A DNA stretch of 38,920 nucleotides, taken from the NCBI GenBank assembly GCA_964534545.1, contig CAZHQS010000002.1, positions 1 to 38,920 on the forward strand, in the 5' to 3' direction. The stretch comes from Candidatus Hydrothermarchaeota archaeon. GTDB taxonomy: Archaea; Hydrothermarchaeota; Hydrothermarchaeia; Hydrothermarchaeales; JAADFM01. The notes under the pieces are model-generated. The model saw only the letters and a list, made by a program, of their open reading frames with translations, was not told the origin of the DNA and searched no databases. Below are positions 1 to 38,920 of the stretch, piece by piece. The translations under genes and the position numbers were made by a program. Numbering within the stretch: position 1 is the first letter of the stretch; each line of letters opens with the position of its first letter.

Positions 1-2
1 TC

Positions 3-1499
3 AACAAGGGCACGGAACCCCACGGCGGCCTCAACGGTGAAATCGAGCTTGTGCAACTGAACATGGCCCAGCTTGAAAGGGGCAGGGCAGTGGTTGAGAA
101 GAGGGGCACCTTCACAGGGGAGCCCGGCAAGACCATAACCTTCAGACAGAGCTACACCAACGACGGCAGGTATCTCCTCCAGTCAGCGGCTGACAGGTTC
201 GTCCTTCTGGACAGCGACTTCAATGTCCTGGACGAGGAGACCGGTCTTCCAGGTCAGAACCACGACGCCATACCAACTCCCGACGACAAGTATGCCATCC
301 TGACCCTCAGGGTGCCCGTGGACAAGGGCGGCGAGAAACCGGCCACCGACGGCCAGATACAGCTCTATGACATAGAGAACAAGAAGGCCATCGGCAAGCC
401 AGTGTCCACCTGTATGGCCTGCCACGACGAGAACGACATAGAAGGCAATGCCGTCCTCTGCGGCCTGGATGCAGTCTGGGAGTCCCCGGCACCACCGGCA
501 CCCCCCAAGGTGACCTACACCGGTGACATCTATGTTGCCGGCATGGGCGGCCACTTTGCCAAGGCTACGGTGGAGATCGATCCCTCAGCGGCCCAGCCAA
601 TCCAGGTGACCAGCCTCAAGAGGGTGAGGATCGGTTCCAAGGACACCCATCCGACCCATGATCCCAGGGTGGACGTCAACGACCAAAACACCATGTTCTG
701 GTCCACCTACAAGCTGGACGGCGACAAGGTTCATGTGGGCAAGACCGACCTCTCAACGGGCAAGGTCATAAAGGATGTGGCTCTGGACCTGGATCCCCGG
801 GCGACCAAGACAAGTTCCCTGTACTGCGCCTCGGGCCAGTCCAAGAACAGCTATATCCCGGTGACCATGACCCACGAGGCCTACATCGATGTCTTCGACA
901 AGGCGACCCTGGACCTCAAGACCAGGGTGTTCCTGGACGGTGTCCTGGCAGATGCCAACTACAAGTTCTTCCACGGGACCAACACCCCCGACATGAAGGG
1001 CTTTGTGGTGGCCATCAACAAGGGCACGGAACCCCATGGCGGCCTCAACGGCGAGATCGAGTTGGTGCTCCTGGACATGGCCGACCTGGAGGCGGGCAAG
1101 GCCACCGTGATAAAGCGCAACAGCTTTACCGGGGAGCCTGGCAAGACCATAACCTTCAGGCAGAGCTACACCACCGACGGGAAGTACCTCCTCCAGTCCG
1201 CGGCTGACAGGTTCGTCCTTCTGGACAGCGACTTCAATGTCCTGGACGAGGAGACCGGTCTTCCAGGTCAGAACCACGACGCCATACCAACTCCCGACGA
1301 CAAGTATGCCATCCTGACCCTCAGGGTGCCCGTGGACAAGGGCGGCGAGAAACCGGCCACCGACGGCCAGATACAGCTCTATGACATAGAGAACAAGAAG
1401 CTGGTTGGTGACCCGGTGTCCACCTGCTTTGCCTGCCACGACGAGAACGACATAGAAGGCAATGCCGTCCTCTGCGGTCTGGATGCAGTCTGGAGATAG
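3..1499 (+). CDS. 5'-truncated secreted beta-propeller protein with two tandem units, each ending in a CxxCH...LCG..W module (putative haem c or metal site)
   Basis: The frame is open from nt 3 (NKGTEPHGGLNGEIELV precedes the GTG at 51), so the gene starts left of the window. The two units are joined by the linker SPAPPAPPK. The modules are CMACHDENDIEGNAVLCGLDAVW (internal) and CFACHDENDIEGNAVLCGLDAVW (C-terminus). Blade-like His motifs: GMGGH, DTHPTHD, FHGTN, TEPHGG, NHDAIPTPDDKY. Confidence 0.8.
   Translation, partial: NKGTEPHGGLNGEIELVQLNMAQLERGRAVVEKRGTFTGEPGKTITFRQSYTNDGRYLLQSAADRFVLLDSDFNVLDEETGLPGQNHDAIPTPDDKYAILTLRVPVDKGGEKPATDGQIQLYDIENKKAIGKPVSTCMACHDENDIEGNAVLCGLDAVWESPAPPAPPKVTYTGDIYVAGMGGHFAKATVEIDPSAAQPIQVTSLKRVRIGSKDTHPTHDPRVDVNDQNTMFWSTYKLDGDKVHVGKTDLSTGKVIKDVALDLDPRATKTSSLYCASGQSKNSYIPVTMTHEAYIDVFDKATLDLKTRVFLDGVLADANYKFFHGTNTPDMKGFVVAINKGTEPHGGLNGEIELVLLDMADLEAGKATVIKRNSFTGEPGKTITFRQSYTTDGKYLLQSAADRFVLLDSDFNVLDEETGLPGQNHDAIPTPDDKYAILTLRVPVDKGGEKPATDGQIQLYDIENKKLVGDPVSTCFACHDENDIEGNAVLCGLDAVWR
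186..386 (+). repeat. 201-nt perfect intragenic direct repeat, copy A (copy B at 1200..1400)
   Basis: Base-by-base comparison gives 201/201 identity at an offset of 1014 nt. It sits inside a longer diverged duplication (about 3..482 versus 1017..1496). Confidence 0.95.
1200..1400 (+). repeat. 201-nt perfect intragenic direct repeat, copy B
   Basis: Identical to 186..386. The flanks are clearly diverged, for example LNMAQLERGRAVVEKRGTF versus LDMADLEAGKATVIKRNSF. Confidence 0.95.
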
Positions 1500-1510
1500 G
1501 TAGAGAATCA

Positions 1511-1541
1511 GGGAGGTCCTTCCTCCCATTTTTATTTTTTT
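1511..1541 (+). terminator. Intrinsic terminator after the propeller gene
   Basis: Stem GGGAGG (1511-1516) pairs with CCTCCC (1522-1527) around loop TCCTT, followed by ATTTTTATTTTTTT. Confidence 0.75.
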
Positions 1542-1567
1542 AATTGATATCCCCAGAGGACATTAGG

Positions 1568-2743
1568 ATGAATGTCTATTACCTTGCAAGGCAGAATGTC
1601 AAACGAAAGCCCTTTAGAAGTCTTGTTATGGTTATATCAATCTGTTTTCTGGTGGCCTTGACCATCTTTGCCATCTCCTTCATCACAAACGTGAACAAGA
1701 GCCTGGAGAAGACCTCCAACAGGCTGGGGGCGGACATCATAGTGGTGCCCTCCGGGGCCAGGACCATCGCCGAGGAGTTCCTCCTGGAGAGCAAGAAGAA
1801 GTCCTTTTACATGGACATGGAGGCTGTGGAGAAAATCCGTTCCCTGGAGGAGGTCGAGAAGGTAACCTACCAGATCTATCTCAAGACCGTCCCAGGGGTC
1901 TGCTGTGACATCCAGGAGGCCCAGGTAGTGGTCTTTGACCCGGAGAGCGATTTCATCGTAAGGCCCTGGCTTGAGGAATCTGGAATAGAGCTCAATAAGG
2001 GGGAGTATATCGTCGGCCATGGCTCCTACGAGGACCTCAGGTTTGGTCTTTTGGAGGCGCAAACCATCTTTGGCAAGGAGTTCAAGACCGGTGGGGTCCT
2101 GGAAGAGACAGGGACCGGCATGGACTACTCAATATTCATCGGCCTTGAAGACTTCGAAGAGATCCTGAAGGAATCACAACCGGTGGAGCCCGGAAAGATA
2201 TCCGTCATCTTCGTCCGCTTGAAGGAGGGCTACAAATCCCATCTTGTGGGCCGGAAGATCGATGGTCTCTTCCCCGAGGTGGATGCCATCCCCAGGGGTG
2301 AGATCGGTGAGGATATAAAGGGCGACCTCATGGATATAAACAAGATATTCACCATCTCCATATTCTACTCTGCCGTTTTTTCCATATTCCTGGCCTGGGC
2401 CATATTCTCGGCCATCGTCAACGAGAGGAGGAGGGAGATCGGCCTTATGCGGGCCATGGGGGCCAAGAGGCTCCATATCTTCAAACTCTTCATCTCGGAG
2501 GCCGCCTTCATCGGGGGCGCAGGGGGTGTCCTCGGGGTGGTCCTTGGCAATTATATTGTGAACAGGATGGCGGAGGACTTCCGGCTGCTGGAGAACCTCT
2601 CCCAGGCCCTGGATACCAACACCCGGATAATGATAAGCATCTTTGGTTTTCTGGGTGGGATATTCGTCTGTGTCTTCGGGGCCTTCTTCCCGGTCATCAG
2701 GGTCGGCGGTATTGAACCGCTGGAGGCCATCAAGGGTGAGTAG
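1568..2743 (+). CDS. MacB/FtsX-type ABC transporter permease (module 1)
   Basis: ATG at 1568 follows AGAGGA. N-terminus MNVYYLARQNVKRKPFRS then TM1, a large extracytoplasmic domain of about 200 aa (RLGADIIVVP, vicinal Cys in PGVCCD), and C-terminal FtsX motifs (NERRREIGLMRAMGAKR, three TM helices). The last 4 nt lie next to the ATPase start. Confidence 0.88.
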   Translation: MNVYYLARQNVKRKPFRSLVMVISICFLVALTIFAISFITNVNKSLEKTSNRLGADIIVVPSGARTIAEEFLLESKKKSFYMDMEAVEKIRSLEEVEKVTYQIYLKTVPGVCCDIQEAQVVVFDPESDFIVRPWLEESGIELNKGEYIVGHGSYEDLRFGLLEAQTIFGKEFKTGGVLEETGTGMDYSIFIGLEDFEEILKESQPVEPGKISVIFVRLKEGYKSHLVGRKIDGLFPEVDAIPRGEIGEDIKGDLMDINKIFTISIFYSAVFSIFLAWAIFSAIVNERRREIGLMRAMGAKRLHIFKLFISEAAFIGGAGGVLGVVLGNYIVNRMAEDFRLLENLSQALDTNTRIMISIFGFLGGIFVCVFGAFFPVIRVGGIEPLEAIKGE

Positions 2744-2744
2744 G

Positions 2745-3413
2745 ATGATAAGGGTTGAGAACCTCTCAAAGGTCTACACCATCGAAGGGGAGCCCCTGGT
2801 GGCGGTGGACGATGTATCCTTTGAGGTTGACAAGGGTGAGTTCATATCCATCGTGGGTCACTCTGGCAGCGGCAAGACCACCCTCCTGAGCCTGATTGGC
2901 GGCCTGACCAGACCCACCTCGGGAAAGGTCTTCATCAACGACGTGGACATCTGGGCCCTGGGTGACAACCTTATGTCGGAGTTCCGCAACCGAAACATCG
3001 GCTTCATGTTCCAGTTCTCAAGCCTCATCCCCACCCTCAATGTCCTGGACAACGTCCTCCTTCCGGTCAGTTTCGGGGGGAAGGCAACAAAGGAGGTGAA
3101 AAAGAGGGCCGAGGAGTATCTGGACCTGGTGGGCCTTTCAGGACGGACGCGGTCCTATCCATCCCAGCTCTCCGGGGGCCAGCAGCGCCGTGTCGCCATC
3201 GCCAGGGCATTGATAAACGAACCGGAGATCATCCTGGCCGACGAACCGACAGGTGACCTTGATATCCAGACCGAAGGGGAGATATTGAGGCTCTTCCAGC
3301 GGATAAACGCCGAGAAGGAGATAACCTTCCTCATCGTCACCCACGCCCAGAACATTGCGGATTATACGGAAAGGATGATAGTAATGAAGGATGGAAAGGT
3401 CTTTGAGGAGTAG
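2745..3413 (+). CDS. ABC transporter ATP-binding protein, MacB/LolD-like (module 1)
   Basis: Starts MIRVENLSKVY at ATG 2745, one nt after the permease stop. Walker A GHSGSGKTT, signature LSGGQQRRVAIARAL, Walker B IILADEPTGDLD. The 2643 start in the track overlaps the permease and is rejected. Confidence 0.92.
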   Translation: MIRVENLSKVYTIEGEPLVAVDDVSFEVDKGEFISIVGHSGSGKTTLLSLIGGLTRPTSGKVFINDVDIWALGDNLMSEFRNRNIGFMFQFSSLIPTLNVLDNVLLPVSFGGKATKEVKKRAEEYLDLVGLSGRTRSYPSQLSGGQQRRVAIARALINEPEIILADEPTGDLDIQTEGEILRLFQRINAEKEITFLIVTHAQNIADYTERMIVMKDGKVFEE

Positions 3414-3467
3414 GGTGGTCCTGAATAGAAAGTTTCTTATTACAGGCGGGGCATCTATCTGGATGAA

Positions 3468-4295
3468 ATGAGCGAGGAACCCGAAAACGGCGACATATTT
3501 TCCATGCTGAGCCACCCCTTCAGGAAGCAGATTTTGCGGCTGGTGAGTGAAAGGCCCATGATGTACACCGAGCTCATGGAGGGTCTGGGCATCGAGAGCG
3601 GCAAGCTCCGTTTCCACCTGGAGAAGGTAAGGCCCCTCCTGAAGCAGGATAAGCAGAAGAAATACATGCTTTCCGAACAGGGAAAAAAGGCCCTGGTCTT
3701 TTTGGAAGGCGCGGAGTCCCTTGAGGTCCCGGTGGAAAAAGAAAGGGACATGGGCTCAATCGCCCTCGCGGGGGCAATCTTCCTGGTTCTCGGGCTGGTG
3801 GCGGGTTTCTTTATCTCGGAATCCCTGGCAGGGGATGAGGTGGTGGAGGTGGAGAAGAGCATACCTGTCAACATCACCGACAAGGAGAAGCCGCGGTTTG
3901 TGCCAGAATTTGAGGTAGGGGTCTATGGGATCCCAGAGGTCCTGGCAACAAACGAGAGCAAGGTGGGCAGAATCGAGATAAGGAACGTGGGGGATGTCAC
4001 CGTAAAGAACCTTACCTTCCTGATAAAGGCCATACCCGGGGACGAGTTCGTGATAAATAATTTCCGGGGCAAGGGGATAAAGGTGGAGGAAGGCGAGGAG
4101 GGGACCTATGTCTCCTTTGGAGATCTATATACAAATCCTGAGGTCACCAAGAGCTTCGAGTTCACCATGATGACCATGGACTCAAAGGTTGACCATACCT
4201 TCCAGGTGGAGGTCTTCTTCTATCCCAGGGAGGAGTGGGTGACGGTCTACAGGAAGGAAATTTACGTGGGTCCACCCAAAATAATCGTAAGATAA
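3468..4295 (+). CDS. Membrane-tethered ArsR-like winged-helix regulator with an extracytoplasmic beta-sandwich-like domain
   Basis: N-terminal wHTH (FSMLSHPFRKQILRLV...YTELMEGLGIESGKLRFHLEKV), one TM helix (IALAGAIFLVLGLVAGFFI), then a beta-rich C-terminal domain (VGRIEIRNVGDVTVKNLTF). Confidence 0.75.
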   Translation: MSEEPENGDIFSMLSHPFRKQILRLVSERPMMYTELMEGLGIESGKLRFHLEKVRPLLKQDKQKKYMLSEQGKKALVFLEGAESLEVPVEKERDMGSIALAGAIFLVLGLVAGFFISESLAGDEVVEVEKSIPVNITDKEKPRFVPEFEVGVYGIPEVLATNESKVGRIEIRNVGDVTVKNLTFLIKAIPGDEFVINNFRGKGIKVEEGEEGTYVSFGDLYTNPEVTKSFEFTMMTMDSKVDHTFQVEVFFYPREEWVTVYRKEIYVGPPKIIVR

Positions 4296-4310
4296 TTTTA
4301 ATTTTCAAGC

Positions 4311-4415
4311 TTGCAAAGTATAATTTGCAAACACGATTATTAATATTTTCAGCCCCTTTATATATGATAAGTCACCATCGGGTGATACATGATCGGGCAA
4401 AAAATGCCCGGTTTT
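4311..4415 (+). promoter_or_regulatory. Candidate operator, TATA-like box and leader hairpin upstream of the propeller lipoprotein gene
   Basis: Perfect inverted repeat TTGCAAA-GTATAA-TTTGCAA (4311-4330). TTTATATA at 4357-4364. TCACC-ATCG-GGTGA palindrome. Hairpin CGGGCA-aaaaa-TGCCCG (4394-4410) followed by GTTTTC. Confidence 0.4.
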
Positions 4416-4444
4416 CAAAACCCCAAGAATTAGGAGGTGAACGT

Positions 4445-5671
4445 GTGAGAAAAGAACTGTTTATGCTATGCATCCTGGCCATCGGGATGCTGGTAGCAGG
4501 ATGTGGCGGTGGAGGTGAGACCACCACCGGCGGTGGCGAAGAGACCACCGTGGAAGAAACCACCGTCGCGGAAGAACCGGTAGAAGAGACCGTTGACTAC
4601 CTCATCGGTACCGCCTATGTGGCCGGTGAAGGCGGCCATGTGGCCGTGATTGACCTTGAGGCCTTCACAAAGGAGGCATCCACCTACATCCCCAAGAGGG
4701 TGAAGCCCAAGGGACTTAAGGGTGGTAGTGAAACTGCAGGTAAGCTTGCCGGTATGGATATCGGCGAGATGACCGGCGAGGGCATGCCCGAGAAACAGGG
4801 CGGAACCCACGGAGCAGCCCTTCTGCCGGACGGGGAGACCCTTGTTGTGGGCACCCTGGGCGGCCAGGTCTACGAGGTTAACCTGAAGACCAAGAAGACC
4901 ACCGGCCCCGTGGACGTGGGTATCAAGTTCTGTGACGCCATGCTCGGACCCGACGGCAAGGTCTATCTCGAGGACATGGCCGATGGGAACGTCTATATCT
5001 ACGACCCCGAGACTGACACCACAGCTGATATCATACCCACCGGGGACAACAATGAAGGGATATCCAGCGTATGCGGTATCGACTGGCTCGATGACGGCAC
5101 CATGCTGATAACCGACATGCCCAGCGGAACCGTCTACCACATAGATGCCGAAGGAAACGTCCTGGGCAGCGTTAATGTCGGGACCTTCATCCACCAGGCT
5201 ACCCTGACCCCGGACAAGAAAGAATACTGGGTCTCTGCCCCCGACGAGTTCAACGTGCCGGTCAACGGTCTTGACGGCTGGTCCATCAACCCGGAGGCCT
5301 CCGGCGGACACAAACCCGGAATATCCATCGTGGACCCGGCTACCATGACCGAGATCACCAGGATCGAGACCCCGAACCTCTATGCCCACGACATAGAGTT
5401 CACGCCTGACGGCAAGTACGCCCTCATCAGCGCCAGGGACTACACCGATGGCGGCTGGCTGGTCATCATGGATGCCAAGAGCCATGAGGTCGTCTGCCAG
5501 GGCGAGGTCTGCAAGAGCTGCCACGAGGATTCCGGCATCGATGTCGAGCCCGGCAGCGTGAAGCTCTGCGGAACAGAGGTCGACTGGACCGGGTACAAGA
5601 CCGCAACCCTCACACCTGGTGAGGTGGCCGAGGGCCCAAGCGGCGAACTCGTAGTGGTTGGATGCGGTTAA
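4445..5671 (+). CDS. Lipobox beta-propeller protein with C-terminal CxxCH...LCG..W module and ELVVVGCG tail
   Basis: GTG at 4445 lies 4 nt after GGAGGTGA. Signal and lipobox: MRKELFMLCILAIGMLVAGC-GGGGE. Propeller-like repeats include YVAGEGGH, GGTHGAALLPDG, IHQATLTPD, GGHKPG and AHDIEFTPDGKY. The module CKSCHEDSGIDVEPGSVKLCGTEVDW is paralogous to ORF 3..1499. Confidence 0.85.
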   Translation: MRKELFMLCILAIGMLVAGCGGGGETTTGGGEETTVEETTVAEEPVEETVDYLIGTAYVAGEGGHVAVIDLEAFTKEASTYIPKRVKPKGLKGGSETAGKLAGMDIGEMTGEGMPEKQGGTHGAALLPDGETLVVGTLGGQVYEVNLKTKKTTGPVDVGIKFCDAMLGPDGKVYLEDMADGNVYIYDPETDTTADIIPTGDNNEGISSVCGIDWLDDGTMLITDMPSGTVYHIDAEGNVLGSVNVGTFIHQATLTPDKKEYWVSAPDEFNVPVNGLDGWSINPEASGGHKPGISIVDPATMTEITRIETPNLYAHDIEFTPDGKYALISARDYTDGGWLVIMDAKSHEVVCQGEVCKSCHEDSGIDVEPGSVKLCGTEVDWTGYKTATLTPGEVAEGPSGELVVVGCG

Positions 5672-5710
5672 ACCCGCATTCCCCTTTTTTTCTTTTTTTA
5701 ATTTTTTTAT
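5662..5710 (+). terminator. Intrinsic terminator overlapping the stop codon
   Basis: ATGCGG (5662-5667) pairs with CCGCAT (5674-5679) around loop TTAAAC, followed by a long T-run (CCCCTTTTTTTCTTTTTTTTAATTTTTTT). Confidence 0.75.
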
Positions 5711-5711
5711 C

Positions 5712-6815
5712 TCATTTTCTGGGCATCCGGAAGAGGACCCCAGCCCGCATATCTCTAATTGAGAAGGTGAAGTCATCGATGTGCTTCTCGGTGAAGGGTA
5801 TGCCGGTAAGCTCGAAGAACCTCTCCCAGCCTATGCGGCCTATCCACTCCCCAACCCTTTCGTCCTCCTCGGCATTCTCCGTCCATACCTCAATAATCTT
5901 CTTGACCGTTTTCGTGACCTCGGGCCACCTGGGCGGGTCGTTGGGGATGTAGGGGACCGCCAGCCTGGAGAAGGCAGGGCCGCTCCTGGCGCTGGAGACC
6001 TTCCCCCCCACCCAGATGGAGACCCCGTCATTTTCCGGATCCGCCAGGGGCACCCCCGGGCAGAGGCTGTAGCAGATGCCGCAGTACATGCATTTAGAGG
6101 CGTCTATCTGGATGGACCTCCTGGTCCCCCCGTCCTCCTGCGTGACCATCTTCGGCTTTATGGCATAGGTAGGACAGGAGGAGATGAGGGTCGGGATCTC
6201 ACAGGCCCTGGATACCACGTCGTCGTCCACCCTCGGGGGGACCCTGTGCATCCCCAGGACCGCAATGTCCGAGCAGTGGACCGCCCCGCACATGTTGAGG
6301 CATCCGGCCACGGCTATCTTGAGTTTTGCAGGGAGGTCCGTCCTGGAGAAGTAGGGGTACAGTTCGTCGTAGAGGGCCTTCCCGATACCCGGCGAGTCCG
6401 TGGCCGGGGTATGACAGTGGACCCAGGCCGTGCACTGGATGATGCTGGCCATGGACTTCCCGGTTCCCCCCACGGGGAGCCCCATCTCCTTCAGGTCCCT
6501 GATAAGGGGGTCTATGTTATCCTCCTCGGTCAGGAGGAACTCAATGGAGTGCCTGGAGGTGAACCTCAGGTAGCCGCCGCAGTATCTGTCCGCCAGGTCG
6601 CAAATCTTCCGGATGGTGGCAGGGCTTACGAACTTGGGACCCCCGGCCCTGACCGTATATACAGCCTCTCCGGATTCCGCCACATGCTTCAGGACCCCGG
6701 GCCCCATATGCTCGTAGTAGTCCCACTTCCCGTAGTTCCTCCTGACGACGGGCGGGAGCATCTGCTGGAAGTCAGGGGGTCCGAAGTCCAGTTTTTCCGG
6801 CATCTCCATGGTCAT
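5712..6815 (-). CDS. dsrB: Dissimilatory sulfite reductase beta subunit
   Basis: DFGPPDFQQMLPPVVRRNYGKW, LRFTSRHSIEF, CTAWVHCHTPATD (CX5C), GCLNMCGAVHCSD (CX3C), ferredoxin insert CMYCGICYSLCP, IGWERFF. RBS TAGGAGGAA overlaps the dsrA stop. Confidence 0.92.
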   Translation of the reverse strand: MTMEMPEKLDFGPPDFQQMLPPVVRRNYGKWDYYEHMGPGVLKHVAESGEAVYTVRAGGPKFVSPATIRKICDLADRYCGGYLRFTSRHSIEFLLTEEDNIDPLIRDLKEMGLPVGGTGKSMASIIQCTAWVHCHTPATDSPGIGKALYDELYPYFSRTDLPAKLKIAVAGCLNMCGAVHCSDIAVLGMHRVPPRVDDDVVSRACEIPTLISSCPTYAIKPKMVTQEDGGTRRSIQIDASKCMYCGICYSLCPGVPLADPENDGVSIWVGGKVSSARSGPAFSRLAVPYIPNDPPRWPEVTKTVKKIIEVWTENAEEDERVGEWIGRIGWERFFELTGIPFTEKHIDDFTFSIRDMRAGVLFRMPRK

Positions 6816-6821
6816 TTCCTC

Positions 6822-7964
6822 CTACTCGATCTCCTCTGGCCAGTAGAACCAGAAGGGGTTGGCCCTGGGGGCCGCCACCTGCTGGGGCACCGCAGGGAGC
6901 TCCACGGCCCTCAGGAACCTGGCCATGCCGAGGCGGTATATGGTCTCGCCAATCCTTTCCTTGGTGCGGCCGTTCTCGTCCCACCAGTCCGTTATGTTGT
7001 CGATGAGGGTCTTGAGGTTTTGGTAGGGGGGCTTCAGTTTTATGAAGGGTATCAGGGTCCAGCCAAGGAAGGCCCCGTATCTCCCCCGGGCCCGCCCCCC
7101 TATGAGGATCGTGGCGCCCTTCTCCTCTCCGGGTTTTAGTGCCCTTGGCATCTTGTTCAGGCAGTGCATGCACCGGACACAGTCCCCCTCCTTCAGCTCC
7201 AGCTCCGTCCCGTCCCATCGGATGGCACCGGTGGGGCATTTTGAGCAGATGCGGGAGATATCCAGGCCATCATCGGCATACCTTTTGACCTCCCCCTGTT
7301 TTATCCGCATAGGCCCCTTCCACGTCCCTATGATGGCAAGGTCAGACCTTGCCACCGCCCCGGTGGCGTCGTTGGGGCAGCCCGATATCTTTATCTTGAA
7401 CTTGTAGGGGAACCTGGGCCGGTGGGTCTCCCCGATGTATTCCCTCATGAGCTCCTGGTATATCCCCAGGGTGTCGATGCAGGCGAGGTTGCACCTGGCG
7501 GGCCCGATACAGCAGCTCATGGTCCTTATGGTGGCGCCGGAGCTGCCGATGTCGAAGTCCATCCTGGCGAACTCGTTGAAGCACTGGACCATGTCCTCCT
7601 TTTTTATCCCGATGAGCTGGATATTCCCCTGGGCGCCGTGGAAGTTCATCAGGCCCCTGCCGTACCTCTCCCAGATGTCACAGATCTCCCGGAGGTGCCT
7701 CGTGGTGTAGAACCAGGCCGCCGGGGAGGTGATCCTGAGGCTGTGGTTGTCCCTGATGATCTCCGGGGAGTCGCTCAGCCTCCCTATGACCCCTGAATCG
7801 TAGCCCGGGATACCCACCATGCCGCCGTGCTTCCAGTGGACCACCCTGTCCTGGTACATCTTCTCGTAGATGGCCACGAGCTCCTTGTAGCCCGTCCTCT
7901 TCATCTCGGTGACATGGCTGGGCCAGGGGCCCTTCTCAAGTTCGTCGATTAGACCTTCTCCCAC
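6822..7964 (-). CDS. dsrA: Dissimilatory sulfite reductase alpha subunit (short form, 380 aa)
   Basis: GTG start after GGGTGAG. LEKGPWPSHVTEMKR, HWKHGGMVG, CIGPARC (CX5C), PYKFKIKISGCPNDA, ferredoxin insert CSKCPTGA...CVRCMHCLNKMP, C-terminal PRANPFWFYW. Confidence 0.9.
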   Translation of the reverse strand: MGEGLIDELEKGPWPSHVTEMKRTGYKELVAIYEKMYQDRVVHWKHGGMVGIPGYDSGVIGRLSDSPEIIRDNHSLRITSPAAWFYTTRHLREICDIWERYGRGLMNFHGAQGNIQLIGIKKEDMVQCFNEFARMDFDIGSSGATIRTMSCCIGPARCNLACIDTLGIYQELMREYIGETHRPRFPYKFKIKISGCPNDATGAVARSDLAIIGTWKGPMRIKQGEVKRYADDGLDISRICSKCPTGAIRWDGTELELKEGDCVRCMHCLNKMPRALKPGEEKGATILIGGRARGRYGAFLGWTLIPFIKLKPPYQNLKTLIDNITDWWDENGRTKERIGETIYRLGMARFLRAVELPAVPQQVAAPRANPFWFYWPEEIE

Positions 7965-8078
7965 AATCTCACCCTAGATGTTAGTTATTGAGTGTTCTAG
8001 AATATACACTTTACTAAGAATCGATAGAGTTATCTAAAAGGAACAATAAAGAAGGAAGGTGAGGAAGGGAGGATATAA

Positions 8079-9029
8079 ATGGCGGCATCCGCTCCGTTAG
8101 ACATCGGCCCGGGAAGGCGCGACAATCTCGTATGGGTAGTTTTCTTTGGGGCCCTATTGCTGCTGCCTGTCTGTATCTCTGCGATGCCCGAGTACTCGGA
8201 GAGGACCGGCGAGGGCTGCGGGACGTGCCATCTGGAGGATGACGGCGGTCCCTTGAGCAGGGAAGGCCTCGAGTATGCTGCTTCAGGCTACACGTGGCCC
8301 CCTGAAGGGGGGTACAGGGTCCTGGGGCCAATGGGTAAGTACCTCCGGCTCCTGGTGGGCTTCCTTCACCTTGCAGCTGCCTTCATTTGGTTCGGTGCCA
8401 TTTTATATGTCCACATCCTCCTCAGGCCGGGCTATGCCTCCAAGGGACTACCAAAGGGAGAGGTGGTCATGGGCCTTGTTTCCATGGTCCTTGTGGGTAT
8501 AACCGGTGTGCTGCTTACCGTATCGAGGGTCAAGGGTCTTGACGTGCTGTACTCCAGCCGGTGGGGGATGGTCCTCTCCATCAAGATCATCCTTTATGTC
8601 GTCATGGTCTCCGGCGCCCTCGTTGTAGTGACCTTCGTGGGACCGAGGCTTAAAAGGAGGGCGGGACGCCCCGAGCCTCCCGCCGGGGGGATCTATGACC
8701 CCCTGACCCTCTCGTGGTTTGACGGAAAGGAGGGCAGACCCCCCTATGTTGCCTACAGGGGAGAGGTCTATGATATGAGCGGCCTCGAGCTGTGGAGGGA
8801 TGGGACCCACATGAAGCACAGGGCAGGGGAGGACCTCTCGGATGCCATGAAAAGGGCCCCCCACGGAGATGAAAAACTGGAGCCCCTGAAGGTCGTGGGC
8901 TCCTTTGATGCTGGATTGAGCCCCCCCAGGCGCCCCATAGAAAAGGTCTTCTATTTCATAGCATATATGAACCTCGTGCTGGTGTTCTCGGTGCTCTTTG
9001 TGATCTCCTACTGGAGGTGGGGGCTATAG
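8079..9029 (+). CDS. Membrane protein fusing an N-terminal CxxCH motif, a CopD-like TM domain and a cytochrome b5-like domain
   Basis: Strong RBS tract GGTGAGGAAGGGAGGA. Signal anchor then YSERTGEGCGTCH. TM helices with LHLAAAFIWFGAILYVH (CopD-like). Soluble insert LSWFDGKEGRPPYVAYRGEVYDMS...HRAGEDLS (b5/steroid-binding-like). Final TM helix. Confidence 0.75.
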   Translation: MAASAPLDIGPGRRDNLVWVVFFGALLLLPVCISAMPEYSERTGEGCGTCHLEDDGGPLSREGLEYAASGYTWPPEGGYRVLGPMGKYLRLLVGFLHLAAAFIWFGAILYVHILLRPGYASKGLPKGEVVMGLVSMVLVGITGVLLTVSRVKGLDVLYSSRWGMVLSIKIILYVVMVSGALVVVTFVGPRLKRRAGRPEPPAGGIYDPLTLSWFDGKEGRPPYVAYRGEVYDMSGLELWRDGTHMKHRAGEDLSDAMKRAPHGDEKLEPLKVVGSFDAGLSPPRRPIEKVFYFIAYMNLVLVFSVLFVISYWRWGL

Positions 9030-9542
9030 CCAGAACTCCGGATACCTCCGGCTTTTCGGGATGTTGTTCACCAGAAGGGCCACCAGCAGCATGATGGGCG
9101 CACCCGTCCCCACCGGTACCAGGACGTAGAGGTACCCCAGGGCATGGATCTTCTGGCTTCCTATGACGGCAATCAGGGCCGTCGCTCCGCCCGGTGGATG
9201 CAGGGTTTTGGTGGCGTGCATGACGGCAATGGCGGTTGCCACCGCCGCAGAGGCGGCCAGCCACATCTGCCCATGGAACAGCTGGTAGCTGGTCACACCG
9301 ATGATAGCAGAGAGGACATGGCCCCCTATGAGGTTCCTCGGCTGGGCCAGGGGGCTTTTGATGGCGCCGTAGATGAGCACGGCCGAGGCCCCGAAGGAGC
9401 CGATGACCATCACCAGGTCCGTCCCCTCGAGGATGTTGAAATTGATGTATGCCACCGCCGCTATGCCCAGGAAGGCGCCGACCCATGACCAGATGATCTC
9501 TGAAAGGCCGACCCTCGGGGGGCTCCTCGTGGTACCCCTCAT
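9024..9542 (-). CDS. HPP-family membrane protein
   Basis: The HPP motif TKTLHPPGGATALIAV and 4-5 TM helices. I chose start MRGTTRSPP at 9542 because the longer track ORF overlaps the CBS gene. No clear SD is present. Confidence 0.75.
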   Translation of the reverse strand: MRGTTRSPPRVGLSEIIWSWVGAFLGIAAVAYINFNILEGTDLVMVIGSFGASAVLIYGAIKSPLAQPRNLIGGHVLSAIIGVTSYQLFHGQMWLAASAAVATAIAVMHATKTLHPPGGATALIAVIGSQKIHALGYLYVLVPVGTGAPIMLLVALLVNNIPKSRRYPEFWL

Positions 9543-9564
9543 CTTTTGGAAGTATCCCAAGGCT

Positions 9565-10161
9565 TCACCTCCAGAAGGGCGATTCCATGACATCTGCCCG
9601 GCTGACGATGCCCACGAGATGTCCTTCACCGTCAACCACCGGCACCCGGTTTATGGCCTTATCCTTGAAGGTGTTGATGATTTCCAGGAGGGTGGTCTCC
9701 TCCCTGACGGTCACAGCCGGGGAGGTCATGATGTCCCCGGCCCTCTGGGCACGCATGGGTGCGGCCATGCACCCCCCTCCCTTCAGACACTCTGCCACCA
9801 CCTCCATGAAGGTCTTTGAATCCTTGGCGCCCATGTGGGTTAGGAAGTCCCTTTCGGAGATGACCCCCACAACCTCCCCATCCTCCCCAAGCACCGGCAC
9901 CCCGGATATCCTGCGGTCTGCCATGGCCTCGGCCACCTCCTGCAGGTGTGTGTCCTTTTTCACGGAAACCACGTCCCTGGTCATGATGTCCCGGGCCTTG
10001 ACCGACCTGGTGAGGCGTTCTGCAGCGTGCCTGTAGGCCAGATGGTAGATCTCTTTAAGGTCCCCGGATGTTATATCCAGGTATCCGGGGATATCCTTCA
10101 TGGCCTCGTAGATATCATCGTCTGAGATATCTACTGGTTGGGGATTTTTATCGTCTCTCAT
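9565..10161 (-). CDS. Tandem CBS-domain protein
   Basis: Two CBS repeats (IMTRDVVSVKKDTHLQEVAEAMADRRISGVPVL and IMTSPAVTVREETTLLEIINTFKDKAINRVPVV). Starts 3 nt after the cupin stop. Confidence 0.85.
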   Translation of the reverse strand: MRDDKNPQPVDISDDDIYEAMKDIPGYLDITSGDLKEIYHLAYRHAAERLTRSVKARDIMTRDVVSVKKDTHLQEVAEAMADRRISGVPVLGEDGEVVGVISERDFLTHMGAKDSKTFMEVVAECLKGGGCMAAPMRAQRAGDIMTSPAVTVREETTLLEIINTFKDKAINRVPVVDGEGHLVGIVSRADVMESPFWR

Positions 10162-10164
10162 TGT

Positions 10165-10494
10165 CTAAATCGGCGGGGTGATTCCCACAAGGACCTTCAT
10201 CCTGGTTGTGGCCCTTATACCATGGGGCTCGCTGACCTGGGATACCAGGGTCGAACCTTTCTTGGCAGGGACATCCTCTTCTCCCCCTGTGAAGAACCCT
10301 TCTCCATCCACCACATGGAGGACCACCTCGGATTCCACGTCATGGGAGTGGACCGGCAGCTCCTGACCAGGCTCGAAGCAGAAGAGGATGAGCCTGATGT
10401 TGGGGGAGTCGTGGACAATCTTCATCCAGAAATTTTCTTCAGAGAAATTGGCGATTTCATCTATCTCGAACTTTGTCAAAGGGGACACCTCCAT
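10165..10494 (-). CDS. Cupin-domain protein
   Basis: 109 aa with cupin-like motifs (GQELPVHSHDVESEVVLHVVDGEG; PHGIRA). Confidence 0.75.
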   Translation of the reverse strand: MEVSPLTKFEIDEIANFSEENFWMKIVHDSPNIRLILFCFEPGQELPVHSHDVESEVVLHVVDGEGFFTGGEEDVPAKKGSTLVSQVSEPHGIRATTRMKVLVGITPPI

Positions 10495-10498
10495 TAAT

Positions 10499-10540
10499 AA
10501 TACACATAATCATGGGATATGTATTTTCCCGAACATGTTC
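10499..10540. promoter_or_regulatory. Inverted repeats directly upstream of the cupin-CBS-HPP operon
   Basis: Perfect 10-nt palindrome GAACATGTTC (10531-10540). Imperfect inverted repeat AATACACAT/ATATGTATT (10499-10507 / 10517-10525). There is no SD before the ATG at 10494, so the transcript may be leaderless. Confidence 0.3.
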
Positions 10541-10544
10541 TGGC

Positions 10545-11129
10545 TTACTTGGCCAGCTCCTCTTCTATGACCTCTTTTATGTAGGGATACCCCTTGGTAT
10601 TGGGCACCTTCCTGCCGTTGATGTAGAGGGTCGGCGTGCCGATCACCCCTTGCTCCACGGCAGCCCTGAGGTCGTCCAGGACCTCCTCTTTATATTTCCC
10701 GGAATCCAGGCACTCCCTGAACCGGGCCTCCTCCAGGCCCACCTGGGCGGCGTACCGGTAGAAAGCGCTCCCGTCCCTTGCCCACTCCCTCACGTTCTCG
10801 AAGAGGAGGTCGTGGTAGGGCCAGAACTCCCCCTGCTCGTGGGCGCACTCGGCGGCCATGGCAGCGCTGAGGCTCACCTGCCCCCCCGGGACATGGCGGT
10901 AGACTATCCTCACCCTGTCCCCGTAGTCCTCCTTCAACTCCTGGAAGGTGGTGTCATGGAACATCTTGCAGGTGAGGCAGCCATAGCTGGAGAACTCCAC
11001 CACCTCCACCTTAGCGTCGGCAGGGCCCAGGAAGGGCTCATCCAGGAGGGCCGGGGTCTCCTCCGGGGCGGTCTGCGGAGCGGCCAGGCATCCCGTCAGC
11101 AGCCACAGGAGGAGCAGGGAGGTCCTCAT
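10545..11129 (-). CDS. DsbA/thioredoxin-fold lipoprotein (thiol:disulfide oxidoreductase)
   Basis: Lipobox MRTSLLLLWLLTGC; CxxC active site SSYGCLTCKMF; GTPTLYINGRK. 4-nt overlap with the upstream permease gene. Confidence 0.85.
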   Translation of the reverse strand: MRTSLLLLWLLTGCLAAPQTAPEETPALLDEPFLGPADAKVEVVEFSSYGCLTCKMFHDTTFQELKEDYGDRVRIVYRHVPGGQVSLSAAMAAECAHEQGEFWPYHDLLFENVREWARDGSAFYRYAAQVGLEEARFRECLDSGKYKEEVLDDLRAAVEQGVIGTPTLYINGRKVPNTKGYPYIKEVIEEELAK

Positions 11130-12757
11130 TCTCCCACCCTTATGAGCTCGTAGGGCTCCATGCCCACGCTCTTCCTCGTGGACAGGGTGGCCCCCATGGC
11201 ACCCACGGCGGCCGAGAGGAGCACCACCCCCAGGGCGAGGCCCACCACCAGGAGGTCCCCGGGCCAGATAAAGGGTAGCTTGAGGCTGGCGGTCACCGCC
11301 TTCCTGAAACCTATCACCACGGCGCCGCCCAGGCAGGACCCCAGGACCCCCCCCACCAGGCCGATGAAGGCCGCCTCTCGGGCGAAGAGCCCCAGGACGA
11401 ATCCCGTGCTGGCCCCCATGGCCCTGATGATACCAAGCTCCCTCTTGCGTTCGTTCACCGTCATGGAGGATATGAGGGATATGCCGGAGACGGCAAAGAG
11501 CCAGACCGCCGACATCAGGAGCAGGAAGGCCAGGAAGAGCCCGTCAAGCCTCTCCCTCACCACGGCGGTGGCCTTCCTGACCGGGATGGCCGAGACCCCC
11601 GGGATCCCCTCTATGGCCTCGGCCACCAGCTCGGCCTCCCCCTGGGACCTCACCTTCACATGGATGGTGGAGATGGAGTCCCCTGGAACCCCCTGGAAGC
11701 CGGCGGCCTCATCCAGGGTGATGAAGACGGAGTTGTCGAAGAACTCCATGCCCGTGCGCCTGAGGGTCCCGATGACGTAGAACTCCCTACCCTGGAGGGG
11801 AATCCTCTGGCCCCTGGAGTACTTGACACCGTATCCCACGATGGCCTCCTCGGGGCCCATACGGGTATCCTGGGGGCGGGCAAGCCATGGCTCCACAGTG
11901 AAATCCGACCCCGGCTCTATCCCCACCACCCCGGCCTCGAAGGGCACGCCGAGCTTTGTGTAGGTGAAGGAACCCGCATAGAGCTGGGGTGAGGTTTCCT
12001 CCACCCAGGGTAGGGCCGCCACCTCCTGGAGGACCTCTTCCTCCATGTAGACCGGTCTGAAGCCGGTGCCCAGGAGGATATCCTGGGCCACAAAGGACTG
12101 CTCCTCGGGGACCACGATGATATCCACACCGATCCGGGCGGTGAGGCTCTCAAGGCCCCTCTTCGAGCCTTCCATGATGATGGTGCCGGAAAAGAGGGCA
12201 GAGGAGGCCACGGCTACCAGGAAGACCTGCACGAAGCTGCGGAAGGGTCTCTCCCTGATGTTCTGGAGTATCAGGTAGGAGGTCCTGAGGCGCTGTCTTT
12301 TGCTAAGGGTTACCTCCCATCCCCTGTGGCCCCCGTAGCCGGCCAGGATGGTCAGAAGGCCCAGGAAATAGAGGAGGAGCTGGATGCCCACATGGGCCCG
12401 GATGGAGTTCTTCCCTGCCCAGATCATGGGGTTGTAGGACATGCCCAGGAGGTCCGCCCCCATCTTGAGATAGTGCTCCACGGGCATCATCGCGTAGCCC
12501 GCCAGGACCACAAGCCCCCCCAGGACCATGACACCCCCGTGGAGGGCCCTTCGGGACCACCCCAGGACCTGGAGGATGCCCAGGAGGAATATCCCGGCCC
12601 CCAGGAAGAGCTCCGGGTGATAGGTCCAGGAATAGCACCGCTCCTTGATGATGGCCTCGGTGAAGGTGGTGGTGGTCCTGGTTGGCAGGAGGTGGTGGGG
12701 AAGGGCCATGGTGGCAAGCCCCAGGACCGCGGTGATGTAGCCGTGAAGTTTTGCCAT
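11126..12757 (-). CDS. MacB/FtsX-type ABC permease with an extra N-terminal 4-TM domain (module 2, permease B)
   Basis: About 150 aa of extra TM helices (contains ...ERCYSWTYHPE...) come before the canonical start-like LILQNIRERPFRSFV. Then RIGVDIIVVPE, an extracytoplasmic domain, and NERKRELGIIRAMGAS plus three TM helices. Confidence 0.85.
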   Translation of the reverse strand: MAKLHGYITAVLGLATMALPHHLLPTRTTTTFTEAIIKERCYSWTYHPELFLGAGIFLLGILQVLGWSRRALHGGVMVLGGLVVLAGYAMMPVEHYLKMGADLLGMSYNPMIWAGKNSIRAHVGIQLLLYFLGLLTILAGYGGHRGWEVTLSKRQRLRTSYLILQNIRERPFRSFVQVFLVAVASSALFSGTIIMEGSKRGLESLTARIGVDIIVVPEEQSFVAQDILLGTGFRPVYMEEEVLQEVAALPWVEETSPQLYAGSFTYTKLGVPFEAGVVGIEPGSDFTVEPWLARPQDTRMGPEEAIVGYGVKYSRGQRIPLQGREFYVIGTLRRTGMEFFDNSVFITLDEAAGFQGVPGDSISTIHVKVRSQGEAELVAEAIEGIPGVSAIPVRKATAVVRERLDGLFLAFLLLMSAVWLFAVSGISLISSMTVNERKRELGIIRAMGASTGFVLGLFAREAAFIGLVGGVLGSCLGGAVVIGFRKAVTASLKLPFIWPGDLLVVGLALGVVLLSAAVGAMGATLSTRKSVGMEPYELIRVGE

Positions 12758-12759
12758 TA

Positions 12760-13428
12760 TTACTGGGATACTATTTTACCGTCCTTCATGGTGAGCATGG
12801 CCTGGGCCTCCCTTGCCAGGGCCTTGTTGTGGGTGACCATGACGAAGGTGACCCCCTCCTCCCGGTTCATCCTCCGGAATAGCTCCATAACAGTGGCCTC
12901 GCTCTCCTCGTCCAGGTCCCCGGTGGGCTCGTCGGCCAGGATGATCTTGGGCCGGTTCATGAAGGCCCTGGCGATGGCGACACGGCGCTGCTGGCCCCCG
13001 GAGAGCTCCGAGGGATAGGCCTCTATCTTGTCGGTCAGCTCCACCATATCCAGGAGGTCCCTTGCCCTCTCCAGGCTCTCCTCCTGCTGTTTGCAGAAGA
13101 AGGTGGGCAGGAGGAGGTTGTCCAGGACATTGAGGGTGGGGATGAGGCTTGCAAACTGGAACATGAAACCTATGGTCAGGTTGCGGAAGATGGACATCTC
13201 CCTGTCGTCCAGGGTCCAGATGTCCGTGCCCTCGATGGTGACGGTCCCTGCGGTGGGTTTGGTCAGACCGCCGATAAGGCTCAGGAGGGTGGTCTTGCCG
13301 CTGCCGGAGTGGCCCACGATGGAGACGAAATCCCCGGCCCCGATCTCCAGGTTGATGTTGTCCACAGCCCGAATCTCTCCAGAACCGACCTTGTAGACCT
13401 TGGTTAGATTGCTAAGGGATATCATCAT
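12760..13428 (-). CDS. ABC transporter ATP-binding protein, MacB/LolD-like (module 2)
   Basis: GHSGSGKTT, LSGGQQRRVAIARAF, IILADEPTGDLD. Close paralogue of 2745..3413. Confidence 0.92.
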   Translation of the reverse strand: MMISLSNLTKVYKVGSGEIRAVDNINLEIGAGDFVSIVGHSGSGKTTLLSLIGGLTKPTAGTVTIEGTDIWTLDDREMSIFRNLTIGFMFQFASLIPTLNVLDNLLLPTFFCKQQEESLERARDLLDMVELTDKIEAYPSELSGGQQRRVAIARAFMNRPKIILADEPTGDLDEESEATVMELFRRMNREEGVTFVMVTHNKALAREAQAMLTMKDGKIVSQ

Positions 13429-14675
13429 TCTCCTCTCCTTATGGCCTCATAGGGCTCCATCCTGCTGGATATGATGGCCGGGTAGAGGGCCGAGACGATG
13501 CCTGTCAGGATGGAAAGGCCCAGGGATATCAGCACCATCTCCAGGATGTAGCCCGTGTCGGGCCATACATAGGGCACCTTCAAAACGGTCAGGATATCCT
13601 TCTCAAAGGCCTTTATCACCAGCCCGCTTGCCACTACCCCCAGGATACCGCCGAGGGTGGTCAGGGTGACGGACTCCAGCATGATCAGCCTGAAGACGAA
13701 TCCCTTGGTGGCCCCCATGGCCCTGGTGAGGCCGATCTCCCTCTTCCTCTCATTGACTATCATGGAAAAGACCGCCCCGATCATCACCACGGCCATGAGC
13801 CAGATGACCGCACTCAGGGCAAAGAGCCCCTTCAGAAGGGATGAGAGCTGCTCCTTGACCGAGGATATGGCCTCCTGGGAGACTATGGCCTTGACCCTGG
13901 GGATGGCGGGGTCCTGGAGGTTTGCCCTGGCCAGGGCGTTCTCGATCCTGAAGGAGGCCCTCTTGGCCCCGATGACCTCGTCGCTTTTGACCAGGACCAC
14001 CGAGATCTGGTCATCCCGGAGAAGCAGGTCCTCGACCTTGTCCTCGGGGTCGGCATCCCCCCGGGAGTCCGCTGCCATCTGGTAGGCGGTCTGGATGGGG
14101 ATGAAGGCGGCGTTGTCAAAGAAACCTATCCCGGTCTCTTCAAGCTTTGCTACCACATTGAACTGGTGACCGAAGAATTTCAGTTTTGCCCCTTCGTCCC
14201 AGTAGAAGCCCCCCCCGATGATGAGGTCGTCGGGACCTATCTCCCCCTTGAGGGTGCTCTTGACCCAGGGCCTTACCGTCAGGTCGGTTTCCGGGTCGAA
14301 GCCTATGAGGAGGACGTTCCATCCAACGCAACAGGCCTTGGAGGCGGTCTTGAGGAAGACCTGGGGAGTGGCCTCCTTTACCCCATCCACACCCCTTACG
14401 ATATCCAGGACCCTGGCGTCCATGTAAAAGGTGCTGGGTTCACCCCCCAGGAGGGTGGCCTGGGCAGAGGTCTCGGCACCTTCAGGGACCACGATGATGT
14501 CTGCCCCGAGCCTGGATGCCCCCAGCTCGATACTGTTCTCGACGCTCTTCATGAGGAGGGTGCCGGAGAAGAGGGTGGCAGAGGCAATGGCCACGCTGAG
14601 GACCAGGGTGATGCTGCGGAAGAGTTTCCGCTGGATGTTCTGTCTGATGAGGTAGAAGAGGTTCAGCCTTGCCAT
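13425..14675 (-). CDS. MacB/FtsX-type ABC permease (module 2, permease A)
   Basis: Start MARLNLFYLIRQNIQRKLFRS at 14675 follows AGAGGG. RLGADIIVVPEG, vicinal Cys in SKACCVGW, NERKREIGLTRAMGATK. 4-nt overlap with the ATPase gene. Confidence 0.85.
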   Translation of the reverse strand: MARLNLFYLIRQNIQRKLFRSITLVLSVAIASATLFSGTLLMKSVENSIELGASRLGADIIVVPEGAETSAQATLLGGEPSTFYMDARVLDIVRGVDGVKEATPQVFLKTASKACCVGWNVLLIGFDPETDLTVRPWVKSTLKGEIGPDDLIIGGGFYWDEGAKLKFFGHQFNVVAKLEETGIGFFDNAAFIPIQTAYQMAADSRGDADPEDKVEDLLLRDDQISVVLVKSDEVIGAKRASFRIENALARANLQDPAIPRVKAIVSQEAISSVKEQLSSLLKGLFALSAVIWLMAVVMIGAVFSMIVNERKREIGLTRAMGATKGFVFRLIMLESVTLTTLGGILGVVASGLVIKAFEKDILTVLKVPYVWPDTGYILEMVLISLGLSILTGIVSALYPAIISSRMEPYEAIRRGE

Positions 14676-14785
14676 TATACCCTCTTTGTTTATTGTCACA
14701 TCGGTAAAAAATAAGAGAGATGGTTTTCCCGAGATCGAAGCCCAAGCAAATCCTATAAATACCACTAATAATCCAATAAAGGGTT

Positions 14786-15916
14786 GTGACAAAGAGGATA
14801 TTGATTGCACTTCTGCTCCTGTTGGGCTGCCTGGGTCCCGGGGAGCTCCAGGAGGACCTCCAGAGTACCTCCGGGGATTGGAGCATGTTCATGCACGACC
14901 TGGACCACACCGGCAGCACTACCGGAGAGATTCAACTACCATTAAAACTTGAATGGGAGTTCCCCAGCGGGGGACGGATCGGTTATTCCTCCCCGGCGGT
15001 GGCCGATGGGCGGGTCTTTGTGGGTACCAGTGACTGGGACCTCCTGGCCCTGGACAGGGAGACCGGGGAGCTGCTCTGGGAGTTTCCCACGGGGGGACCG
15101 GTGGAGTCCTCTCCTGCCGTGGCTGGGGACATGGTATTCTTCGGTTCCTATGACGGTCACTTATATGCCGTGGATGCCGCCACGGGGGCGGAAAGATGGA
15201 GTTTCAAGGCCTCAGGGGAGATACTGACTTCTCCAGCCGTCTCAGGGGGGGCCGTGTACTTTGGCTCCTTTGACGGCCGGGTCTTTGCCCTCAACGCCCT
15301 CAACGGGAAGAGGATATGGGAACAGGAGCTGGGGGGTCAGGTCCACTCGTCTCCTGCGGTATGGGGGGACATGGTCTTCACCTCGGCCTACGAGGAGCAG
15401 ACGTTGTATGCCCTGGATGCCCGGAAGGGGAAGGTCCTGTGGTCCTTCAAGACCAAGGGCCCCATCCATGCCTCCCCGACAGTAAGGGACGGCAGGGTCC
15501 TGATAGGGTCCAAGGACAGCTTTTTCTACTGCCTCGATGCTGCCTCCGGGAACCTCCTATGGAGGTTTGAGACCGGGGCCCCCATAGATTCCTCGGCGGC
15601 GGTAAGGGACGGGACGGTGTATCTGGCCTCCTATGACGGGAGGGTCTATGCTGTGGACCTTGCAACCGGCCAGGAGAGATGGAGGCAGGAAATCGGCTCG
15701 GAGTTCATATCCTCCCCGGTCCTGACAGGCAACGGCATCCTCCTCATCGGCTCCAGGGACAGGAGCCTCTATGCCCTAGATGCGGACACCGGGGAGGTCC
15801 TCTGGGACTTCGCCACCGGGGATATGGTCTACTCCACCGCTGCGGTGGCCGGTGGGCAGGTCTTCATCGGCTCCTTTGACGGCAGCCTCTATGCCTTTTC
15901 CGGGAGGGGGGGTTGA
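14786..15916 (+). CDS. PQQ-like (BamB-type) beta-propeller repeat lipoprotein
   Basis: Lipobox MTKRILIALLLLLGC. Eight repeats of the type SSPAV.dG.VFvGS.DG.LYALDA.TGE.LW. Confidence 0.85.
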   Translation: MTKRILIALLLLLGCLGPGELQEDLQSTSGDWSMFMHDLDHTGSTTGEIQLPLKLEWEFPSGGRIGYSSPAVADGRVFVGTSDWDLLALDRETGELLWEFPTGGPVESSPAVAGDMVFFGSYDGHLYAVDAATGAERWSFKASGEILTSPAVSGGAVYFGSFDGRVFALNALNGKRIWEQELGGQVHSSPAVWGDMVFTSAYEEQTLYALDARKGKVLWSFKTKGPIHASPTVRDGRVLIGSKDSFFYCLDAASGNLLWRFETGAPIDSSAAVRDGTVYLASYDGRVYAVDLATGQERWRQEIGSEFISSPVLTGNGILLIGSRDRSLYALDADTGEVLWDFATGDMVYSTAAVAGGQVFIGSFDGSLYAFSGRGG

Positions 15917-16120
15917 ACTAAAACCCAGGAGCAAAGACCTCACCCGCCAATGTCGCTAATCACCTTCATCAGCTTTTGGAGACATATCCCTAGCGCCGGT
16001 CTTCAGCTCTTCCAGGAGACCCCGGGTAGGATGTTCTCTGGAGATGCGCACCCGGCCAGGAGGAGGGCAATGACCATTTGGTGAAAAGAGATAAAAGAGA
16101 AGTTTACCAGGTTAAATACC

Positions 16121-17269
16121 ATGACCCAGTGGTTGACCAGTCCCTACAACCCCAAAAAGCACCTGGAGGTCACCATCTACGATGCTACCCTGAGGGAAGG
16201 GGACCAGGCGCCGGGGGTATCCTTTACCCAGGAGGAGAAACTGGAGATTGCCCGGAGGCTGGATGAGGTGGGCCTTCCTCAGATCGAGGCGGGCTTCCCC
16301 GCGGTTTCAGGGCAGGAGCGCCAGTCGGTAAAGAGGGTGGCAGGGGAGGGACTGGAGGCCCAGATAATCTGCCTGGGCAGGACCCTGGAATCTGATATAG
16401 ACTGCGCCCTGGAGACCGACGTGGAGGGCATAATCCTCTTCGCCCCCACCTCGGACCTCCACCTGAAGGTCAAGGGATTCGATAGGCAGGAGATCACGGA
16501 CAGGGCCGTGGGGTCGGTGGAGTATGCCAAGGACCACGGGCTCTTTACCGCCTTCAGCGCCGAGGACGCCACCAGGACGGATTTGGGATTCCTCAAGGAG
16601 GTATTCAGAGAGGTGGAACAGGCAGGGGCGGACAGGGTCCATATCCCGGATACCGCCGGCTGCATCCGCCCGAGGGGGATGGCGTTCATGGTGGAGGAGA
16701 TCACAAAGGACATGGAAGTCCCCCTGGGTCTCCACTGCCATGACGATTTCGGCCTTGCCCTGGCCAACAGCCTGGCAGGCCTTGAGGCAGGGGCCAGGGC
16801 GGTTTCCGTCACCGTCAACGGCATCGGAGAGCGGACAGGCAACTGTGCCCTGGAGGAGCTGGTCCTCTCCCTGATGATGCTCTATGGTACCTCCCTGGAC
16901 CTGAAGATCCAGGGAATCTATGAGCTGTCCCGGATGGTGGAGGAGTTCTCGGGAATCAGGGTGGGTGCCACCAAACCGGTGGTGGGAGATAATGTATTTA
17001 CCCATGAATCAGGGATCCACGTGGGGGCCGTCCTGGAGGACCCCTTTACCTATGAGCCCTACCTCCCCGAGGTGGTGGGGAGGAAGCGGGACATCGTCCT
17101 GGGCAAACACTCCGGGAAGGCATCTGTGGAGTATTACCTCAGGAGGATGGGCCTGGAGATGGACCCTGTCCAGGTCCGGGAGGTCCTGCGGCAGATAAAG
17201 GCGAGGGGCACAAAGGGTGGTGTCACCAGGGAGGAATTTCTGGAAATCGTGGATTCGGTCAGGGGATAA
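16121..17269 (+). CDS. Homocitrate/citramalate/isopropylmalate synthase family enzyme, short form (AksA/NifV-like)
   Basis: DATLREGDQAPG, HCHDDFGLALANSLAGLEAGA, NGIGERTGN and HESGIH motifs. At 382 aa it lacks a LeuA-type regulatory domain. Confidence 0.8.
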   Translation: MTQWLTSPYNPKKHLEVTIYDATLREGDQAPGVSFTQEEKLEIARRLDEVGLPQIEAGFPAVSGQERQSVKRVAGEGLEAQIICLGRTLESDIDCALETDVEGIILFAPTSDLHLKVKGFDRQEITDRAVGSVEYAKDHGLFTAFSAEDATRTDLGFLKEVFREVEQAGADRVHIPDTAGCIRPRGMAFMVEEITKDMEVPLGLHCHDDFGLALANSLAGLEAGARAVSVTVNGIGERTGNCALEELVLSLMMLYGTSLDLKIQGIYELSRMVEEFSGIRVGATKPVVGDNVFTHESGIHVGAVLEDPFTYEPYLPEVVGRKRDIVLGKHSGKASVEYYLRRMGLEMDPVQVREVLRQIKARGTKGGVTREEFLEIVDSVRG

Positions 17270-17302
17270 CGCCCTGACCGTTGAGGTGGCCTCCATATCT
17301 TC

Positions 17303-18319
17303 TCAGCTCCAAAGCAGAACCAGATGGTACATGGCCACGGCCACGGTGGCCACCCCGGCGAAGACCAGGAAGCCTCCCAGGGACAGGAGGCTTGCCCTCC
17401 GCTGGAATCCCTCCACGGCCTCCCTGATGGTGGGGTGGGTCTTGAAGGGTTCCACCACCCCCACCAGCACTCCGAAGATGCCGCCGAAGAAGAGGGCTGT
17501 GTAGAGGGGGTAACCTAGGTAGTAGGGTCCCTGGAGGACCTCGAAGGGACAGCGGTGGTCCACGGGCAGGCCGTAGAGGAGGACGTTCATGTAGGGGCTG
17601 AAGAAGGCCATGAGGGCCACGAGGGATACCCCGAAGGTGAAAAGGGAGAGGAAGGCCACCGGGTAGGCGGCGTCCTTGCGTCTTTTAAGGTGAAGGACAT
17701 GGAGGATTGCCGTGGCGGTGACGCTGGTGTAGAAGAGGAGGGCCACCGGCAGCCTGGGGATGTTGATGAGGATGAAGCCGTAGGGGTTGGAGGCCCTCTG
17801 GAGGACCGAACCGCAGCAGGTGGTGATGACGTTGGGGTCCAGGGCGAGGAAATACTTCAGCTCAAAGAAGGTCTCCAGGGCCAGGACGGGCAGGACCAGG
17901 AGGAGCAGGCCGTACTTGAGCCTGACCAGGGGATAGTCCTCGCCCCGGGTGTCTATATAGTTGATGGCAAGCCAGGTGGAATAAAAGAACACACCGAGGA
18001 CCTTCAACCCCAGGGCCTTGAACCCGTAGGGATTGACGTTCAGGGACCCGAAGGCGCACATGGCCCCCCGCAGGGTGGTGTGGAGGGCATCGGCGGTGAA
18101 GACGAAGAGGAGGAGGGAAAGGACCTGGAAGGCCAGGACGTACTCCATGATGGTGGAGACCAGGTGGGTCTGCCGCTCCAGGGCGAGCTGTTCCTCCGAG
18201 GAGCTGTCCATGTCCCACCTCTTGAGGATCCTCACGGCCACCAGGGCGGCGTAGAGGGACAGGAGGAGGACCACCCCCAGGCCCAGGACCTGGGCAAGGA
18301 TCCATGGGTTCAGGATCAT
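17303..18319 (-). CDS. Polytopic (about 8 TM) membrane protein with conserved-looking Cys motifs, function unknown
   Basis: Hydrophobic throughout. Cys motifs GAMCAFG, TTCCGS and HRCPF. 4-nt overlap with the upstream ATPase gene places it last in the operon. Confidence 0.7.
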   Translation of the reverse strand: MILNPWILAQVLGLGVVLLLSLYAALVAVRILKRWDMDSSSEEQLALERQTHLVSTIMEYVLAFQVLSLLLFVFTADALHTTLRGAMCAFGSLNVNPYGFKALGLKVLGVFFYSTWLAINYIDTRGEDYPLVRLKYGLLLLVLPVLALETFFELKYFLALDPNVITTCCGSVLQRASNPYGFILINIPRLPVALLFYTSVTATAILHVLHLKRRKDAAYPVAFLSLFTFGVSLVALMAFFSPYMNVLLYGLPVDHRCPFEVLQGPYYLGYPLYTALFFGGIFGVLVGVVEPFKTHPTIREAVEGFQRRASLLSLGGFLVFAGVATVAVAMYHLVLLWS

Positions 18320-19002
18320 CTCTTGACCCCTGTTACCCTGCCGTCCCTCATCTCATAGACTACATCCACGAAGGTCCCCTGGTAGACCAGGGGATCGTGG
18401 GTGGCGATGATGACGGTCTGCCCCTCCCTTTTCATCTCCTCCACTATCCCGAGGAACTCCCTGGAGAGGGCGGTGTCCAGGTGGGCGGTGGGCTCGTCGG
18501 CGATGACGATCTCGGGCTTGTTCACCAGGGCCCTGGCTATGGCCACCCGCTGCTGCTCGCCCCCTGAGATCTCCTTCACCAGGTAATCAACCCTTTTCCC
18601 GAGGCCGAGTTTTTCCAGGATGTCCCTGCCCCTGGCCCTCATTTCCCTGGGCCGGACTCCCAGGGCGTAGAGGGGCAGGATGGTGTTCTCCAGGACTGTT
18701 AGGTCCCCGATGAGGTTGAACTGCTGGAAGATGAGGCCGATGTGGGCCCGCCGGTGGAGGGTGAGGAAGCGCTCAGGGAGCTTGGAGACCTCCTTTCCGG
18801 CCACGAAGACCCTGCCCGAGGTGGGTCTTGATATGCATCCAATCATGCTCAGAAGGGTGGTCTTCCCGGAACCGCTGGGGCCCATGAGGATGGTGACCTC
18901 TCCTTCCCGAGCCTCCATGGAGACCTCTCTTACGGCCGCGGTCTCGTTGGGCCTGCCCCTGTTGAAGATCTTTGTGACCTCGAGGGTTTTTACTGCTACC
19001 AT
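18316..19002 (-). CDS. ABC transporter ATP-binding protein, MacB/LolD-like (module 3)
   Basis: GPSGSGKTT, ISGGEQQRVAIARAL, VIADEPTAHLD. Confidence 0.92.
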   Translation of the reverse strand: MVAVKTLEVTKIFNRGRPNETAAVREVSMEAREGEVTILMGPSGSGKTTLLSMIGCISRPTSGRVFVAGKEVSKLPERFLTLHRRAHIGLIFQQFNLIGDLTVLENTILPLYALGVRPREMRARGRDILEKLGLGKRVDYLVKEISGGEQQRVAIARALVNKPEIVIADEPTAHLDTALSREFLGIVEEMKREGQTVIIATHDPLVYQGTFVDVVYEMRDGRVTGVKR

Positions 19003-20181
19003 TTAGATACCCCGTACTGCCACATCCGGGTCGGTGACGGCGGTCTTCCACGCCGGGATGATGATGGCCGCCATGAAGGGCACCACCGAGATGAAGAATA
19101 TCAGGAGGAGCTGGTTCAGGTCCACGTGGGGAGTCAGGGCAAAATCAGGATAGAGCACCGACCAGCCGATGAGGACGGGTTTCAGCAGGGTAGCACCCAG
19201 GTGGAAGACGTGGATATAGGCCAGGATTACCCCCAGGAGGTAGGAGTTCAGGGCGATGATGAGACCCTCGAAGGACTTTAGCGTCAGGATGTCCCCGGTG
19301 GTCCAGCCCACGGCCTTGAGGATCCCCACCTCCCTCTTCTCCTCCGCGGTGGTGGAGGACATCCTGTCAAAGGCCAGGATGGCGAAGGCCAGAAGCATCC
19401 CTGCCATGGCCGCCAGGAACATGCCGCTGCGCCAGCCGAAGATGGTCTCGTAGGTGCGCTCCAGGGCGTCCCTGGGCAGGACCCGGGTGTCGGGCAGTAT
19501 CCGGGATATCTTGCTGGCGACAGTGGGGAGCTCCGCCGGGTTCGCCACATAGACCATGAGGTCGTTGGAGCTGTCCTGCGGGATGCCGAAGAAGGCCCGG
19601 GCGTCGTCCATGTCCAGGAGGACCAGGTCGGCTGTCTGGAGGTTGGATGAGGAGGAGAAGATCCCCACCACCTGGAACTTCACGTATTTCCCTTCTGAGT
19701 TGAGGAGGATGAGCTTGTCCCCCAGCTGGATGCCCTTGAAATCGGCCAGGACCTTCCCCACCACTACCTCTCCTCTCCCGGGTCTGCGCCCCTCCTCCAG
19801 GGCGAGGCTAAAATCCTCCTCCAGGTCCAGCATATCCTCCCTGACCCCGAGGAAGGTGAAGGTGGCCCCGGTTTCCGTGTCGTAGTAGTACCCCCATACC
19901 CTGGGCACCACCCTCGAGACCCCGTTTATCTCCTGGATTTTTTCCATGTAGCCCAGGGGCACCAGGGCCTGTCGCCCCGCCACCAGCTTCTGGACGGTTA
20001 TATCCGGGGCCAGGGAGAGGGTCTCCCGGGCCTCACCCTTAAGGGCGCTGAAGAGGAAGACCTCCGAGGCGAGGACGAAGACCACCAGGACGAAGACCAG
20101 GATGGTGCCGAGGTTTTTCACCTTCTTCCGTTTAAAGGATGAGACGGAATAGTCCAGGATGTTCCGGTGCCTCTCGATCAC
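19003..20181 (-). CDS. MacB/FtsX-type ABC permease (module 3)
   Basis: N-terminal TM helix, an extracytoplasmic domain of about 200 aa, EEKREVGILKAVGWTTG, and three C-terminal TM helices. Confidence 0.85.
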   Translation of the reverse strand: MIERHRNILDYSVSSFKRKKVKNLGTILVFVLVVFVLASEVFLFSALKGEARETLSLAPDITVQKLVAGRQALVPLGYMEKIQEINGVSRVVPRVWGYYYDTETGATFTFLGVREDMLDLEEDFSLALEEGRRPGRGEVVVGKVLADFKGIQLGDKLILLNSEGKYVKFQVVGIFSSSSNLQTADLVLLDMDDARAFFGIPQDSSNDLMVYVANPAELPTVASKISRILPDTRVLPRDALERTYETIFGWRSGMFLAAMAGMLLAFAILAFDRMSSTTAEEKREVGILKAVGWTTGDILTLKSFEGLIIALNSYLLGVILAYIHVFHLGATLLKPVLIGWSVLYPDFALTPHVDLNQLLLIFFISVVPFMAAIIIPAWKTAVTDPDVAVRGI

Positions 20182-20471
20182 CTTTCCACCTCCATGGGGG
20201 CCCCGAGGCCCTCAAAGTCCGGTGGGGAGAAGCCTGCACAGGAGGCGTGGTAGCACATGGCCCCGGGCAGGTCCCTGAAGCAACCCGCCATGTCCACGGT
20301 GCTGGGGTTCCTGGTGGAGTAGCAGTCCGTGGCGATGGAAAGGTCTGTCAGCCCCAGGGGCCTCAGGGGCGGGAGCACGTCCCTTTCCATCGGCCCGGAG
20401 CCTGACAGGAGGAGGGCCAGGACACCCACCTCGAGACCCAGGACCAGAAGAACTGCTGTCGATGCCCTCAT
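20178..20471 (-). CDS. Small signal-anchored 4-Cys protein, function unknown
   Basis: 97 aa. N-terminal hydrophobic segment AVLLVLGLEVGVLALLL, then ATDCYS..MAGCFRDLPGAMCYHASCAG. ATGA-type 4-nt overlaps on both sides. Confidence 0.6.
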   Translation of the reverse strand: MRASTAVLLVLGLEVGVLALLLSGSGPMERDVLPPLRPLGLTDLSIATDCYSTRNPSTVDMAGCFRDLPGAMCYHASCAGFSPPDFEGLGAPMEVER

Positions 20472-20950
20472 TCCAACCCTATCCTCTCCATGTTCTGGAG
20501 GACCTCCTGGAAGGTCATGACCGCCCCGGAGGGATGGTCCTCCCGGAAGGACTCGGCCTTCTCCCGGTCCTGGAAGGGGACCAGCCCGTATCCCATGGGG
20601 GTGTATATTCTGGCCCTGGTGACGAAATAGGCACCCGTGGCGTCAATCCACTCCTGGGTGTAGTAGTCCCTGACGAAGACCTTCCTCACCTGGTCCTGGC
20701 CTGAGAGGCGGCTGTAGTAGATCATCAGGCACCCGGGGTCGTCGAACTTCTTCACCTTGTCCTCCAGGAAGATCTCTCCCGCCCAGTTCTCGTAGTCCTT
20801 GACGTACATGCCGCAGACCGGGCAGCGGTCCCCCTTCTCTATCTCCAGGGGGTGGATTTCTCCGGCTGTAACCTGGGAGGGGGACCCTTTCCCCATGCAG
20901 CCCAGGATAAGAAAAAGCATTGAGACGATCAGGGCAGTCCGTAGTGACAT
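20468..20950 (-). CDS. nosL: NosL-family lipoprotein (putative Cu chaperone), copy 1
   Basis: Lipobox LFLILGC. CPVCGMYV...FDDPGC and GYGLVPF motifs typical of NosL. Confidence 0.8.
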   Translation of the reverse strand: MSLRTALIVSMLFLILGCMGKGSPSQVTAGEIHPLEIEKGDRCPVCGMYVKDYENWAGEIFLEDKVKKFDDPGCLMIYYSRLSGQDQVRKVFVRDYYTQEWIDATGAYFVTRARIYTPMGYGLVPFQDREKAESFREDHPSGAVMTFQEVLQNMERIGLE

Positions 20951-21050
20951 AGTACCTTTTATCTTCGGAACTCACTTAATATAATTTTTTAAAAAACATG
21001 GCCAAGGAGGGAAGGGAATGGCTCATGTGACCTCTGATGGAGCCAGGGCT

Positions 21051-21215
21051 TTAGCCTTCTTTTGTTGTGGGTTCTTTCCCGCCTTCATCCAGCCCCTTCT
21101 GGAACTCGGACTTGGCCTTGCCCAGGGAGCGGGCAAGCTCCGGGACCTTGGAACCACCGAAGAGGAGGATGACTATCAGGAGGACTATCATGCTTTCCTG
21201 AGGACCGACAAACAT
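21051..21215 (-). CDS. tatA: Twin-arginine translocase subunit TatA/E (54 aa, absent from the ORF track)
   Basis: My own translation: MFVGPQESMIVLLIVILLFGGSKVPELARSLGKAKSEFQKGLDEGGKEPTTKEG. This gives the TatA TM helix plus the FGG.K.PEL.RSLGKA..EFKK amphipathic motif. SD AAAGGTGAAGGT lies directly upstream. Confidence 0.85.
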   Translation of the reverse strand: MFVGPQESMIVLLIVILLFGGSKVPELARSLGKAKSEFQKGLDEGGKEPTTKEG

Positions 21216-21218
21216 ACC

Positions 21219-21270
21219 TTCACCTTTAAAAGAAAAAGGAGGTGAACATGTGAGGTGTGAGGCTCACATG
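21219..21270 (-). promoter_or_regulatory. Conserved leader element upstream of tatA: 8-bp hairpin plus an anti-SD/SD helix
   Basis: On the minus-strand RNA, CAUGUGAG...CUCACAUG (21247-21254 / 21263-21270) is followed by UUCACCU (21240-21246), which is complementary to the tatA SD AGGUGAA (21219-21225). A related copy lies at 27829..27891. Confidence 0.4.
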
Positions 21271-21306
21271 CCCGTCCTCTTTAGGACCTTCAGTTGGGGT
21301 GAGGAT

Positions 21307-21984
21307 TTAACCACACCCAACTACCACGAGCTCCTCGCCCATGGCCTCATTTTGCATATCCATACCGCCCATATCCATAGAACCAGTGTCCATACTTTCA
21401 GACCCCATATCCATGCCGCCCATCTTCATCTTGAGGTCCTTCAGCAGGTCCTTGGTTATGGCATCGTAACCTATGACCTCGCCGCCGTGCTCATGGGCAA
21501 AGGCCATGGCGTCATCCATGCTTGCAAAGGGGATAACATCATCACCCATGGGACCCTGGACATCGCTTCCCTTGACGTAGTGGGCGGTCCTGGCATCGAT
21601 GTACTCCTTGGTGGAGTAGTCGGTGACGAAGACCCCGGCTATGGTGCTTGTGTCCTCTATCCAGGTCTTGTCCATGCCCATGTTGTCCAGACCCTTGAGA
21701 TATTTCAGCATGTCCTTGGGGGAGTCAAAGTGGGCGGCCGTTCCGTCTGTGAAGAGGATCTGGGCCCTCCATTCCGGGAATTTTGCGGGCATCATACCGC
21801 AGATGGGGCACTCGTCAGCCATGGTGGGCTGTACCGGTTCTATCTCCGCCGGAGGGGCGGTGGTAGGTGCAGGTGTGGCGGCCGGGGCCGCCTGCTGGGC
21901 TGGCCCTGCACAGCCAGCAAGTAGGCTGATAAGGGTTAAGGTCAAAAGCAATCCTTTTGCACTCGCTTTCATCTTTCGAATCAC
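21307..21984 (-). CDS. nosL: NosL-family lipoprotein, copy 2, with Met-rich tail and ELVVVGCG C-terminus
   Basis: Lipobox LISLLAGC. CPICGMMP...FDSPKD. Met-rich tail MKMGGMDMGSESMDTGSMDMGGMDMQNEAMG. Ends EELVVVGCG. SD GAGGTGAT. Confidence 0.8.
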   Translation of the reverse strand: MIRKMKASAKGLLLTLTLISLLAGCAGPAQQAAPAATPAPTTAPPAEIEPVQPTMADECPICGMMPAKFPEWRAQILFTDGTAAHFDSPKDMLKYLKGLDNMGMDKTWIEDTSTIAGVFVTDYSTKEYIDARTAHYVKGSDVQGPMGDDVIPFASMDDAMAFAHEHGGEVIGYDAITKDLLKDLKMKMGGMDMGSESMDTGSMDMGGMDMQNEAMGEELVVVGCG

Positions 21985-22016
21985 CTCAGTTTTTTATAAG
22001 AGTTAGCCAAAAGGGT

Positions 22017-22046
22017 CAATAAATACCTTACCAGTTGAAAGCGTTC
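22017..22046. repeat. Perfect 30-nt direct repeat, copy 1 (CAATAAATACCTTACCAGTTGAAAGCGTTC)
   Basis: Identical to 27916..27945. It lies 33 nt upstream (minus sense) of the nosL copy 2 start and contains the TATA-like GGTATTTATTG on the minus strand. Confidence 0.95.
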
Positions 22047-22191
22047 AGATAGAAGGGGAACCCTCTCGATCTAGGACATAGAGACGATTAAAATGCTGAA
22101 TATCCCGTCAGTATGCGTCCAAAAGTAAAAATTCAATCTATTTGGCCAAATATGGATAAATATAGTAAAATAGTGGCTGTGGCAGCCGAAA

Positions 22192-22650
22192 TCACAGGGT
22201 TTTCTTACCCCGGCGTCCTTCTCTCAAATCTTCAAACCTCAAAACCACCCCCTCATGTATTTCTCTGAAGGTCGAGACAGACCTGTGGTCCTTGAAGGCA
22301 ATGATGCCGCAGTTCATGGGAGTTTTAATGTCACTGTCCTTGAGATAGTAGGCGTCCTTGATTCCCACCCATTCCAATGTGCGATAATCAGCAACATGGG
22401 CATTTGAGAAGTCAGTGGTGTTATATCTAAGCAGGCAGCATATGGTGCAAAAATCGACTTTTGTGCCGTCCTTCAATGTCAGATAAGAAGAGAACCCCAG
22501 CATCTCATCGGTGATTGCCATCCCGCACTTGGCGCAAGAGTACCCAAGGTCCAGACCACCGAAGTCCCCCTCGCAGCATTCCTGTGTATACACTCCGATG
22601 TTTGCGCATCCGGCAAGGAGGACCAGGGCCAGACCGCAGATACACTTCAT
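22192..22650 (-). CDS. nosL: NosL-family lipoprotein, copy 3
   Basis: Start MKCICGLALVLLAGC at 22650, 7 nt after the upstream stop. CAKCGMAI...VDFCTICC and NCGIIAF. The longer track ORF (to 22797) overlaps the upstream gene. Confidence 0.72.
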   Translation of the reverse strand: MKCICGLALVLLAGCANIGVYTQECCEGDFGGLDLGYSCAKCGMAITDEMLGFSSYLTLKDGTKVDFCTICCLLRYNTTDFSNAHVADYRTLEWVGIKDAYYLKDSDIKTPMNCGIIAFKDHRSVSTFREIHEGVVLRFEDLREGRRGKKTL

Positions 22651-22657
22651 GGCTTTC

Positions 22658-24103
22658 TCAGCTGCCCCATCCTCCACTTGAGACCGCTTCGGTTGTAAAG
22701 GCAGCCGAGATAAACATCTCGGTCGCATTGACGGTAGCCTCTCTGTCCTTTCCCGCAATAATAATGGCGGTTTGACCTTCAACGAAGGCATCTTCAATTA
22801 CTTCGATGTCGCCCTCACTTGTATACCAGTCAACCTTTGATTTGCCGGTGCTCACCAACTCGGCAACCAGGCTGTTTGCCACCGGGCCTCCTACGAGCAC
22901 CAGGGTCTTCTCCCCTTTTTCACTCTCAGTGATCTCCTTCTCGGATTTTACAGGGATATGAGGAATGCCATTATACGAACCGGAAGCCCCGATGAGGACG
23001 TCCTTGGTCAGGAAATCATCGTAATCGGCCTTGGTCTTCTTAAGCCAGGTCTCCGGGAGGACATCACCCAAGGTCTTCTCCTTCTCTATGTCGAAGGTCT
23101 TGGCAGTCGAGAGGCTGACCCAGTATTTCGTACCGGAAATCTTTATACTCTCCCCAGGGGAGAGGGTCACTTCGGGCCCAAAGGCCGCGAACCCATTGGG
23201 GACGCCGTAATCATCATTGAATACCTTTATGAACTCATATCCTGCTGTATCTTCTATGCCGTCCGTTAGCTCTATCACATCGGATCTGTTCACAAAGGCG
23301 ATAGTTACGGTGCCGGCGCTGGCGTCCACGGTATCCAGGATCATGTGATGGTCAGGGAAGAGGTCTAAAAACTCTTTCTCTTCGACGAGTTCCGGCAGGT
23401 CGCTCTGGTTGTATGGCAACTCGAAGGACCTGTCCATAGACCCCTTGTCCCTGTCATAGACCCCCAATCGGAGGGAAAGGTTTGCTGTGATACCGAAAAC
23501 CCCTATGCTTTTAGAGGTATGAGGTACTGAGATGAAACTATTTATGTTTGCTGCATTAATGAAGGTCCTCTTGGCCACCTTTCCTATCACAATCTTCTCC
23601 CCTGCCTCTATATCCACTATGCCGTAATAATCCGTTGTCATCGCCTTCTCCTTCCAGTCGTAGTATCTGACGGTGAATATCTCCCCCTTCCGGGCGCTCG
23701 TCTTTTTGTAGCATGGTCTGAGCTTAAGATCCCTGGATTTTTCGGTGAAGTACAGATAACTGTATCTGAACTCGGCCCTCCCGGTGGTACTCTTTTTATA
23801 ATAGCTGCTCTCGTTGATGTTCGACCAGTCAAGACCCGCGAAGTCGTCGGTTAGCCATGTGATCTCAAGTTCAATACCGTCATCAATGGTTACACTTTCT
23901 GTACCGACCTCTTTTATCTTCTCGGCAATAGTGTTAGCACATTTCAGGTCTTCCGGCACGATGCCGTGGGTGTTTATTCCGACAACGACTGTTGTTCTCC
24001 CCTCCCCGTCCTGGGAGAAGATGCTCTTATCGAAGGTCAGCTCCTCTGCATGGACAAGACCTAGGGATAGCAACGCCACCAGTATCAAGGGGAGGGCCTT
24101 CAT
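22658..24103 (-). CDS. Secreted archaeal S-layer-like protein
   Basis: Signal peptide MKALPLILVALLSLGLVHA. N-terminal TVVVGINTHGIVPEDLKCANTIAEKI and C-terminal LVLVGGPVANSLVAELV motifs resemble the methanococcal-type S-layer family. The RBS AAAGGAGG lies in the end of the upstream gene. Confidence 0.65.
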   Translation of the reverse strand: MKALPLILVALLSLGLVHAEELTFDKSIFSQDGEGRTTVVVGINTHGIVPEDLKCANTIAEKIKEVGTESVTIDDGIELEITWLTDDFAGLDWSNINESSYYKKSTTGRAEFRYSYLYFTEKSRDLKLRPCYKKTSARKGEIFTVRYYDWKEKAMTTDYYGIVDIEAGEKIVIGKVAKRTFINAANINSFISVPHTSKSIGVFGITANLSLRLGVYDRDKGSMDRSFELPYNQSDLPELVEEKEFLDLFPDHHMILDTVDASAGTVTIAFVNRSDVIELTDGIEDTAGYEFIKVFNDDYGVPNGFAAFGPEVTLSPGESIKISGTKYWVSLSTAKTFDIEKEKTLGDVLPETWLKKTKADYDDFLTKDVLIGASGSYNGIPHIPVKSEKEITESEKGEKTLVLVGGPVANSLVAELVSTGKSKVDWYTSEGDIEVIEDAFVEGQTAIIIAGKDREATVNATEMFISAAFTTEAVSSGGWGS

Positions 24104-24104
24104 C

Positions 24105-25178
24105 TCAGTCTGCCTCCTTTTGGTAAAACCCCCGCATTGCCGGGATCGTGGTGGCTATGGAATAGACGCTTCCCCCACAACCTGCAACCTCATCTTCGCT
24201 GGAGAGAACCGCTGGCTCAGGCTCCCAATTTTCGCCCTTTTTGACTGCTACGACTCCTGCTACGACTCCTCCCTTCAAGAGATATTCAAGGAGGGCGGTC
24301 ACGGCACCCCCGTCCTGGGTTTCGTATTCCTTCTTGACCCTTCGGACAGCGAGGACTTCCAGATATCTCCCGATCCCGTTTTCATACTCTCCGTCCAGGG
24401 ACTTTTCGACTGTCCTGGCAGGCATGGCAGTCCTTGGGCAATTCAGGTAACAGTCATTGCAATCTTCCTCACACTCGGCGGTGGGCACCCCATCTTCCAT
24501 TTTCAAGTATCCCTTCGTACAGACCAGCTCACAGGTGCCGCAGGAGGTACAGAGCCAGTTCTCGATCACATCCGATCTAAGGTCCTGGTATTTCTTGCCG
24601 GTTGCTCTTTTTTTGACCACTTCTATGGTTATCTCGTGCTCGATATGATGTTGTTGAGAACCGTAGCTTTTTCTCCGGCTCACCTCAGCGAGAGCCCTTT
24701 CCCTTTTTTTCCCGGCTATCTTTTTAATATCGTCAATTCCACTCACTGGTTTCGTCTCGAGGACACCTTCTTCCTCTGCCGTATTTATGATGTCCAGGGC
24801 CTTTTTCGACCTTACGATGACCGTGCTCCAACCATAAGGAGAGCCTGCTGCACCAAAGGATATATCTGCGAGTTCTGCTGCGAAATCAGTGCATACCTGA
24901 CAGGCCCTTGCCGAGTAGCGGCCTGCCTCCTTCATGGGGATACTTGTTTCGCTGGAGTCGTAGGTTACCACCAGACTCCCATTCCTTACATCGAACTTCT
25001 CGATGTCCTTGAGGTCTGTGCCCACCCTCTCTTCTATCATTGCCTGAAAAGACGGGTAGCACCAGTTCTCCTGGCAGAAGAGACCGATTAAAAGACTCTC
25101 ATCTTTTCTCTCCGAAAGTAGATTCATCTTTCTCAAACCCTGGATTTGACAGGGTGTTCCAACAAACGCGATTTCCAT
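24105..25178 (-). CDS. FrhB/FdhB-family (F420-type) flavoprotein with circularly permuted domain order: C domain, 2x Cys cluster, N domain
   Basis: Starts MEIAFVGTPCQIQGLRKM...LIGLFCQENW...CQVCTDFAAELADISFGAAGSPYGWSTVIVRS (FrhB C-half). Then CTSCGTCELVC and CEEDCNDCYLNCP. Then QDGGAVTALLEYLLKGGVVAGVVAV...GSVYS (FrhB N-half). ATG 25178 lies 2 nt after the upstream stop, with GGAGGT in place. Confidence 0.8.
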   Translation of the reverse strand: MEIAFVGTPCQIQGLRKMNLLSERKDESLLIGLFCQENWCYPSFQAMIEERVGTDLKDIEKFDVRNGSLVVTYDSSETSIPMKEAGRYSARACQVCTDFAAELADISFGAAGSPYGWSTVIVRSKKALDIINTAEEEGVLETKPVSGIDDIKKIAGKKRERALAEVSRRKSYGSQQHHIEHEITIEVVKKRATGKKYQDLRSDVIENWLCTSCGTCELVCTKGYLKMEDGVPTAECEEDCNDCYLNCPRTAMPARTVEKSLDGEYENGIGRYLEVLAVRRVKKEYETQDGGAVTALLEYLLKGGVVAGVVAVKKGENWEPEPAVLSSEDEVAGCGGSVYSIATTIPAMRGFYQKEAD

Positions 25179-25180
25179 TC

Positions 25181-25435
25181 TTAAAACCTCCAAAATTCGA
25201 TTACAATGATCAAAAAAGCAAGGGCCAGAAGGGCGAATATCCCGATGCCTCTCCCATGTCTTTTTGCCATCCATAGGAGGAGGGGCACACCACCGATACC
25301 GCAGGCATAGCAGCCCGGGCATGCCCCGGTGCACAGTCTTTGAACGGTCTGGGAGCCATGGGAGAAGATGACCGGGGCTGTCGCCATTGAGAGCCCTACC
25401 AGGAACCCTTTGCCTTTTTCCAACCGGCCGCCCAT
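25181..25435 (-). CDS. Small Cys-rich membrane protein
   Basis: 84 aa with CTGACPGCYAC followed by a C-terminal TM helix (IGIFALLALAFLIIVIEFW). Abuts both neighbouring genes. Confidence 0.6.
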   Translation of the reverse strand: MGGRLEKGKGFLVGLSMATAPVIFSHGSQTVQRLCTGACPGCYACGIGGVPLLLWMAKRHGRGIGIFALLALAFLIIVIEFWRF

Positions 25436-26332
25436 CTACTTCCCCTTCTCGTATGTGATGGCCTTGTTCGGGCATGCGCTGATGCAGTCCATGCACCCAT
25501 TGCAGATGTGGCGGTCGATGGAGATCCTGTCCTCTGATCTTACTGCCCAGGTGGGACAGGACTCCACACAGAACTCTCCGCTGCACCTGCATTTTGCCAT
25601 GTCATGTTTGATCTTGTAGGTGAAAGGCAGCCTTGCCCCAATCCAGTGGGTCAGGTTCTGCAGCGCACCGGCGGGGCAGAGGAAATTGCACCACCCGCGT
25701 CCGCCCTCCAGAACGACACCCAGGACCACAAAGGTCAAAAGGAAGGTTATGATGGAGGAGGACGTAAAGGCAAACATCCCGTAACCCGTTATGCCGTCAA
25801 GATTGCCGAATAGGCCGTTCCAGACATTCTCTATCCAGGTCCAGTTGCAGTAGGCACAGCAGACGCTTTTTTTAATGAAAGGGGCAGCCACGATGAAAAA
25901 TCCTGCAAGGAAACCATATCTTATCGGCACGGGGTCCAGTTTTCCCCTCAGGTTGATCTTGAATCTCGAAGGCACAATCCTTGATAGGTGCTCGGGCATA
26001 CCTCCGGGACAGAGCCAGCCGCAGAAGAGGGGGCCGACGAAGAAGGATATGCCGATCAGGAGGAATATCAGGAGATAGAGGGGATTCCCGATAATCCGCC
26101 CAAAAAACCTCTCCGGGCTGAATACGGCCCATGTGAGGGGCATCCGGAGGCACATGGCCCGGTGCACCGTTGGCTCCGAGTTGATTGCCGCACCCCCGAT
26201 TCCAGAGTCAAGGGCCGCACAGAGCTGCCCAATCCCCACCAATAGAAGGGAGAAGGGTGCGACGAAGAGGACCATGCCCAGAAGGAAGAAAAGGAGCCTC
26301 TTTTTCAGGTGGTCTTTCCTGGCCTTGCTCAT
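25436..26332 (-). CDS. NapH/NosH/MauN-like polytopic membrane ferredoxin
   Basis: FCGWLCPGG and WCNFLCPAGA motifs after TM helices. C-terminal CRCSGEFCVESCP and CNGCMDCISACP. Start MSKARKDHLKKR at 26332 forms an ATGA overlap with the upstream stop. Confidence 0.82.
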   Translation of the reverse strand: MSKARKDHLKKRLLFFLLGMVLFVAPFSLLLVGIGQLCAALDSGIGGAAINSEPTVHRAMCLRMPLTWAVFSPERFFGRIIGNPLYLLIFLLIGISFFVGPLFCGWLCPGGMPEHLSRIVPSRFKINLRGKLDPVPIRYGFLAGFFIVAAPFIKKSVCCAYCNWTWIENVWNGLFGNLDGITGYGMFAFTSSSIITFLLTFVVLGVVLEGGRGWCNFLCPAGALQNLTHWIGARLPFTYKIKHDMAKCRCSGEFCVESCPTWAVRSEDRISIDRHICNGCMDCISACPNKAITYEKGK

Positions 26333-26892
26333 TGAGGCCGACCCCCTTCCCATGACCCCTGACCTCCACTGACTCTTTTATTGATTATCTTTATAGGTAT
26401 GGAGAGGAGGATTTCTCCTGATTTCGCATCGATTACATTGAGGTTCCCGCTGTATATCATGGGTCTTTTCTGCAGTTCTGGTGAGATGTGGAAGGTATGA
26501 TGGACCGATACCGAATCGCCGGGTTTTAGAACCCTCTCGATGGTCCTGGTCTCCAGGTTGAAATCCTTGGTATGGGAGTTGCTCCAGTGGACCTCCAGTC
26601 CTTCTGGCACATTGGTCAGTTCAAATCTAACCATGACCGGTTTCCTGGTGTTGGTGAGCCCGGTTGTGCCTCCAACGGTATCACTTGAAATCAATCTGTG
26701 GAGGAACCCGTCCTCCCCGTACTTCAGGATGATGGGCCTTGCCTTCTCGCCGGGGAACCTGTAAAACTGGTGGTATCCCTCCCCTGCCCGGACGTCCCTG
26801 TGGTAAAAGCCCAGGACGAAGGCAGAGGACAGGCCGATCAAGAACAGAATATAAGTTGATTTTTTCCGGTTCGAATGAACAACATTTGCCAT
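26329..26892 (-). CDS. Signal-anchored beta-rich protein, function unknown
   Basis: 187 aa. N-terminal TM helix (YILFLIGLSSAFVLGF) followed by beta-strand-like sequence. RBS AAGGAG. Confidence 0.65.
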   Translation of the reverse strand: MANVVHSNRKKSTYILFLIGLSSAFVLGFYHRDVRAGEGYHQFYRFPGEKARPIILKYGEDGFLHRLISSDTVGGTTGLTNTRKPVMVRFELTNVPEGLEVHWSNSHTKDFNLETRTIERVLKPGDSVSVHHTFHISPELQKRPMIYSGNLNVIDAKSGEILLSIPIKIINKRVSGGQGSWEGGRPQ

Positions 26893-26974
26893 ATATTACA
26901 CTCCTTTAGATTTAGAGGGCAGGGATGCACCCCGAGATGTGGGGCGTGCCGTACATCTGGCAGAGGACCGTCTT

Positions 26975-27000
26975 AAGAAAAAAGTGGGGGCAATGCCCCC
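26975..27000 (-). terminator. Intrinsic terminator after the C_GCAxxG_C_C gene
   Basis: On the minus strand, GGGGGCATTGCCCCC (26986-27000) is followed by ACTTTTTTCTT. Confidence 0.7.
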
Positions 27001-27010
27001 TTCACCCCTT

Positions 27011-27820
27011 TCAAGTCCCGGGCAGGTCGGGCACGCCTTCATTGTGGCAGTCGCCGCAGTTGTTCTGGGCGGTCATGTCGTGGTTTTTGGCTTGTGACCC
27101 GTGGGCCGGCGAGTAGGTCCCGTCCTTCCAGGCATTCAGGAGCTCCACGGTCTTTGCCGCCACACTGGCTGCACACCGGGCACACCTCTCCTTTCTCTCG
27201 GGACTGAAGAATGCAACATTTTCCTTCTTCATCCATTTACCTACGGAGACGTGGCAGAGGGGGGAGTTGGCTTTATTTGTATACTTGATAGTCACCTTGG
27301 GCTCGTCCGGCATGTAAGTTGGGAGCTCCTCTTTGGAGTACCAATAAATTACATCATTGAATATGGCCTCGCCGTCCTTGCCAGCTATGAGGCCGGTGAC
27401 AATACCGGTCCCGGCCAGGGTCCCGCACAGGGTACCCCAGCCTACTGCCCCGCCATGAAATCCTCTGAAGGCTTCACTGGGGAATGAAGTGTAGGGTTCT
27501 CCGACCTTCTCTGCAAGGGCTTCCATTACCCCGCTTACCACACCATAACTGCAGAAGTCCTTGTACCAGTTCTCGTAGGCGATGTCCGCCGCCCTTTTGG
27601 GATCTATCTTCTCATAGGGCATGGGCCAGGAAAGACCACCTGTCTTGACTTCAACGATCTTTTCCACTTCGACGACCCTCTCCTCGGGTTGAGACAGGCA
27701 CCCGGACAGCATGCCCAGACCCCCCGAGGCCATGGCCATTCCGGCCGTAAATCCAGCCGATCCGAAGAGGAATTCCCTTCTCGTCAGCTTCCCTTCCTCC
27801 GCAGCTTTTTCTTCAACCAT
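27011..27820 (-). CDS. Tat-signal C_GCAxxG_C_C-family redox protein with C-terminal CxxCH
   Basis: Tat signal TRREFLFGSAG...LSGC. FCSYG, GGAVGWGTLCGTLAGTG, PLCHVS, RCARCAAS. C-terminal NNCGDCHNEG. Confidence 0.8.
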   Translation of the reverse strand: MVEEKAAEEGKLTRREFLFGSAGFTAGMAMASGGLGMLSGCLSQPEERVVEVEKIVEVKTGGLSWPMPYEKIDPKRAADIAYENWYKDFCSYGVVSGVMEALAEKVGEPYTSFPSEAFRGFHGGAVGWGTLCGTLAGTGIVTGLIAGKDGEAIFNDVIYWYSKEELPTYMPDEPKVTIKYTNKANSPLCHVSVGKWMKKENVAFFSPERKERCARCAASVAAKTVELLNAWKDGTYSPAHGSQAKNHDMTAQNNCGDCHNEGVPDLPGT

Positions 27821-27828
27821 ATCCTTTT

Positions 27829-27891
27829 ACCTCCATGTTTTGAATTTTAAGGAGGTGAATGTGTGAGAGTTGTGAGACTCATCGCACATCC
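27829..27891 (-). promoter_or_regulatory. Second copy of the conserved leader element (5' UTR of the C_GCAxxG_C_C gene)
   Basis: On the minus-strand RNA, ...UGAGUCUCACAACUCUCACACAUUCACCUCCUU... ACCUCC (27851-27856) is complementary to the SD GGAGGU (27829-27834). Confidence 0.4.
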
Positions 27892-27915
27892 ACGGATTCA
27901 CTGTTAAAAAATGAC

Positions 27916-27945
27916 CAATAAATACCTTACCAGTTGAAAGCGTTC
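27916..27945. repeat. Perfect 30-nt direct repeat, copy 2
   Basis: Identical to 22017..22046. It lies about 95 nt upstream (minus sense) of the 27820 start. Confidence 0.95.
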
Positions 27946-28140
27946 CGCTTGTCAAAATCGGGAAACAAAAAACCAATGAAAATTCAAATAAAGCGTCACA
28001 ACACGTCAATATGTAGAAAAGCTTATAGTAGAATGCTACATTACACAGATTCGTAAATATACACCGGTTCTCCAGATAAAATGGCCGAATCGGCTGCCTT
28101 TATATTGGTGGAAAAGGACTTATGAAAAAAGGAAAAACCA

Positions 28141-29103
28141 TCAAATAGAAAGCTTGACCTTAAAGGTTTTCTTATAAGGTTCACGTTTTATTATCCCTCT
28201 TTCCTCTAAATCGGCAATGATCCGGCTGACCTTGGGCCTGGAGTAGCAGACCTCCTCCGCCCTCCAGATATCCTGCTGGAGGACCTCGCCGCCATGGTCT
28301 TTGATGTAATCCACCACGCATTTCTCATCTGGATTTAGGAAGACCTGGGCAACTTCGCTCTCCCTTTTTCTTTTGGCGATGAAGAAGCCGGAGGTGAAGA
28401 TGCCTGCTATAAAGGCCCCCCCGAGGAGATACCACTTCATCCTGGACTTCTTCTTGGGTATCAGAAGGTCGATATCGAACCTCTCGTTGGCCCTCAGGGA
28501 CCTCTTCCATATGAGAATGAGGCCCTCCTCATCGATGATTATGTCGTCGGGGGGCTGGGTAGCAAAGTTCCCCTCGGGACTGAGGCGGCAGGTGATGCAG
28601 GTGCTGCAATCCTCACAGATGCACAGGCCCCCCTGGCTGCACTGGCAGTCCTCCTCGCAGACGGCCCCATGGCTTTTGAGTTCGGGGAATATCCCCTTGG
28701 GAAGTTCAACCATAAGGGTCAGGGATTCCACGGCCTTGGGGAAGACCAGGGCCTTGTTGAAGAGGAGGAAGTCGTCCAGGGTCTTGACCTCCGTGCCCTC
28801 TATCCTCATGGTGAAGGAATAGGTTTCGCCTTTTTTCAGGCTGTCCTCAAAAAAGACCCTCACCGAATCTCCCCGGGCCTCGGTCCTCAGGGCCTTCCCC
28901 GAGGCCGAGACGGCTTCCAGGGGACCCATGGGCGAGAAGTCCAGGTACTCCAGCCCCTCCTCGGCCGGGGTCAGGGTGATGTCATATTCCTGGTAGTTGT
29001 TCTCCAGGTTGATGTAAACATCTATCCTGTCGAAGGCAAACTCCGCTGCCAAGACATCTCCAGGGATGAGGAGGACCAATACTACCATGAGGAGGGTTTT
29101 CAT
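28141..29103 (-). CDS. Membrane-tethered winged-helix regulator with a Cys-rich ectodomain
   Basis: Start MKTLLMVVLVLLIPGDVLA at 29103 (signal peptide). Ectodomain contains CEEDCQCSQGGLCICEDCSTCITC. TM helix WYLLGGAFIAGIFTSGFFI. C-terminal wHTH VVDYIKDHGGEVLQQDIW...RPKVSRIIADLEERGIIKRE. Confidence 0.7.
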   Translation of the reverse strand: MKTLLMVVLVLLIPGDVLAAEFAFDRIDVYINLENNYQEYDITLTPAEEGLEYLDFSPMGPLEAVSASGKALRTEARGDSVRVFFEDSLKKGETYSFTMRIEGTEVKTLDDFLLFNKALVFPKAVESLTLMVELPKGIFPELKSHGAVCEEDCQCSQGGLCICEDCSTCITCRLSPEGNFATQPPDDIIIDEEGLILIWKRSLRANERFDIDLLIPKKKSRMKWYLLGGAFIAGIFTSGFFIAKRKRESEVAQVFLNPDEKCVVDYIKDHGGEVLQQDIWRAEEVCYSRPKVSRIIADLEERGIIKREPYKKTFKVKLSI

Positions 29104-29209
29104 CCTACCTGGTTCAAGAGCCTTAACCTCATAAATGTGGTAAATTTTGGCGGAAATGGGGTGATATTCTGGTAAATGTATATAATCGGAATCTCCCGAT
29201 TTAATAACT

Positions 29210-29440
29210 ATGAGTAAGGAAAACACCGGAACCCGGAAGGGAGGCCATGGCTTTGGCGATACCCTCAAGGAGGGCAGGAAGAGGCTCAAGATAAAGATGG
29301 CAGACCTGATTTATGTCCTGGACATCCAGAACAAGAACCCCCATGTGGACCGGGTCCTGGCAGACTACGGCCTGGACCGGGACACCCTGAAACGGGTCAA
29401 GGCGGCCCTGGAAAGGGGCAGGTGGAAGGTCCAGGTCTAA
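29210..29440 (+). CDS. Small basic protein (possible HTH), hypothetical
   Basis: 76-aa ORF with host-like codon usage. TGTATATAAT and the ATCGG/CCGAT palindrome lie upstream. Its stop overlaps the hemY stop on the opposite strand. Confidence 0.35.
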   Translation: MSKENTGTRKGGHGFGDTLKEGRKRLKIKMADLIYVLDIQNKNPHVDRVLADYGLDRDTLKRVKAALERGRWKVQV

Positions 29441-30867
29441 CCGCCCTTTTTCAGGTATCTAACTACCTTTTCCCCGGTCTCGGCCGCCACCCTTGAGCAG
29501 TCGTTGATTCCTATGCCGGTGTAGGAGTTGCCTGCCAGGAAGAGGCCGGGATGCTCCTTCAATCTCGCCTCCAGCCTTTCCAGCTTTTCAGAGTGCCCCA
29601 CATTGTACTGGGGGATGGCCTTGCCGTGGCGGGCAATCTTTACCATCTCGGGCTCGGCCTGGACCCCCATGATCTCCCGCAGGTCCTTCTTGACCGCCTC
29701 TATCATGTCCTGGTCCAGGAGGTCGGCGGTCTCGGGACGCCTGGCCCCCCCCACCATACACCTCAGGAGGACCTTGCCTTCGGGGGCCCTGTGGTCGTAC
29801 ATGCTGGAGTCCCAGAGGCATCCCAGGATGGTCCTGCCCTCCTCGTGGGGGACCAGGAAGCCGAAGCCCTCCAGGTCATGGCCGATTTCCTCCTTGGAAT
29901 AGCCCAGGGCCACCACCGCCAGGGGGGGATAGGGGATCTCCTCCAGGATACCTTTGATCTCCTCGTCCAGGCCCGAGAGGACCTCGGCGCAGGCGTAGGC
30001 CGGGGCGGCCATGACCACCACATCAGCCCCCAGGCTCCCGGTGCTGCCCTCTTGGTCCTGGTAATGGACGGTATATCTCCCCTCGGGGCTCATTCCGACC
30101 CGCGTCACCCTCCTGCCGGTGACGATGGCATCGCCGAGTTTCTCCTCCAGGATATCTATGATGAACTGCATTCCCTCCGGGAAGGAGGTCAGGGTGCCTC
30201 CGGGCCCCATGGGACCCCCCTTGGCCCCCGCCTTGCCCTCCTTTCTCATCTGTTTCGCCTTCTTCATCCTCCGGATCATGGCCTTTATGAGGCTGCCGCC
30301 GCCCTCCTGCTCGAGCTGGGCCATGATGGGGAAGGCGCTTTTGAGGCTGAGCCTGTAGGGGTCCCCGGCGAAGACCCCGGAGACCATGGGCCCCACCAGG
30401 TTGCGCAGGGCCTCCCTTCCGATGTGCCTCTCCACGAAGGAGGCCACGGTCTCGTCCCCGGCCTCTGGTGGTTTCGTGAAGGGCTCCCTGAGGACCCTCA
30501 GCCTCCCCTTGAGGGAGAGGACCCCGGATTTGAAAAAGCCCAGGGGGGAACTGGCCAAGAGATGGAGCTTTCCATAGGCATAGATGTACCTCTTCCTGGC
30601 CCTGTCATTGGAGGGCATGAGGCGGTCCCTTATCCCCAGGGCGTCGCAGAGCTCCAGGGTCCAGGGCTTGTTGTCCAGAAAGCCGTTGACCCCCCATTCT
30701 ATGCTGTAACCTTCCGTCTTCTCGGTCCATACCTTGCCCCCCAGCCTCCTGGAACCCTCGAGGACGGTTAGGTCTATATCCAGACCCTCCTTCTCTGCCC
30801 CCTCCATGATCCTGAAGGCCGTGGCCAGGCCTGAGAACCCACCACCCACGACTACGATTTCGGTCAT
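29437..30867 (-). CDS. hemY: Protoporphyrinogen/coproporphyrinogen III oxidase (HemY/CgoX type)
   Basis: FAD-binding fold IVVVGGGFSGLATAF, about 476 aa, C-terminal GNSYTGIGINDC. Adjacent to hemH and hemE. Confidence 0.85.
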   Translation of the reverse strand: MTEIVVVGGGFSGLATAFRIMEGAEKEGLDIDLTVLEGSRRLGGKVWTEKTEGYSIEWGVNGFLDNKPWTLELCDALGIRDRLMPSNDRARKRYIYAYGKLHLLASSPLGFFKSGVLSLKGRLRVLREPFTKPPEAGDETVASFVERHIGREALRNLVGPMVSGVFAGDPYRLSLKSAFPIMAQLEQEGGGSLIKAMIRRMKKAKQMRKEGKAGAKGGPMGPGGTLTSFPEGMQFIIDILEEKLGDAIVTGRRVTRVGMSPEGRYTVHYQDQEGSTGSLGADVVVMAAPAYACAEVLSGLDEEIKGILEEIPYPPLAVVALGYSKEEIGHDLEGFGFLVPHEEGRTILGCLWDSSMYDHRAPEGKVLLRCMVGGARRPETADLLDQDMIEAVKKDLREIMGVQAEPEMVKIARHGKAIPQYNVGHSEKLERLEARLKEHPGLFLAGNSYTGIGINDCSRVAAETGEKVVRYLKKGG

Positions 30868-30877
30868 GTAGTAACCT

Positions 30878-31822
30878 CTACTTCTGAATATTTAAAACCA
30901 TCCCGGCCAGGGCATCGATGAACTTCTCGGAAGTATTCAAAGACTCGGTGCGCCTGAAGTTGTCTATTCCCAGGGATTCAGCATATTCCCGGTACTGGAT
31001 ATCGATCTCGTAGAGGGTCTCGATGTGGTCCGAGACAAAGCTGATGGGTACCACCAGGACATCCCTGTGGCCCTTCTCTGCCAGGTTCTTTAATGTCTCC
31101 CCGAGACCGGGACCCACCCACTTGACCGGTCCCGTCCTGCTCTGGTATGCCAGGTGCCACCCCATCTCCCCCACCCTCTTCCAGACCCCATCTATGGTCC
31201 CCCTTATGTGGTCGATGTAGGGGTCCCCCTCATCCAGGAACCTCTGGGGAATGGAATGGGCGCTGAATACCACCTGGACCCGGTCTGGATTGCCAAAGGC
31301 CGAAAGTCCGTCCCTCACCTTCTCTGCCAGGGCGTCCAGGTAGCCAGGGTCATCGTAGAAGCTCTCGATCCTCCTTTCTTTAAAAGCCAGACCCAGGGTC
31401 TCCTTCACCCTCTCCAGCTCTGCGAGACATGAACCTGTGGTAGCCCTGGTATATTGAGGATAGAGGGGGAGTATCACAAGCTCCTTTATCCCGTCCTCCT
31501 TGACCTCCCACAGGGCCTCCTCCAGGGTGGGGTGCCAGTAGCGCATACCCACGTAGCACTTGCAGCCCTCCAGGCGCTCCTCCAGGGCCAGGGCCTGCTT
31601 CAGGGTGATGTCCAGGATAGGGCTCCTGCCGCCGATGCGGGCGTAGCGCCGGCGGACCTTCCGTGACCGGACCAGGGACAGAAACCTGGCAAAACCTTTC
31701 TGGAAGGGGAGGTGTATGATGTCCCTGTCCGAGAAGAGGTTGTACAGGAAGGGCTGGACCGCCTCCAGGGAATCCGGTCCACCGAGATTTAGAAGGAGCA
31801 CTCCTTTTTCTACCATAATCAC
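30878..31822 (-). CDS. hemH: Ferrochelatase (HemH/CpfC)
   Basis: LLLNLGGPDS...VQPFLYNLFSD, YPQY, FSAHSIP, SFVSDHIETLYEID. Confidence 0.88.
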   Translation of the reverse strand: MIMVEKGVLLLNLGGPDSLEAVQPFLYNLFSDRDIIHLPFQKGFARFLSLVRSRKVRRRYARIGGRSPILDITLKQALALEERLEGCKCYVGMRYWHPTLEEALWEVKEDGIKELVILPLYPQYTRATTGSCLAELERVKETLGLAFKERRIESFYDDPGYLDALAEKVRDGLSAFGNPDRVQVVFSAHSIPQRFLDEGDPYIDHIRGTIDGVWKRVGEMGWHLAYQSRTGPVKWVGPGLGETLKNLAEKGHRDVLVVPISFVSDHIETLYEIDIQYREYAESLGIDNFRRTESLNTSEKFIDALAGMVLNIQK

Positions 31823-31863
31823 CCTCCATCATAAATCCTTGCCAGGGATATAAGTATTTTCGC

Positions 31864-32895
31864 CTATCTGTGACTGAACCTCTTCACCGCCTCCACCATG
31901 GCGATGACGTTCTCCACCGGGGTGTGCTTGTTGATGCCGTGCCCCAGGTTGAAGATGTGGCCCGGCCTGCCCCCGGCCCGGTGCAGGACGTCCTTGACCC
32001 TTTCTGCGATGTAGTCCCGGGGCGCCATCAACACCATGGGGTCCAGGTTGCCCTGGATGCCCACATCATGGCCGATGCGCCCCCATGCCTCGTCTAGGGG
32101 GATGCGCCAGTCCACCCCTATCACGTCGCCCCCGGCCTCCCTCACCGACTCCAGGAAGGTGGCGGCCTGGTTGGCGAAGTGGATGACGGGAACCTCACCC
32201 TTGATCCGGTCGATGATCTTCCTGGTGTAGGGCATGGCGAACTCCCGGTAATCTGAGGGGGTCAGGCACCCTGCCCAGGAGTCGAAGAGCTGTACCGCCT
32301 GGGCCCCGGCCTCTATCTGGGCCTTCAGGTAGAGGGCCACCGTATCCGTGAGCTTCTCCATCAGAACCTCCCAGGTTTTGGGCTCCGAGAACATCATGGT
32401 CTTGGTGTGGAGGTAGTCCCTGGTGCCGCCCCCGTCCACCATATAGGAGGCCAGGGTGAAGGGCGCCCCCGAGAACCCTATCAGGGGGACACGACCCGCG
32501 AGCCTTTCCCGGAGGATCTTAACGGCCTCCAGGACATAGGACAGGGCCTCGAAGGGGTCCGGAACCTTCAGGGCCTCGGCATCTTCCCTTGTCCTCACCG
32601 GGTTGTGGATTACCGGACCCCTGCCCGGGACAAACTCCAGGTCCGCACCCATCCCTTCGAAGGGCACCAGGATGTCTGAAAAGAGGATGGCGGCATCAAC
32701 CCCAAGGCGGTCGATGGGCTGGAGGGTGACCTCTGCCGCCACCTGGGGCTTCCGGCACATCTCCAGGAAGGAGTACTTTCTTCGTACCTCCTGGTACTCC
32801 TCCATGTACCTGCCCGCCTGGCGCATGAGCCAGACTGGAGTGCGCTCCGTCTCCTCCCGGCGGCATGCTCTAAGGAAAAGGTGATCGTCTCCCAT
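31864..32895 (-). CDS. hemE: Uroporphyrinogen decarboxylase
   Basis: RTPVWLMRQAGRYMEEY, ILFSDILV, FDSWAG, NLGHGI. I chose start MGDDHLFLRAC at 32895; the longer track ORF adds a non-homologous extension. Confidence 0.88.
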   Translation of the reverse strand: MGDDHLFLRACRREETERTPVWLMRQAGRYMEEYQEVRRKYSFLEMCRKPQVAAEVTLQPIDRLGVDAAILFSDILVPFEGMGADLEFVPGRGPVIHNPVRTREDAEALKVPDPFEALSYVLEAVKILRERLAGRVPLIGFSGAPFTLASYMVDGGGTRDYLHTKTMMFSEPKTWEVLMEKLTDTVALYLKAQIEAGAQAVQLFDSWAGCLTPSDYREFAMPYTRKIIDRIKGEVPVIHFANQAATFLESVREAGGDVIGVDWRIPLDEAWGRIGHDVGIQGNLDPMVLMAPRDYIAERVKDVLHRAGGRPGHIFNLGHGINKHTPVENVIAMVEAVKRFSHR

Positions 32896-32933
32896 CAACC
32901 AAGGTGTAGGGAGAGGGGCCCATATAACCTTTT

Positions 32934-33215
32934 CTAATGGACACCCCTGACTTGCCTGGAATAGCAGTCCCTGCAATAAACCGGCCTGTCCTGATGAGGC
33001 ACGAAGGGAACCTGGGTGGCCTCCCCACACTCGGCGCAGATGGCATCATGCATCTCTCGGGAGACCCTTCCGCTGCGAGCGGCCTTCTTCCTATCCCTAC
33101 AGGCCCTGCATCTTTTGGGGTCCTGGAAGCCCTTATCCCTGTAGAAATCCTGTTCCTCGCCAGAGAAAAGGAACTCCTCCCCGCAGTCCAGGCAGATTAT
33201 GGTCCTATCTTCCAT
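32934..33215 (-). CDS. Double zinc-ribbon protein (CxxC..CxxC, twice)
   Basis: ICLDCGEEF...RCRACRDRK and ICAECGEAT...YCRDCY. Confidence 0.75.
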   Translation of the reverse strand: MEDRTIICLDCGEEFLFSGEEQDFYRDKGFQDPKRCRACRDRKKAARSGRVSREMHDAICAECGEATQVPFVPHQDRPVYCRDCYSRQVRGVH

Positions 33216-33261
33216 CTGGATTTTGCTCCTTTATGATAGACTGGGCGGGTCGAGTATTTAG

Positions 33262-34593
33262 CTATTTCGTCATGGCGAGGCTTCTAAAGGACCTCCTTTC
33301 CACCCCCTCCAGGATCTTGACGATACCGGGGGCATCCTCCTGCTCGGGCCCGGCCCGGGGGATTGATATGCCGTGATATTCGGCCAGGGCATCGAAGAGG
33401 GCTTCACGCAGCCCGTCCGGGGTGAAGCCGCCGGTCTCGAGCACCGGGTTCAGGTGGTGGTACTCCCACCAGCGGCGGTGGAGGATTCGGATCCCCAGGT
33501 CCTCGGCATGGTTGTAGATGCCTGTGCCGGGATAGGGGGTCAGGATGGAAAAGGTGGCCTCGCCTCCCATGTCCCTAATCTCCTTTGCCAGGCCAATCGT
33601 CTTTGCAAAATCCTCCCGGGTCTCCCCCGGAAACCCTACCATGAAGCCGCAGACAGGAGTTATCCCGCTTTCTGAAAGGTCCCGGACGGTTTCCAGGACG
33701 CCCTGGACCTCTATCCCCTTCCTGATGGTATCCACCATCCTCTGGCACCCGCTCTCGATGCCGAACCTCACCACCCTGCACCCAGAGGCCGCCATCTCCT
33801 CGATGAGCTCCCGGTCCATGTGGTCCAGCCTGAGTTCAGCAGACCATCCCACCCCCAGGGACTTCAATCCCCTGCATATCTCAAGGGTCCTCCTCCGGTC
33901 CGAGGCGAAGTTGGGGTCCACGAAGAAGAAGGAATCAATTCCCTGGCCCACCAGGGACTCAACCTCAGCCAGGACACCCTCCGCCCTCCTGAGCCTGAGC
34001 ATCCCGGAGACCAGCCTGGAGGAGCAGATGGAGCAGGTGTTGGCGCACCCCCTGGAGGTGGCGACGGCACCGGGGAATGAGTATCTGTGCAGCTCCAGCA
34101 GGTGTCTGGCGGGCAGGGGCAGGGAATCCAGATCCTTAACCCTCTGCATCCTGTTCTTACCCAACTTCCCACCCCGCCGGTAGACCAACCCCGGGACCTC
34201 CTCCAGGTTCCCTCTGCCCTCAAGGGCAGCCGCCAGGACGGTAATGGCAGGCTCCCCCTCTCCCCGGATGACATAATCGAAACCGTCCTCCAGGGCCTCC
34301 TCGGCCAGGGCGGTGACGTGGGGACCGCCCACCACCACCGGGGTCCCTGAAGCCTTGGCCGCCTTCATGATCCGCACCGCCAGGTGGTAGTTGTGGGTAT
34401 AGCAGGAGATGCCCACCAGGTCTGCCCCCTCCAAGTCCTCCTCCAGTCTCCTATGGAGATTCATGTCCACGACTTTTACCTCGTGGCCCTCCCTTTCCAG
34501 GACCCCGGCCAGATAGGCCAGGCCCAGAGGCGGGACCTCCACCTGGGGCTCTGAGACCTCCCTGTGGGGAGCCTCCACCAGGAGGACCCTCAT
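33262..34593 (-). CDS. B12-binding-domain radical SAM protein (class B)
   Basis: N-terminal Rossmann/B12-like half (MRVLLVEAP...GISCYT...VVVGGPHVT). Radical SAM cluster motif GCANTCSIC (CX3CX2C). 4-nt overlap with the PqqD-like gene. Confidence 0.85.
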   Translation of the reverse strand: MRVLLVEAPHREVSEPQVEVPPLGLAYLAGVLEREGHEVKVVDMNLHRRLEEDLEGADLVGISCYTHNYHLAVRIMKAAKASGTPVVVGGPHVTALAEEALEDGFDYVIRGEGEPAITVLAAALEGRGNLEEVPGLVYRRGGKLGKNRMQRVKDLDSLPLPARHLLELHRYSFPGAVATSRGCANTCSICSSRLVSGMLRLRRAEGVLAEVESLVGQGIDSFFFVDPNFASDRRRTLEICRGLKSLGVGWSAELRLDHMDRELIEEMAASGCRVVRFGIESGCQRMVDTIRKGIEVQGVLETVRDLSESGITPVCGFMVGFPGETREDFAKTIGLAKEIRDMGGEATFSILTPYPGTGIYNHAEDLGIRILHRRWWEYHHLNPVLETGGFTPDGLREALFDALAEYHGISIPRAGPEQEDAPGIVKILEGVERRSFRSLAMTK

Positions 34594-34808
34594 ACCTCCA
34601 CCTCCTCTAGGAGGTCCAGGTGCTTCAGCCTCCGGATAAAGGCGAGTACCTGGGGGTCTTCCGGCGGAATGTAATCCCCCTCCAGAGCCTCCCAGATCTC
34701 TGCCCCTTTTTCATTCAGGGAATAGATACCCCCTTTGGCCATGATAAGGACCCTGGTCCCCTCCCGCTTCCAGACCACGTTAGCTCTCCTCAGACCCACT
34801 TGGACCAC
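34590..34808 (-). CDS. PqqD-family protein (RiPP recognition element-like chaperone)
   Basis: 72 aa. VVWKREGTRVLIMAKGGIYSLNEKGAEIWEAL fits the PqqD pattern. Confidence 0.7.
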   Translation of the reverse strand: MVQVGLRRANVVWKREGTRVLIMAKGGIYSLNEKGAEIWEALEGDYIPPEDPQVLAFIRRLKHLDLLEEVEV

Positions 34809-34812
34809 ACCA

Positions 34813-35520
34813 TCACGACTCCAGAAGCCTTTTGAGTTCTGCCTTGAGTTGTGTCACCTTCTCCCTCCTGGCCTCCCCGTCCTGGCATACCACACCCCTG
34901 AAGCCCAGGATGTCAGGGTCAACCCTTAGCGCCTCTTCCAGGTGGGGGATGCGGATGGAGCCTGCCAGGATGAGTTCCATCCCCTGGTCATGGGCCCTTT
35001 CCTTGAGTTCTGAGAGCCTCTCCATGGGGGCGAAGTCCAGGACGTTCTTGCCGTCCTTTATGGCGGTGTCCACCATGAGGATATCCGCCCCTTCCATCTG
35101 GTCGACGAAGTCGAAGGGGTCGGCGGCACCGATGCGCCCGGCATCGGCGTAGCCTGAGATTATAAGTCCACACCCTGGATCGTATTCGTCGATGGCCCTT
35201 CTCAAATGCCCTGCCATGACCCCCACCTCCCGGGGTGTTCTGACAGCGAACATGGAGGCCGTCACGTAGTCAACCTCCAGGGTGGCAGTGCCGAAGGCGG
35301 CAAGGGATGCCGTCCCGGGCCTGAAATCCAGGTCGCCTATGGAGGCTGCTATCTCGACCCCTTTGGGAGCCAGGGCCATGACCTCCTCTATCACCCCAGG
35401 GGTGTTGGCCCCCAAGGTCCCCTCAGCCGGGTTCTTCACGTCCAGGATGTCCACCCCCCCGGCGGCCATCACCTCCCCTGCCTCTCTGAGGTCCTTGATG
35501 CTTATCATGACTCGAACCAT
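34813..35520 (-). CDS. mfnB: MfnB-like (5-formylfuran-3-yl)methyl phosphate synthase family protein (DUF556)
   Basis: GGVDILDVKNPAEGTLGAN, SIGD, ISGYADA, MVDTAIKDGKNVLDF, LAGSI. About 235 aa. Confidence 0.65.
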   Translation of the reverse strand: MVRVMISIKDLREAGEVMAAGGVDILDVKNPAEGTLGANTPGVIEEVMALAPKGVEIAASIGDLDFRPGTASLAAFGTATLEVDYVTASMFAVRTPREVGVMAGHLRRAIDEYDPGCGLIISGYADAGRIGAADPFDFVDQMEGADILMVDTAIKDGKNVLDFAPMERLSELKERAHDQGMELILAGSIRIPHLEEALRVDPDILGFRGVVCQDGEARREKVTQLKAELKRLLES

Positions 35521-35567
35521 GTAATTATTTCAAAAGATAACTTTCTATTAGATTTAGGTAAATTCCC

Positions 35568-36626
35568 ATGCTGGCAGAGATCAAGATGGAACTCCAGGCC
35601 AAGGGTTTGAGGGTCCCTCCCCGCCTGGAGGCAGAGCTTTCCCTTGAATACATCGTTCAGCCCCAGTACATCTCCTTCATGATGGGAGAGGTTCCGGTGG
35701 GGATCATGAACGGTCCCTATTCCGAAGGCTCGCCCTTCGAGGTGGGGCTGGTGGAGGGGGAGACCTGGATACTGAAGGACGGGAAGCCCTATGTGGAAAT
35801 CCGGTTCCTGAGATGGCCAGATTTTTTTGACAAGGAAACCTCCAGGGGGACCCCCATGTCAGGGATATGCTCCCTGGTAGCCCCGGGATTCACCATCTGC
35901 TATGTCCATCGAGGGTGCGTCTACTGGAGGGAGACCTACCAGTGCAGGTTCTGCATCGTGGAGCGGCTGTCATCAAAGATGGTGAAGGATCCCCGGGATA
36001 TTGCAGAGACCATGAGGGCCGGGGTGGAGGAGGGGGCCATCAAGACCCATGTGGCCCTGACCTCGGGGGCCCAGCCCGGCAGGGACAGGGGAAACCGGGT
36101 TGTGGGGGAGGCCGCCGATGCCATAAAGGAGATGGTATCAATCCCCATCTCAGCCAACACCGAGCCCCCCAAGGACATCTCATGTTTGAAGGCCCTGGAG
36201 AACTGCGATTCCGCCTACTTCAACCTGGAGGTCTTTGACAGGCGGGCCCGGCAGGAGTGGACACCGGGAAAGGGGAAGATACCCCTTGATGTCTATCAGG
36301 AGACCTTCAAGCACTCCCTGGACATCCTGGGGGAGAACCAGGTGGGGTCGGTCCTCCTGGCCGGCCTGGAAGATGACCGGGGCCTCCTGGAAGGCGTCCG
36401 CTGGCTGGCTGAGCAGGGGGTCATCCCGGTGGTGGAGCCGGTCTATCCCCTCCAGGGCTCCCTGATACCTCACATGAAGCCCCCATCGGCGGCGAGGATG
36501 AAGGCCCTCTATGAGGCGACAATAGAGATCGTTGACGAGCACGGCCTAAGACCTGACAAGACAAAGGCAGGATTTGTAAGGGGGGGCGCCCTCTCGGCCA
36601 TGAAGGAGGTCAGGCTGGGGTTATAG
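35568..36626 (+). CDS. Fe-S / radical-SAM-like protein with non-canonical CX8CX2C spacing
   Basis: HRGCVYWRETYQCRFC. Later VALTSG and alternating beta/alpha-like sequence. Divergent from the mfnB-like operon across a 47-nt spacer. Confidence 0.45.
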   Translation: MLAEIKMELQAKGLRVPPRLEAELSLEYIVQPQYISFMMGEVPVGIMNGPYSEGSPFEVGLVEGETWILKDGKPYVEIRFLRWPDFFDKETSRGTPMSGICSLVAPGFTICYVHRGCVYWRETYQCRFCIVERLSSKMVKDPRDIAETMRAGVEEGAIKTHVALTSGAQPGRDRGNRVVGEAADAIKEMVSIPISANTEPPKDISCLKALENCDSAYFNLEVFDRRARQEWTPGKGKIPLDVYQETFKHSLDILGENQVGSVLLAGLEDDRGLLEGVRWLAEQGVIPVVEPVYPLQGSLIPHMKPPSAARMKALYEATIEIVDEHGLRPDKTKAGFVRGGALSAMKEVRLGL

Positions 36627-36686
36627 ACGGTTTTCAGTGGTTAAGTTTTTGCGTATCGTAGAGAATCAAATGTATCAGGTGGCCGA

Positions 36687-36974
36687 ATGAAGACTGTAAC
36701 CGCCAGGATCCCAGAAGAGCTTTTCAGAGAGATAGAAGTAGTATGCGATGTTGAAAAGTCCGACAGGGCGGAGGTCCTTCGCAGACTCCTTGACAGCGCC
36801 CTCAAAGAATGGAAGCTCAAGAGGGCCCTGGAGCTCCTGCGGGAGGGCAGGGTAACCCTCAGGAAGGCGGCAAAGATGGCGGGGAGAAGGTACGTTGAAA
36901 TGCTAGACATCGCATCCAAGAACAACATCCCCCTCCAGATGGAGCCCGAGGACGTATTCGAAGACCTCAGGTAG
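36687..36974 (+). CDS. Antitoxin: ribbon-helix-helix fused to a UPF0175-type domain
   Basis: MKTVTARIPEELFREIE...RAEVLRRLL (RHH), then ALELLREGRVTLRKAAKMAGRRYVEMLDIASKNNIPL (UPF0175). Confidence 0.75.
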   Translation: MKTVTARIPEELFREIEVVCDVEKSDRAEVLRRLLDSALKEWKLKRALELLREGRVTLRKAAKMAGRRYVEMLDIASKNNIPLQMEPEDVFEDLR

Positions 36975-36979
36975 CGGGC

Positions 36980-37501
36980 ATGGCCATCCTGGACGCTTCC
37001 CCCATCATCTACTACAGCCGCATAGGCCGTCTGGGATGGCTGAAGGGATACTACGGCATCCTCAATACCACCCCGTCAATCATCAAAGAGACCGTTGATG
37101 ATGCCAGGGACCTCAAAAAACCAGGGGTCTCGGCCATTGAAAGGTTCATAACCGAGGGAGAGATAGGGATCATTGAACTGTCTGCAAGGGAGGCGAAGGC
37201 GGCCAAAGGGATTTGTCTCTCGGAAGGCATAGAGCCCGGAGACGCTGAGCTTATTCTGGCGGCGGAAAAGAAGGGCGATGTACTGGTAACCAACGACAGG
37301 ATCCTGCGGACCATAGCCAGGACCCGGGGAATCCAAGCCCACTGGGCCGTTACACCTGTTTTGAAATCTGCCAGGGACGGAGAGATGCCCATAGGGGAGG
37401 CCAAAGTGGTTATAAGGGACTTGGTCAAGGCTGGCCTCAGGTTGAAGCCCCAGACCCTTGTCGCCATCTATGAGGCGTTGGAGGGTATGGAAGAGGGATG
37501 A
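36980..37501 (+). CDS. PIN-like (DUF3368-type) toxin
   Basis: ILDASPIIYYSRIGRLGWL, GDAELILAAEKKGDVLVTNDR. Lies 5 nt downstream of the antitoxin. Confidence 0.7.
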   Translation: MAILDASPIIYYSRIGRLGWLKGYYGILNTTPSIIKETVDDARDLKKPGVSAIERFITEGEIGIIELSAREAKAAKGICLSEGIEPGDAELILAAEKKGDVLVTNDRILRTIARTRGIQAHWAVTPVLKSARDGEMPIGEAKVVIRDLVKAGLRLKPQTLVAIYEALEGMEEG

Positions 37502-37519
37502 GTTGTACTTTGAGACAAC

Positions 37520-38461
37520 TTACCGATCCAGGACTTTTCTATAGTGCTCCAGATAGGTGGCAGCCTTGCCCCCGGCTTCCCTGGATAACCCCCTGATTAT
37601 CCTGGCAACGGCCAGGATCTCCTTATCAGGTCGCGGGAGATATTTGGCATACTCGGGAAATTTGCCCAGGGTGAGGGTTGTCTCCCTATAGAAGAAGAGG
37701 GGGACCTTCCTGAAGCTCCTCTCCAGACCCAGGGACAGGGCAACGAAGTTCCTCTTGTTGGGTGCCCTGATGAAGGTCTTGAGGTCAGACCCATGGCTCC
37801 CTGTGGTATCGCAGATGTCATCTATCAGGCCGGTTGTCTTTGCCACGAACTCGGTCTGGAGGTCCGGGTCCCCTACCTTTACGGCCATCTGTTGGGTCAG
37901 TCGATTGATATCTTCGACCTTGGAAAGGATCTCTCCTCCCAGGGCCTCCGAGTTTTCCCTGGTGTATTCCAAAAGTCCTGCCGAGGCTTCCAGCAAGGCC
38001 TTGGCCTCTTCCTTCCCGGGTGTATCGAAGAACCTGTTGACCTTCTCTGCGAGTTCTCCTACGCGATCTATCTCCCCTGCCGTTTTTCCCATGAGTCTTC
38101 CCAGGACCAGATCCTCATCGGATTCGCAACTCTCAGAGGCTGTTTTCATGGTCCAGGAGGCTACCCTGCACCCATCGCAGATCAGGGCGGACCACATGGT
38201 TATGGGCAGACCTGTCAGGGGGGTTGTTGCAAGGTCAATCACCTGCCCCCCACCCTTTTTCAGTAGGAACCGCTGGCTGCCATCATTTTCACCCTCTTCG
38301 GTCAGGGTTTCGATATTACGCGCCAGGTCGTAGAAACCTCCGATAAAAAGGGAATTCTGGAGTATCTCATCTGGGATCAGGGTCTCCAGGGTCCTTCTTC
38401 CCATGCCTCCCGCTTTGGAGGTGCTGTCTGCCCAGAACCTCTTGAGCCTGTCGAGTTTCAT
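37520..38461 (-). CDS. Hypothetical protein (313 aa)
   Basis: Long ORF with host-like composition. I recognise no motif. Confidence 0.55.
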   Translation of the reverse strand: MKLDRLKRFWADSTSKAGGMGRRTLETLIPDEILQNSLFIGGFYDLARNIETLTEEGENDGSQRFLLKKGGGQVIDLATTPLTGLPITMWSALICDGCRVASWTMKTASESCESDEDLVLGRLMGKTAGEIDRVGELAEKVNRFFDTPGKEEAKALLEASAGLLEYTRENSEALGGEILSKVEDINRLTQQMAVKVGDPDLQTEFVAKTTGLIDDICDTTGSHGSDLKTFIRAPNKRNFVALSLGLERSFRKVPLFFYRETTLTLGKFPEYAKYLPRPDKEILAVARIIRGLSREAGGKAATYLEHYRKVLDR

Positions 38462-38532
38462 CCTTCGATTTATTGCTTGTCCGTTATGACATATAAATAA
38501 CTATGACCCCGTTAATCCTTTGAAATCCGGTA

Positions 38533-38730
38533 ATGTCCCCAGAGTTCGTCCCGGTACTGGATACCGGCGCCTGCACGGGTTGCGGGCGCTGTGAGGAGCT
38601 GTGCCCCGCCGTCTTCAGGGTAAAGGACGGCAAGAGCACCGTCATCAGCTACCAGTGCGACGGCTGCGACTGCCAGCAGGTGGAGGCCGAGTGCAAGGTG
38701 GGGGCCATAAAGATTTATGAGGATTTCTGA
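38533..38730 (+). CDS. Small ferredoxin-like protein
   Basis: CTGCGRCEELCP plus a second Cys group CDGCDC...C. 65 aa. Confidence 0.7.
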   Translation: MSPEFVPVLDTGACTGCGRCEELCPAVFRVKDGKSTVISYQCDGCDCQQVEAECKVGAIKIYEDF

Positions 38731-38920
38731 CTCCGGCTTTGGAAGGGGAGCCCCAGGATGAATAAAGACGAAACCGGGGATCGTTAGCGATGAGATAAAT
38801 GATTCTTCAATAATTGAAGGCTAGCCCCCTTCCATCTCCTTCCTCTTCCTCACCCTAATCGGCACATACGAACAAAACGGCTCCTCCCCGAGATAATCCC
38901 CGTCCATCGTATACGCCCTG

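Follow-up and report, generated by a model that had tools for sequence, protein, structure and literature searches.

What kind of protein combines an exported beta-propeller with a single C-terminal CxxCH motif, and does it have any kinship with nitrous oxide reductase (NosZ)? The gene that raises this question lies in a 38,920-nt stretch of DNA (the window, meaning the whole stretch that was analysed), and its features are collected in Table 1. The initial annotation put its product forward as one of a candidate new family of His-rich propeller lipoproteins, with His motifs reminiscent of CuZ and a hypothetical metal cluster. The invariant motifs of the family, together with a recurrent operon of ABC transporter and copper-chaperone genes, suggest a new metalloenzyme. 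The explanation that we tentatively prefer, with confidence falling somewhat short of even, is that Sec exports the target as a haem-c protein whose His/Cys/Met hub probably binds copper, and that a MacB-type ABC system and NosL mature it.

Table 1. Features of the target gene, its product and their neighbourhood (positions in nt of the window; residue numbers and counts refer to the target product and to family A).
Feature	Position	Strand	Basis or remark
Family B paralogue, starts outside the window	3..1499	+	Partial unit 3..479, Pro-rich linker, full unit ~516..1496
FtsX/MacB-type ABC permease, periplasmic YLKTVPGVCCD (CC nt 1901-1906)	1544..2743	+	PF02687, PF12704
ABC ATPase, LolD/FtsE/MacB-like	2745..3413	+	PF00005, 125 bits; ATG at 2745 from translation
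ArsR-like HTH (DUF7347) protein with membrane segment	3468..4295	+	Syntenic in L001 and L089
Target gene, family A propeller protein	4445..5671	+	ORF and translation; GTG start, 408 aa plus stop
Sec-type signal peptide with lipobox, MLVAG before C20	4445..4504	+	Read directly from translation
Beta-propeller body, residues ~53-354	4601..5506	+	DSSP strands of AF2 model, in fours
H65 (AG.GGH)	4637..4639	+	199/200; common to family B
H122 (GGTH), opens first strand of a blade	4808..4810	+	197/200; strand 121-126
C163 (KFCD), opens first strand of the blade after that of H122	4931..4933	+	200/200; strand 162-167
M178 (EDMADG), strand 2-3 loop of C163 blade	4976..4978	+	200/200
C210 (VCGI), opens first strand of the blade after that of C163	5072..5074	+	199/200; strand 209-214
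M225 (TDMPSG), strand 2-3 loop of C210 blade	5117..5119	+	200/200
H250 (TFIHQ), immediately ahead of the next blade's first strand	5192..5194	+	199/200
H315 (AHD..FTPDGKY), opens first strand of next blade	5387..5389	+	199/200; common to family B
Mini-module C356-x2-C359-H360 ... L374-C375-G-x4-W381	5510..5587	+	C356, C359, H360, C375, W381 each 199/200
C-terminal tail ELVVVGCG	5645..5668	+	Common to NosL at 21307-21984 and L001 orthologue
DsbA-like thioredoxin lipoprotein	10545..11129	-	PF13462, 99.9 bits
NosL homologue 1	20468..20950	-	PF05573, 97 bits
TatA-like small protein	21051..21215	-	Translation; syntenic L001 gene has PF02416 TatA_B_E
NosL homologue 2, Met-rich tail and ELVVVGCG end	21307..21984	-	PF05573, 110 bits
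NosL homologue 3	22192..22797	-	PF05573, 42 bits
NapH-like Fer4_5 protein	25436-26353	-	NapH/NosH-like in the initial annotation

The target protein and two related families

The signal peptide of the target, read directly from the sequence, is MRKELFMLCILAIGMLVAG followed by the cysteine, in which V-A-G-C20 fits the lipobox pattern [LVI][ASTVI][GAS]C, and a Gly/Glu/Thr linker connects it to the propeller. The description of these proteins as lipoproteins holds for the target but does not extend to its relatives, among which lipobox-like motifs were found in 4 of 200. Twin-arginine-like N-termini were found in 2 of the 200 family A sequences and the signal peptide of the target has no twin-arginine motif; Sec-type signals of this kind agree with haem-c attachment, which requires Sec export. 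The AF2 model of the target (pLDDT 85.6, pTM 0.83) has its strands in fours, and the propeller matches the YVTN propeller 1l0q by profile (E 1.5e-22). The propeller is followed by C356-K-S-C359-H360 ... L374-C375-G-T-E-V-D-W381 and then by a 27-residue tail. With 8 His in 408 aa, the product can hardly be called His-rich.

No family in Pfam or NCBIfam matched the target at its cut-off. The target has 151 homologues, the best of which is 79% identical, and most relatives are 335–380 aa in length. The three copies of one unit that were first reported proved to belong to two paralogous families, which do share their ending and are homologous. The ORF at the start of the window holds one and a half tandem units, each with the same CxACHDENDIEGNAVLCGLDAVW ending; the partial unit closes with CMACHDENDIEGNAVLCGLDAVW and the full unit with CFACHDENDIEGNAVLCGLDAVW. 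The pair arose by recent duplication within the ORF: nt 1–300 and 1015–1314 are 88% identical. Identity between the two families is 24%, and BLASTP detected similarity in the last blade and the module only (29% over 76 aa). This second family, family B, comprises 1074 matches, with 53–68% identity among the best 120, and has no domain match at all in Pfam or NCBIfam; the AF2 model of the window paralogue has a pLDDT of 91.5. Profile alignment with hhalign (99.7%, E 2.5e-25) shows the homology of families A and B, which share GGH, TH, C, M, HD, CxxCH and LCG as their core. Both families are real, with 200 distinct family A sequences examined beside the family B matches. Neither family was found described in the literature on NosL, DUF4418, CXXCH propellers or nosZ-like genes.

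Invariant residues and the repeat register

Conservation in family A was counted over 200 distinct sequences, and H65, H122, C163, M178, C210, M225, H250, H315, C356, C359, H360, C375 and W381 are each present in 197–200 of them. The CxxCH and His positions, whose conservation the initial annotation had left to be checked, are thus essentially invariant in homologues. Of its five His motifs, YVAG.GGH, (D/G)TH, (I/F)H(Q/G) and (A/N)HD keep their His in 197–199 of the 200 sequences, whereas the His of (GG/EP)H, H289 in the target, is found in only 139. The invariant C163, C210 and C375, as well as M178 and M225, had been overlooked in that annotation.

These residues follow the propeller repeat. 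H122, C163, C210, H250 and H315 each precede a PDG-type turn by six residues and stand where the first strand begins, in successive four-strand blades; C375 begins the closing strand of the propeller in the AF2 model. C163 and C210 align with the X of the P-X-G motif in 1l0q, and M178 aligns with an invariant Met of family B. Because the position on the first strand is equivalent in each blade, propeller geometry would place H65, H122, C163, C210, H250, H315 and C375 in a ring where the central channel opens. In an exported protein the three invariant Cys of family A could instead form disulfides.

An ordinary YncE/YVTN-type propeller that has no cofactor and uses the motifs for its structure would agree with the public annotation of relatives as 'YncE family protein' and with the generic nature of the Foldseek and Pfam similarities. 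Foldseek searches of the PDB with both models returned generic seven-bladed propellers only (TM 0.4–0.57), a result that does not discriminate. Judged indirectly, from the repeat register, the conserved residues are not scattered over the surface of a generic propeller, the outcome that the initial annotation would have taken as refuting, and are equivalent from blade to blade. The YncE model NF052280, with a cut-off of 400 bits, gave 25.2 bits for the bacterial homologue P0032, 29.8 for P0070 and no match for the target. Invariant CxxCH, His, Cys and Met residues at equivalent blade positions, and the dedicated operon described below, are foreign to generic propellers, and we regard this explanation as highly improbable.

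The C-terminal module and haem

The C-terminal CxxCH...LCG..W module was correctly recognised from the outset. CxxCH is present in 199/200 family A and 120/120 family B sequences, and a regular expression for the full module was matched by 170/200 and 101/120, respectively. A divergent subfamily that has neither H315 nor C375 still keeps CxxCH. In the AF2 model of the target the CxxCH falls in helix 357–362 and LCG-x4-W in the closing strand.

The target has the sequence hallmarks of a c-type cytochrome, namely a conserved CxxCH and Sec export, and its CxxCH most likely binds haem c covalently. In the archaeal relatives P0003–P0005 a cytochrome-c-like (class-I) domain is inserted in a top-face loop ahead of H122, which supports a redox role, and ccmABCEF genes adjoin the gene of P0005. 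The CxxCH could instead form a Cys3His zinc site with C375.

The module also bears on the possibility that the protein handles metal in the periplasm without being an enzyme. It would then bind Cu(I) or another thiophilic metal on its Cys, His and Met residues, those of the CxxCH included, carry no haem, and help a MacB-type pump, NosL and DUF4418 to sequester copper, expel it or hand it on to other proteins. A copper and thiol neighbourhood (three NosL genes, a CopD-like protein, DsbA-like proteins, a PCuAC protein in the syntenic locus L001, and Met-rich tails) is what such a role would predict, MacB-family systems are generally known to export, and the propeller and the second NosL of the window have the same ELVVVGCG end, of which the PCuAC protein of L001 carries the one-residue variant EMVVVGCG. 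Against it, a His directly follows CxxC in 319 of 320 sequences, a haem-c signature and unlike a CxxC metal motif, and both the inserted top-face cytochrome c domain of some members and the ccm genes beside one of them point to electron transfer. We consider this role unlikely, though credible.

Operon and gene neighbourhood

The propeller gene is part of a recurrent operon. Among the 68 loci that were informative, i.e., had enough flanking DNA, 62 have both an FtsX/MacB permease gene and an ABC ATPase gene beside the propeller gene, and the commonest gene order, seen 38 times, is propeller, FtsX, TPR, ABC. NosL is encoded within about 6 kb of the propeller gene at 30 of 83 loci, nearly always within the operon, so that the co-occurrence with NosL and ABC genes that the initial annotation had wished to see confirmed is indeed found. 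A gene for a YtkA-domain protein is nearby at 8 loci. Family B loci have an equivalent arrangement with the addition of DUF4418. No substrate-specific neighbour is conserved across loci.

The partner ABC system resembles the MacB, LolCDE, FtsEX and HrtBA types in the FtsX and MacB periplasmic core domains of its permease and in its LolD/FtsE-like ATPase. It differs from them in scoring under every named NCBIfam cut-off (the ATPase of the window is LolD-like at 239 bits, under the cut-off), in the family-specific periplasmic motif YLxTxPGxCCD, and in its coupling to the propeller protein, NosL, TPR and DUF4418. Of 70 partner permeases, at least 90% carry the CC of this motif, as do the family-B and archaeal partner permeases examined; it is missing from two of the three other FtsX genes of the window. 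MacB-family systems are exporters or mechanotransducers, and we know of no MacB-type transporter that acts as a metallochaperone motor.

The operon counts bear on whether copper need be involved at all. A propeller cytochrome with haem c on the CxxCH as its only cofactor might use the ring His and Cys as a distal haem ligand (e.g., with the His/Cys ligation of sulfur-cycle cytochromes) and as disulfides, with the ABC system and NosL serving another purpose or client. CxxCH is better conserved across subfamilies than any ring residue, NosL is missing at 53 of the 83 loci, and genes of sulfur trafficking (YeeE-type Sulf_transp, TusA, DsrE and rhodanese) lie near some loci, all of which would fit such a cytochrome. 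Nine invariant His, Cys and Met positions, however, go far beyond what a distal ligand and two disulfides need, and neither the invariant Cys-Cys of the partner permease nor the near-universal operon linkage to the ABC system would be expected. This explanation seems improbable to us, if worth keeping in mind.

In the window itself, the three NosL homologues, the NapH-like protein, TatA and several ABC modules are present as originally listed. The parallel then drawn with nos clusters is a loose one, as the ABC system is of the MacB/FtsX type rather than NosDFY and the NosL genes lie 15–17 kb from the target. The closest archaeal locus shows synteny for PCuAC, TatA and DsbA-like genes, and in L001 the DsbA-like gene is directly downstream of the orthologue of the target. 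Pfam scans of the small neighbours were uninformative except for one weak cupredoxin-like match in L001. A dsrAB-like pair adjoining the target was considered as a functional partner and dropped, because the syntenic locus L001 has no such pair.

Comparison with known propeller enzymes

The likeness to NosZ (clades I/II) is one of general plan: an exported propeller, a C-terminal electron-entry module (putative in the target), ABC genes after the enzyme gene and NosL often in the operon. NosZ has conserved metal-type ligands on the innermost propeller strands. The resemblance to the CuZ ligands that the initial annotation saw in the GGH, EPH and PHG strings is not supported, as CuZ is held by seven His, whereas the ring of family A has four His and three Cys, accompanied by two Met, and none of the NosZ/L-NosZ signature motifs (DXHH/GXHH, PHG, GPLH and EPH) is found in the target. 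EPH and PHG are confined to the window paralogue and are unconserved in family B, where EPH occurs in 1 of 120 sequences. No family A sequence has the CuA or GPLH motif, and each of the remaining NosZ/L-NosZ motifs turns up in no more than 6 of the 200. The absence of a CuA domain, by contrast, was rightly noted: the CuA motif CX2FCX3HXEM, sought as a regular expression, is missing from the target, the paralogue, all 200 family A and all 120 family B sequences, the target has no cupredoxin match in Pfam, and no cupredoxin is encoded in the window. NosZ did not appear among 20 phmmer matches, the best 60 profile matches or the best 50 Foldseek matches of either model.

Among named NCBIfam families, P0032 scores best with the newly described clade III lactonase-type enzyme L-NosZ (model NF052460; 52.5 bits, E 2.7e-14), which has overlapping host phyla; P0070 scored 39.7 bits, the cut-off is 700 bits, and the target had no match at E <= 0.01. 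L-NosZ has a lactonase-type propeller and a cupredoxin domain in 400–900 aa, with CuA/CuZ motifs (10.64898/2026.07.10.737647; PMC11033732), and reportedly occurs without the canonical nos accessory genes, with cytochrome and transporter genes nearby (PMC13477213). Families A and B have neither the cupredoxin domain nor the CuA/CuZ motifs that L-NosZ retains. The 'nosZ-like' genes of one of these studies (PMC11033732) encode L-NosZ with a cupredoxin domain, a protein distinct from family A. None of the distant matches of 400–900 aa that were examined has a CuA motif; P0275, P0331 and P0337 are multi-unit family-B proteins and the others are generic YVTN repeat proteins.

Thiocyanate dehydrogenase is a tri-copper propeller enzyme with its copper centre at the hub, and is not known to have a haem motif or Cys ligands. 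It gave only a weak local profile match (positions 226–314, E 2e-4), which covers the H250 and H315 blades, and its PDB entries are Tat-signal proteins, whereas family A is Sec-exported. Descent from NosZ, L-NosZ or thiocyanate dehydrogenase, with haem c replacing CuA, would account for these local and sub-threshold matches, for the association with NosL and for the overlap in hosts, Nitrospirota included (PMC13477213; PMC11033732). It is nevertheless very improbable given scores so far under the 700-bit cut-off, a target that itself has no match, the lack of CuA motifs and the near absence of GPLH, EPH and DXHH, four His and three Cys in place of seven His, the loss of the cupredoxin domain that L-NosZ retains (PMC11033732), and the lack of a Tat signal in family A.

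By sequence, the nearest solved relatives among the matches listed are NirN (6rtd), HZS-beta (5c2v) and NirF, which share YVTN/cd1-type repeats. The cd1 enzymes join a c-type haem to a propeller with a hub cofactor. Their cytochrome c domain is separate, whereas the haem motif of the target is an appendage of the propeller of about 26 residues, and the predicted hub residues of the target include Cys and Met. The target scored 21.0 bits with Pfam Cytochrom_D1 (PF02239; gathering threshold 25.5), and many homologues carry a precomputed PF02239 match, which indicates kinship at the superfamily level only; the hydrazine synthase beta model NF052340 gave 26.8 bits against a cut-off of 560.

Proposed mechanism and wider implications

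In the reading that we prefer, the haem-c protein with a metal hub, the target is a beta-propeller protein that is exported through Sec, tethered to the membrane and part of a family not described before. The one CxxCH most likely carries covalent haem c on the short helix that links the outermost blade strand to the closing innermost strand, a connection predicted to span the 'top' face, where all the other invariant residues would sit. M178 and M225 would lie in loops beside the channel-mouth ring of H65, H122, C163, C210, H250, H315 and C375. This set of soft ligands most likely holds copper, with at least one Cu ion ligated by His, Cys and Met as in type-1 and CuA sites, and the haem would relay electrons between this site and a redox partner.

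The metal site would probably be loaded after export by the MacB/FtsX-type ABC system with its conserved periplasmic Cys-Cys, together with its frequent companions: NosL (or a YtkA-domain protein), a lipoprotein with TPR repeats, and DUF4418, a membrane protein that bears Cys and His. NosL is described in one account as a dedicated copper chaperone in CuZ assembly (PMC6530538), and copper is relayed from NosL through NosDFY, with a YtkA-domain protein as substitute in Geobacillus (PMC13068155). The ABC and NosL set would be a functional analogue, and no homologue, of the NosDFY-NosL system that serves NosZ; NosZ maturation uses NosDFY, whereas the partner of family A is of the MacB/FtsX type and has no NosD in the operon.

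The hosts are anaerobic Nitrospirota (Thermodesulfovibrionales, Dissulfurispiraceae and Sulfobium) and some archaea, and the genes nearby give a hint of anaerobic sulfur or nitrogen-oxide chemistry. More speculatively, and possible rather than probable in our judgement, families A and B may be hub-metal propeller oxidoreductases of a third class, independent of the two that NosZ and thiocyanate dehydrogenase represent. A haem c bound covalently to the propeller face would feed a His/Cys/Met copper site assembled by a previously unrecognised MacB-type ABC metallochaperone machine (Cys-Cys permease, NosL, TPR and DUF4418), and the enzyme would catalyse a sulfur- or nitrogen-oxide redox step, both in anaerobic Nitrospirota and in archaea related to the methane cycle. 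Were this so, well over a thousand proteins now called 'hypothetical' or 'YncE family' would be haem-copper enzymes of a new type that has a dedicated assembly machinery. The communities of sediments and the subsurface would gain an extracytoplasmic redox step so far missing from sulfur or nitrogen cycling, NosL would gain a client besides NosZ, and a MacB-type ABC transporter would act in cofactor insertion.

Clear separation from L-NosZ matters for surveys of N2O sinks, because loose HMM screens can confuse it with families A and B. One relative, of 2470 aa, consists of a NosD-like beta-helix fused to a family-A unit.

Two Homologous Propeller Families

The homologue search for the target returned 151 proteins (family A), including one archaeal orthologue 79% identical to it and three archaeal proteins into which a cytochrome c domain is inserted. 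The remainder are of 335–376 aa, from Nitrospirota, Thermodesulfovibrionales and Methylomirabilales, and carry the public names 'YncE family' or hypothetical; a 71%-identical fragment is present in a 'Methanobacteriota archaeon' MAG. The unit of the 3..1499 paralogue has 1074 homologues (family B), of which the best 120 are 53–68% identical, ~370 aa, almost all single-unit, essentially without a Pfam domain and mostly from Nitrospirota. The initial annotation saw three copies of the same unit in the window, and all three do end in the CxxCH...LCG module, but the target and the 3..1499 units belong to separate families only 24% identical, with BLASTP similarity confined to the last blade and the module. 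Profile–profile comparison (99.7% probability, E 2.5e-25, 312 columns) indicates that A and B are two real, homologous families. Among 1.84 billion cluster representatives searched, 57 clusters were found at E ≤ 1e-30, and beyond these only generic YVTN repeat proteins. One giant surface protein (P0243, 2470 aa) combines a NosD-like beta-helix and an S-layer domain with a complete family-A propeller unit (residues 216-376, 499-569, 1495-1825).

Both paralogue units end in CxACHDENDIEGNAVLCGLDAVW and share 88% nucleotide identity over 300 nt; they are a recent internal duplication. This tandem layout is not unique, because family-B polypeptides of 2–3 units recur in unrelated metagenomes (proteins P0275, P0331 and P0337; locus L089:28-1320).

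Conserved Residues and Their Placement

Across 200 distinct family-A sequences, C163, M178 and M225 are present in all, H65, C210, H250, H315, C356, C359, H360, C375 and W381 each in 199, and H122 in 197. Four of the five His motifs proposed initially (H65, H122, H250, H315) are therefore upheld, as is the CxxCH, but the fifth, H289, is kept in only 139; the 'EPH' string is a peculiarity of the family-B paralogue in the window. Family B retains GGH, THPTHD, C98, M112, H147, H248-D249, CxxCH and LCG, leaving GGH, TH, Cys, Met, HD, CxxCH and LCG as the common core. H315 and C375 have been lost from a more divergent subfamily that still has CxxCH, which makes the haem-type motif more persistent than any other feature. 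In a protein predicted to be Sec-exported, an invariant CxxCH may be read as the signature of covalent haem c.

The AF2 models of the target (pLDDT 85.6, pTM 0.83) and of family B (pLDDT 91.5, pTM 0.90) are confident. In the former, strands are grouped in fours, and H122, C163, C210, H250 and H315 each stand where the first strand of a group begins, with a PDG-type turn six residues on. The closing strand begins with C375. M178 and M225 are found in the strand 2-3 loops of the blades bearing C163 and C210, respectively, and the CxxCH helix (357–362) belongs to the segment linking one blade's last strand with the closing strand. Against the solved YVTN propeller 1l0q, C163 and C210 align to the X of a P-X-G motif ahead of the first strand. 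In propellers, the innermost-strand starts, 2-3 loops and 4-1 connections share one face around the central channel, and therefore all the invariant residues would cluster there.

Three archaeal relatives (P0003–P0005; L004:7350-8789) carry a ~90-residue class-I cytochrome-c-like insert with a second CxxCH in the loop before GG(S/T)H (H122), on this same face, which argues for electron transfer to that face. P0005 lies ~1.2 kb from a ccmABCEF cluster, with no adjoining FtsX/ABC pair. Type-1 and CuA copper sites use His, Cys and Met ligands. A haem-only cytochrome, whose ring residues would be haem ligands or disulfides, is considered unlikely.

Comparison With Known Proteins

Every Pfam and NCBIfam model stays below its cut-off. 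Sequence and profile matches in the PDB are a YVTN S-layer propeller, Lp49, NirN, hydrazine synthase beta, YncE and NirF; the match to thiocyanate dehydrogenase is weak and local (E 2e-4), and NosZ is absent among the matches listed. The likeness to NosZ suggested initially did not emerge among the listed Foldseek matches either, which are generic seven-bladed propellers for both models. These would suit a YncE-like propeller without a cofactor, which the near-invariant CxxCH makes very improbable. For P0032, a bacterial homologue, the top NCBIfam match is lactonase-type L-NosZ (52.5 bits, cut-off 700), a model without a match to the target itself. L-NosZ was recently defined by a cupredoxin domain and CuA/CuZ motifs (10.64898/2026.07.10.737647; PMC11033732). 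In contrast, none of the 200 family-A or 120 family-B sequences contains its CuA motif, in agreement with the initial annotation, and the other CuA/CuZ motifs are essentially missing from both. A diverged NosZ or thiocyanate dehydrogenase is very improbable.

Genomic Context

The neighbourhood first described, with three NosL, TatA, a NapH-like protein and FtsX/MacB and ABC modules, is borne out (table below); the window holds four FtsX/MacB permeases and three ABC ATPases. An archaeal source is indicated by HTH proteins (DUF7347 and DUF7343), by an S_layer_C protein and by a methanofuran gene.

Features of the window; the parts of the target are read from its translation
Feature	Position	Strand	Remarks
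Family-B paralogue	3..1499	+	Cut by window edge; one partial and one complete unit, Pro-rich linker between
Vicinal Cys-Cys of YLxTxPGxCCD	1901-1906	+	In FtsX 1544-2743
Target	4445..5671	+	408 residues
Lipobox-type signal peptide end	Target N-terminus		MLVAG/C20
Linker	Between signal peptide and propeller body		Rich in Gly/Glu/Thr
Propeller body	Between linker and C356 stretch
C-terminal stretch	C356 to W381		C356-K-S-C359-H360-EDSGIDVEPGSVK-L374-C375-GTEVD-W381
Tail of 27 residues	5645-5668		Coordinates of last letters, ELVVVGCG
Two small NIR_SIR/ferredoxin-domain proteins	5712-7964	-	367 and 380 aa; directly after target; DsrB/DsrA-like sulfite-reductase resemblance
Membrane protein	8079-9029	+	Sub-threshold CopD-like and cytochrome b5-like matches; CxxCH (CGTCH) in N-terminal extracytoplasmic segment
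Permease	13425-14810	-	Different Cys-Cys pair, context ACCVGW
NosL	20468-20950	-
TatA	21051-21215	-
NosL	21307-21984	-	ELVVVGCG end at 21307-21330
NosL	22192-22797	-
NapH-like protein	25436-26353	-
C_GCAxxG_C_C protein	27011-27820	-	Twin-arginine signal; CxxCH (CGDCH) at end; homologue syntenic in L001
Haem-synthesis genes in a row	29437-33030	-	HemY-type protoporphyrinogen/coproporphyrinogen oxidase-like, ferrochelatase, uroporphyrinogen decarboxylase

Of 84 loci examined, 83 lie outside the window, 80 supplied by a genome scan and the rest by contig look-ups. The commonest order (38 loci) is propeller, FtsX/MacB permease (starting ~135 bp downstream), TPR lipoprotein and ABC ATPase, and family-B genes are arranged likewise. 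The co-occurrence with ABC and NosL genes expected initially was found: among the 68 loci whose downstream sequence extends for 3.2 kb or more, 62 carry FtsX as well as ABC, and NosL (called by PF05573, e.g., 100 bits for L006:6531-7055) lies within ~6 kb in 30/83, in all but one ≤ 3.5 kb from the propeller gene. Other neighbours are a YtkA-domain protein (8 loci), DUF4418, a small membrane protein with conserved Cys/His (~25), a convergent cytochrome b561 and multihaem cytochrome pair (13), and a YeeE/YedE-type 'sulphur transport' membrane protein gene 47–418 bp upstream on the same strand (10: L006, L013, L024, L064, L065, L068-L070, L081, L082). In locus L086, a family-B gene has TusA, DsrE and rhodanese genes nearby.

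L001, the nearest archaeal locus, has its genes in the same order as the window (B, FtsX, ABC, HTH, A), followed by DsbA-like, MacB/ABC, PCuAC, TatA and C_GCAxxG genes. The dsrAB-like pair is missing at its equivalent place. Partner permeases of both families, in bacteria and archaea, conserve the periplasmic motif YLxTxPGxCCD; of the three other permeases in the window, two have no Cys-Cys pair.

These genes would also suit a haem-free, copper-handling part of an efflux or trafficking system, an explanation judged rather improbable beside the conserved CxxCH. PMC6530538 describes NosL as a dedicated Cu(I) chaperone in CuZ assembly, and PMC13068155 has it working via the NosDFY ABC complex, with YtkA-domain proteins able to take its place. 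By analogy, the most economical reading, a tentative one, is a protein that would bind covalent haem c at CxxCH and copper at its hub, with the MacB-type ABC system (with its Cys-Cys periplasmic domain) and NosL taking the part that NosDFY–NosL has for N2O reductase. As to substrate, the sulfur-trafficking neighbours and anaerobic, sulfur-cycling hosts are only hints. The library searched contained no paper found to describe families A/B or the propeller-FtsX-NosL-TPR-ABC operon. As a family these proteins are new; in kind they vary a theme known from propeller enzymes that combine a hub cofactor with an electron-entry module of c-type or copper nature.

Other Observations

The ELVVVGCG ending is common to the target, its L001 orthologue (L001:3738-4907) and one window NosL, and L001 PCuAC (L001:10259-10786) ends in the variant EMVVVGCG; in both chaperones a Met-rich MDMGGMDM-type tail precedes it. 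The ending is ...R(V/I)IKGC in certain bacterial members of family A, and ...VGC or ...LGCM in certain A/B members. The ELVVVGCG-type ending matches no known signal and could serve as a tag for sorting, lipidation or metal binding.

Haem synthesis in most archaea follows a sirohaem-dependent route; the window's haem-synthesis genes are as tabulated. In the C_GCAxxG_C_C protein, the apparent Tat export and haem-c motif are an unusual combination.

Follow-up and report, generated by a model that had tools for sequence, protein, structure and literature searches.

A conserved NosL-linked ABC cassette of anaerobic bacteria and archaea with a possible role in handling extracytoplasmic Cu(I)

The operon and its products

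The window, a 38,920-nt stretch of DNA from a Candidatus Hydrothermarchaeota archaeon, carries between positions 17303 and 20950 the five minus-strand open reading frames that the original prediction had placed there, in which neighboring genes overlap or abut. These genes and the features upstream of them, in the direction of transcription, are:

22192..22797, minus strand: third, divergent NosL paralogue (PF05573, 1.2e-10)
21307..21984, minus strand: second NosL paralogue, 225 aa, with lipobox LAGC and a CPICGM motif (PF05573, 9.9e-32)
20975..20997, minus strand: AT-rich box TTTTTTAAAAAATTATATTAA, 25-47 nt 5' of the NosL ATG (read from the sequence)
20468-20950, minus strand: NosL, 160 aa
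20178-20471, minus strand: small membrane protein, 97 aa
19003-20181, minus strand: FtsX permease, 392 aa, GTG start
18316-19002, minus strand: ABC ATPase, 228 aa
17303-18319, minus strand: 8-TM protein, 338 aa

Reading of the sequence shows that the NosL gene and the gene for the small protein share an ATGA at 20468-71 and that the latter overlaps the FtsX gene in a GTGA at 20178-81; the FtsX and ABC ATPase genes abut as TAA/ATG at 19003/19002, and the ABC ATPase and 8-TM genes share an ATGA at 18316-19. The overlaps and the abutment are thus located where they had been predicted, but the claim that all the overlaps are of the ATGA type does not hold at 20178-81, where the FtsX gene starts with GTG. 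On the 5' side, a TatA gene stops at 21051, leaving a 100-nt intergenic region before NosL, and the AT-rich box TTTTTTAAAAAATTATATTAA could serve the operon as an archaeal TATA/BRE promoter.

The assignment of the first gene to NosL withstands a profile search, with a PF05573 match at E=1.1e-27 and 97.4 bits (cut-off 24) that covers 130 of the 131 profile positions, and the protein also matches P. stutzeri NosL (7OSF) at E=8e-10. As read from the translation, it has a lipobox, LILG-C18 (MSLRTALIVSMLFLILG-C18), and is accordingly predicted to be a lipoprotein anchored through C18. [quoted passage not shown] This conservation suggests that NosL is an extracytoplasmic Cu(I) chaperone. The two paralogues upstream bear lipoboxes as well. 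The second is possibly an additional chaperone, given that cassettes elsewhere often come with NosL genes in tandem (NosL-NosL tandems precede the cassette in at least 13 loci); the true start of the third, judged from its translation, is probably the internal Met of MKCICGLALVLLAGC.

The 97-aa protein has no match in Pfam or NCBIfam. Its AlphaFold2 (AF2) model consists of a helix at residues 3-23 (pLDDT >95) followed by coil (pLDDT about 50-58), and we predict a single-pass membrane protein with an extracytoplasmic tail, which fits the N-terminal helix and the lack of a clear cleavage site better than the secreted protein originally envisaged. The DCYS, GCF, and MCYHASC motifs are indeed found in this protein; however, the four cysteines occur only in archaeal copies, 4 of 63, so that they can hardly define a metal site of the family. 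What the family does conserve is the tail pattern L41-T-D43 ... R54 ... D60 ... F65-x-D67-x-P69, and, because this tail is conserved yet unstructured in isolation, it might fold on a partner. The family comprises at least 8000 clusters at 90% identity, none of which bears a name other than hypothetical.

The permease combines PF12704 MacB_PCD (8e-13, residues 26-227) with PF02687 FtsX (1.5e-6, residues 259-381), and its closest solved structure is LolC (4e-10); against TIGR02212 lolCE, it scores 74.1 bits, with the cut-off at 362.45. The FtsX 4-TM domain, a periplasmic domain between TM1 and TM2, and an adjacent nucleotide-binding domain (NBD) are all present, as expected of a type VII ABC system, and the protein would be a MacB/LolC-like permease with four TM helices and a periplasmic core. 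No conserved Cys/Met cluster was found in this periplasmic domain, and therefore a mechanical role fits it better than metal binding. The ABC ATPase (PF00005, 2.8e-34) has intact Walker A (GPSGSGKTT), signature (SGGEQQR), and Walker B (IVIADEPT) motifs; its top NCBIfam matches are FtsE, LolD, and the MacB NBD, all under the equivalog cut-offs.

As the original prediction required, the 338-aa protein matches no known family: it has no relative in Pfam, NCBIfam, or among PDB sequences, the last searched with profiles as well, and family profile searches at E<=10 return only scattered single-member noise. The AF2 model shows eight long helices (pLDDT 93.6, pTM 0.91), and a Foldseek search of the PDB finds nothing better than E=0.31, with whole-model TM <0.3. 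CopD (PF05425), VKOR/DsbB, DsbD/CcdA, and the Mer transporters were rejected as homes for the family, with no sequence or structural similarity detected. The family counts 1390 clusters at 50% identity and about 593 matches in species-representative genomes. The MCAFG, TTCCGS, and HRCPF motifs are present, and, across 71 sequences, G85-A-M87-C88, C168-C169, and C257-P258 are invariant and H255 nearly so; the four invariant cysteines, the invariant methionine, and the near-invariant histidine all lie in loops 2-3, 4-5, and 6-7. These loops are predicted to face outward on the basis of a positive-inside count of 15 vs 5 K+R and, from this topology, may converge on one site. On the cytoplasmic side, W35/Q44/E48 and D123/P130/K135 are conserved. 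No soft ligands are conserved within the membrane or in the cytoplasm among the 71 sequences, a distribution that speaks for a surface site and against a channel. Where bacterial members have the second cysteine of CPFC, the archaeal clade, with the copy in the window, has Glu, so the site differs between lineages.

Conservation and neighborhood of the cassette

Neighborhoods were counted in 85 related loci, and gene order was assessed in the 65 loci with enough upstream DNA. About 47 of these 65 loci encode, in that order, one or two NosLs, the small protein, FtsX, the ABC ATPase, and the 8-TM protein. The lineages include Nitrospirota, Desulfobacterota, Deferribacteres, Marinimicrobia, Gamma- and Betaproteobacteria, Hydrothermarchaeota-like archaea, and others. 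Thus, the five-gene arrangement, its synteny elsewhere included, proved real and not a product of chance, every gene having homologues, in unchanged order, in dozens of unrelated genomes, and the cassette recurs across hundreds of anaerobic bacteria and in some archaea. The ABC ATPase and the 8-TM protein form its tightest gene pair, with a 4-nt overlap in 43/76 loci, whereas the small protein and FtsX genes overlap in this manner in 25/61. The small protein almost always goes with FtsX, directly 5' of which it is found in 62/85 loci. The initial view of a five-part unit in which every component is obligatory has to be abandoned because three loci (L048, L059, and L033) retain NosL-ABC-8TM without FtsX or the small protein.

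Several gene families recur next to the cassette. A CusA/CzcA RND pump (TIGR00914, 1062 bits) adjoins it in 12/85 loci and a CusB-like adaptor with a YHS domain in 6/85, in differing orientations and lineages; these adaptors belong to the adjoining RND pumps, not to the cassette. In one locus (L068), the 8-TM gene stands immediately 3' of cusBA without an ABC gene. SCO1/SenC is a neighbor in 7 loci, or 8 with the Azonexus locus L003, sigma-54 response regulators in about 7, and AhpC/TSA redoxins in L007. A DUF2318/FtrD-like Cys-rich gene directly follows the 8-TM gene in 11/85 loci and is absent from the window. The proposed link to propeller-CxxCH proteins is not borne out: relatives of these occur in 2-3 of the 85 loci, and the PQQ propeller is confined to close archaeal relatives. 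Two points weigh against the copper relay discussed below: no cuproenzyme target was found among the conserved neighbors in the 85 loci, and the hosts of the cassette are mostly strict anaerobes, from which few copper proteins outside the cytoplasm are known. Separately, dsrAB-like genes lie near the cassette in the window and in L001, such neighbors being limited to archaeal relatives.

A possible relay for extracytoplasmic Cu(I)

Our best reading of the cassette is an ATP-driven relay for extracytoplasmic Cu(I) that would be analogous, not homologous, to NosDFY-NosL. In the P. stutzeri system (PDB 7OSF-7OSJ), as in the cassette, a lipoprotein NosL with the same Cu(I) ligands is encoded with an ABC ATPase and one or more membrane partners, and, according to Mueller et al. 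2022 as cited in other papers (PDB 7OSF), the ABC complex takes Cu(I) from NosL without transporting it. ATP there drives a conformational hand-over, a logic that would suit a type VII ABC system combined with a predicted outward thiolate site. The parts are different, however. Neither a NosD-like beta-helix protein nor an ABC-2-type protein such as NosY was found among the window open reading frames scanned (a subset) or the conserved neighbors of the 85 loci, and NosZ and cupredoxins were likewise absent from the window frames scanned with Pfam (a subset) and from the annotated recurrent neighbor clusters of those loci. Instead, the permease is of the FtsX/MacB_PCD type, the 8-TM Cys4 and single-pass families are added, and the hosts are mostly non-denitrifying anaerobes and archaea. 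The proposal of a non-homologous counterpart to NosDFY, with NosL wired to a MacB/FtsX-type ABC system, fits the conserved NosL ligands and the CusA/CusB and SCO1/SenC neighbors. The specificity for Cu(I) is argued from NosL homology and from neighbors each present in only about 8-14% of loci.

Under this scenario, the lipoprotein NosL would capture Cu(I) through its Cys/Met/Met site, and the 8-TM protein would accept or donate the metal at an outward thiolate site to which three loops contribute (GAMC88, C168-C169, and H255-x-C257-P). From the cytoplasm, the ABC ATPase would shift the conformation of both the 8-TM protein and the FtsX dimer, and FtsX with its single-pass partner could work as a mechanotransmitter for the docking or release of NosL, with no substrate carried across the membrane. 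ATP would be spent on stripping Cu(I) off a very tight chaperone and handing it on, which is the NosDFY-NosL logic realized with non-homologous parts; the relay might end either in the loading of a copper protein outside the cytoplasm or in delivery to CusCBA-type efflux for detoxification. That the operon is a self-contained envelope machine handling Cu(I) outside the cytoplasmic membrane is a view to which we give close to an even chance. We infer a function in assembly or export and, conceivably, in sulfur delivery, along the lines of the original prediction.

Other known systems resemble the cassette in part. With the type VII mechanotransmitters MacB, LolCDE, FtsEX, and HrtBA, it shares the 4-TM FtsX domain and the periplasmic core between TM1 and TM2, and with LolCDE and FtsEX, of which LolC is the closest solved relative, also an NBD on a separate protein. 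It differs from them in the absence of a membrane-fusion or outer-membrane partner, in having one permease gene, in scores far under all curated equivalog cut-offs, and in the added, unrelated 8-TM protein, the gene of which is coupled to the ATPase gene more tightly than the FtsX gene is. A MacAB-TolC tripartite pump was rejected, the cassette having no HlyD-family adaptor gene and an unfused NBD. The P19/FTR1 iron uptake cluster (C. jejuni 1649-1656), which includes a DUF2318 membrane protein, two permeases, an ATPase, and thioredoxins (PMC6083913), is likewise conserved across phyla and joins a periplasmic metal-binding protein to a Cys-rich membrane protein and an ABC set with an unknown substrate. 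By contrast, neither FTR1 nor P19 is among the annotated neighbors in the 85 loci, the position of P19 is occupied by NosL, the 8-TM protein has no relationship to DUF2318, and the metal is presumably copper, not iron. CopCD/YcnJ and Mer (MerT/MerC/MerF) likewise pair a polytopic membrane protein bearing Cys motifs, in Mer with a vicinal Cys pair, with an extracytoplasmic binder of soft metals, but show no detectable sequence or fold similarity to the 8-TM protein; their ligands, in Mer and CopD, are placed for translocation, whereas the conserved ligands of the 8-TM protein are all on one face.

A bolder possibility, which we regard as rather doubtful, is that ABC ATPases have in the 8-TM Cys4 protein a new type of membrane partner, whose fold resembles no solved structure, and that this protein and NosL make up the core of a widespread, unrecognized pathway for the trafficking of thiophilic metals, namely Cu(I), at the surface of anaerobes and archaea, to which FtsX and the single-pass protein add a mechanotransmission arm.

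Alternative explanations and implications

The same relay could end in efflux, that is, copper or silver detoxification, in which NosL and the 8-TM protein would collect periplasmic or membrane-bound Cu(I) and the MacB-type ABC system would expel it, feeding CusCBA-type pumps in Gram-negatives and releasing it directly to the outside in archaea. The RND and CusB-like neighbors of varied orientation and lineage, the 8-TM gene that follows cusBA, and the sigma-54 regulators all point this way, as do the known activity of characterized MacB-family systems, which extrude from the periplasm or outer leaflet, and the special toxicity of Cu(I) to anaerobes. However, the cassette lacks genes for an adaptor or an outer-membrane factor, an RND neighbor is missing from about 85% of loci, and the SCO1/SenC neighbors favor assembly. 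In our estimation, detoxification is unlikely.

We consider it distinctly improbable that the 8-TM protein acts in the membrane as a thiol:disulfide oxidoreductase or carries persulfide, keeping the cysteines of NosL or a partner reduced or supplying sulfide, with the ABC system as a regulator. The four invariant cysteines with their vicinal pair, the CPFC (CxxC) of bacterial members, the thioredoxin-fold SCO1/SenC neighbors and the redoxins, the DUF2318/FtrD-like gene that recalls the P19 system, and the proximity of dsrAB-like genes in the window and L001 are compatible with such a relay. Yet the archaeal clade has Glu for the second CxxC cysteine, there is no conserved cysteine on the cytoplasmic side through which electrons could pass, the match to VKOR (E=0.013) comes from one 8-TM member and is not significant, and the dsr genes adjoin the cassette in archaeal relatives only.

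Copper uptake in the manner of CopCD/YcnJ, with NosL as a scavenger of the little Cu(I) available in sulfidic habitats and the 8-TM protein as the importer, seems more improbable still: CopD is also an 8-TM partner of a periplasmic copper-binding protein, the hosts inhabit places where sulfide limits copper, and the literature discusses NosL as a copper scavenger in sulfidic waters, but the 8-TM protein has neither similarity to CopD nor conserved soft ligands along a path inward, and no type VII ABC importers are known. A LolCDE-like sorter pulling NosL lipoproteins from the membrane is hardly credible, despite the LolC/LolE matches of the permease and the lipoboxes of NosL and its paralogues, because the LolCE score is 74 bits against a 362-bit cut-off, a single permease gene stands where LolCDE has two, the cassette occurs also in archaea, which have no outer membrane, and survives without FtsX, and the invariant-Cys 8-TM protein and the small protein would be left unexplained.

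The established job of NosL is to feed copper to nitrous oxide reductase via NosDFY, and NosL genes are common in organisms without this enzyme. The cassette supplies a conserved set of partners for many of these orphan NosLs and brings with it two hitherto undescribed protein families, the 8-TM protein and the single-pass small protein, which are annotated only as hypothetical. Most likely, it is an undescribed machine that handles copper outside the cytoplasm. If so, it would show by what means extracytoplasmic Cu(I) is moved or disposed of in strict anaerobes and some archaea, an aspect of metal homeostasis in sulfidic environments about which little is understood; ABC mechanotransmitters for metal hand-over would extend beyond NosDFY, and a membrane fold with a multi-thiolate surface site would become a good structural target. 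Should the 8-TM protein and NosL indeed form the core, the cassette would represent a second, independent evolutionary route to the ATP-driven extraction of Cu(I) from NosL, with one ABC ATPase serving two unrelated membrane domains at once.

Organization and spread of the cassette

The NosL gene heads a row of five consecutive minus-strand genes, recovered from both the six-frame ORF list and the minus-strand sequence:

20468-20950, minus strand: NosL, 160 aa
20178-20471, minus strand: small protein (single-pass membrane protein), 97 aa
19003-20181, minus strand: FtsX permease, 392 aa, GTG start
18316-19002, minus strand: ABC ATPase, 228 aa
17303-18319, minus strand: 8-TM protein (Cys-bearing membrane protein), 338 aa

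The original prediction described every junction as an ATGA-type overlap or a direct abutment, and this stands (ATGA, GTGA, TAA immediately followed by ATG, and ATGA, in order of transcription) except that the FtsX gene starts with GTG. Given these junctions, an AT-rich box at 20975-20997, 25-47 nt 5' of the NosL ATG, and a convergent HMGL-like gene that ends 33 nt past the last operon stop codon, it is plausible that all five genes form a single transcription unit. The proteins also contain every Cys motif that the original prediction cited.

Gene calls on five contigs, combined with an ORF and phmmer survey covering 85 non-redundant loci, bear out the synteny on which the prediction depended: the order NosL (one or two copies), small protein, FtsX, ABC, 8-TM, on the same strand, recurs in about 47 of the 65 loci that extend at least 3.3 kb upstream. 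The same array without a detected NosL occurs in nine loci, and the 8-TM gene alone in three; the stand-alone genes in L012 and L025 are flanked by unrelated housekeeping genes. A start codon permitting the 4-nt overlap is found between the ABC and 8-TM genes in 43 of 76 loci and between the small-protein and FtsX genes in 25 of 61. There is also a variant in which NosL, ABC and 8-TM genes are followed by one for an FtrD-like protein (PF10080), at L048 (8744-11485) and L059 (8797-11496), with a similar arrangement in L033 (1424-4101). Family HMMs (E<=10) detect neither FtsX nor the small protein across the 15-17 kb of L048 and L059, and L033 (8.4 kb) has just a distant FtsX2. The variant implies that FtsX is not required for the ATPase to serve the 8-TM protein. 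The small protein is missing from the Azonexus locus. From the variant and incomplete loci, it follows that the cassette splits into three modules, namely, NosL, the small protein-FtsX pair, and the ABC-8-TM pair, which is the tightest.

The 8-TM family comprises 75 close clusters and, at 50% identity and E<=1e-3, 1390 clusters, with at least 593 confirmed matches in species-representative genomes. Among the matches listed, the closest relatives, at 71% identity in a Methanobacteriota MAG and 52-53% in MAGs of Hydrothermarchaeota, make that archaeal lineage the probable source of the window; the others are mainly from Nitrospirota/Thermodesulfovibrionales and Desulfobacterota, the latter represented by Desulfobulbaceae, Desulfobacteraceae, Syntrophobacteraceae, Geobacterales, and Syntrophorhabdus; single genomes in that list belong to Deferribacteres, Marinimicrobia, Thiohalocapsa, and Azonexus. 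None of 72,556 plasmids matched a bacterial 8-TM homologue by tblastn, and the search therefore supplied no annotated resistance-plasmid context.

The components of the cassette

The identity of NosL, one of the points on which the original prediction turned, is firm: the protein scores 97.4 bits against PF05573 (cut-off 24) and matches the P. stutzeri NosL of the NosDFY-NosL structures with E=8e-10. S. denitrificans NosL binds Cu(I) through Cys62, Met64, and Met145, and Cys59 is on the structural Zn (PMC8457098); C46, M48, M119, and C43 of the window NosL align with these residues, respectively, and are retained in 73-74 of the 74 NosLs of related cassettes. The lipobox is LILG-C18.

The small protein has no Pfam or NCBIfam match, and its large family numbers at least 8000 clusters at 90% identity, every one of them annotated as hypothetical. 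Its four cysteines, highlighted in the original prediction, turn out not to be a hallmark, being present in only four of 63 copies, every one in the archaeal clade; bacterial proteins carry Ala, Ala/Pro, Glu/Asp, and Gly at these positions. The invariant core is instead L41-T-D43, R54, D60, and F65-x-D67-x-P69. In the AlphaFold2 model (mean pLDDT 65), a TM helix (residues 3-23, pLDDT >95) is followed by low-confidence coil, a pattern that fits a signal-anchored tail, probably folding on a partner. We considered a RiPP-type exported peptide and rejected it, there being no modifying enzyme and the N-terminus being a stable TM anchor.

The 8-TM protein lies outside the known families. Searches of Pfam and NCBIfam returned no match, nor did a Pfam search with 28 members at E<=10 or a comparison of the family profile with PDB sequences; all database names returned are 'hypothetical protein'. 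The AlphaFold2 model, of eight long helices, is of high confidence (pLDDT 93.6, pTM 0.91), and in a Foldseek search of the PDB its best match has E 0.31, with whole-model TM <0.3. Invariant in an alignment of 71 sequences are W35, Q44, E48, G85-A86-M87-C88, G99, W116, C168, C169, C257-P258, and G269, with H255 nearly so. In the model, C88 is directly followed by a short helix, another starts at C169, and another comes after C257. A K+R tally over the loops (15 vs 5), based on the sequence and the AlphaFold2 helix limits, makes loops 1-2, 3-4, 5-6, and 7-8 cytoplasmic; the four invariant Cys, M87, and H255 are therefore predicted to face outward, where NosL, the periplasmic domain of FtsX, and the small-protein tail also lie. 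The three Cys loops could meet at a single site. A thiol-redox or sulfur relay would be a rival reading of the cassette; Cu import is another. Across the family, neither the membrane-embedded part nor the cytoplasmic face has a conserved soft ligand. An extracytoplasmic Fe-S cluster was discarded, since no plausible assembly route exists for a Sec-inserted polytopic protein. The longer homologues P0085, P0092, and P0025 contain no informative fused domain.

The permease combines MacB_PCD and FtsX domains, and the ATPase is a standard NBD of the FtsE/LolD/MacB type with intact motifs. Lol-like lipoprotein sorting, a further rival, has on its side LolC as the closest solved structure (4e-10) and against it a score of 74 bits with the LolCE model (cut-off 362); by this score, it is a type VII ABC permease that belongs to no named subfamily. 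No conserved Cys/Met cluster is present in the FtsX periplasmic domain across 67 orthologues.

Genomic neighborhood and the rest of the window

Unbiased clustering of all flanking ORFs found no other family in more than about 15% of the loci; the cassette is therefore self-contained. The less frequent neighbors are the following:

Neighbors of the cassette among the 85 loci
CusA/CzcA heavy-metal RND pump: 12 loci; TIGR00914, 1062 bits vs cut-off 701
CusB-like adaptor with a C-terminal YHS domain: 6 loci
SCO1/SenC: 7 loci by clustering, plus L003; at least 4 different arrangements
DUF2318/FtrD-like Cys-rich protein: 11 loci, directly downstream
Sigma-54 response regulators: about 7 loci

At L068, the 8-TM gene lies immediately 3' of cusBA and the ABC gene is absent. 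Service to propeller-CxxCH proteins, which the original prediction proposed, finds no counterpart in synteny: no more than 2-3 loci encode proteins related to the CxxCH proteins of the window (51-1499, 4235-5671), and the PQQ propeller is confined to four close archaeal relatives. Neither NosZ, NosD, nor an ABC-2 permease was found among the scanned window ORFs or the recurrent neighbors. Five Desulfobulbaceae loci (L071, L036, L045, L074, and L029) lack NosL; there, between SCO1/SenC and the small-protein gene, lies a gene for a 592-aa protein with a CDDCH heme motif and no Pfam match (L071: 6028-7806), which may substitute for NosL.

Several other features of the window deserve mention:

21051-21215, minus strand: TatA/E (PF02416), 54 aa
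21307-21984 and 22192-22797, minus strand: NosL paralogues, both with a LAGC lipobox
10545-14810, minus strand: second type VII ABC set, with FtsX/MacB_PCD permeases of 543 and 461 aa around an ATPase, then a DsbA-like thioredoxin lipoprotein
1544-3413, plus strand: third FtsX-ATPase pair, after the two-CxxCH protein at 51-1499
5712-7964, minus strand: two neighboring NIR_SIR/ferredoxin-like genes of the DsrAB type
8079-9029, plus strand: membrane protein with a CGTCH motif and a weak cytochrome b5-like match
22000-29000: segment with GC of 0.49-0.54, against about 0.60 on both sides
29437-33030, minus strand: amine-oxidase-type protoporphyrinogen/coproporphyrinogen oxidase-like, ferrochelatase, and uroporphyrinogen decarboxylase genes
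34813-35520, minus strand: 4-HFC-P synthase (PF04476), methanofuran biosynthesis

The window thus holds three successive NosL genes, interrupted by a Tat component that lies between the operon and the two paralogues; TatA was seen elsewhere only at L027. In its layout, the second type VII set is reminiscent of the portion of the P19 iron cluster that encodes two permeases, an ATPase, and thioredoxin. A DsrAB-type pair, together with DsrC, is also close to the cassette in L001, a neighborhood limited to the archaeal clade. The protein encoded at 8079-9029 matches CopD below threshold (E=3e-7, 31 bits, cut-off 32) and may be a further copper-related membrane protein. The low-GC segment could be an island, or could simply be evolving differently; its genes encode a polyferredoxin, proteins resembling S-layer proteins (PF05124) and FrhB/FdhB, and a C_GCAxxG_C_C protein whose signal, RREFL, is Tat-like. 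The genes at 29437-33030 represent a classical or coproporphyrin-type heme pathway in an apparent archaeon, whereas archaea usually make heme by a siroheme-dependent route. The 4-HFC-P synthase gene is consistent with methanogen-related or Hydrothermarchaeota-type C1 metabolism.

A putative copper relay

NosDFY, MacAB-TolC, LolCDE, and P19/FTR1 each have a defining feature that, when tested, the cassette lacked; it belongs to none of these systems. The closest architecture is the P19/FTR1-DUF2318-permease-ATPase-thioredoxin cluster, in which the ABC substrate is not known either (PMC6083913). The closest working logic is that of NosDFY-NosL, built from parts non-homologous to those of the cassette; according to Mueller et al. 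2022, as cited in other papers, the ABC complex there takes Cu(I) from NosL and hands it on via conformational change. This non-homologous NosDFY-like logic is what endures of the original prediction, without the propeller-CxxCH link and the four-Cys site of the small protein.

We tentatively put forward, as a proposition falling slightly short of an even chance, a general Cu(I) relay. NosL would bind Cu(I) and exchange it with a predicted outward multi-thiolate site of the 8-TM protein; the ATPase would act on the 8-TM protein, via conserved cytoplasmic elements, and on FtsX, and the latter, with its anchored small-protein partner, would mechanically dock or release NosL. The type VII ABC class is known for mechanotransmission, not transmembrane transport. 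It is possible but doubtful that a widespread pathway has the 8-TM protein at its core as a new membrane partner of the ABC. The efflux-specific version, in which the relay ends in detoxification, is counted separately from the general relay and strikes us as unlikely, slightly more so than the core-partner reading. The evidence on the end point is divided: detoxification has in its favor the Cus neighbors, hosts that are anaerobes, and an exporter-type family, cuproprotein loading the SCO1/SenC neighbors and the precedent of NosL.

In the full-text literature that we searched, no paper describes the cassette or either of its two new families, the DUF2318/FtsX query being poorly aimed and returning FtsEX cell-division papers only. 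What would be new here is a copper relay that depends on NosL, is driven by an ABC system, and centers on two undescribed families, of which one lacks a solved structural relative.

Follow-up and report, generated by a model that had tools for sequence, protein, structure and literature searches.

The six genes between positions 22192 and 26892 of a 38,920-nt stretch of Candidatus Hydrothermarchaeota archaeon DNA (hereafter the window) contain a conserved three-gene core, A-B-C, which is a widespread but unstudied, putative membrane electron-transfer module. In related archaea this module is always found beside copper-chaperone genes, and an F420-type flavoprotein has been added to it in the host lineage only. 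Our preferred reading, to which we give a probability of roughly 0.4, is that the module may be a NapH/CcoG-like transmembrane electron conduit which serves extracytoplasmic copper handling and which here has acquired a plug-in donor of the F420 type.

Genes A to F are encoded in that order on the minus strand, and the junctions A/B, B/C, C/D, D/E and E/F measured from the sequence are -4 (an ATGA overlap), 0, 2, 1 and 7 nt. The 4-nt overlap results from taking 26332 as the start of gene B, a choice backed by the N-termini of 15 homologues. At 26986..27000 (minus strand), between the split-Soret-like gene and gene A, there is a terminator-like hairpin (GGGGGCATTGCCCCC) with a T-run after it, and another with a T-run at 22175..22187 (minus strand), directly 3' of the stop codon of gene F. 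Scanning of the coding strand revealed no terminator-like hairpin within the six-gene span. Our best reading of the short junctions and the flanking terminator-like sites is that the six genes probably form one transcription unit. The initial annotation had described a compact six-gene unit, and its coordinates and junctions were confirmed from the sequence; its domain assignments likewise agreed with the Pfam and NCBIfam results.

Gene B (25436..26332, minus strand) encodes a NapH-like membrane polyferredoxin of 298 aa with four TM helices and with Pfam matches to Fer4_5 and Fer4. The protein carries two CX3CP motifs (CGWLCP at 104 and CNFLCP at 215) and a C-terminal 2x[4Fe-4S] region, whose first motif, at 248-260, is slightly atypical (CxCx4Cx3CP) and whose second lies at 277-288. 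The best NCBIfam match was to NapH/MauN, at 53 bits for TIGR02163 napH against a cut-off of 213, and NF007013 scored 43 bits against a cut-off of 234. No CcoG model was present among the 25 best NCBIfam matches of B, searching plasmids by tblastn returned YccM-type matches only, and by sequence CcoG was not measurably nearer to B than NapH, MauN or YccM. In an alignment with E. coli NapH (b2204; 26% identity), the four TM helices, both CX3CP motifs and the C-terminal Fe-S pair were aligned, in support of the NapH architecture originally assigned to B. While B has in common with the NapH of NapGH this four-TM core, CX3CP where TM2 and TM4 end on the cytoplasmic side, and 2x[4Fe-4S], the outer-loop Cys motifs specific to its family, HRAMCLRMP and CCxYCNW (HRAMC and CCxxC), are absent from E. 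coli NapH, and B alone has A and C as dedicated partners. No nap genes, napG, napA and napB included, occur in the window or among the ~38 homologous loci.

With respect to gene A (26329..26892, minus strand; 187 aa), no family match was obtained in Pfam or NCBIfam. The AF2 model consists of an N-terminal TM anchor (helix 7-28) followed by a predicted extracytoplasmic Ig-like beta-sandwich at ~70-172, where pLDDT is about 70-86; overall AF2 confidence was low to moderate, with a mean pLDDT of 62 for A and of 59 for a second model. The best compact Foldseek match was 2r39, a FixG-related C-terminal Ig domain (TMt 0.61, E 6e-5, for a model of mean pLDDT 62 and a generic Ig-like fold), and the Pfam family FixG_C was weakly matched by 2 of 44 members of the A family. 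The modelled fold of A resembles the C-terminal domain of FixG/CcoG. Gene C (25181..25435, minus strand) encodes a membrane protein of 84 aa with no Pfam family. From a positive N-terminus the chain runs through a weak helix and a CxxxCxxCxxC motif (CTGACPGCYAC) into a TM helix, and ends in a positive loop. The topology of C was assigned by the positive-inside rule alone, which places the Cys motif on the predicted outer face. Together B and C would present seven or eight conserved cysteines on that face.

A NapH-type polyferredoxin with a predicted extracytoplasmic Ig-like domain and a genomic tie to copper trafficking is reminiscent of CcoG/FixG. There, however, the Ig-like domain is fused C-terminally, whereas here it is predicted on a separate protein encoded upstream; gene C has no counterpart in CcoG, and no ccoHIS/ccoGHIS, ccoNOQP or cbb3 oxidase genes were found here. 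Marckmann et al., in 2019, are said to have placed the copper site of CcoG on the cytoplasmic side. The operon is also similar to NosR/NosH with NosL, in that the gene for a NapH-like membrane Fe-S protein is paired with one for a NosL Cu(I) chaperone in which the Cu ligands are kept. Unlike NosR, B has no FMN-binding domain; FMN_bind, nosZ, nosD and nosFY are absent from the window, and the nearby ABC transporter is of the MacB type, not NosFY.

Across bacteria and archaea, gene A adjoined B on its upstream side in ~32 of the 38 independent loci compared. This figure is made up of 19 of the 25 genome loci, with a contig end cutting three of the six exceptions, and of all 13 other independent loci. 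A C-type protein of the same architecture followed B in at least 20 loci, again from both domains. A and C, viewed as peripheral in the initial annotation, are rather the conserved partners of B, and to these the archaea add a split-Soret-like protein and an HTH regulator encoded outside 22192-26892. Four related archaeal loci were fuller, with the orders HTH-A-B-C-Slayer-NosL-Ssc (L037), HTH-Ssc-A-B-C-Slayer-NosL-PCuAC (L049), HTH-A-B-C-NosL-Ssc-PCuAC (L048) and HTH-Ssc-A-B-C-NosL (L038). NosL, the split-Soret-like protein and the HTH regulator were present in all four, and the S-layer-like protein and PCuAC (PF04314) in two each. The pairing of NosL with a NapH-like protein noted earlier is therefore real, NosL being encoded beside B in each of the four. 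Most bacterial loci lacked copper genes: A-B-C stood by itself there or adjoined genes for MacB-type ABC, beta-propeller, DUF4418 or TonB-receptor proteins, so that the use of the module for copper may be specific to a lineage.

Gene F (22192..22650, minus strand; 152 aa) is NosL copy 3, a homologue of lipoprotein-type Cu(I) chaperones (PF05573, 43.5 bits; cut-off 24). It carries a LAGC lipobox and the motifs CAKCGM and PMN, the equivalents of Cu ligands C62, M64 and M145 in S. denitrificans NosL, is unusually Cys-rich (11 Cys), and has orthologues 3' of A-B-C in L037, L038, L048 and L049. NosL copy 2 (21307..21984, minus strand; PF05573 110.5 bits; CPICGM, PMG) has a Met-rich MDM-type C-terminal tail ending in VVVGCG. 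NosL copy 1 (20468..20950, minus strand; PF05573 97.4 bits; CPVCGM, PMG) leads a 97-aa gene and a MacB-type ABC permease/ATPase (18316..20471, minus strand; MacB_PCD/FtsX). The Cu(I) ligands of NosL have been defined as CxxCxM plus a distal Met, and the need to avoid oxidation of the NosL cysteines was stressed (PMC8457098); both CxxCxM and the distal Met are kept in all three copies in the window. These Cu ligands, the MDM tail of copy 2, PCuAC in two sister clusters and a CopD-like gene in the window point to copper chaperoning, as far as comparison of sequences can indicate. The window encodes neither a cuproenzyme nor any other evident client.

Gene E (22658..24103, minus strand; 481 aa) encodes a secreted paralogue of the S-layer family, with 70.5 bits to S_layer_C (PF05124; cut-off 23.9) in a match spanning a large insertion and 42.1 bits to TIGR01564 (cut-off 25). 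S_layer_N was not detected in E. Its C-terminal 70 aa match the S-layer protein of PDB 9fsa, and in L037 and L049 the corresponding place is taken by orthologues with 71% and 66% identity. On the other side of the operon, a gene at 27011..27820 (minus strand) encodes a TAT-signal C_GCAxxG_C_C/split-Soret cytochrome c-like protein with one CxxCH (PF09719), which scored 153.9 bits to NF047622, under the cut-off of 400; in L037, L038, L048 and L049 A-B-C has an orthologue of this protein as its neighbour (59-69% identity). A membrane-bound HTH regulator (28141..29103, minus strand; DUF7343, PF24034) probably starts at Met63 of a 382-aa ORF and comprises a signal peptide, an extracytoplasmic Cys-rich domain, a TM helix and a cytoplasmic DUF7343 winged helix. 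Its orthologues are first in the cluster in L037, L038, L039, L048 and L049. CxxCH proteins and a DsbA-like lipoprotein are also among the neighbours in the window.

Gene D (24105..25178, minus strand; 357 aa) encodes an FrhB-family flavoprotein, as judged by Pfam, NCBIfam and PDB matches. Pfam places FrhB_FdhB_C at 2-146 (61.2 bits; cut-off 22), a 2x[4Fe-4S] ferredoxin at ~195-255 and FrhB_FdhB_N at 285-345 (146.7 bits; cut-off 23.3); the canonical order is (ferredoxin)-N-C, and D is therefore circularly permuted. This permuted order is common to more than 100 homologue clusters at 97-98% coverage. The PDB matches were to FrhB (3zfs_C, 4.7e-46) and to the F420-reductase modules 8riu_B/8rja_E (~1e-44). 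The motifs PCQ at 9, FCQEN at 34, CQVC at 93, QDGG at 288 and GGSVY at 335 aligned with FrhB 3zfs_C, and the FAD and [4Fe-4S] motifs of D are intact. Within this operon D was seen in one species-level lineage only; the orthologous loci L037, L038, L048 and L049 lack it, and no B-homologue locus outside the host species contained an FrhB gene. By comparison of loci, D is an insertion specific to this lineage and belongs to a large family of permuted FrhB proteins, whose genes elsewhere adjoin those of pyruvate:ferredoxin oxidoreductase (POR) or glutamate synthase. A precedent backed by experiment exists in FrhB-type modules that are appended to Fe-S enzymes and couple these to F420 (PMC11493965), and FrhB6 is attached to POR (Pfor) (PMC9012536). 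CODH zeta and FwdI of Ca. Ethanoperedens (8RIU/8RJA), FrhB6-Pfor and the FGltS paralogues have the same cofactor set as D, that is, a 2x[4Fe-4S] ferredoxin and an FrhB domain carrying both [4Fe-4S] and FAD, and their genes lie directly beside that of the Fe-S enzyme served, an arrangement which D would share. D differs from these modules in being permuted and in having an integral-membrane polyferredoxin as its putative partner, a partnership for which no precedent was found in the literature searched.

Beyond what was observed, which is how the genes are arranged, which domains and intact motifs they carry and where they co-occur, we infer a topology, a direction of electron flow, copper as substrate and F420 as donor. 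By homology to NapH, both CX3CP motifs of B and its pair of [4Fe-4S] clusters would face the cytoplasm, with its family-specific cysteines in two outer loops, and C may be a helical hairpin which adds four cysteines at the outer membrane surface. A-B-C would thereby pass electrons from the cytoplasm to a Cys-rich or metal site outside. In the archaeal lineage, the module may reduce copper or hold Cu(I) and keep thiol ligands reduced for the adjoining NosL chaperones, with PCuAC as an additional encoded chaperone in sister lineages. The TAT-exported split-Soret-like protein may serve as a further extracytoplasmic redox partner and the Cys-rich membrane HTH protein as the sensor. D, with FAD and three [4Fe-4S] clusters, would most likely dock on the cytoplasmic ferredoxin domain of B and supply it with electrons, with F420H2, or perhaps ferredoxin, as the donor. 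Other substrates are used by some members of the FrhB family, among them HCAR and BciB, which use ferredoxin.

A respiratory branch of the NapGH kind, in which B oxidises membrane quinol and passes electrons outward to the split-Soret-like Fe-S/haem protein (in place of NapG) and on to a terminal reductase matured by NosL, with D feeding the quinone pool or being unrelated, appears unlikely. The architecture and best curated match of B are those of NapH, a TAT-exported redox protein accompanies A-B-C in the window and also in L037, L038, L048 and L049, the host encodes DsrAB and is therefore an anaerobic respirer, and such a role was raised for stray NapH homologues in ANME (Chadwick et al.). 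However, none of the ~38 loci contained a linked terminal reductase, most bacterial and several archaeal loci had A-B-C without a periplasmic redox partner, and the outer cysteines of B and the whole of C have no counterpart in NapGH. The insertion of D as a cytoplasmic donor also argues for electron entry from the cytoplasm, not from quinol. Another rival is an exporter of thiol-disulfide reductant, a ferredoxin- or F420-driven functional analogue of CcdA/DsbD in which electrons run from Fe-S clusters through the CX3C pairs to the outer cysteines of B and C and keep extracytoplasmic cysteines reduced, for example the NosL/PCuAC ligands or the CxxCH of apocytochrome c. The seven or eight conserved cysteines on the predicted outer face, the 11 Cys of NosL3, the nearby CxxCH proteins and DsbA-like lipoprotein, and the need to prevent oxidation of NosL cysteines (PMC8457098) are consistent with this mechanism, which by sequence alone is indistinguishable from the copper model. 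No thioredoxin-fold partner is conserved beside A-B-C, however, and among NapH-family proteins the literature searched offered no precedent for a transmembrane disulfide relay driven by Fe-S clusters; we regard such an exporter as quite improbable.

The restricted distribution of D bears on two further explanations. D may have landed by chance between C and E as a passenger which serves an unlinked POR or GltS, leaving the operon without an F420 link. It is missing from all other A-B-C loci, and its nearest relatives (40-43% identity) lie directly upstream of porGDAB, with remoter ones in glutamate synthase clusters or standing alone. On the other hand, the GC3 of D (0.57) fits the island (0.57-0.73; host genes 0.73-0.89), its family is recurrently encoded beside the enzyme served, and junctions of 2 and 1 nt, together with the lack of an internal terminator, imply co-translation with the genes of the membrane complex. 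A passenger role is accordingly a doubtful explanation. The initial annotation had read the six genes as a conserved system carrying F420H2 reducing power to an extracytoplasmic metallo-enzyme, and had proposed that their order be sought in other genomes. The observation of the gene set was correct and the mechanism is plausible for the host lineage alone, but the complete order occurred in the same species only (L001-L003); two sister lineages had five of the six genes and four had four of the six, none of them with FrhB. D was never found between C and E in sister loci, and the six genes as a conserved system are thus refuted, leaving that reading highly improbable. Because the six-gene order is not conserved, the earlier interpretation is only partly right: the compact unit, the NapH-like B, the intact D and the link to NosL stood, and the conserved order did not.

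The preferred reading, a copper-serving conduit with an added F420-type donor, would operate in a sulfite-reducing archaeon. No F420 biosynthesis (cof) genes were found within the window. MfnB together with DsrAB gives a hint of an Archaeoglobi- or methanogen-like cofactor set.

The initial annotation had placed six genes at 22192-26892, and these coordinates agreed with the sequence, in which the six are consecutive on the minus strand. The operon runs from an Ig-like anchored protein (A; 26892..26329, 187 aa) through a NapH-like polyferredoxin (B; 26332..25436, 298 aa), a small membrane protein (C; 25435..25181, 84 aa), a permuted FrhB-family protein (D; 25178..24105, 357 aa) and an S-layer-like protein (E; 24103..22658, 481 aa) to NosL3 (F; 22650..22192, 152 aa). 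In the sequence, A and B share an ATGA overlap and the following junctions are of 0, 2, 1 and 7 nt, and the N-terminal ends of 15 homologues agree with a start of B at 26332. The coding strand has a GC hairpin and T-run at 27000..26986, between the upstream gene and A, and a second at 22187..22175, directly 3' of F; no terminator-like hairpins were found on this strand within A-F. With tight junctions and hairpins only at its flanks, A-F fits one discrete transcription unit. Analysis with family profiles upheld the domain assignments. B contains Fer4_5 and ferredoxin motifs, its best curated family being NapH/MauN with a score far below cut-off, D comprises FrhB_C (2-146), a dicluster ferredoxin (about 195-255) and FrhB_N (285-345), E matched S_layer_C and TIGR01564, and F matched NosL as the third such protein in the window. 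No family match was obtained for A, and searching the whole window for Rfam families and tRNA genes gave no matches.

The conservation of gene order was assessed using B-homologue loci from species-representative genomes (25 loci) and metagenome contigs (6 loci) together with exact-protein look-ups, all of which were searched with all six operon proteins. The six-gene order was not conserved, and in no locus outside this species did FrhB adjoin B. Immediately 5' of B, A was present in 19 of 25 genome loci (of the six exceptions, three end at a contig edge) and in 13 of 13 other independent loci, and a C-like small protein was observed downstream of B in at least 20 loci. Loci with A-B were recovered from Acidobacteriota, Chloroflexota, Desulfitobacterium, Thermincola, Thermaerobacter, Actinomycetota, Hecatellales, Hydrothermarchaeota and Geothermarchaeales.

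Clear orthologues of A (57-72% identity) and B (64-67% identity) were present in four fuller loci, all from archaea of lower GC content (about 48-50%), and a partial 1.9-kb contig (L039) started HTH-A-B, with identities of 72% for A and 70% for B. The fuller loci are arranged as HTH(DUF7343)-A-B-C-Slayer-NosL-Ssc (L037), HTH-Ssc-A-B-C-NosL (L038), HTH-A-B-C-NosL-Ssc-PCuAC with AprB nearby (L048) and HTH-Ssc-A-B-C-Slayer-NosL-PCuAC (L049), the last followed by ribosomal protein S3Ae, which indicates an archaeal host. In the window, Ssc (27820..27011, minus strand) is a TAT-signal C_GCAxxG_C_C / split-Soret-cytochrome-like protein, and HTH (29103..28141, minus strand; ORF 28141-29289) has a signal peptide, an extracytoplasmic Cys-rich CEEDCQCSQGGLCICEDCSTCITC domain, a TM helix and a DUF7343 winged helix; this membrane-bound one-component regulator possibly senses metal or redox state. 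From the gene content of the sister loci and the window, the conserved archaeal set consists of HTH, Ssc, A, B, C and NosL. Optional members are the S-layer-like gene (three of five clusters including the window; two of four sister loci) and PCuAC (two of five), and among the five archaeal clusters FrhB was found in the window only. The region from NosL2 (21984..21307, minus strand) through HTH, approximately 21300-29300, forms a compositional island with a GC3 of 0.57-0.73 versus 0.73-0.89 in the rest of the window, which together with the orthologous clusters from archaea of about 48% GC points to horizontal acquisition. As the GC3 of D (0.57) is that of the island and not of the host, this suggests that D was already part of the cluster when the island arrived in this genome.

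D proteins in same-species contigs (n=3) were 100% identical, and the closest relatives beyond the species shared only 40-43% identity. The permuted domain order is common to a large archaeal family of more than 100 clusters with 97-98% coverage with D. Among the closest relatives, P0008 and P0019 overlap the start of porGDAB. Of other relatives, one from Methanobacterium lies inside a glutamate synthase cluster and one from a Hydrothermarchaeota genome has no such partner genes beside it. Pfor and GltS clusters have already been listed as containing FrhB paralogues (Chadwick et al., PMC9012536). The flavin site of D is not degenerate, which removes one objection to the initial proposal: the four FrhB [4Fe-4S] cysteines (PCQ, FCQEN, CQVC) and the flavin motifs QDGG and GGSVY are all kept, and D also retains two ferredoxin cluster motifs. 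After FrhB itself, the best PDB matches were 8RIU_B and 8RJA_E, F420-reductase subunits which dock on CODH and Fwd and couple both to F420 (Lemaire et al., PMC11493965). The cofactor set of D is identical to theirs whereas their domain order is canonical, so D represents a circular permutation of this arrangement. By analogy with a habit of this family, whose genes adjoin those of the Fe-S enzymes they serve (POR, GltS), it is reasonable that D may serve B. MfnB and DsrAB in the window are circumstantial evidence of a cofactor repertoire like that of Archaeoglobi or methanogens. The dsrAB genes (5712-7964, minus strand) scored 456.7 and 480.3 bits, above curated cut-offs, and as bona fide dissimilatory sulfite reductase genes mark the host as a sulfite or sulfate reducer. 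That it is probably an archaeon follows from the DUF7343 and DUF7347 domains, the Methanocaldococcus jannaschii type of the S-layer, MfnB, and the ribosomal protein S3Ae gene of L049.

B is 26% identical to E. coli NapH, and the alignment takes in the two CX3CP motifs and the two Fe-S motifs. In contrast to NapH, the B family carries HRAMCLRMP in the loop between TM1 and TM2 and CCxYCNW in that between TM3 and TM4. Brondijk et al. reportedly found the termini, CX3CP motifs and Fe-S domain of NapH to be all cytoplasmic, so by homology the two Cys-motif loops of B would face outward. An AlphaFold2 model of B from a 16-sequence input had a pLDDT of 58.6, and Foldseek of this model against the PDB matched the ferredoxin part only, with E > 0.2; it appears that no NapH-type membrane domain structure has been solved. 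In the C family, a positively charged N-terminus is followed by a weak Gly/Ala/Ser-rich helix, the motif C-x3(5)-C-x2-C-x2-C and a Pro-containing TM helix that leads into a positive tail, a layout which under the positive-inside rule would place the four cysteines at the outer membrane surface. In its AlphaFold2 model A consists of a TM helix followed by a beta-sandwich (pLDDT about 70-86 over 70-172), for which the best compact structural match was the FixG-related C-terminal Ig domain 2r39 (TMt 0.61, rmsd 3.1 Å, E 6e-5), the other matches being generic PapD-like Ig folds. Pfam FixG_C gave a weak match in 2 of 44 A-family representatives. Based on these FixG matches, A and B together may resemble a CcoG/FixG split into two polypeptides. 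No family-level sequence match of B to CcoG was found, and tblastn of plasmids with B, which returned YccM (25% identity) and no FixG, was uninformative on CcoG membership. A word-indexed search with A retrieved 6 proteins only, and an exhaustive profile search of 1.84 billion representatives yielded only 54 clusters at 50% identity, so that the family is small. A NosR-type FMN-binding domain was considered for A and rejected, as there was no FMN_bind match and the alignment showed no conserved flavinylation motif. Several bacterial A proteins (L017, L018, L021, L022, L024, L025 and L034) terminate in a conserved CC motif (DCCAP or ECCKE, for example), which archaeal A proteins lack.

With respect to copper, the Cu(I) ligands of NosL are C62, M64 and M145, with C59 on an adjacent Zn site, and NosL is found outside nos clusters too (Prasser et al., PMC8457098). 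All three NosL copies in the window have the lipobox, CxxCGM and PM(G/N); the C-terminal tail of NosL2 is Met-rich, of MGGMDM type, and NosL3 has 11 cysteines. A second Cu(I) chaperone family, PCuAC (PF04314, 61-63 bits), occurs in two sister clusters, and the window encodes a CopD-like membrane protein (8079-9029, plus strand) in which a CopD-like TM domain occurs together with a cytochrome b5-like domain and a CxxCH motif. No cuproenzyme genes were found in the window, and no copper genes at most bacterial A-B-C loci. Recurrent neighbours at the bacterial loci were MacB-type ABC transporters (7 loci) and DUF4418 (5 loci), with a YncE-like propeller lipoprotein in Thermincola, TonB-receptor or CarboxypepD_reg proteins elsewhere, and none at some loci. 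The Thermincola order (L021) is MacB-ATPase-YncE-like propeller-DUF4418-A-B-C. In Acidobacteria-like loci, a CarboxypepD_reg/TonB-receptor-type outer-membrane barrel lies downstream of A-B-C (L007, 8184-11306); in L010 (7998-11981), a CarboxypepD_reg protein of 1327 aa lies downstream, and a weak MerB-like (NosL-fold?) protein precedes A-B-C.

The most likely reading, to which we assign a probability of roughly 0.4, is that A-B-C would be a NapH/CcoG-type conduit carrying cytoplasmic electrons to an outer cysteine/metal site, which in this archaeal clade would back copper reduction and chaperoning by NosL, and in sister lineages also by PCuAC. Ssc would be an extracytoplasmic redox partner and D a lineage-specific electron input from F420H2 (or ferredoxin); each of these functional steps is one that we infer. 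The NapH-like motifs of B and the recurrence of Ssc are also compatible with a NapGH-like respiratory quinol dehydrogenase feeding Ssc, which we regard as unlikely; the predicted outward loops of B carry cysteine motifs that NapH lacks. Such outer-face cysteines might also belong to an Fe-S-driven exporter of thiol reductant, a reading that we consider rather improbable. It is similarly improbable that D is a functionally unrelated passenger. The initial proposal, in which all six genes form a conserved F420 route to an extracytoplasmic metallo-enzyme, is refuted as a conserved system by the gene order and now seems highly improbable.

A more ambitious form of the A-B-C conduit with D as its input, which we consider unlikely in its entirety, would have A-B-C as an undescribed class of transmembrane reductase, widespread among bacteria and archaea and moving low-potential cytoplasmic electrons to an extracytoplasmic cysteine/metal centre, and here as the first membrane complex to run directly on F420H2 via a docked permuted FrhB, powering Cu(I) supply to cell-surface chaperones. 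All parts of the operon are from known superfamilies. Judged from sequence, the new features would be the fixed A-B-C combination, the outer-face cysteines, the archaeal copper-chaperone linkage and the recruitment of a permuted FrhB to a membrane polyferredoxin, none of which was found described in the literature searched. NapH-like proteins are scattered across anaerobe genomes and mostly unexplained, and the two fixed partners, extra outer-face cysteines and archaeal NosL/PCuAC link of the B clade offer a testable function for an orphan family; extracellular copper uptake and trafficking in anaerobic archaea are poorly known. The FrhB insertion would be a natural experiment in which a soluble F420/FAD module was recruited to a membrane Fe-S protein, extending the concept of a 'plug-in F420 reductase', recently demonstrated with CODH and Fwd.

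Elsewhere in the window, two secreted beta-propeller proteins with a C-terminal CxxCH haem motif (51-1499, internally duplicated, and 4235-5671, both plus strand) matched no curated family and showed weak YVTN / hydrazine-synthase-beta similarity only; with this and no NosZ signal, they were rejected as NosZ-like clients. Each adjoins a MacB-type ABC transporter, and four MacB-type (FtsX/MacB_PCD) permease sets are present in 39 kb (1544-3413, 11126-13428, 13425-14810 and 18316-20181). The second propeller protein and the unrelated secreted NosL2 have an identical C-terminus, ELVVVGCG (5642-5671, plus strand, and 21307-21330, minus strand, respectively), possibly a signal for sorting or lipidation at this end. 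CxxCH proteins are numerous in the window. The contig, otherwise archaeal-looking, also carries hemY-hemH-hemE (29437-33030, minus strand), encoding protoporphyrinogen oxidase, ferrochelatase and uroporphyrinogen decarboxylase, a haem branch unusual in archaea.

Follow-up and report, generated by a model that had tools for sequence, protein, structure and literature searches.

The window analyzed in this work, a stretch of 38,920 nucleotides from a Candidatus Hydrothermarchaeota archaeon, encodes a member of the FrhB/FdhB family whose domains follow one another in a circularly permuted order, with the C-domain first, a ferredoxin domain in the middle and the N-domain last (C-Fer-N). We hold this architecture and the assignment of the protein as a permuted FrhB with high confidence, and, judged by the alignment of its doubled sequence, it is a topological variant of the family and not a different fold. 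The homologues that we collected indicate that an old and conserved archaeal family has the C-Fer-N order in common. The explanation that best accommodates the observations as a whole, and that we consider likely, is that the permuted FrhB acts as an F420 adaptor, with the NapH-like membrane protein encoded upstream as its likeliest partner. Modules of the FrhB type link hydrogenase, formate dehydrogenase, sulfite reductase, Fpo and, as was shown recently, CODH and Fwd to the F420 pool.

Table 1. Location of the permuted FrhB gene, its parts and its neighbors in the window.
Feature	Coordinates	Strand	Basis
Permuted FrhB-family gene, 357 aa: C-domain / linker / 2x[4Fe-4S] ferredoxin / N-domain	24105..25178	-	Pfam and alignments
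FrhB_FdhB_C domain, aa 2-146	24741..25175	-	Pfam; alignment to 3zfs_C
FrhB C-terminal tail helix and new linker, aa 147-197	24588..24740	-	Model helices; alignment to FrhB C-terminus
2x[4Fe-4S] ferredoxin domain, aa 198-262	24393..24587	-	Pfam (weak), alignments, Cys pattern
FrhB_FdhB_N domain, aa 263-350	24129..24392	-	Pfam, alignments, conserved motifs
Shine-Dalgarno-like GGAGGT, 7 nt 5' of ATG	25186..25191	-	Read from sequence
84-aa Cys-rich protein (C35-x3-C-x2-C-x2-C45; C-terminal hydrophobic segment aa 63-81), cassette gene 3	25181..25435	-	
NapH-like membrane Fe-S protein, 305 aa, proposed redox partner	25436..26353	-	
187-aa protein, N-terminal TM helix and beta-sandwich, cassette gene 1	26329..26892	-	
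TAT signal and C_GCAxxG_C_C domain protein, CGDCH haem motif at end	27011..27820	-	
Same-strand genes downstream of permuted FrhB	17303..24103	-	
S-layer-like protein	22658-24103	-	
Three NosL lipoproteins	20468-22797	-	
97-aa protein, MacB/FtsX permease, ABC ATPase, 7-TM protein	within 17303..24103	-	

Domain Architecture and Gene Boundaries

Proteins of the FrhB/FdhB family carry the N-domain before the C-domain, a linear order that the window protein does not keep: Pfam places FrhB_FdhB_C (PF04432) at residues 2-146 (profile positions 3-148 of 150, E 6e-43, 146.7 bits against a gathering threshold of 23.3) and FrhB_FdhB_N (PF04422) at residues 285-345 (profile positions 13-74 of 78, E 1e-16, 61.2 bits against 22). 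These coordinates bear out the C-first, N-last order that an earlier note on this DNA had claimed. Between the two domains there are weak Pfam matches to 4Fe-4S dicluster families (residues 195-260) and the eight cysteines of the ferredoxin domain, arranged as C210-x2-C213-x2-C216-x3-C220 and C236-x3-C240-x2-C243-x3-C247-P. When the sequence was doubled and aligned with the canonical protein P0125, a single HSP ran across the join and covered residues 4-330 of 333 (36% identity, E 5e-69), an end-to-end alignment that confirms a clean circular permutation of Fer-N-C, also as the note had proposed. Likewise, the window protein matched 8riu_B in two pieces (E 3e-44), with residues 199-342 corresponding to 11-161 and residues 3-162 to 178-342, and FrhB (3zfs_C) gave a two-piece match as well (E 5e-46). 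The termini are located exactly in the N-to-C interdomain linker of the canonical proteins, while the ferredoxin domain aligns with both the N-terminal ferredoxin domain of 8riu_B and the C-terminal one of FrhG. The junction from this domain to the N-domain is nearly gap-free in alignments with canonical proteins, and the roughly 25 residues of the linker (aa 172-196) have no counterpart in them.

The start codon proved sound. The ATG lies at 25178, two nucleotides from the TAA (25181-25183) of the upstream 84-aa ORF, and GGAGGT stands in place. Homologues of the permuted FrhB begin at the corresponding position (MEIAF/M..VGTPCQ), and gene calls start alike on other contigs with the identical protein. 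An in-frame extension to 25592 was rejected as coding sequence, since it overlaps the NapH-like and 84-aa genes in other frames. As the note had stated, the upstream genes are unrelated to FrhB (Pfam, NCBIfam). The unusual domain order could also come from an assembly that fused two neighboring canonical copies, or from a gene that was mis-called or truncated, but nothing else speaks in favor of such an artifact. Gene calls on five contigs give the identical protein, with a different sample behind each of the four displayed, more than 100 homologues are collinear with it, some of them in isolate genomes, and the sequence upstream of the gene codes for other genes. We found no DNA repeats of note and no composition break between 23000 and 27000. 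The identical proteins on five contigs, together with the collinear homologues and genome loci, refute the chimera alternative that the note had raised, and we regard an artifact of any of these kinds as practically inconceivable.

Cofactor Sites and Fold

The four cysteines that were named as [4Fe-4S] ligands in FrhB (Cys104, Cys134, Cys192, and Cys195; Mills et al., 2013) align with C10, C35, C93, and C96 of the window protein, the ligands of its core cluster. Among 70 permuted members, C35, C93, C96, the ferredoxin cysteines, Q288, G290, and Y339 are invariant, and C10, D289, and G291 nearly so. The N-domain thus keeps the FAD-pyrophosphate motif Q288-D-G-G291 and the FAD-loop Y339, with V338 in the place of the FAD-loop lysine. 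The C-domain carries the F420-pocket loop ADISFGAAGSPYGWS, in which GSVGSP..GW of FrhB reads GAAGSPYGW and is conserved. The F420-turn IGKGK of FrhB is replaced by VRNGS, with loss of the lysines.

The AlphaFold2 model of the window protein is one compact body (pLDDT 93.3, pTM 0.92), in which helices 148-171, 185-192, and 197-205 exceed a pLDDT of 90. Foldseek matched the model to FrhB structures in the PDB with E of about 1e-12 and an rmsd of about 2 A over some 180 columns; the method depends on chain order and aligned the C-domain only, so equivalence of the whole fold is beyond its reach. The note had further suggested that the permutation would re-position the Fe-S clusters, in other words that it would re-wire the protein by placing the ferredoxin clusters differently relative to FAD and F420. 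In its favor, the ferredoxin domain is tethered at both ends in the permuted form, the FrhB tail is internal here while the C-terminal extension of the Ethanoperedens zeta subunit mediates dimerization, and the Foldseek alignment with FdhB (N-C-Fer) covers about 315 columns with an rmsd of 9 A. Against it, the Fer-to-N junction is almost free of gaps, the ligands are conserved and the model is both compact and confident. Circular permutants, moreover, generally retain their fold. Re-positioning of the clusters is therefore unlikely, because the cyclic order Fer-N-C is unchanged, and both sequence and model leave the re-wired arrangement a small chance; this part of the note is unsupported. For the same reason, we would expect the fold and the electron wire to be those of the canonical modules.

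Extent and History of the Permuted Family

A search for other C-then-N homologues and their neighbors, which the note had recommended, was rewarding: the C-Fer-N order, collinear with the window protein, is found in 114 of the 120 best homologues and at each of the best 80 genome loci, among them loci of Methanobacterium oryzae DSM 11106, Methanobrevibacter cuticularis, and Ca. Hydrothermarchaeum profundi. The homologues come from Methanobacteriaceae, Hydrothermarchaeota, and Archaeoglobaceae, and the window protein shares with them the traits of the subfamily, namely C, Fer, and N in one chain of roughly 350-380 aa with the termini in the N/C linker. With clustering at 90% identity, the top matches contain at least 114 clusters of this architecture; with clustering at 50%, 13 of the best 150 have it. 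The permutation is consequently not an event particular to this gene or genome, as had been implied.

Textbooks derive circular permutations from a duplication with subsequent truncation, and the permuted FrhB may have arisen in this way, as the note proposed; our search of homologues turned up no intermediate in support of it. A Fer-N-C-Fer-N protein was not found among the best 150 representatives. Two proteins were considered as duplication intermediates and discarded: P0183 (Fer-N-C-polyferredoxin, 593 aa), whose C-to-Fer junction is not convincingly homologous, and P0263, which has a long tail only. As to a single origin of the permuted members, neighbor-joining trees of the N- and C-domains (193 and 144 taxa, with bootstraps) placed the permuted proteins in 3 to 9 clades without resolution and speak neither for nor against it, and we detected no similarity between the linkers (aa 172-196, a very short region) of the Hydrothermarchaeota-type and Methanobacteriaceae clades (hhalign, P 0.41). 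The permuted members share identical breakpoints and have similar ferredoxin domains; those of the glutamate-synthase-linked ones score about twice as high as canonical ferredoxin domains, with a median of 43 versus 22 bits.

The swapped halves were noted before, in the legend of a figure, for the glutamate-synthase FrhB-like subunit of M. marburgensis (Mills et al., 2013, Fig. 9), and apart from this remark our literature search on FrhB and circular permutation found nothing relevant. The swapped form has been known since 2013, then, and the novelty lies in where the gene sits in this genome, next to that of a NapH-like membrane protein. Annotation tools and alignments built on N-then-C order give the permuted proteins misleading descriptions, such as "FrhB C-terminal domain protein" or "FdhB homolog." To our knowledge, no permuted member has been purified or structurally solved, and an architecture so widespread and conserved is a clear target for structural and enzymatic study.

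Genomic Context

The permuted FrhB recurs beside glutamate synthase, pyruvate:ferredoxin oxidoreductase, NapAGHD, Mtd, and the NapH-like cassette. Methanobacteriaceae show the order GATase-GXGXG-permFrhB-GltS(FMN); we also observed permFrhB-porGDAB (pyruvate:ferredoxin oxidoreductase), permFrhB-mtd and a CofH-like gene next to a family member, and Hydrothermarchaeota carry napA-x-napG-napH-napD-permFrhB-multihaem cytochrome. These recurring partners suggest a plug-in F420 adaptor. Glutamate-synthase genes (GATase, GXGXG, FMN) were found neither within 6 kb of the window gene nor among the window ORFs scanned, and the same ORFs yielded no NapG or NapA.

In the window, the permuted FrhB follows a conserved three-gene cassette with no gap between the NapH-like and 84-aa genes, and it is separated by 1 nt from the gene downstream. 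The NapH-like protein resembles NapH in its TM segments (four are predicted), its pair of CX3CP motifs and the 2x[4Fe-4S] domain at its C-terminus, and it scores 52.9 bits, far below the NapH family cut-off of 213 (NCBIfam). Several pairs of the downstream genes touch or overlap, with -4 to 1 nt between them, and gaps of 207 and 356 nt flank the middle NosL gene. A CopD-like gene is also encoded in the window, and the TAT-signal protein at 27011-27820 is related to split-Soret cytochrome c. There is no F420-biosynthesis gene in the window, and MfnB is its sole hint of methanogen-type C1 cofactor chemistry.

Proposed Role and Alternatives

We propose that the F420-oxidoreductase core (FAD plus one [4Fe-4S]) would be formed by the N-terminal "C-domain" and the C-terminal "N-domain," with the 2x[4Fe-4S] ferredoxin domain and the new linker inserted between the two halves. 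Electrons would move as in canonical modules, F420(H2) <-> FAD <-> [4Fe-4S] <-> 2x[4Fe-4S], and the protein may serve as a plug-in adaptor between the F420 pool and partner enzymes that expose ferredoxin-type clusters, as its recurring neighborhoods suggest. Docking of FrhB-type modules on such clusters has structural precedent (PMC11493965). Within the window, the NapH-like protein is the likeliest partner, a pairing to which we give slightly less than an even chance. Its 2x[4Fe-4S] domain, predicted to face the cytoplasm, would take the F420H2-derived electrons, which could then reach a membrane or extracytoplasmic system; candidate acceptors are the NosL copper proteins and the TAT-exported, split-Soret-cytochrome-like protein, the latter a possible extracytoplasmic acceptor. 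Two operon types that otherwise differ both have a NapH gene immediately upstream of a permuted FrhB. We more tentatively suggest that the permuted FrhB is a dedicated cytoplasmic F420H2-oxidizing input module for NapH/CcoG-type membrane Fe-S proteins, a generalization that we regard as less likely than not.

The proximity of the two genes could also be incidental operon packing, the permuted FrhB being a soluble, free-standing F420:ferredoxin-type oxidoreductase. The three-gene cassette occurs without FrhB in a bacterium (L095/L096, with an adjacent TonB-dependent receptor gene) and in Ca. Pyrohabitans, and can thus do without the permuted FrhB. Sequence identities further indicate that the two genes have no long shared history, because the nearest homologue of the permuted FrhB is about 43% identical while relatives of the NapH-like protein reach 66%. 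Some family members have no recognizable partner gene nearby (L012, L016, the second Methanobrevibacter paralogue in L043, L051, and L073), and subgroup placement is unstable, as the window protein groups with the Nap-linked members in only 74 of 200 neighbor-joining bootstraps and otherwise falls near the POR-linked and stand-alone groups. Against a free-standing enzyme, the 2-nt and 1-nt gaps place the gene tightly within a same-strand run of membrane and exported proteins, and the nap clusters of Hydrothermarchaeota provide a second, independent NapH-permFrhB pairing. We consider this a minority possibility, though one of some weight.

Less probable still is that the cassette encodes a CcoG/FixG-like cupric reductase in separate pieces, for which the permuted FrhB oxidizes F420H2, with Cu(I) passing to the downstream NosL proteins. 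CcoG is described in a review as having two tetranuclear Fe-S clusters, and the NapH-like protein combines Fer4_5 with 2x[4Fe-4S]; the window contains three NosL genes, the CopD-like gene and the small CX3CX2CX2C protein, and the second-best Foldseek match of the 187-aa protein is the FixG-related Ig-like 2r39 (E 6e-5, TMt 0.61). The model behind that match is only moderately confident (pLDDT 62), however, and generic Ig-like folds score equally; Pfam finds no FixG_C in the protein, and the top NCBIfam models for the NapH-like protein are NapH/MauN, with no CcoG among the 25 matches listed. We think it very unlikely that the permuted FrhB does not use F420 at all and instead reduces an organic substrate with ferredoxin electrons, like HCAR and BciB. 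The F420-turn lysines are absent from the window copy and HCAR (5dqr) shows a weak relationship in structure and sequence, but F420 enzymes match much better (E 1e-46 to 1e-36, versus 0.025 for HCAR), and family members adjoin Mtd and a CofH-like gene and live in F420-using archaea.

If the pairing with the NapH-like protein is functional, it would represent a new archaeal way for F420H2 electrons to reach membrane or extracytoplasmic acceptors. Were the input-module reading true, it would explain the role of NapH/CcoG-type cytoplasmic clusters in archaea: Hydrothermarchaeota with napAGHD and permFrhB would have an F420-driven periplasmic nitrate reductase, and the organism of the window would have an F420-driven electron export that serves a cytochrome or copper (NosL) system outside the cytoplasm. 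Such an export could amount to an F420H2:Cu(II) reductase, which would identify a physiological electron donor for a CcoG-like reductase.

Comparison With Known Systems

The closest known system is one with the same swapped order, the FrhB-like "subunit 4" of the putative F420-dependent glutamate synthase of Methanothermobacter (MTBMA_c06440/ADL58239, MTH193; FGltS(II)-alpha). Glutamate-synthase-linked proteins of Methanobacteriaceae (e.g., P0064 and P0083) are collinear with the window protein over about 97% of its length at 31-36% identity. Unlike FGltS(II)-alpha, the window gene lies outside a glutamate-synthase operon and belongs to a Hydrothermarchaeota-type branch. The glutamate-synthase assignment itself "remains to be proven" (Kaster et al., 2011), and the subunit has been called an "FdhB homolog" without mention of the permutation (Susanti and Mukhopadhyay, 2012). 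As for the neighbor, the NapH-like protein shares TM segments, CX3CP motifs and 2x[4Fe-4S] with NapH and CcoG, but it scores far below the NapH cut-offs, and no CcoG family is among its listed NCBIfam matches.

Among proteins of canonical order, the zeta subunit of the Ca. Ethanoperedens thermophilum CODH (8RIU_B) and FwdI (8RJA_E) share the ferredoxin, FAD/[4Fe-4S] core and tail helix modules with the window protein (sequence matches of E 3e-44 and 7e-41), and they have been structurally shown to be plug-in F420 adaptors on ferredoxin-dependent enzymes (PMC11493965). Their order is Fer-N-C, with an N-terminal ferredoxin domain that has one free end, as opposed to C-Fer-N; the cyclic order Fer -> N -> C is nevertheless the same in Fsr-N, FpoF, zeta, FwdI, and the window protein. 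FrhB (3ZFS/4OMF/4CI0, 6QGR, 9R51) is the best match in sequence and structure and has the cluster cysteines, the FAD motifs and the F420-pocket loop in common with the window protein, though not the F420-turn lysines; unlike the window protein it is N-C without a ferredoxin domain of its own, that domain being in FrhG. FdhB (7BKB_E, 8RVU_E) resembles the window protein in having a ferredoxin-type domain after the C-domain, although its N-domain is N-terminal and it matches far less well (E 1e-13 to 1e-11, structural rmsd of about 9 A). Rotation of a single ring gives all three orders, N-C-Fer, Fer-N-C, and C-Fer-N.

Domain order of the FrhB-type flavoprotein

The FrhB-type F420 flavoprotein of the window (permuted FrhB) had been described in the earlier note as a circular permutation with the C-domain ahead of the N-domain, and the Pfam coordinates place the two domains in this order, with weak 4Fe-4S dicluster matches between them. 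The middle region carries eight Cys in two ferredoxin-like motifs (C210/213/216/220 and C236/240/243/247-P). Searching PDB sequences with the protein returned matches in two pieces whose order was reversed: against FrhB (3zfs_C, E 5e-46), query residues 269-347 aligned with residues 3-84 and 4-173 with 98-276, while against the F420-reductase zeta subunit of Ca. Ethanoperedens CODH (8riu_B, E 3e-44), 199-342 aligned with 11-161 and 3-162 with 178-342. To align the canonical homologs, in which the ferredoxin domain (Fer) precedes the N- and C-domains (Fer-N-C), we used permuted FrhB joined to itself as the target. Each of them gave one unbroken HSP of nearly full length; the homolog P0125, for example, aligned over residues 4-330 of 333 (36% identity, E 5e-69). 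Its HSP crosses the join of the C-terminus and the N-terminus (...GFYQKEAD/MEIAFVGTPCQ), which faces the canonical interdomain linker, and therefore the new termini lie in the N-to-C linker. The FrhB tail helix, together with a new linker of ~25 residues (aa 172-196), closes the gap between the old termini. Judged by these alignments, the proposal was right and permuted FrhB is a real, clean, textbook circular permutation; it may have arisen by the duplication and truncation proposed in the earlier note.

The start site had also been described correctly, as the ATG, the 2-nt gap and the GGAGGT all match the DNA sequence. At its longest the in-frame ORF extends to 25592, an extension that we rejected in favor of 25178 because the added stretch shares its DNA with two genes in different frames, which are called alike on independent contigs. 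Homologs share the first residue position.

Coordinates of permuted FrhB, its surroundings and related loci (window positions unless a locus or aa is named)
Feature	Position	Strand	Remarks
Permuted FrhB ORF	24105-25178	minus	357 aa
FrhB_FdhB_C	aa 2-146		Pfam, E 6e-43, nearly complete model
FrhB_FdhB_N	aa 285-345		Pfam, E 1e-16
Start ATG	25178	minus	
TAA stop of upstream 84-aa ORF	25181-25183	minus	2-nt gap to ATG
GGAGGT	25186-25191	minus	7 nt upstream of ATG
TAT-signal C_GCAxxG_C_C protein	27011-27820	minus	269 aa; CGDCH heme motif at C-terminus
NapH-like protein	after 187-aa gene	minus	four predicted TM, two CX3CP motifs, 2x[4Fe-4S]
84-aa CX3CX2CX2C protein	after NapH-like gene	minus	one C-terminal hydrophobic segment
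S-layer-like protein, three NosL lipoproteins, 97-aa protein, MacB/FtsX-type ABC system, 7-TM protein	downstream of permuted FrhB, in this order	minus	NosL genes 20468-22797
Three-gene cassette	25181-26892	minus	
Cassette copies	L095 6691-8385; L097 6858-8525		
HemY-like flavin amine oxidase, ferrochelatase, uroporphyrinogen decarboxylase	29437-33030	minus	476, 314, 388 aa; adjacent
MfnB; B12-binding radical-SAM protein, PqqD-like peptide chaperone	34813-35520 and 33262-34808	minus	
MacB/FtsX-type ABC systems	1544-2743; 11126-14810; 17303-20181		
CopD-like membrane protein	8079-9029		cytochrome b5-like segment
Permuted FrhB and mtd	L038 9914-12198		
CofH-like gene and permuted FrhB	L021 16-2277		

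Structure, cofactors and electron path

An AlphaFold2 model built from a 70-sequence alignment was compact and confident (mean pLDDT 93.3, pTM 0.92, no segment below 50). FrhB chains ranked first when the model was searched with Foldseek (E about 1e-12, rmsd about 2 Å), in an alignment limited to the ~180 columns of the C-domain because the method is order-dependent. By sequence alignment, the FrhB cluster ligands Cys104/134/192/195 correspond to C10/C35/C93/C96. Invariant in the permuted family are C35, C93, C96, the ferredoxin Cys, Q288, G290, and Y339, and nearly so C10, D289, and G291; the QDGG motif caps the FAD-pyrophosphate helix, and Y339 supplies the Tyr of the FAD loop (Lys75-Tyr76). 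The long conserved loop of the F420 pocket (ADISFGAAGSPYGWS) is retained, and the IGKGK turn of FrhB reads VRNGS in the window protein. Since the cyclic domain order is the canonical one and the Fer-to-N junction aligns nearly gap-free with canonical proteins, we infer that the electron wire would be that of the solved Fer-N-C modules; the re-positioning of the Fe-S clusters proposed in the earlier note is unlikely. The topology does change: neither end of the ferredoxin domain is free, and the tail helix has become internal.

Distribution and origin of the permuted family

The window protein is not the only homolog with the C-domain first. The C-Fer-N order was found in 114 of the 120 best homologs from a collection of 5.8 billion proteins (canonical in six), and these 114 share 31-43% identity with the query in collinear alignments spanning ~97% of it. 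The best 150 representatives at 50% identity comprised 13 C-Fer-N (query included), 119 Fer-N-C, and 15 N-C proteins, plus three with other orders or untallied. In GTDB species genomes, the 80 best loci are without exception collinear; they belong to Hydrothermarchaeota (Ca. Hydrothermarchaeum profundi JdFR-18, and Ca. Pyrohabitans JdFR-16 and JdFR-17 with several paralogs apiece), one Archaeoglobaceae MAG, and many Methanobacteriaceae, among them Methanobacterium oryzae DSM 11106, Methanobrevibacter cuticularis, and M. curvatus. The collinear homologs further include proteins from Methanosphaera. An assembly artefact was rejected given these 114 homologs, the lack of notable repeats or a composition break around the gene, and the recurrence of the identical protein on five contigs, of which the four listed stem from four samples.

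Whether the order arose once or several times was poorly resolved by NJ trees, and profile similarity in the new linker was not detected between the two main permuted clades. On the other side, the breakpoints are identical, with both termini at homologous positions across all groups, and the ferredoxin domains of both permuted clades score a median of 43 bits against the query, as compared to 22 bits for canonical ones.

A full-text literature search on permutation in FrhB returned nothing relevant. The swapped order is known for one branch of the family, as a figure legend states it for the FrhB-like glutamate-synthase subunit of Methanothermobacter marburgensis (Mills et al., 2013, eLife, PMC3591093, Fig. 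9). The permutation characterizes the family, was on record by 2013, and makes the window protein a further member of a known, little-studied kind. The protein of the 2013 legend (MTBMA_c06440/MTH193) has been listed as 'subunit 4', the enzyme being said to remain to be proven (Kaster et al., 2011), and named FGltS(II)-alpha, an FdhB homolog whose sequence departs from Fsr-N (Susanti and Mukhopadhyay, 2012); FrhB paralogs beside PFOR, CODH, and glutamate-synthase genes were catalogued by Chadwick et al. (2022). Domain order is unmentioned in these three works. The breadth of the family and its remaining genomic contexts appear to be undescribed in the searchable texts.

The surrounding genes and a candidate partner

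Permuted FrhB belongs to a minus-strand run in which many genes abut or overlap, with gaps of 207 and 356 nt on either side of the middle NosL gene. The TAT-signal protein is related to split-Soret cytochrome c (NCBIfam E 5.6e-45, under the family cut-off), and 118 nt separate its gene from the next, whose 187-aa product combines a TM helix with a beta-sandwich. This next gene forms a conserved three-gene cassette with the NapH-like and 84-aa genes. A basic N-terminus argues for cytoplasmic clusters in the NapH-like protein. The cassette spans bacteria and archaea, its copies encoding a ~180-aa TM helix/beta-sandwich protein, a NapH-like 4-TM 2x[4Fe-4S] protein, and a ~87-aa CX3CX2CX2C protein. 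A bacterial cassette without FrhB, adjacent to a TonB-dependent receptor gene, shares 59%, 64%, and 50% identity with the window proteins, and that of Ca. Pyrohabitans 35%, 49%, and 42%. An FrhB-type gene follows the window copy but not those at L095 and L097, so FrhB is not required by the cassette. Given the FrhB-less copies, it looks as if the window organism added an F420 module onto a membrane Fe-S cassette that already existed. Because of this, and of an independent pairing of napH, napD, and permuted FrhB in other loci, we tentatively regard the NapH-like protein as the likeliest partner.

The cassette could conceivably be a CcoG-like cupric reductase: the 187-aa protein has a FixG-related, Ig-like fold match, the electron donor of CcoG is unknown, and NosL and CopD-like genes are present in the window, but the top-scoring family models of the NapH-like protein are NapH/MauN rather than CcoG. 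The setting next to this NapH-like cassette is the possibly informative new feature of permuted FrhB.

Elsewhere in the 39-kb window there are three separate MacB/FtsX-type ABC systems, one following the NosL genes, and MfnB (4-HFC-P synthase, methanofuran biosynthesis) lies beside a radical-SAM protein and a peptide chaperone. The trio at 29437-33030 makes up a heme branch of the protoporphyrin or coproporphyrin type and has genes for a c-type cytochrome-like protein close by. Archaea normally make heme via the siroheme route, and to our knowledge such a branch is unusual in an archaeon.

Gene neighborhoods of the family

Permuted FrhB genes recur in six types of neighborhood (L numbers denote the loci compared). 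In Methanobacteriaceae (a), the order is GATase, GXGXG, permuted FrhB, and the FMN/ferredoxin glutamate-synthase subunit. Methanobrevibacter (L043, L051, L058, L062, L073, others) has a second paralog outside this operon, with no recognizable partner gene. In Hydrothermarchaeota, Archaeoglobaceae, and others (b; L010, L011, L013-L015, L017-L020, L022-L024, L026), permuted FrhB lies directly 5′ of porG-D-A-B (in L010 and L011 its stop codon overlaps the start codon that follows), suggesting an F420-coupled 2-oxoacid oxidoreductase. L010 also has two canonical Fer-N-C paralogs a few kb upstream. Six hydrothermarchaeotal loci (c; L008, L025, L027, L028, L093, L094) carry napA, a small ORF, napG, napH, napD, permuted FrhB, and a multiheme cytochrome, then a COX1-family gene in L008 and L094. 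This cluster suggests an F420-linked periplasmic nitrate reductase; NapADGH have been listed with the FrhB gene unmentioned (Carr et al., 2019). In type (d), permuted FrhB runs into the start of mtd, the gene for F420-dependent methylene-H4MPT dehydrogenase; the L038 protein (487 aa) is extended at both its N- and its C-terminus. Type (e) adjoins a CofH-like radical-SAM gene, just upstream in L021, and copies of type (f) stand alone.

In types (a)-(c), the neighboring enzyme contains a 2x[4Fe-4S] ferredoxin-type domain. This fits the role of a plug-in F420 adaptor, which structures have shown for the canonical zeta subunit and for FwdI, a second canonical F420-reductase adaptor.

Follow-up and report, generated by a model that had tools for sequence, protein, structure and literature searches.

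Do seven closely spaced genes, some for haem biosynthesis and others with no obvious part in it, form one functional operon, or are they separate units that have come to lie side by side? The question is raised by a row of genes in a window of 38,920 nucleotides (the whole stretch of DNA analysed; contig CAZHQS010000002.1 of assembly GCA_964534545.1) from an archaeon of the order Hydrothermarchaeales, whose relatives include Ca. Pyrohabitans JdFR-16/17. We favour, with a probability of roughly 65%, a species-specific juxtaposition of three independently conserved units, in which a trio of genes at the upstream end constitutes one arm of a peptide-maturation system. Comparisons across the order draw on 35 genomes of MAG grade, which are all members of the order in the collection used.

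Layout of the seven-gene row

Seven open reading frames occupy positions 29437-35520 on the minus strand, with spacings of 4 nt, a 4-nt overlap, and then 46, 38, 41 and 10 nt, where the 38-nt gap takes the ATG at 32895 as the start codon of hemE. The same gene order is present on a separately assembled metagenome contig of 8296 nt (L075; 99.93% identical, 6 mismatches), and the junctions are therefore not an assembly artefact. This row had been described in a first-pass annotation of the sequence, and both the spacing and the gene identities given there proved to be correct. Because the genes share a strand, are separated by short gaps, keep their layout on a second contig and show no oligo-T terminators between them, all seven may be co-transcribed by read-through.

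Two promoter-like boxes nevertheless interrupt the row. A TTATAT hexamer preceded by AAAAGG (32922..32927, minus strand) starts at -32 from the hemE ATG, and could, judged by sequence, serve as the site for a leaderless hemE transcript. A second TTATAT box (31848..31853, minus strand), preceded by CGAAAATAC, starts at -31 from the GTG of hemH. Across the genome, the regions upstream of 1803 long open reading frames show a sharp peak of TATA-like hexamers at -32 to -28, and the hemE and hemH boxes coincide with this peak, as would be expected if the haem genes were transcribed separately.

Between the trio and the haem genes lies a gene for a stand-alone treble-clef zinc-ribbon protein of 93 aa (32934..33215, minus strand; zf_Tbcl, zf_Tbcl_2 and TIGR04272), which has a 58% identical paralogue on contig C13. 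It adjoins neither the trio nor the hem genes in any relative, and is probably an unrelated insert that forms the third piece of the row.

The trio and its divergent neighbour

The first gene of the trio (34813..35520, minus strand) encodes a TIM-barrel protein, a class I aldolase that belongs to the 4-HFC-P synthase family (PF04476, 4HFCP_synth, 194.7 bits). Its product reaches 200 bits on the NCBIfam MfnB equivalogs against cut-offs of 341 and 304, whereas a second copy, on contig C29, is matched by the MfnB models at 289 and 276 bits and adjoins HisA/F-related and PurP genes. The C29 copy is the housekeeping mfnB, and the window gene is a paralogue. Two lysines and two aspartates have been reported as essential in MfnB (PMC6604932). 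The paralogue retains D25, K27, D151 and K155. K85, which we take to be the second essential lysine of MfnB, is kept in 9/9 true MfnBs tested, but is replaced by threonine or valine in 32/32 paralogues, all of which also carry a lysine at position 8. Within the order the paralogue occurs in 7/35 genomes, with a B12-radical SAM gene adjacent every time.

The second gene (34590..34808, minus strand) encodes a PqqD-like protein of 72 aa, here called RRE2, which matches the Pfam PqqD family at the borderline (23.8 bits against a cut-off of 23.4). Its AlphaFold (AF2) model (pLDDT 89.8) comprises a beta-sheet and helices, and the top Foldseek matches in the PDB are RRE domains, namely TbiB1 with its leader peptide (TMq 0.75), TruD, LynD, PbtF and PqqD. 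As modelled, RRE2 has the peptide-recognition (RRE) fold.

The third gene (33262..34593, minus strand) encodes a radical SAM enzyme of the class B type, with a B12-binding domain and a CX3CX2C motif (PF02310 and PF04055). It meets no NCBIfam equivalog cut-off (best scores ApyD 156, HpnJ 148 and AprD4 143 bits), and its best PDB match is AprD4. Orthologues share 45-62% identity, and those with a taxon label belong to Hydrothermarchaeales in two cases and to Thermodesulfobacteriota in one.

A further radical SAM gene, varrSAM2, diverges from the trio across a 47-nt spacer (35568..36626, plus strand). Its product is a variant, MSMEG_0568-like enzyme with a CX8CX2C arrangement (NF045502, variant_rSAM, 159 bits against a cut-off of 125) and carries the motif GCVYWRETYQCRFC.

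The trio in relatives and a peptide cluster

Orthologues of the B12-radical SAM gene were found at 17 distinct loci, and hem genes adjoin it only in the window and its twin L075. The first-pass annotation had regarded the trio as functionally joined to hemE-hemH-hemY; hem genes adjoin the trio at 0/16 of the other loci, a result of the kind that the annotation had itself named as refuting, which speaks against that view. These loci continue instead with FmdE and methyltransferase genes, with an ABC-2 exporter, or with other genes.

At six loci (L050, L060, L076, L078, L080 and L083) the trio and a peptide cluster adjoin each other back to back, and L076 holds every component in a single locus; the RRE gene is missing from three loci that adjoin the cluster. 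The peptide, of about 30 aa, has the consensus WKLxIEDFE[KR][AT]ACYRDHGDYxP, with the core ACYRDHGDY, in the ten copies read out, and it matches no NCBIfam model. The genes that accompany it encode a PqqD protein, a methyltransferase, an AstE-like protein and two radical SAMs each of the SPASM and CX8CX2C kinds. In the window's own genome the cluster is on contig C85, with a 31-aa precursor gene, a PqqD protein to which RRE2 is 29% identical, two SPASM radical SAMs, one CX8CX2C radical SAM, a methyltransferase, an AstE-like hydrolase and a TPR protein. The usual last gene of the cluster, a CX8CX2C radical SAM, is in this genome the divergent neighbour of the trio: varrSAM2 shares 48-52% identity with that last gene (L068-L072 and L060) but only 34-37% with the other paralogue. 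In L026, L051 and L061, too, it diverges from the module, and it belongs with the system of the trio, not with the hem genes. FmdE-like and methyltransferase partners are encoded on C81 and C67.

The earlier suggestion that the pairing of a PqqD-type protein with a radical SAM enzyme indicates peptide maturation is upheld. The accompanying remark that there was no short precursor gene holds for the window, where no precursor-like open reading frame was found, but not for the genome, given the precursor on C85.

Trio and peptide cluster co-vary in presence and absence across the order, even inside two genera: five genomes have both, two the trio only, one the cluster only and 27 neither (p = 3.7e-4, kinship ignored). 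In the favoured reading, the MfnB paralogue, RRE2, the B12-radical SAM enzyme and varrSAM2 would form one arm of a peptide-maturation system, and C85 would encode the precursor and the remaining maturases. The B12-radical SAM enzyme would receive the peptide or an intermediate from RRE2 and carry out C-methylation or a related radical step on it, and the lysine-swapped MfnB paralogue may make or condense a carbonyl unit derived from triose phosphate for the same product. Such a system appears to be undescribed and, so far, almost confined to Hydrothermarchaeales.

An alternative that we regard as doubtful, if worth serious consideration, is that the trio serves a peptide-independent small-molecule pathway, for instance one in which FmdE and a methyltransferase help to make a modified furan or a methanofuran-like cofactor, and that the peptide cluster merely shares an accessory island with it. 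Methanofuran owes its furan to the MfnB family, and the FmdE family is named for the formylmethanofuran dehydrogenase operon. Four loci of a second type (L026, L027, L051 and L061) combine the MfnB paralogue and B12-radical SAM with FmdE and a methyltransferase, and loci of this type also include an NMT1-type binding protein and a permease. The position of the RRE gene is taken by an Amidohydro_2 gene in L051 and L061, while L026 keeps a weak PqqD-like open reading frame, and the gene is missing from some loci altogether. Two trio genomes, G005 and G018, lack the peptide cluster, and the core module can therefore work without the peptide. Set against this are the predicted RRE fold of the small protein, the six back-to-back loci with all components united in L076, the CX8CX2C radical SAM gene common to both arms, and the co-variation within genera.

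The haem branch

The remaining three genes of the row encode uroporphyrinogen decarboxylase (hemE, 31864..32895; TIGR01464, 453 bits against a cut-off of 303), a ferrochelatase (hemH, 30878..31822; TIGR00109, 327 bits against 125) and an FAD oxidase of the protoporphyrinogen-oxidase family (hemY, 29437..30867; TIGR00562, 345 bits against 98), all on the minus strand. In this setting we infer that the hemH product is a coproporphyrin ferrochelatase and the hemY product a CgoX-like coproporphyrinogen III oxidase. Window hemE is 61-64% identical to hemE in the ahbD-hemE-hemH-hemY clusters of three relatives (G005, G027 and G029), in which ahbD lies directly upstream of hemE. The hemH-hemY adjacency is kept in at least eight relatives, and HemY occurs in 15/35 genomes of the order, each time with hemH or hemE-hemH. 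In the closest HemY relative (84% identity), both hemH and the trio are missing from the adjacent positions. The three genes are a unit conserved independently of the trio.

As the first-pass annotation had observed, coproheme decarboxylase (ChdC) is missing from the locus, and it is absent from the whole genome as well. HemN, HemF and AhbA/B are likewise absent from this genome. Contig C143 encodes an AhbD-type radical SAM haem synthase 71-73% identical to the ahbD products of the three relatives; on TIGR04545 it obtains 442 bits, well ahead of the next family, yet below the NCBIfam equivalog cut-off of 500. Haem would therefore be made by the coproporphyrin branch, with AhbD as the last enzyme, and without oxygen. 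HemE would yield coproporphyrinogen III, HemY would oxidise it, HemH would insert iron to give coproheme, and the C143 enzyme would decarboxylate coproheme to haem b without oxygen.

No genome of the order combines HemY with AhbA/B (15 with HemY only, 16 with AhbA/B only; Fisher p = 1.9e-6 over 35 genomes, kinship ignored), a pattern consistent with part of the Hydrothermarchaeales having swapped the archaeal siroheme route (AhbA/B) for three bacterial-type enzymes while keeping AhbD. The HemY-type oxidase had been thought odd next to dsrAB, but it is not. The dsrAB-like pair is about 22 kb away, and the nearest non-archaeal HemY relatives with a taxon label (about 50% identity) come from Geobacteraceae, Desulfuromonadales, Nitrospirae and Pseudomonadota MAGs.

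It is very unlikely, in our judgement, that the seven genes are a single functional operon in which the B12-radical SAM enzyme, with the RRE and MfnB-like proteins, carries out an oxygen-independent tetrapyrrole step that replaces ChdC, supports HemY anaerobically or matures haem proteins, as the first-pass annotation had mainly proposed. The common strand, gaps of at most 46 nt, the lack of obvious terminators and the order repeated on a second contig would fit such an operon, as would the missing ChdC, yet promoter-like boxes precede hemE and hemH, and the genome has an AhbD orthologue, whose counterpart genes share an operon with hemE in three relatives. B12-radical SAM enzymes do include the tetrapyrrole enzyme BchE, but its score here (120 bits) is no better than those of a dozen unrelated families, all far below cut-offs. 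HemY is found in 5/7 trio genomes, but 10/15 HemY genomes lack the trio (p = 0.11, kinship ignored), hem genes adjoin the trio at 1/17 loci, and in the nearest relatives the place next to the trio is taken by an ABC exporter or by the peptide cluster. Since the genome holds the ahbD-type gene on C143 and the better mfnB on C29, those roles are accounted for by housekeeping copies elsewhere.

That the MfnB-like gene is simply the ordinary methanofuran gene among unrelated housekeeping genes is extremely unlikely, since, for all its strong Pfam 4HFCP_synth match, its conserved D25, K27 and D151 and the label (5-formylfuran-3-yl)methyl phosphate synthase given to an orthologue by one NCBI source, the C29 copy scores far higher in an archaeal cofactor context, K85 is lost throughout the paralogue clade, and the gene is confined to 7/35 genomes, always adjoining the B12-radical SAM gene.

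Comparison with known systems

The trio aldolase shares its TIM-barrel family with MfnB MJ1099, the 4-HFC-P synthase of methanofuran biosynthesis (PDB 4RC1/4U9P; E = 1.8e-48), including the Schiff-base Lys27 together with Asp25, Asp151 and Lys155. It differs in having threonine or valine for Lys85, a new invariant lysine on strand 1 and a loop deletion near the C-terminus, in scoring below the equivalog cut-offs, in its constant association with a B12-radical SAM gene instead of mfn or H4MPT genes, and in co-existing with a separate true mfnB.

The B12-radical SAM enzyme resembles class B enzymes of RiPP pathways (ApyD and the CysS/TokK-type methylases) in its N-terminal B12-binding domain and CX3CX2C core, in having ApyD as its best NCBIfam match, and in the RRE partner gene immediately upstream with a 4-nt overlap. 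Its 156 bits, however, fall far short of the ApyD cut-off of 750, and its nearest solved structure, AprD4, is that of a dehydratase, so that methylation is only a default guess.

A coproporphyrin-dependent (CPD) pathway completed by AhbD has already been described for anaerobic Gram-positive bacteria (PMC13564367). The genome studied here likewise combines HemE, a HemY-type oxidase and HemH with AhbD, and lacks ChdC, HemN, HemF and AhbA/B. Here, in contrast, the host is archaeal and has relatives that make haem by the siroheme (Ahb) route, and the mosaic is therefore reversed, with the native AhbD kept and bacterial-type hemE, hemH and hemY acquired; ahbD is, moreover, separated from hemE in this genome.

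The proposed peptide-maturation system is most readily compared with those of PQQ (PqqD/PqqE) and mycofactocin (MftB/MftC), with which it shares a short, highly conserved precursor with a tyrosine in its core, and a PqqD-family RRE, SPASM radical SAMs and tailoring enzymes encoded alongside. The SPASM enzymes give MftC-like and PqqE-like matches of 108-181 bits, but all scores stay below the family cut-offs. The system differs further in its five radical SAM genes of three kinds, two RRE genes, an MfnB-type aldolase and an FmdE-domain protein, all foreign to the PQQ and mycofactocin pathways, and in being archaeal and, in this genome, split over several contigs.

A species-specific juxtaposition

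The first-pass annotation described a row of seven minus-strand genes, and both the gene content and the spacing were borne out by an ORF listing and by direct reading. Family scans place the product of 34813-35520 in the 4-HFC-P-synthase family, and find a borderline PqqD match in the 72-aa product of 34590-34808. The next two genes encode a B12-binding-domain radical SAM enzyme (33262-34593) and a zinc-ribbon protein of the treble-clef type (32934-33215), and the last three are hemE (31864-32895), hemH (30878-31822) and a gene for a HemY-type oxidase (29437-30867). The window is the entire 38.9-kb contig C2 of a 1.93 Mb MAG that is 98% complete. A separately assembled JGI contig (L075) has the same gene order, with 99.93% identity across 8296 nt; the junctions are therefore real, and misassembly between the first three genes (here termed the trio) and the hem genes is ruled out.

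The annotation had also proposed a joint function for the trio and the hem genes, which by the annotation's own criteria fails on synteny. Comparison was made with 35 species-level genomes, a set of relatives that already spans the whole order Hydrothermarchaeales in the collection; the genomes closest to the window include Candidatus Pyrohabitans JdFR-16 and JdFR-17. A neighbourhood search of genome contigs gave two true orthologue loci, and genome-wide and contig-level protein searches supplied the wider synteny. Among the 17 distinct trio loci examined, hem genes adjoin the trio at the window locus only. The neighbourhood of the hem genes differs from that of the window in a relative with an 84%-identical HemY, and across the order the trio and HemY show no significant association (p = 0.11). 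The proposal fails also on the housekeeping copies found elsewhere in the genome, an AhbD-type gene on contig C143 and a second, higher-scoring mfnB-like gene on contig C29. Since a paralogue of the zinc-ribbon gene (zf_Tbcl), 58% identical, lies on contig C13 (4520-4789), the window copy is supported as a generic stand-alone gene. The seven-gene row is thus a species-specific juxtaposition, and because the host is archaeal its two halves, haem and trio, have to be read differently.

Across the genome, TATA-like hexamers are sharply peaked at -32 to -28 upstream of start codons (1803 ORFs, each 200 aa or longer). A peak at this position is typical of leaderless archaeal mRNAs and points to leaderless transcription as the rule here, which can guide the placing of starts and operon boundaries at other loci of this genome. 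Reading of the sequence places AAAAGG-TTATAT upstream of hemE, beginning at -32, and CGAAAATAC-TTATAT upstream of hemH, beginning at -31. These TTATAT boxes fit putative internal promoters, across which read-through transcription may occur.

The haem branch

HemE, HemY and HemH all score above the cut-offs of their models (TIGR01464, TIGR00562 and TIGR00109). The window genome therefore holds the core of the coproporphyrin-dependent (CPD) branch, namely HemE, CgoX (HemY type) and CpfC (HemH) without HemN or HemF, with the proviso that CgoX and PgoX specificities are not separable by sequence. HemN (TIGR00538, E <= 1e-20) and HemF (PF01218) gave no match across 41 genomes, and ChdC (PF06778) gave none in the window genome or in 37 other Hydrothermarchaeia genomes searched; control genomes scored with each of these models. 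Fifteen of the 35 genomes in the order have a HemY orthologue (47-61% identity), and in every case its gene adjoins hemH or hemE-hemH. The siroheme decarboxylase AhbA/AhbB (PF17805) was not found in the window genome, nor in any of the 15 genomes with HemY, and occurs in 16 genomes of the order, all of which are without HemY. This mutual exclusion is significant by Fisher's test (p = 1.9e-6 over 35 genomes), which ignores phylogeny.

The first-pass annotation had suggested looking for chdC or ahbD elsewhere in the genome, and this search was productive: chdC is absent genome-wide, and an AhbD-type gene lies at the edge of contig C143. The AhbD model (TIGR04545) separates two score classes, of 495-542 bits in genomes without HemY and 430-463 bits in genomes with HemY. 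In three relatives (G005, G027 and G029), the lower-scoring ahbD stands directly upstream of hemE, in the order ahbD-hemE-hemH-hemY, and is 71-73% identical to the C143 gene. The C143 protein itself reaches 442.6 bits on TIGR04545 (cut-off 500) and 318.6 bits, 124 bits lower, on the next family, so that haem b synthase is by far its best NCBIfam family. An N-terminally truncated second copy, comprising the C-terminal half of an AhbD-like gene and nearly identical to that on C143, is present on contig C4 (31764-32327); it may represent a pseudogene, a variant from another strain or a remnant of the assembly. A protein encoded on contig C54 was considered as AhbC and rejected as a member of the TIGR04053 family.

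From these model scores and gene orders, an AhbD-type enzyme is predicted to take the place of ChdC in this genome. On the simplest reading, part of the order would have taken up HemE, HemY and HemH in place of the siroheme branch while retaining AhbD, which would decarboxylate coproheme without oxygen. The presence of HemY had been thought odd beside dsrAB, an impression that does not hold up. The dsrAB-like pair (NIR_SIR and NIR_SIR_ferr; 5712-6815 and 6822-7964, minus strand) is 22 kb away. The nearest non-archaeal relatives of HemY are about 50% identical. Those with a taxon label come from MAGs of Geobacteraceae, Desulfuromonadales, Nitrospirae and Pseudomonadota, so that it is nothing unusual for an anaerobe to carry a HemY-type gene. 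DsrAB-type enzymes need siroheme, and the organism therefore presumably still makes it despite having no AhbA/B; uroporphyrinogen III would then presumably be a substrate for which HemE competes with the siroheme branch.

A published metabolic account of Hydrothermarchaeota is silent on haem biosynthesis and on methanofuran. A coproporphyrin pathway ending in AhbD has already been described in anaerobic Gram-positive bacteria (PMC13564367), and the archaeon considered here would be a new host for this known mosaic. The order presents a clean either/or between the siroheme (AhbA/B) route and the HemE/HemY/HemH route, with an AhbD-type enzyme predicted to act last in both, and offers a natural experiment on haem pathway swapping between domains and on the function of HemY-type oxidases in strict anaerobes.

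Components of the trio

The B12-radical SAM enzyme (33262-34593) has a class B radical SAM architecture, with matches to PF02310 (90.8 bits) and PF04055 (76.7 bits) and the CX3CX2C motif GCANTCSIC. All 31 of its NCBIfam matches fall far below cut-off, the best being ApyD at 156 bits against 750, and it belongs to none of the characterised families scanned (BchE, HpnJ, ApyD, PhpK, MCR Gln methylase and others). The HMM scan does not favour BchE over a dozen other families. The analysis as a whole removes the tempting but false lead of a B12-radical SAM 'anaerobic haem step'. The closest solved structure is AprD4. In the Ca. Pyrohabitans-like genus g18, a B12-radical SAM gene converges on hemY (L038:7978-9042, L048:6144-7340, L049:9187-10251). 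Its product is 31-35% identical to the window enzyme; as a different paralogue (35% identity) confined to a single genus it was rejected as support for a link with the hem genes, and the convergence is probably coincidental.

Orthologues of the window enzyme (45-62% identity) occur in 7 of the 35 genomes of the order, and those bearing a taxon name comprise two labelled Hydrothermarchaeales and one labelled Thermodesulfobacteriota. Bacterial homologues of about 528 aa (36% identity) have unrelated neighbours, with catalase, Fur and glycosyltransferase genes among them. Desulfobacterota-labelled homologues (P0046 and those of about 528 aa) are some 85 residues longer, and a PqqD domain is fused to at least one of them, which argues that RREs were paired with B12-radical SAM enzymes before the archaeal system arose.

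The 72-aa protein (34590-34808) scores 23.8 bits on Pfam PqqD, against a cut-off of 23.4. Its AF2 model (pLDDT 89.8) forms a sheet-plus-helix domain with the winged-helix fold of an RRE, and its top Foldseek matches in the PDB are TbiB1 with leader peptide (TMq 0.75, probability 1.00), TruD, LynD, PbtF-RRE and PqqD, at E-values that are weak (best 6.9e-3), as expected at 72 residues.

The 4-HFC-P-synthase-family protein (34813-35520) aligns over its full length to the MfnB MJ1099 (E = 1.8e-48), and its scores of 200.1 bits on NF002573 (cut-off 341) and 199.7 bits on NF002575 (cut-off 304) are below the equivalog level. A second copy on contig C29, with HisA/F-related (TIGR00734) and PurP genes as neighbours, scores 289 and about 280 bits on the same models, some 90 bits above the window copy and nearer to the cut-offs, yet still below them. 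The window copy adjoins the RRE and B12-radical SAM genes, and no link to methanofuran/H4MPT genes was found for it. In an alignment of 32 paralogues with nine true MfnBs (MJ1099 numbering), D25, K27, D151 and K155 are invariant throughout. Position 85, which we take to be the second essential lysine of MfnB, is Lys in 9/9 true MfnBs; in 32/32 paralogues it is Thr or Val, and all 32 have also gained a Lys at position 8. The window protein, with Thr at position 85, has thus lost Lys85 from the active-site set of Asp25, Lys27, Lys85 and Asp151. MfnB requires two lysines and two aspartates (PMC6604932); a published study of MfnB thermostability does not treat catalytic residues. Because D25, K27, D151 and K155 are kept and K85 is changed, the paralogue probably retains Schiff-base chemistry, though not necessarily 4-HFC-P synthesis. 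No literature joining MfnB with radical SAM enzymes was found.

Trio loci and a candidate peptide substrate

Peptide maturation by the PqqD/radical SAM pair had been raised as a secondary possibility, with the reservation that no precursor gene lay in or around the row. This idea gains support. The window is indeed devoid of a precursor, but a conserved peptide gene, the only copy in the genome, lies on contig C85 (1459-1554), within a peptide-maturation cluster (1447-6940). It encodes 31 aa (MDEKEWKLTIEDFEKTACYRDHGDYTPIPPE) and has no NCBIfam family match. Such clusters, conserved in G017, G023, G026, G031, G032 and several metagenome contigs, open with an ORF of 30-39 codons, and the ten copies read out keep WKLxIEDFE[KR][AT]ACYRDHGDYxP. 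The peptide gene is followed by genes for a PqqD protein (that of C85 is 29% identical to the 72-aa window protein), two radical SAM/SPASM proteins, a CX8CX2C 'variant' radical SAM enzyme, a methyltransferase, an AstE-like protein, a TPR protein and a second CX8CX2C radical SAM enzyme. This usual last gene is missing from the C85 cluster; its orthologue (48-52% identity) is found in the window at 35568-36626, divergent from the trio.

In six relatives (L050, L060, L076, L078, L080 and L083) the peptide cluster stands back to back with the trio, and L076 unites every component in a single two-armed locus. Over the 35 genomes, five have both trio and cluster, two the trio only, one the cluster only and 27 neither (p = 3.7e-4), and presence and absence of the two agree within two genera. 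The strongly conserved peptide of about 30 residues, with radical SAM maturases of its own, is therefore a candidate substrate for the trio on grounds of gene neighbourhood, and its binding by the RRE is a prediction. With a candidate substrate in hand, the system becomes testable.

Further genes accompany the trio in relatives. Five loci (L001/L002, L024, L025 and L077) run on into genes for an FmdE-domain protein and a 330-aa methyltransferase-domain protein, partners that the window genome has on contigs C81 and C67; L074 continues with an ABC-2 exporter. In the trio arm of L076 (11365-16465), a DUF362/ferredoxin gene lies between the B12-radical SAM and FmdE genes, and beyond the methyltransferase gene come one for an HGD-D (2-hydroxyacyl-CoA dehydratase-like) protein and a further radical SAM gene. 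A protein of 141-171 aa usually precedes the MfnB paralogue (L050:5282-5707, L060:7706-8134, L076:8692-9147, L001:8553-9068). It has a conserved YLTY[FY]E[LV] motif, in some copies with four N-terminal CxxC zinc-ribbon motifs, and its homologue in the window genome is on contig C223. It matches no Pfam or NCBIfam family, and neither the FmdE-like protein nor the 171-aa form of the upstream protein has an NCBIfam match.

The main rival to peptide maturation is a small-molecule pathway, which draws on a variant arrangement of the MfnB paralogue and B12-radical SAM genes at four loci (L026, L027, L051 and L061), preceded by genes for an NMT1-type binding protein and a permease. Two of these (L051 and L061) have an Amidohydro_2 gene in place of the PqqD-like gene; a weak PqqD-like ORF is retained in L026, and in L027 the gene in between is given no family. 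Furthermore, two genomes with such loci have no peptide cluster.

If the trio does serve peptide maturation, an MfnB-family aldolase in that setting would be new chemistry. The boldest reading, at roughly one chance in five, is that a new archaeal product of ribosomal-peptide origin would be made jointly by the trio, the divergent CX8CX2C radical SAM enzyme and the C85 cluster, with five radical SAM enzymes processing the invariant ACYRDHGDY core. The lysine-swapped MfnB paralogue might then attach to that core a unit derived from a triose and possibly of furan type, perhaps on a Tyr phenol as in methanofuran, and the product would be analogous to PQQ or mycofactocin.
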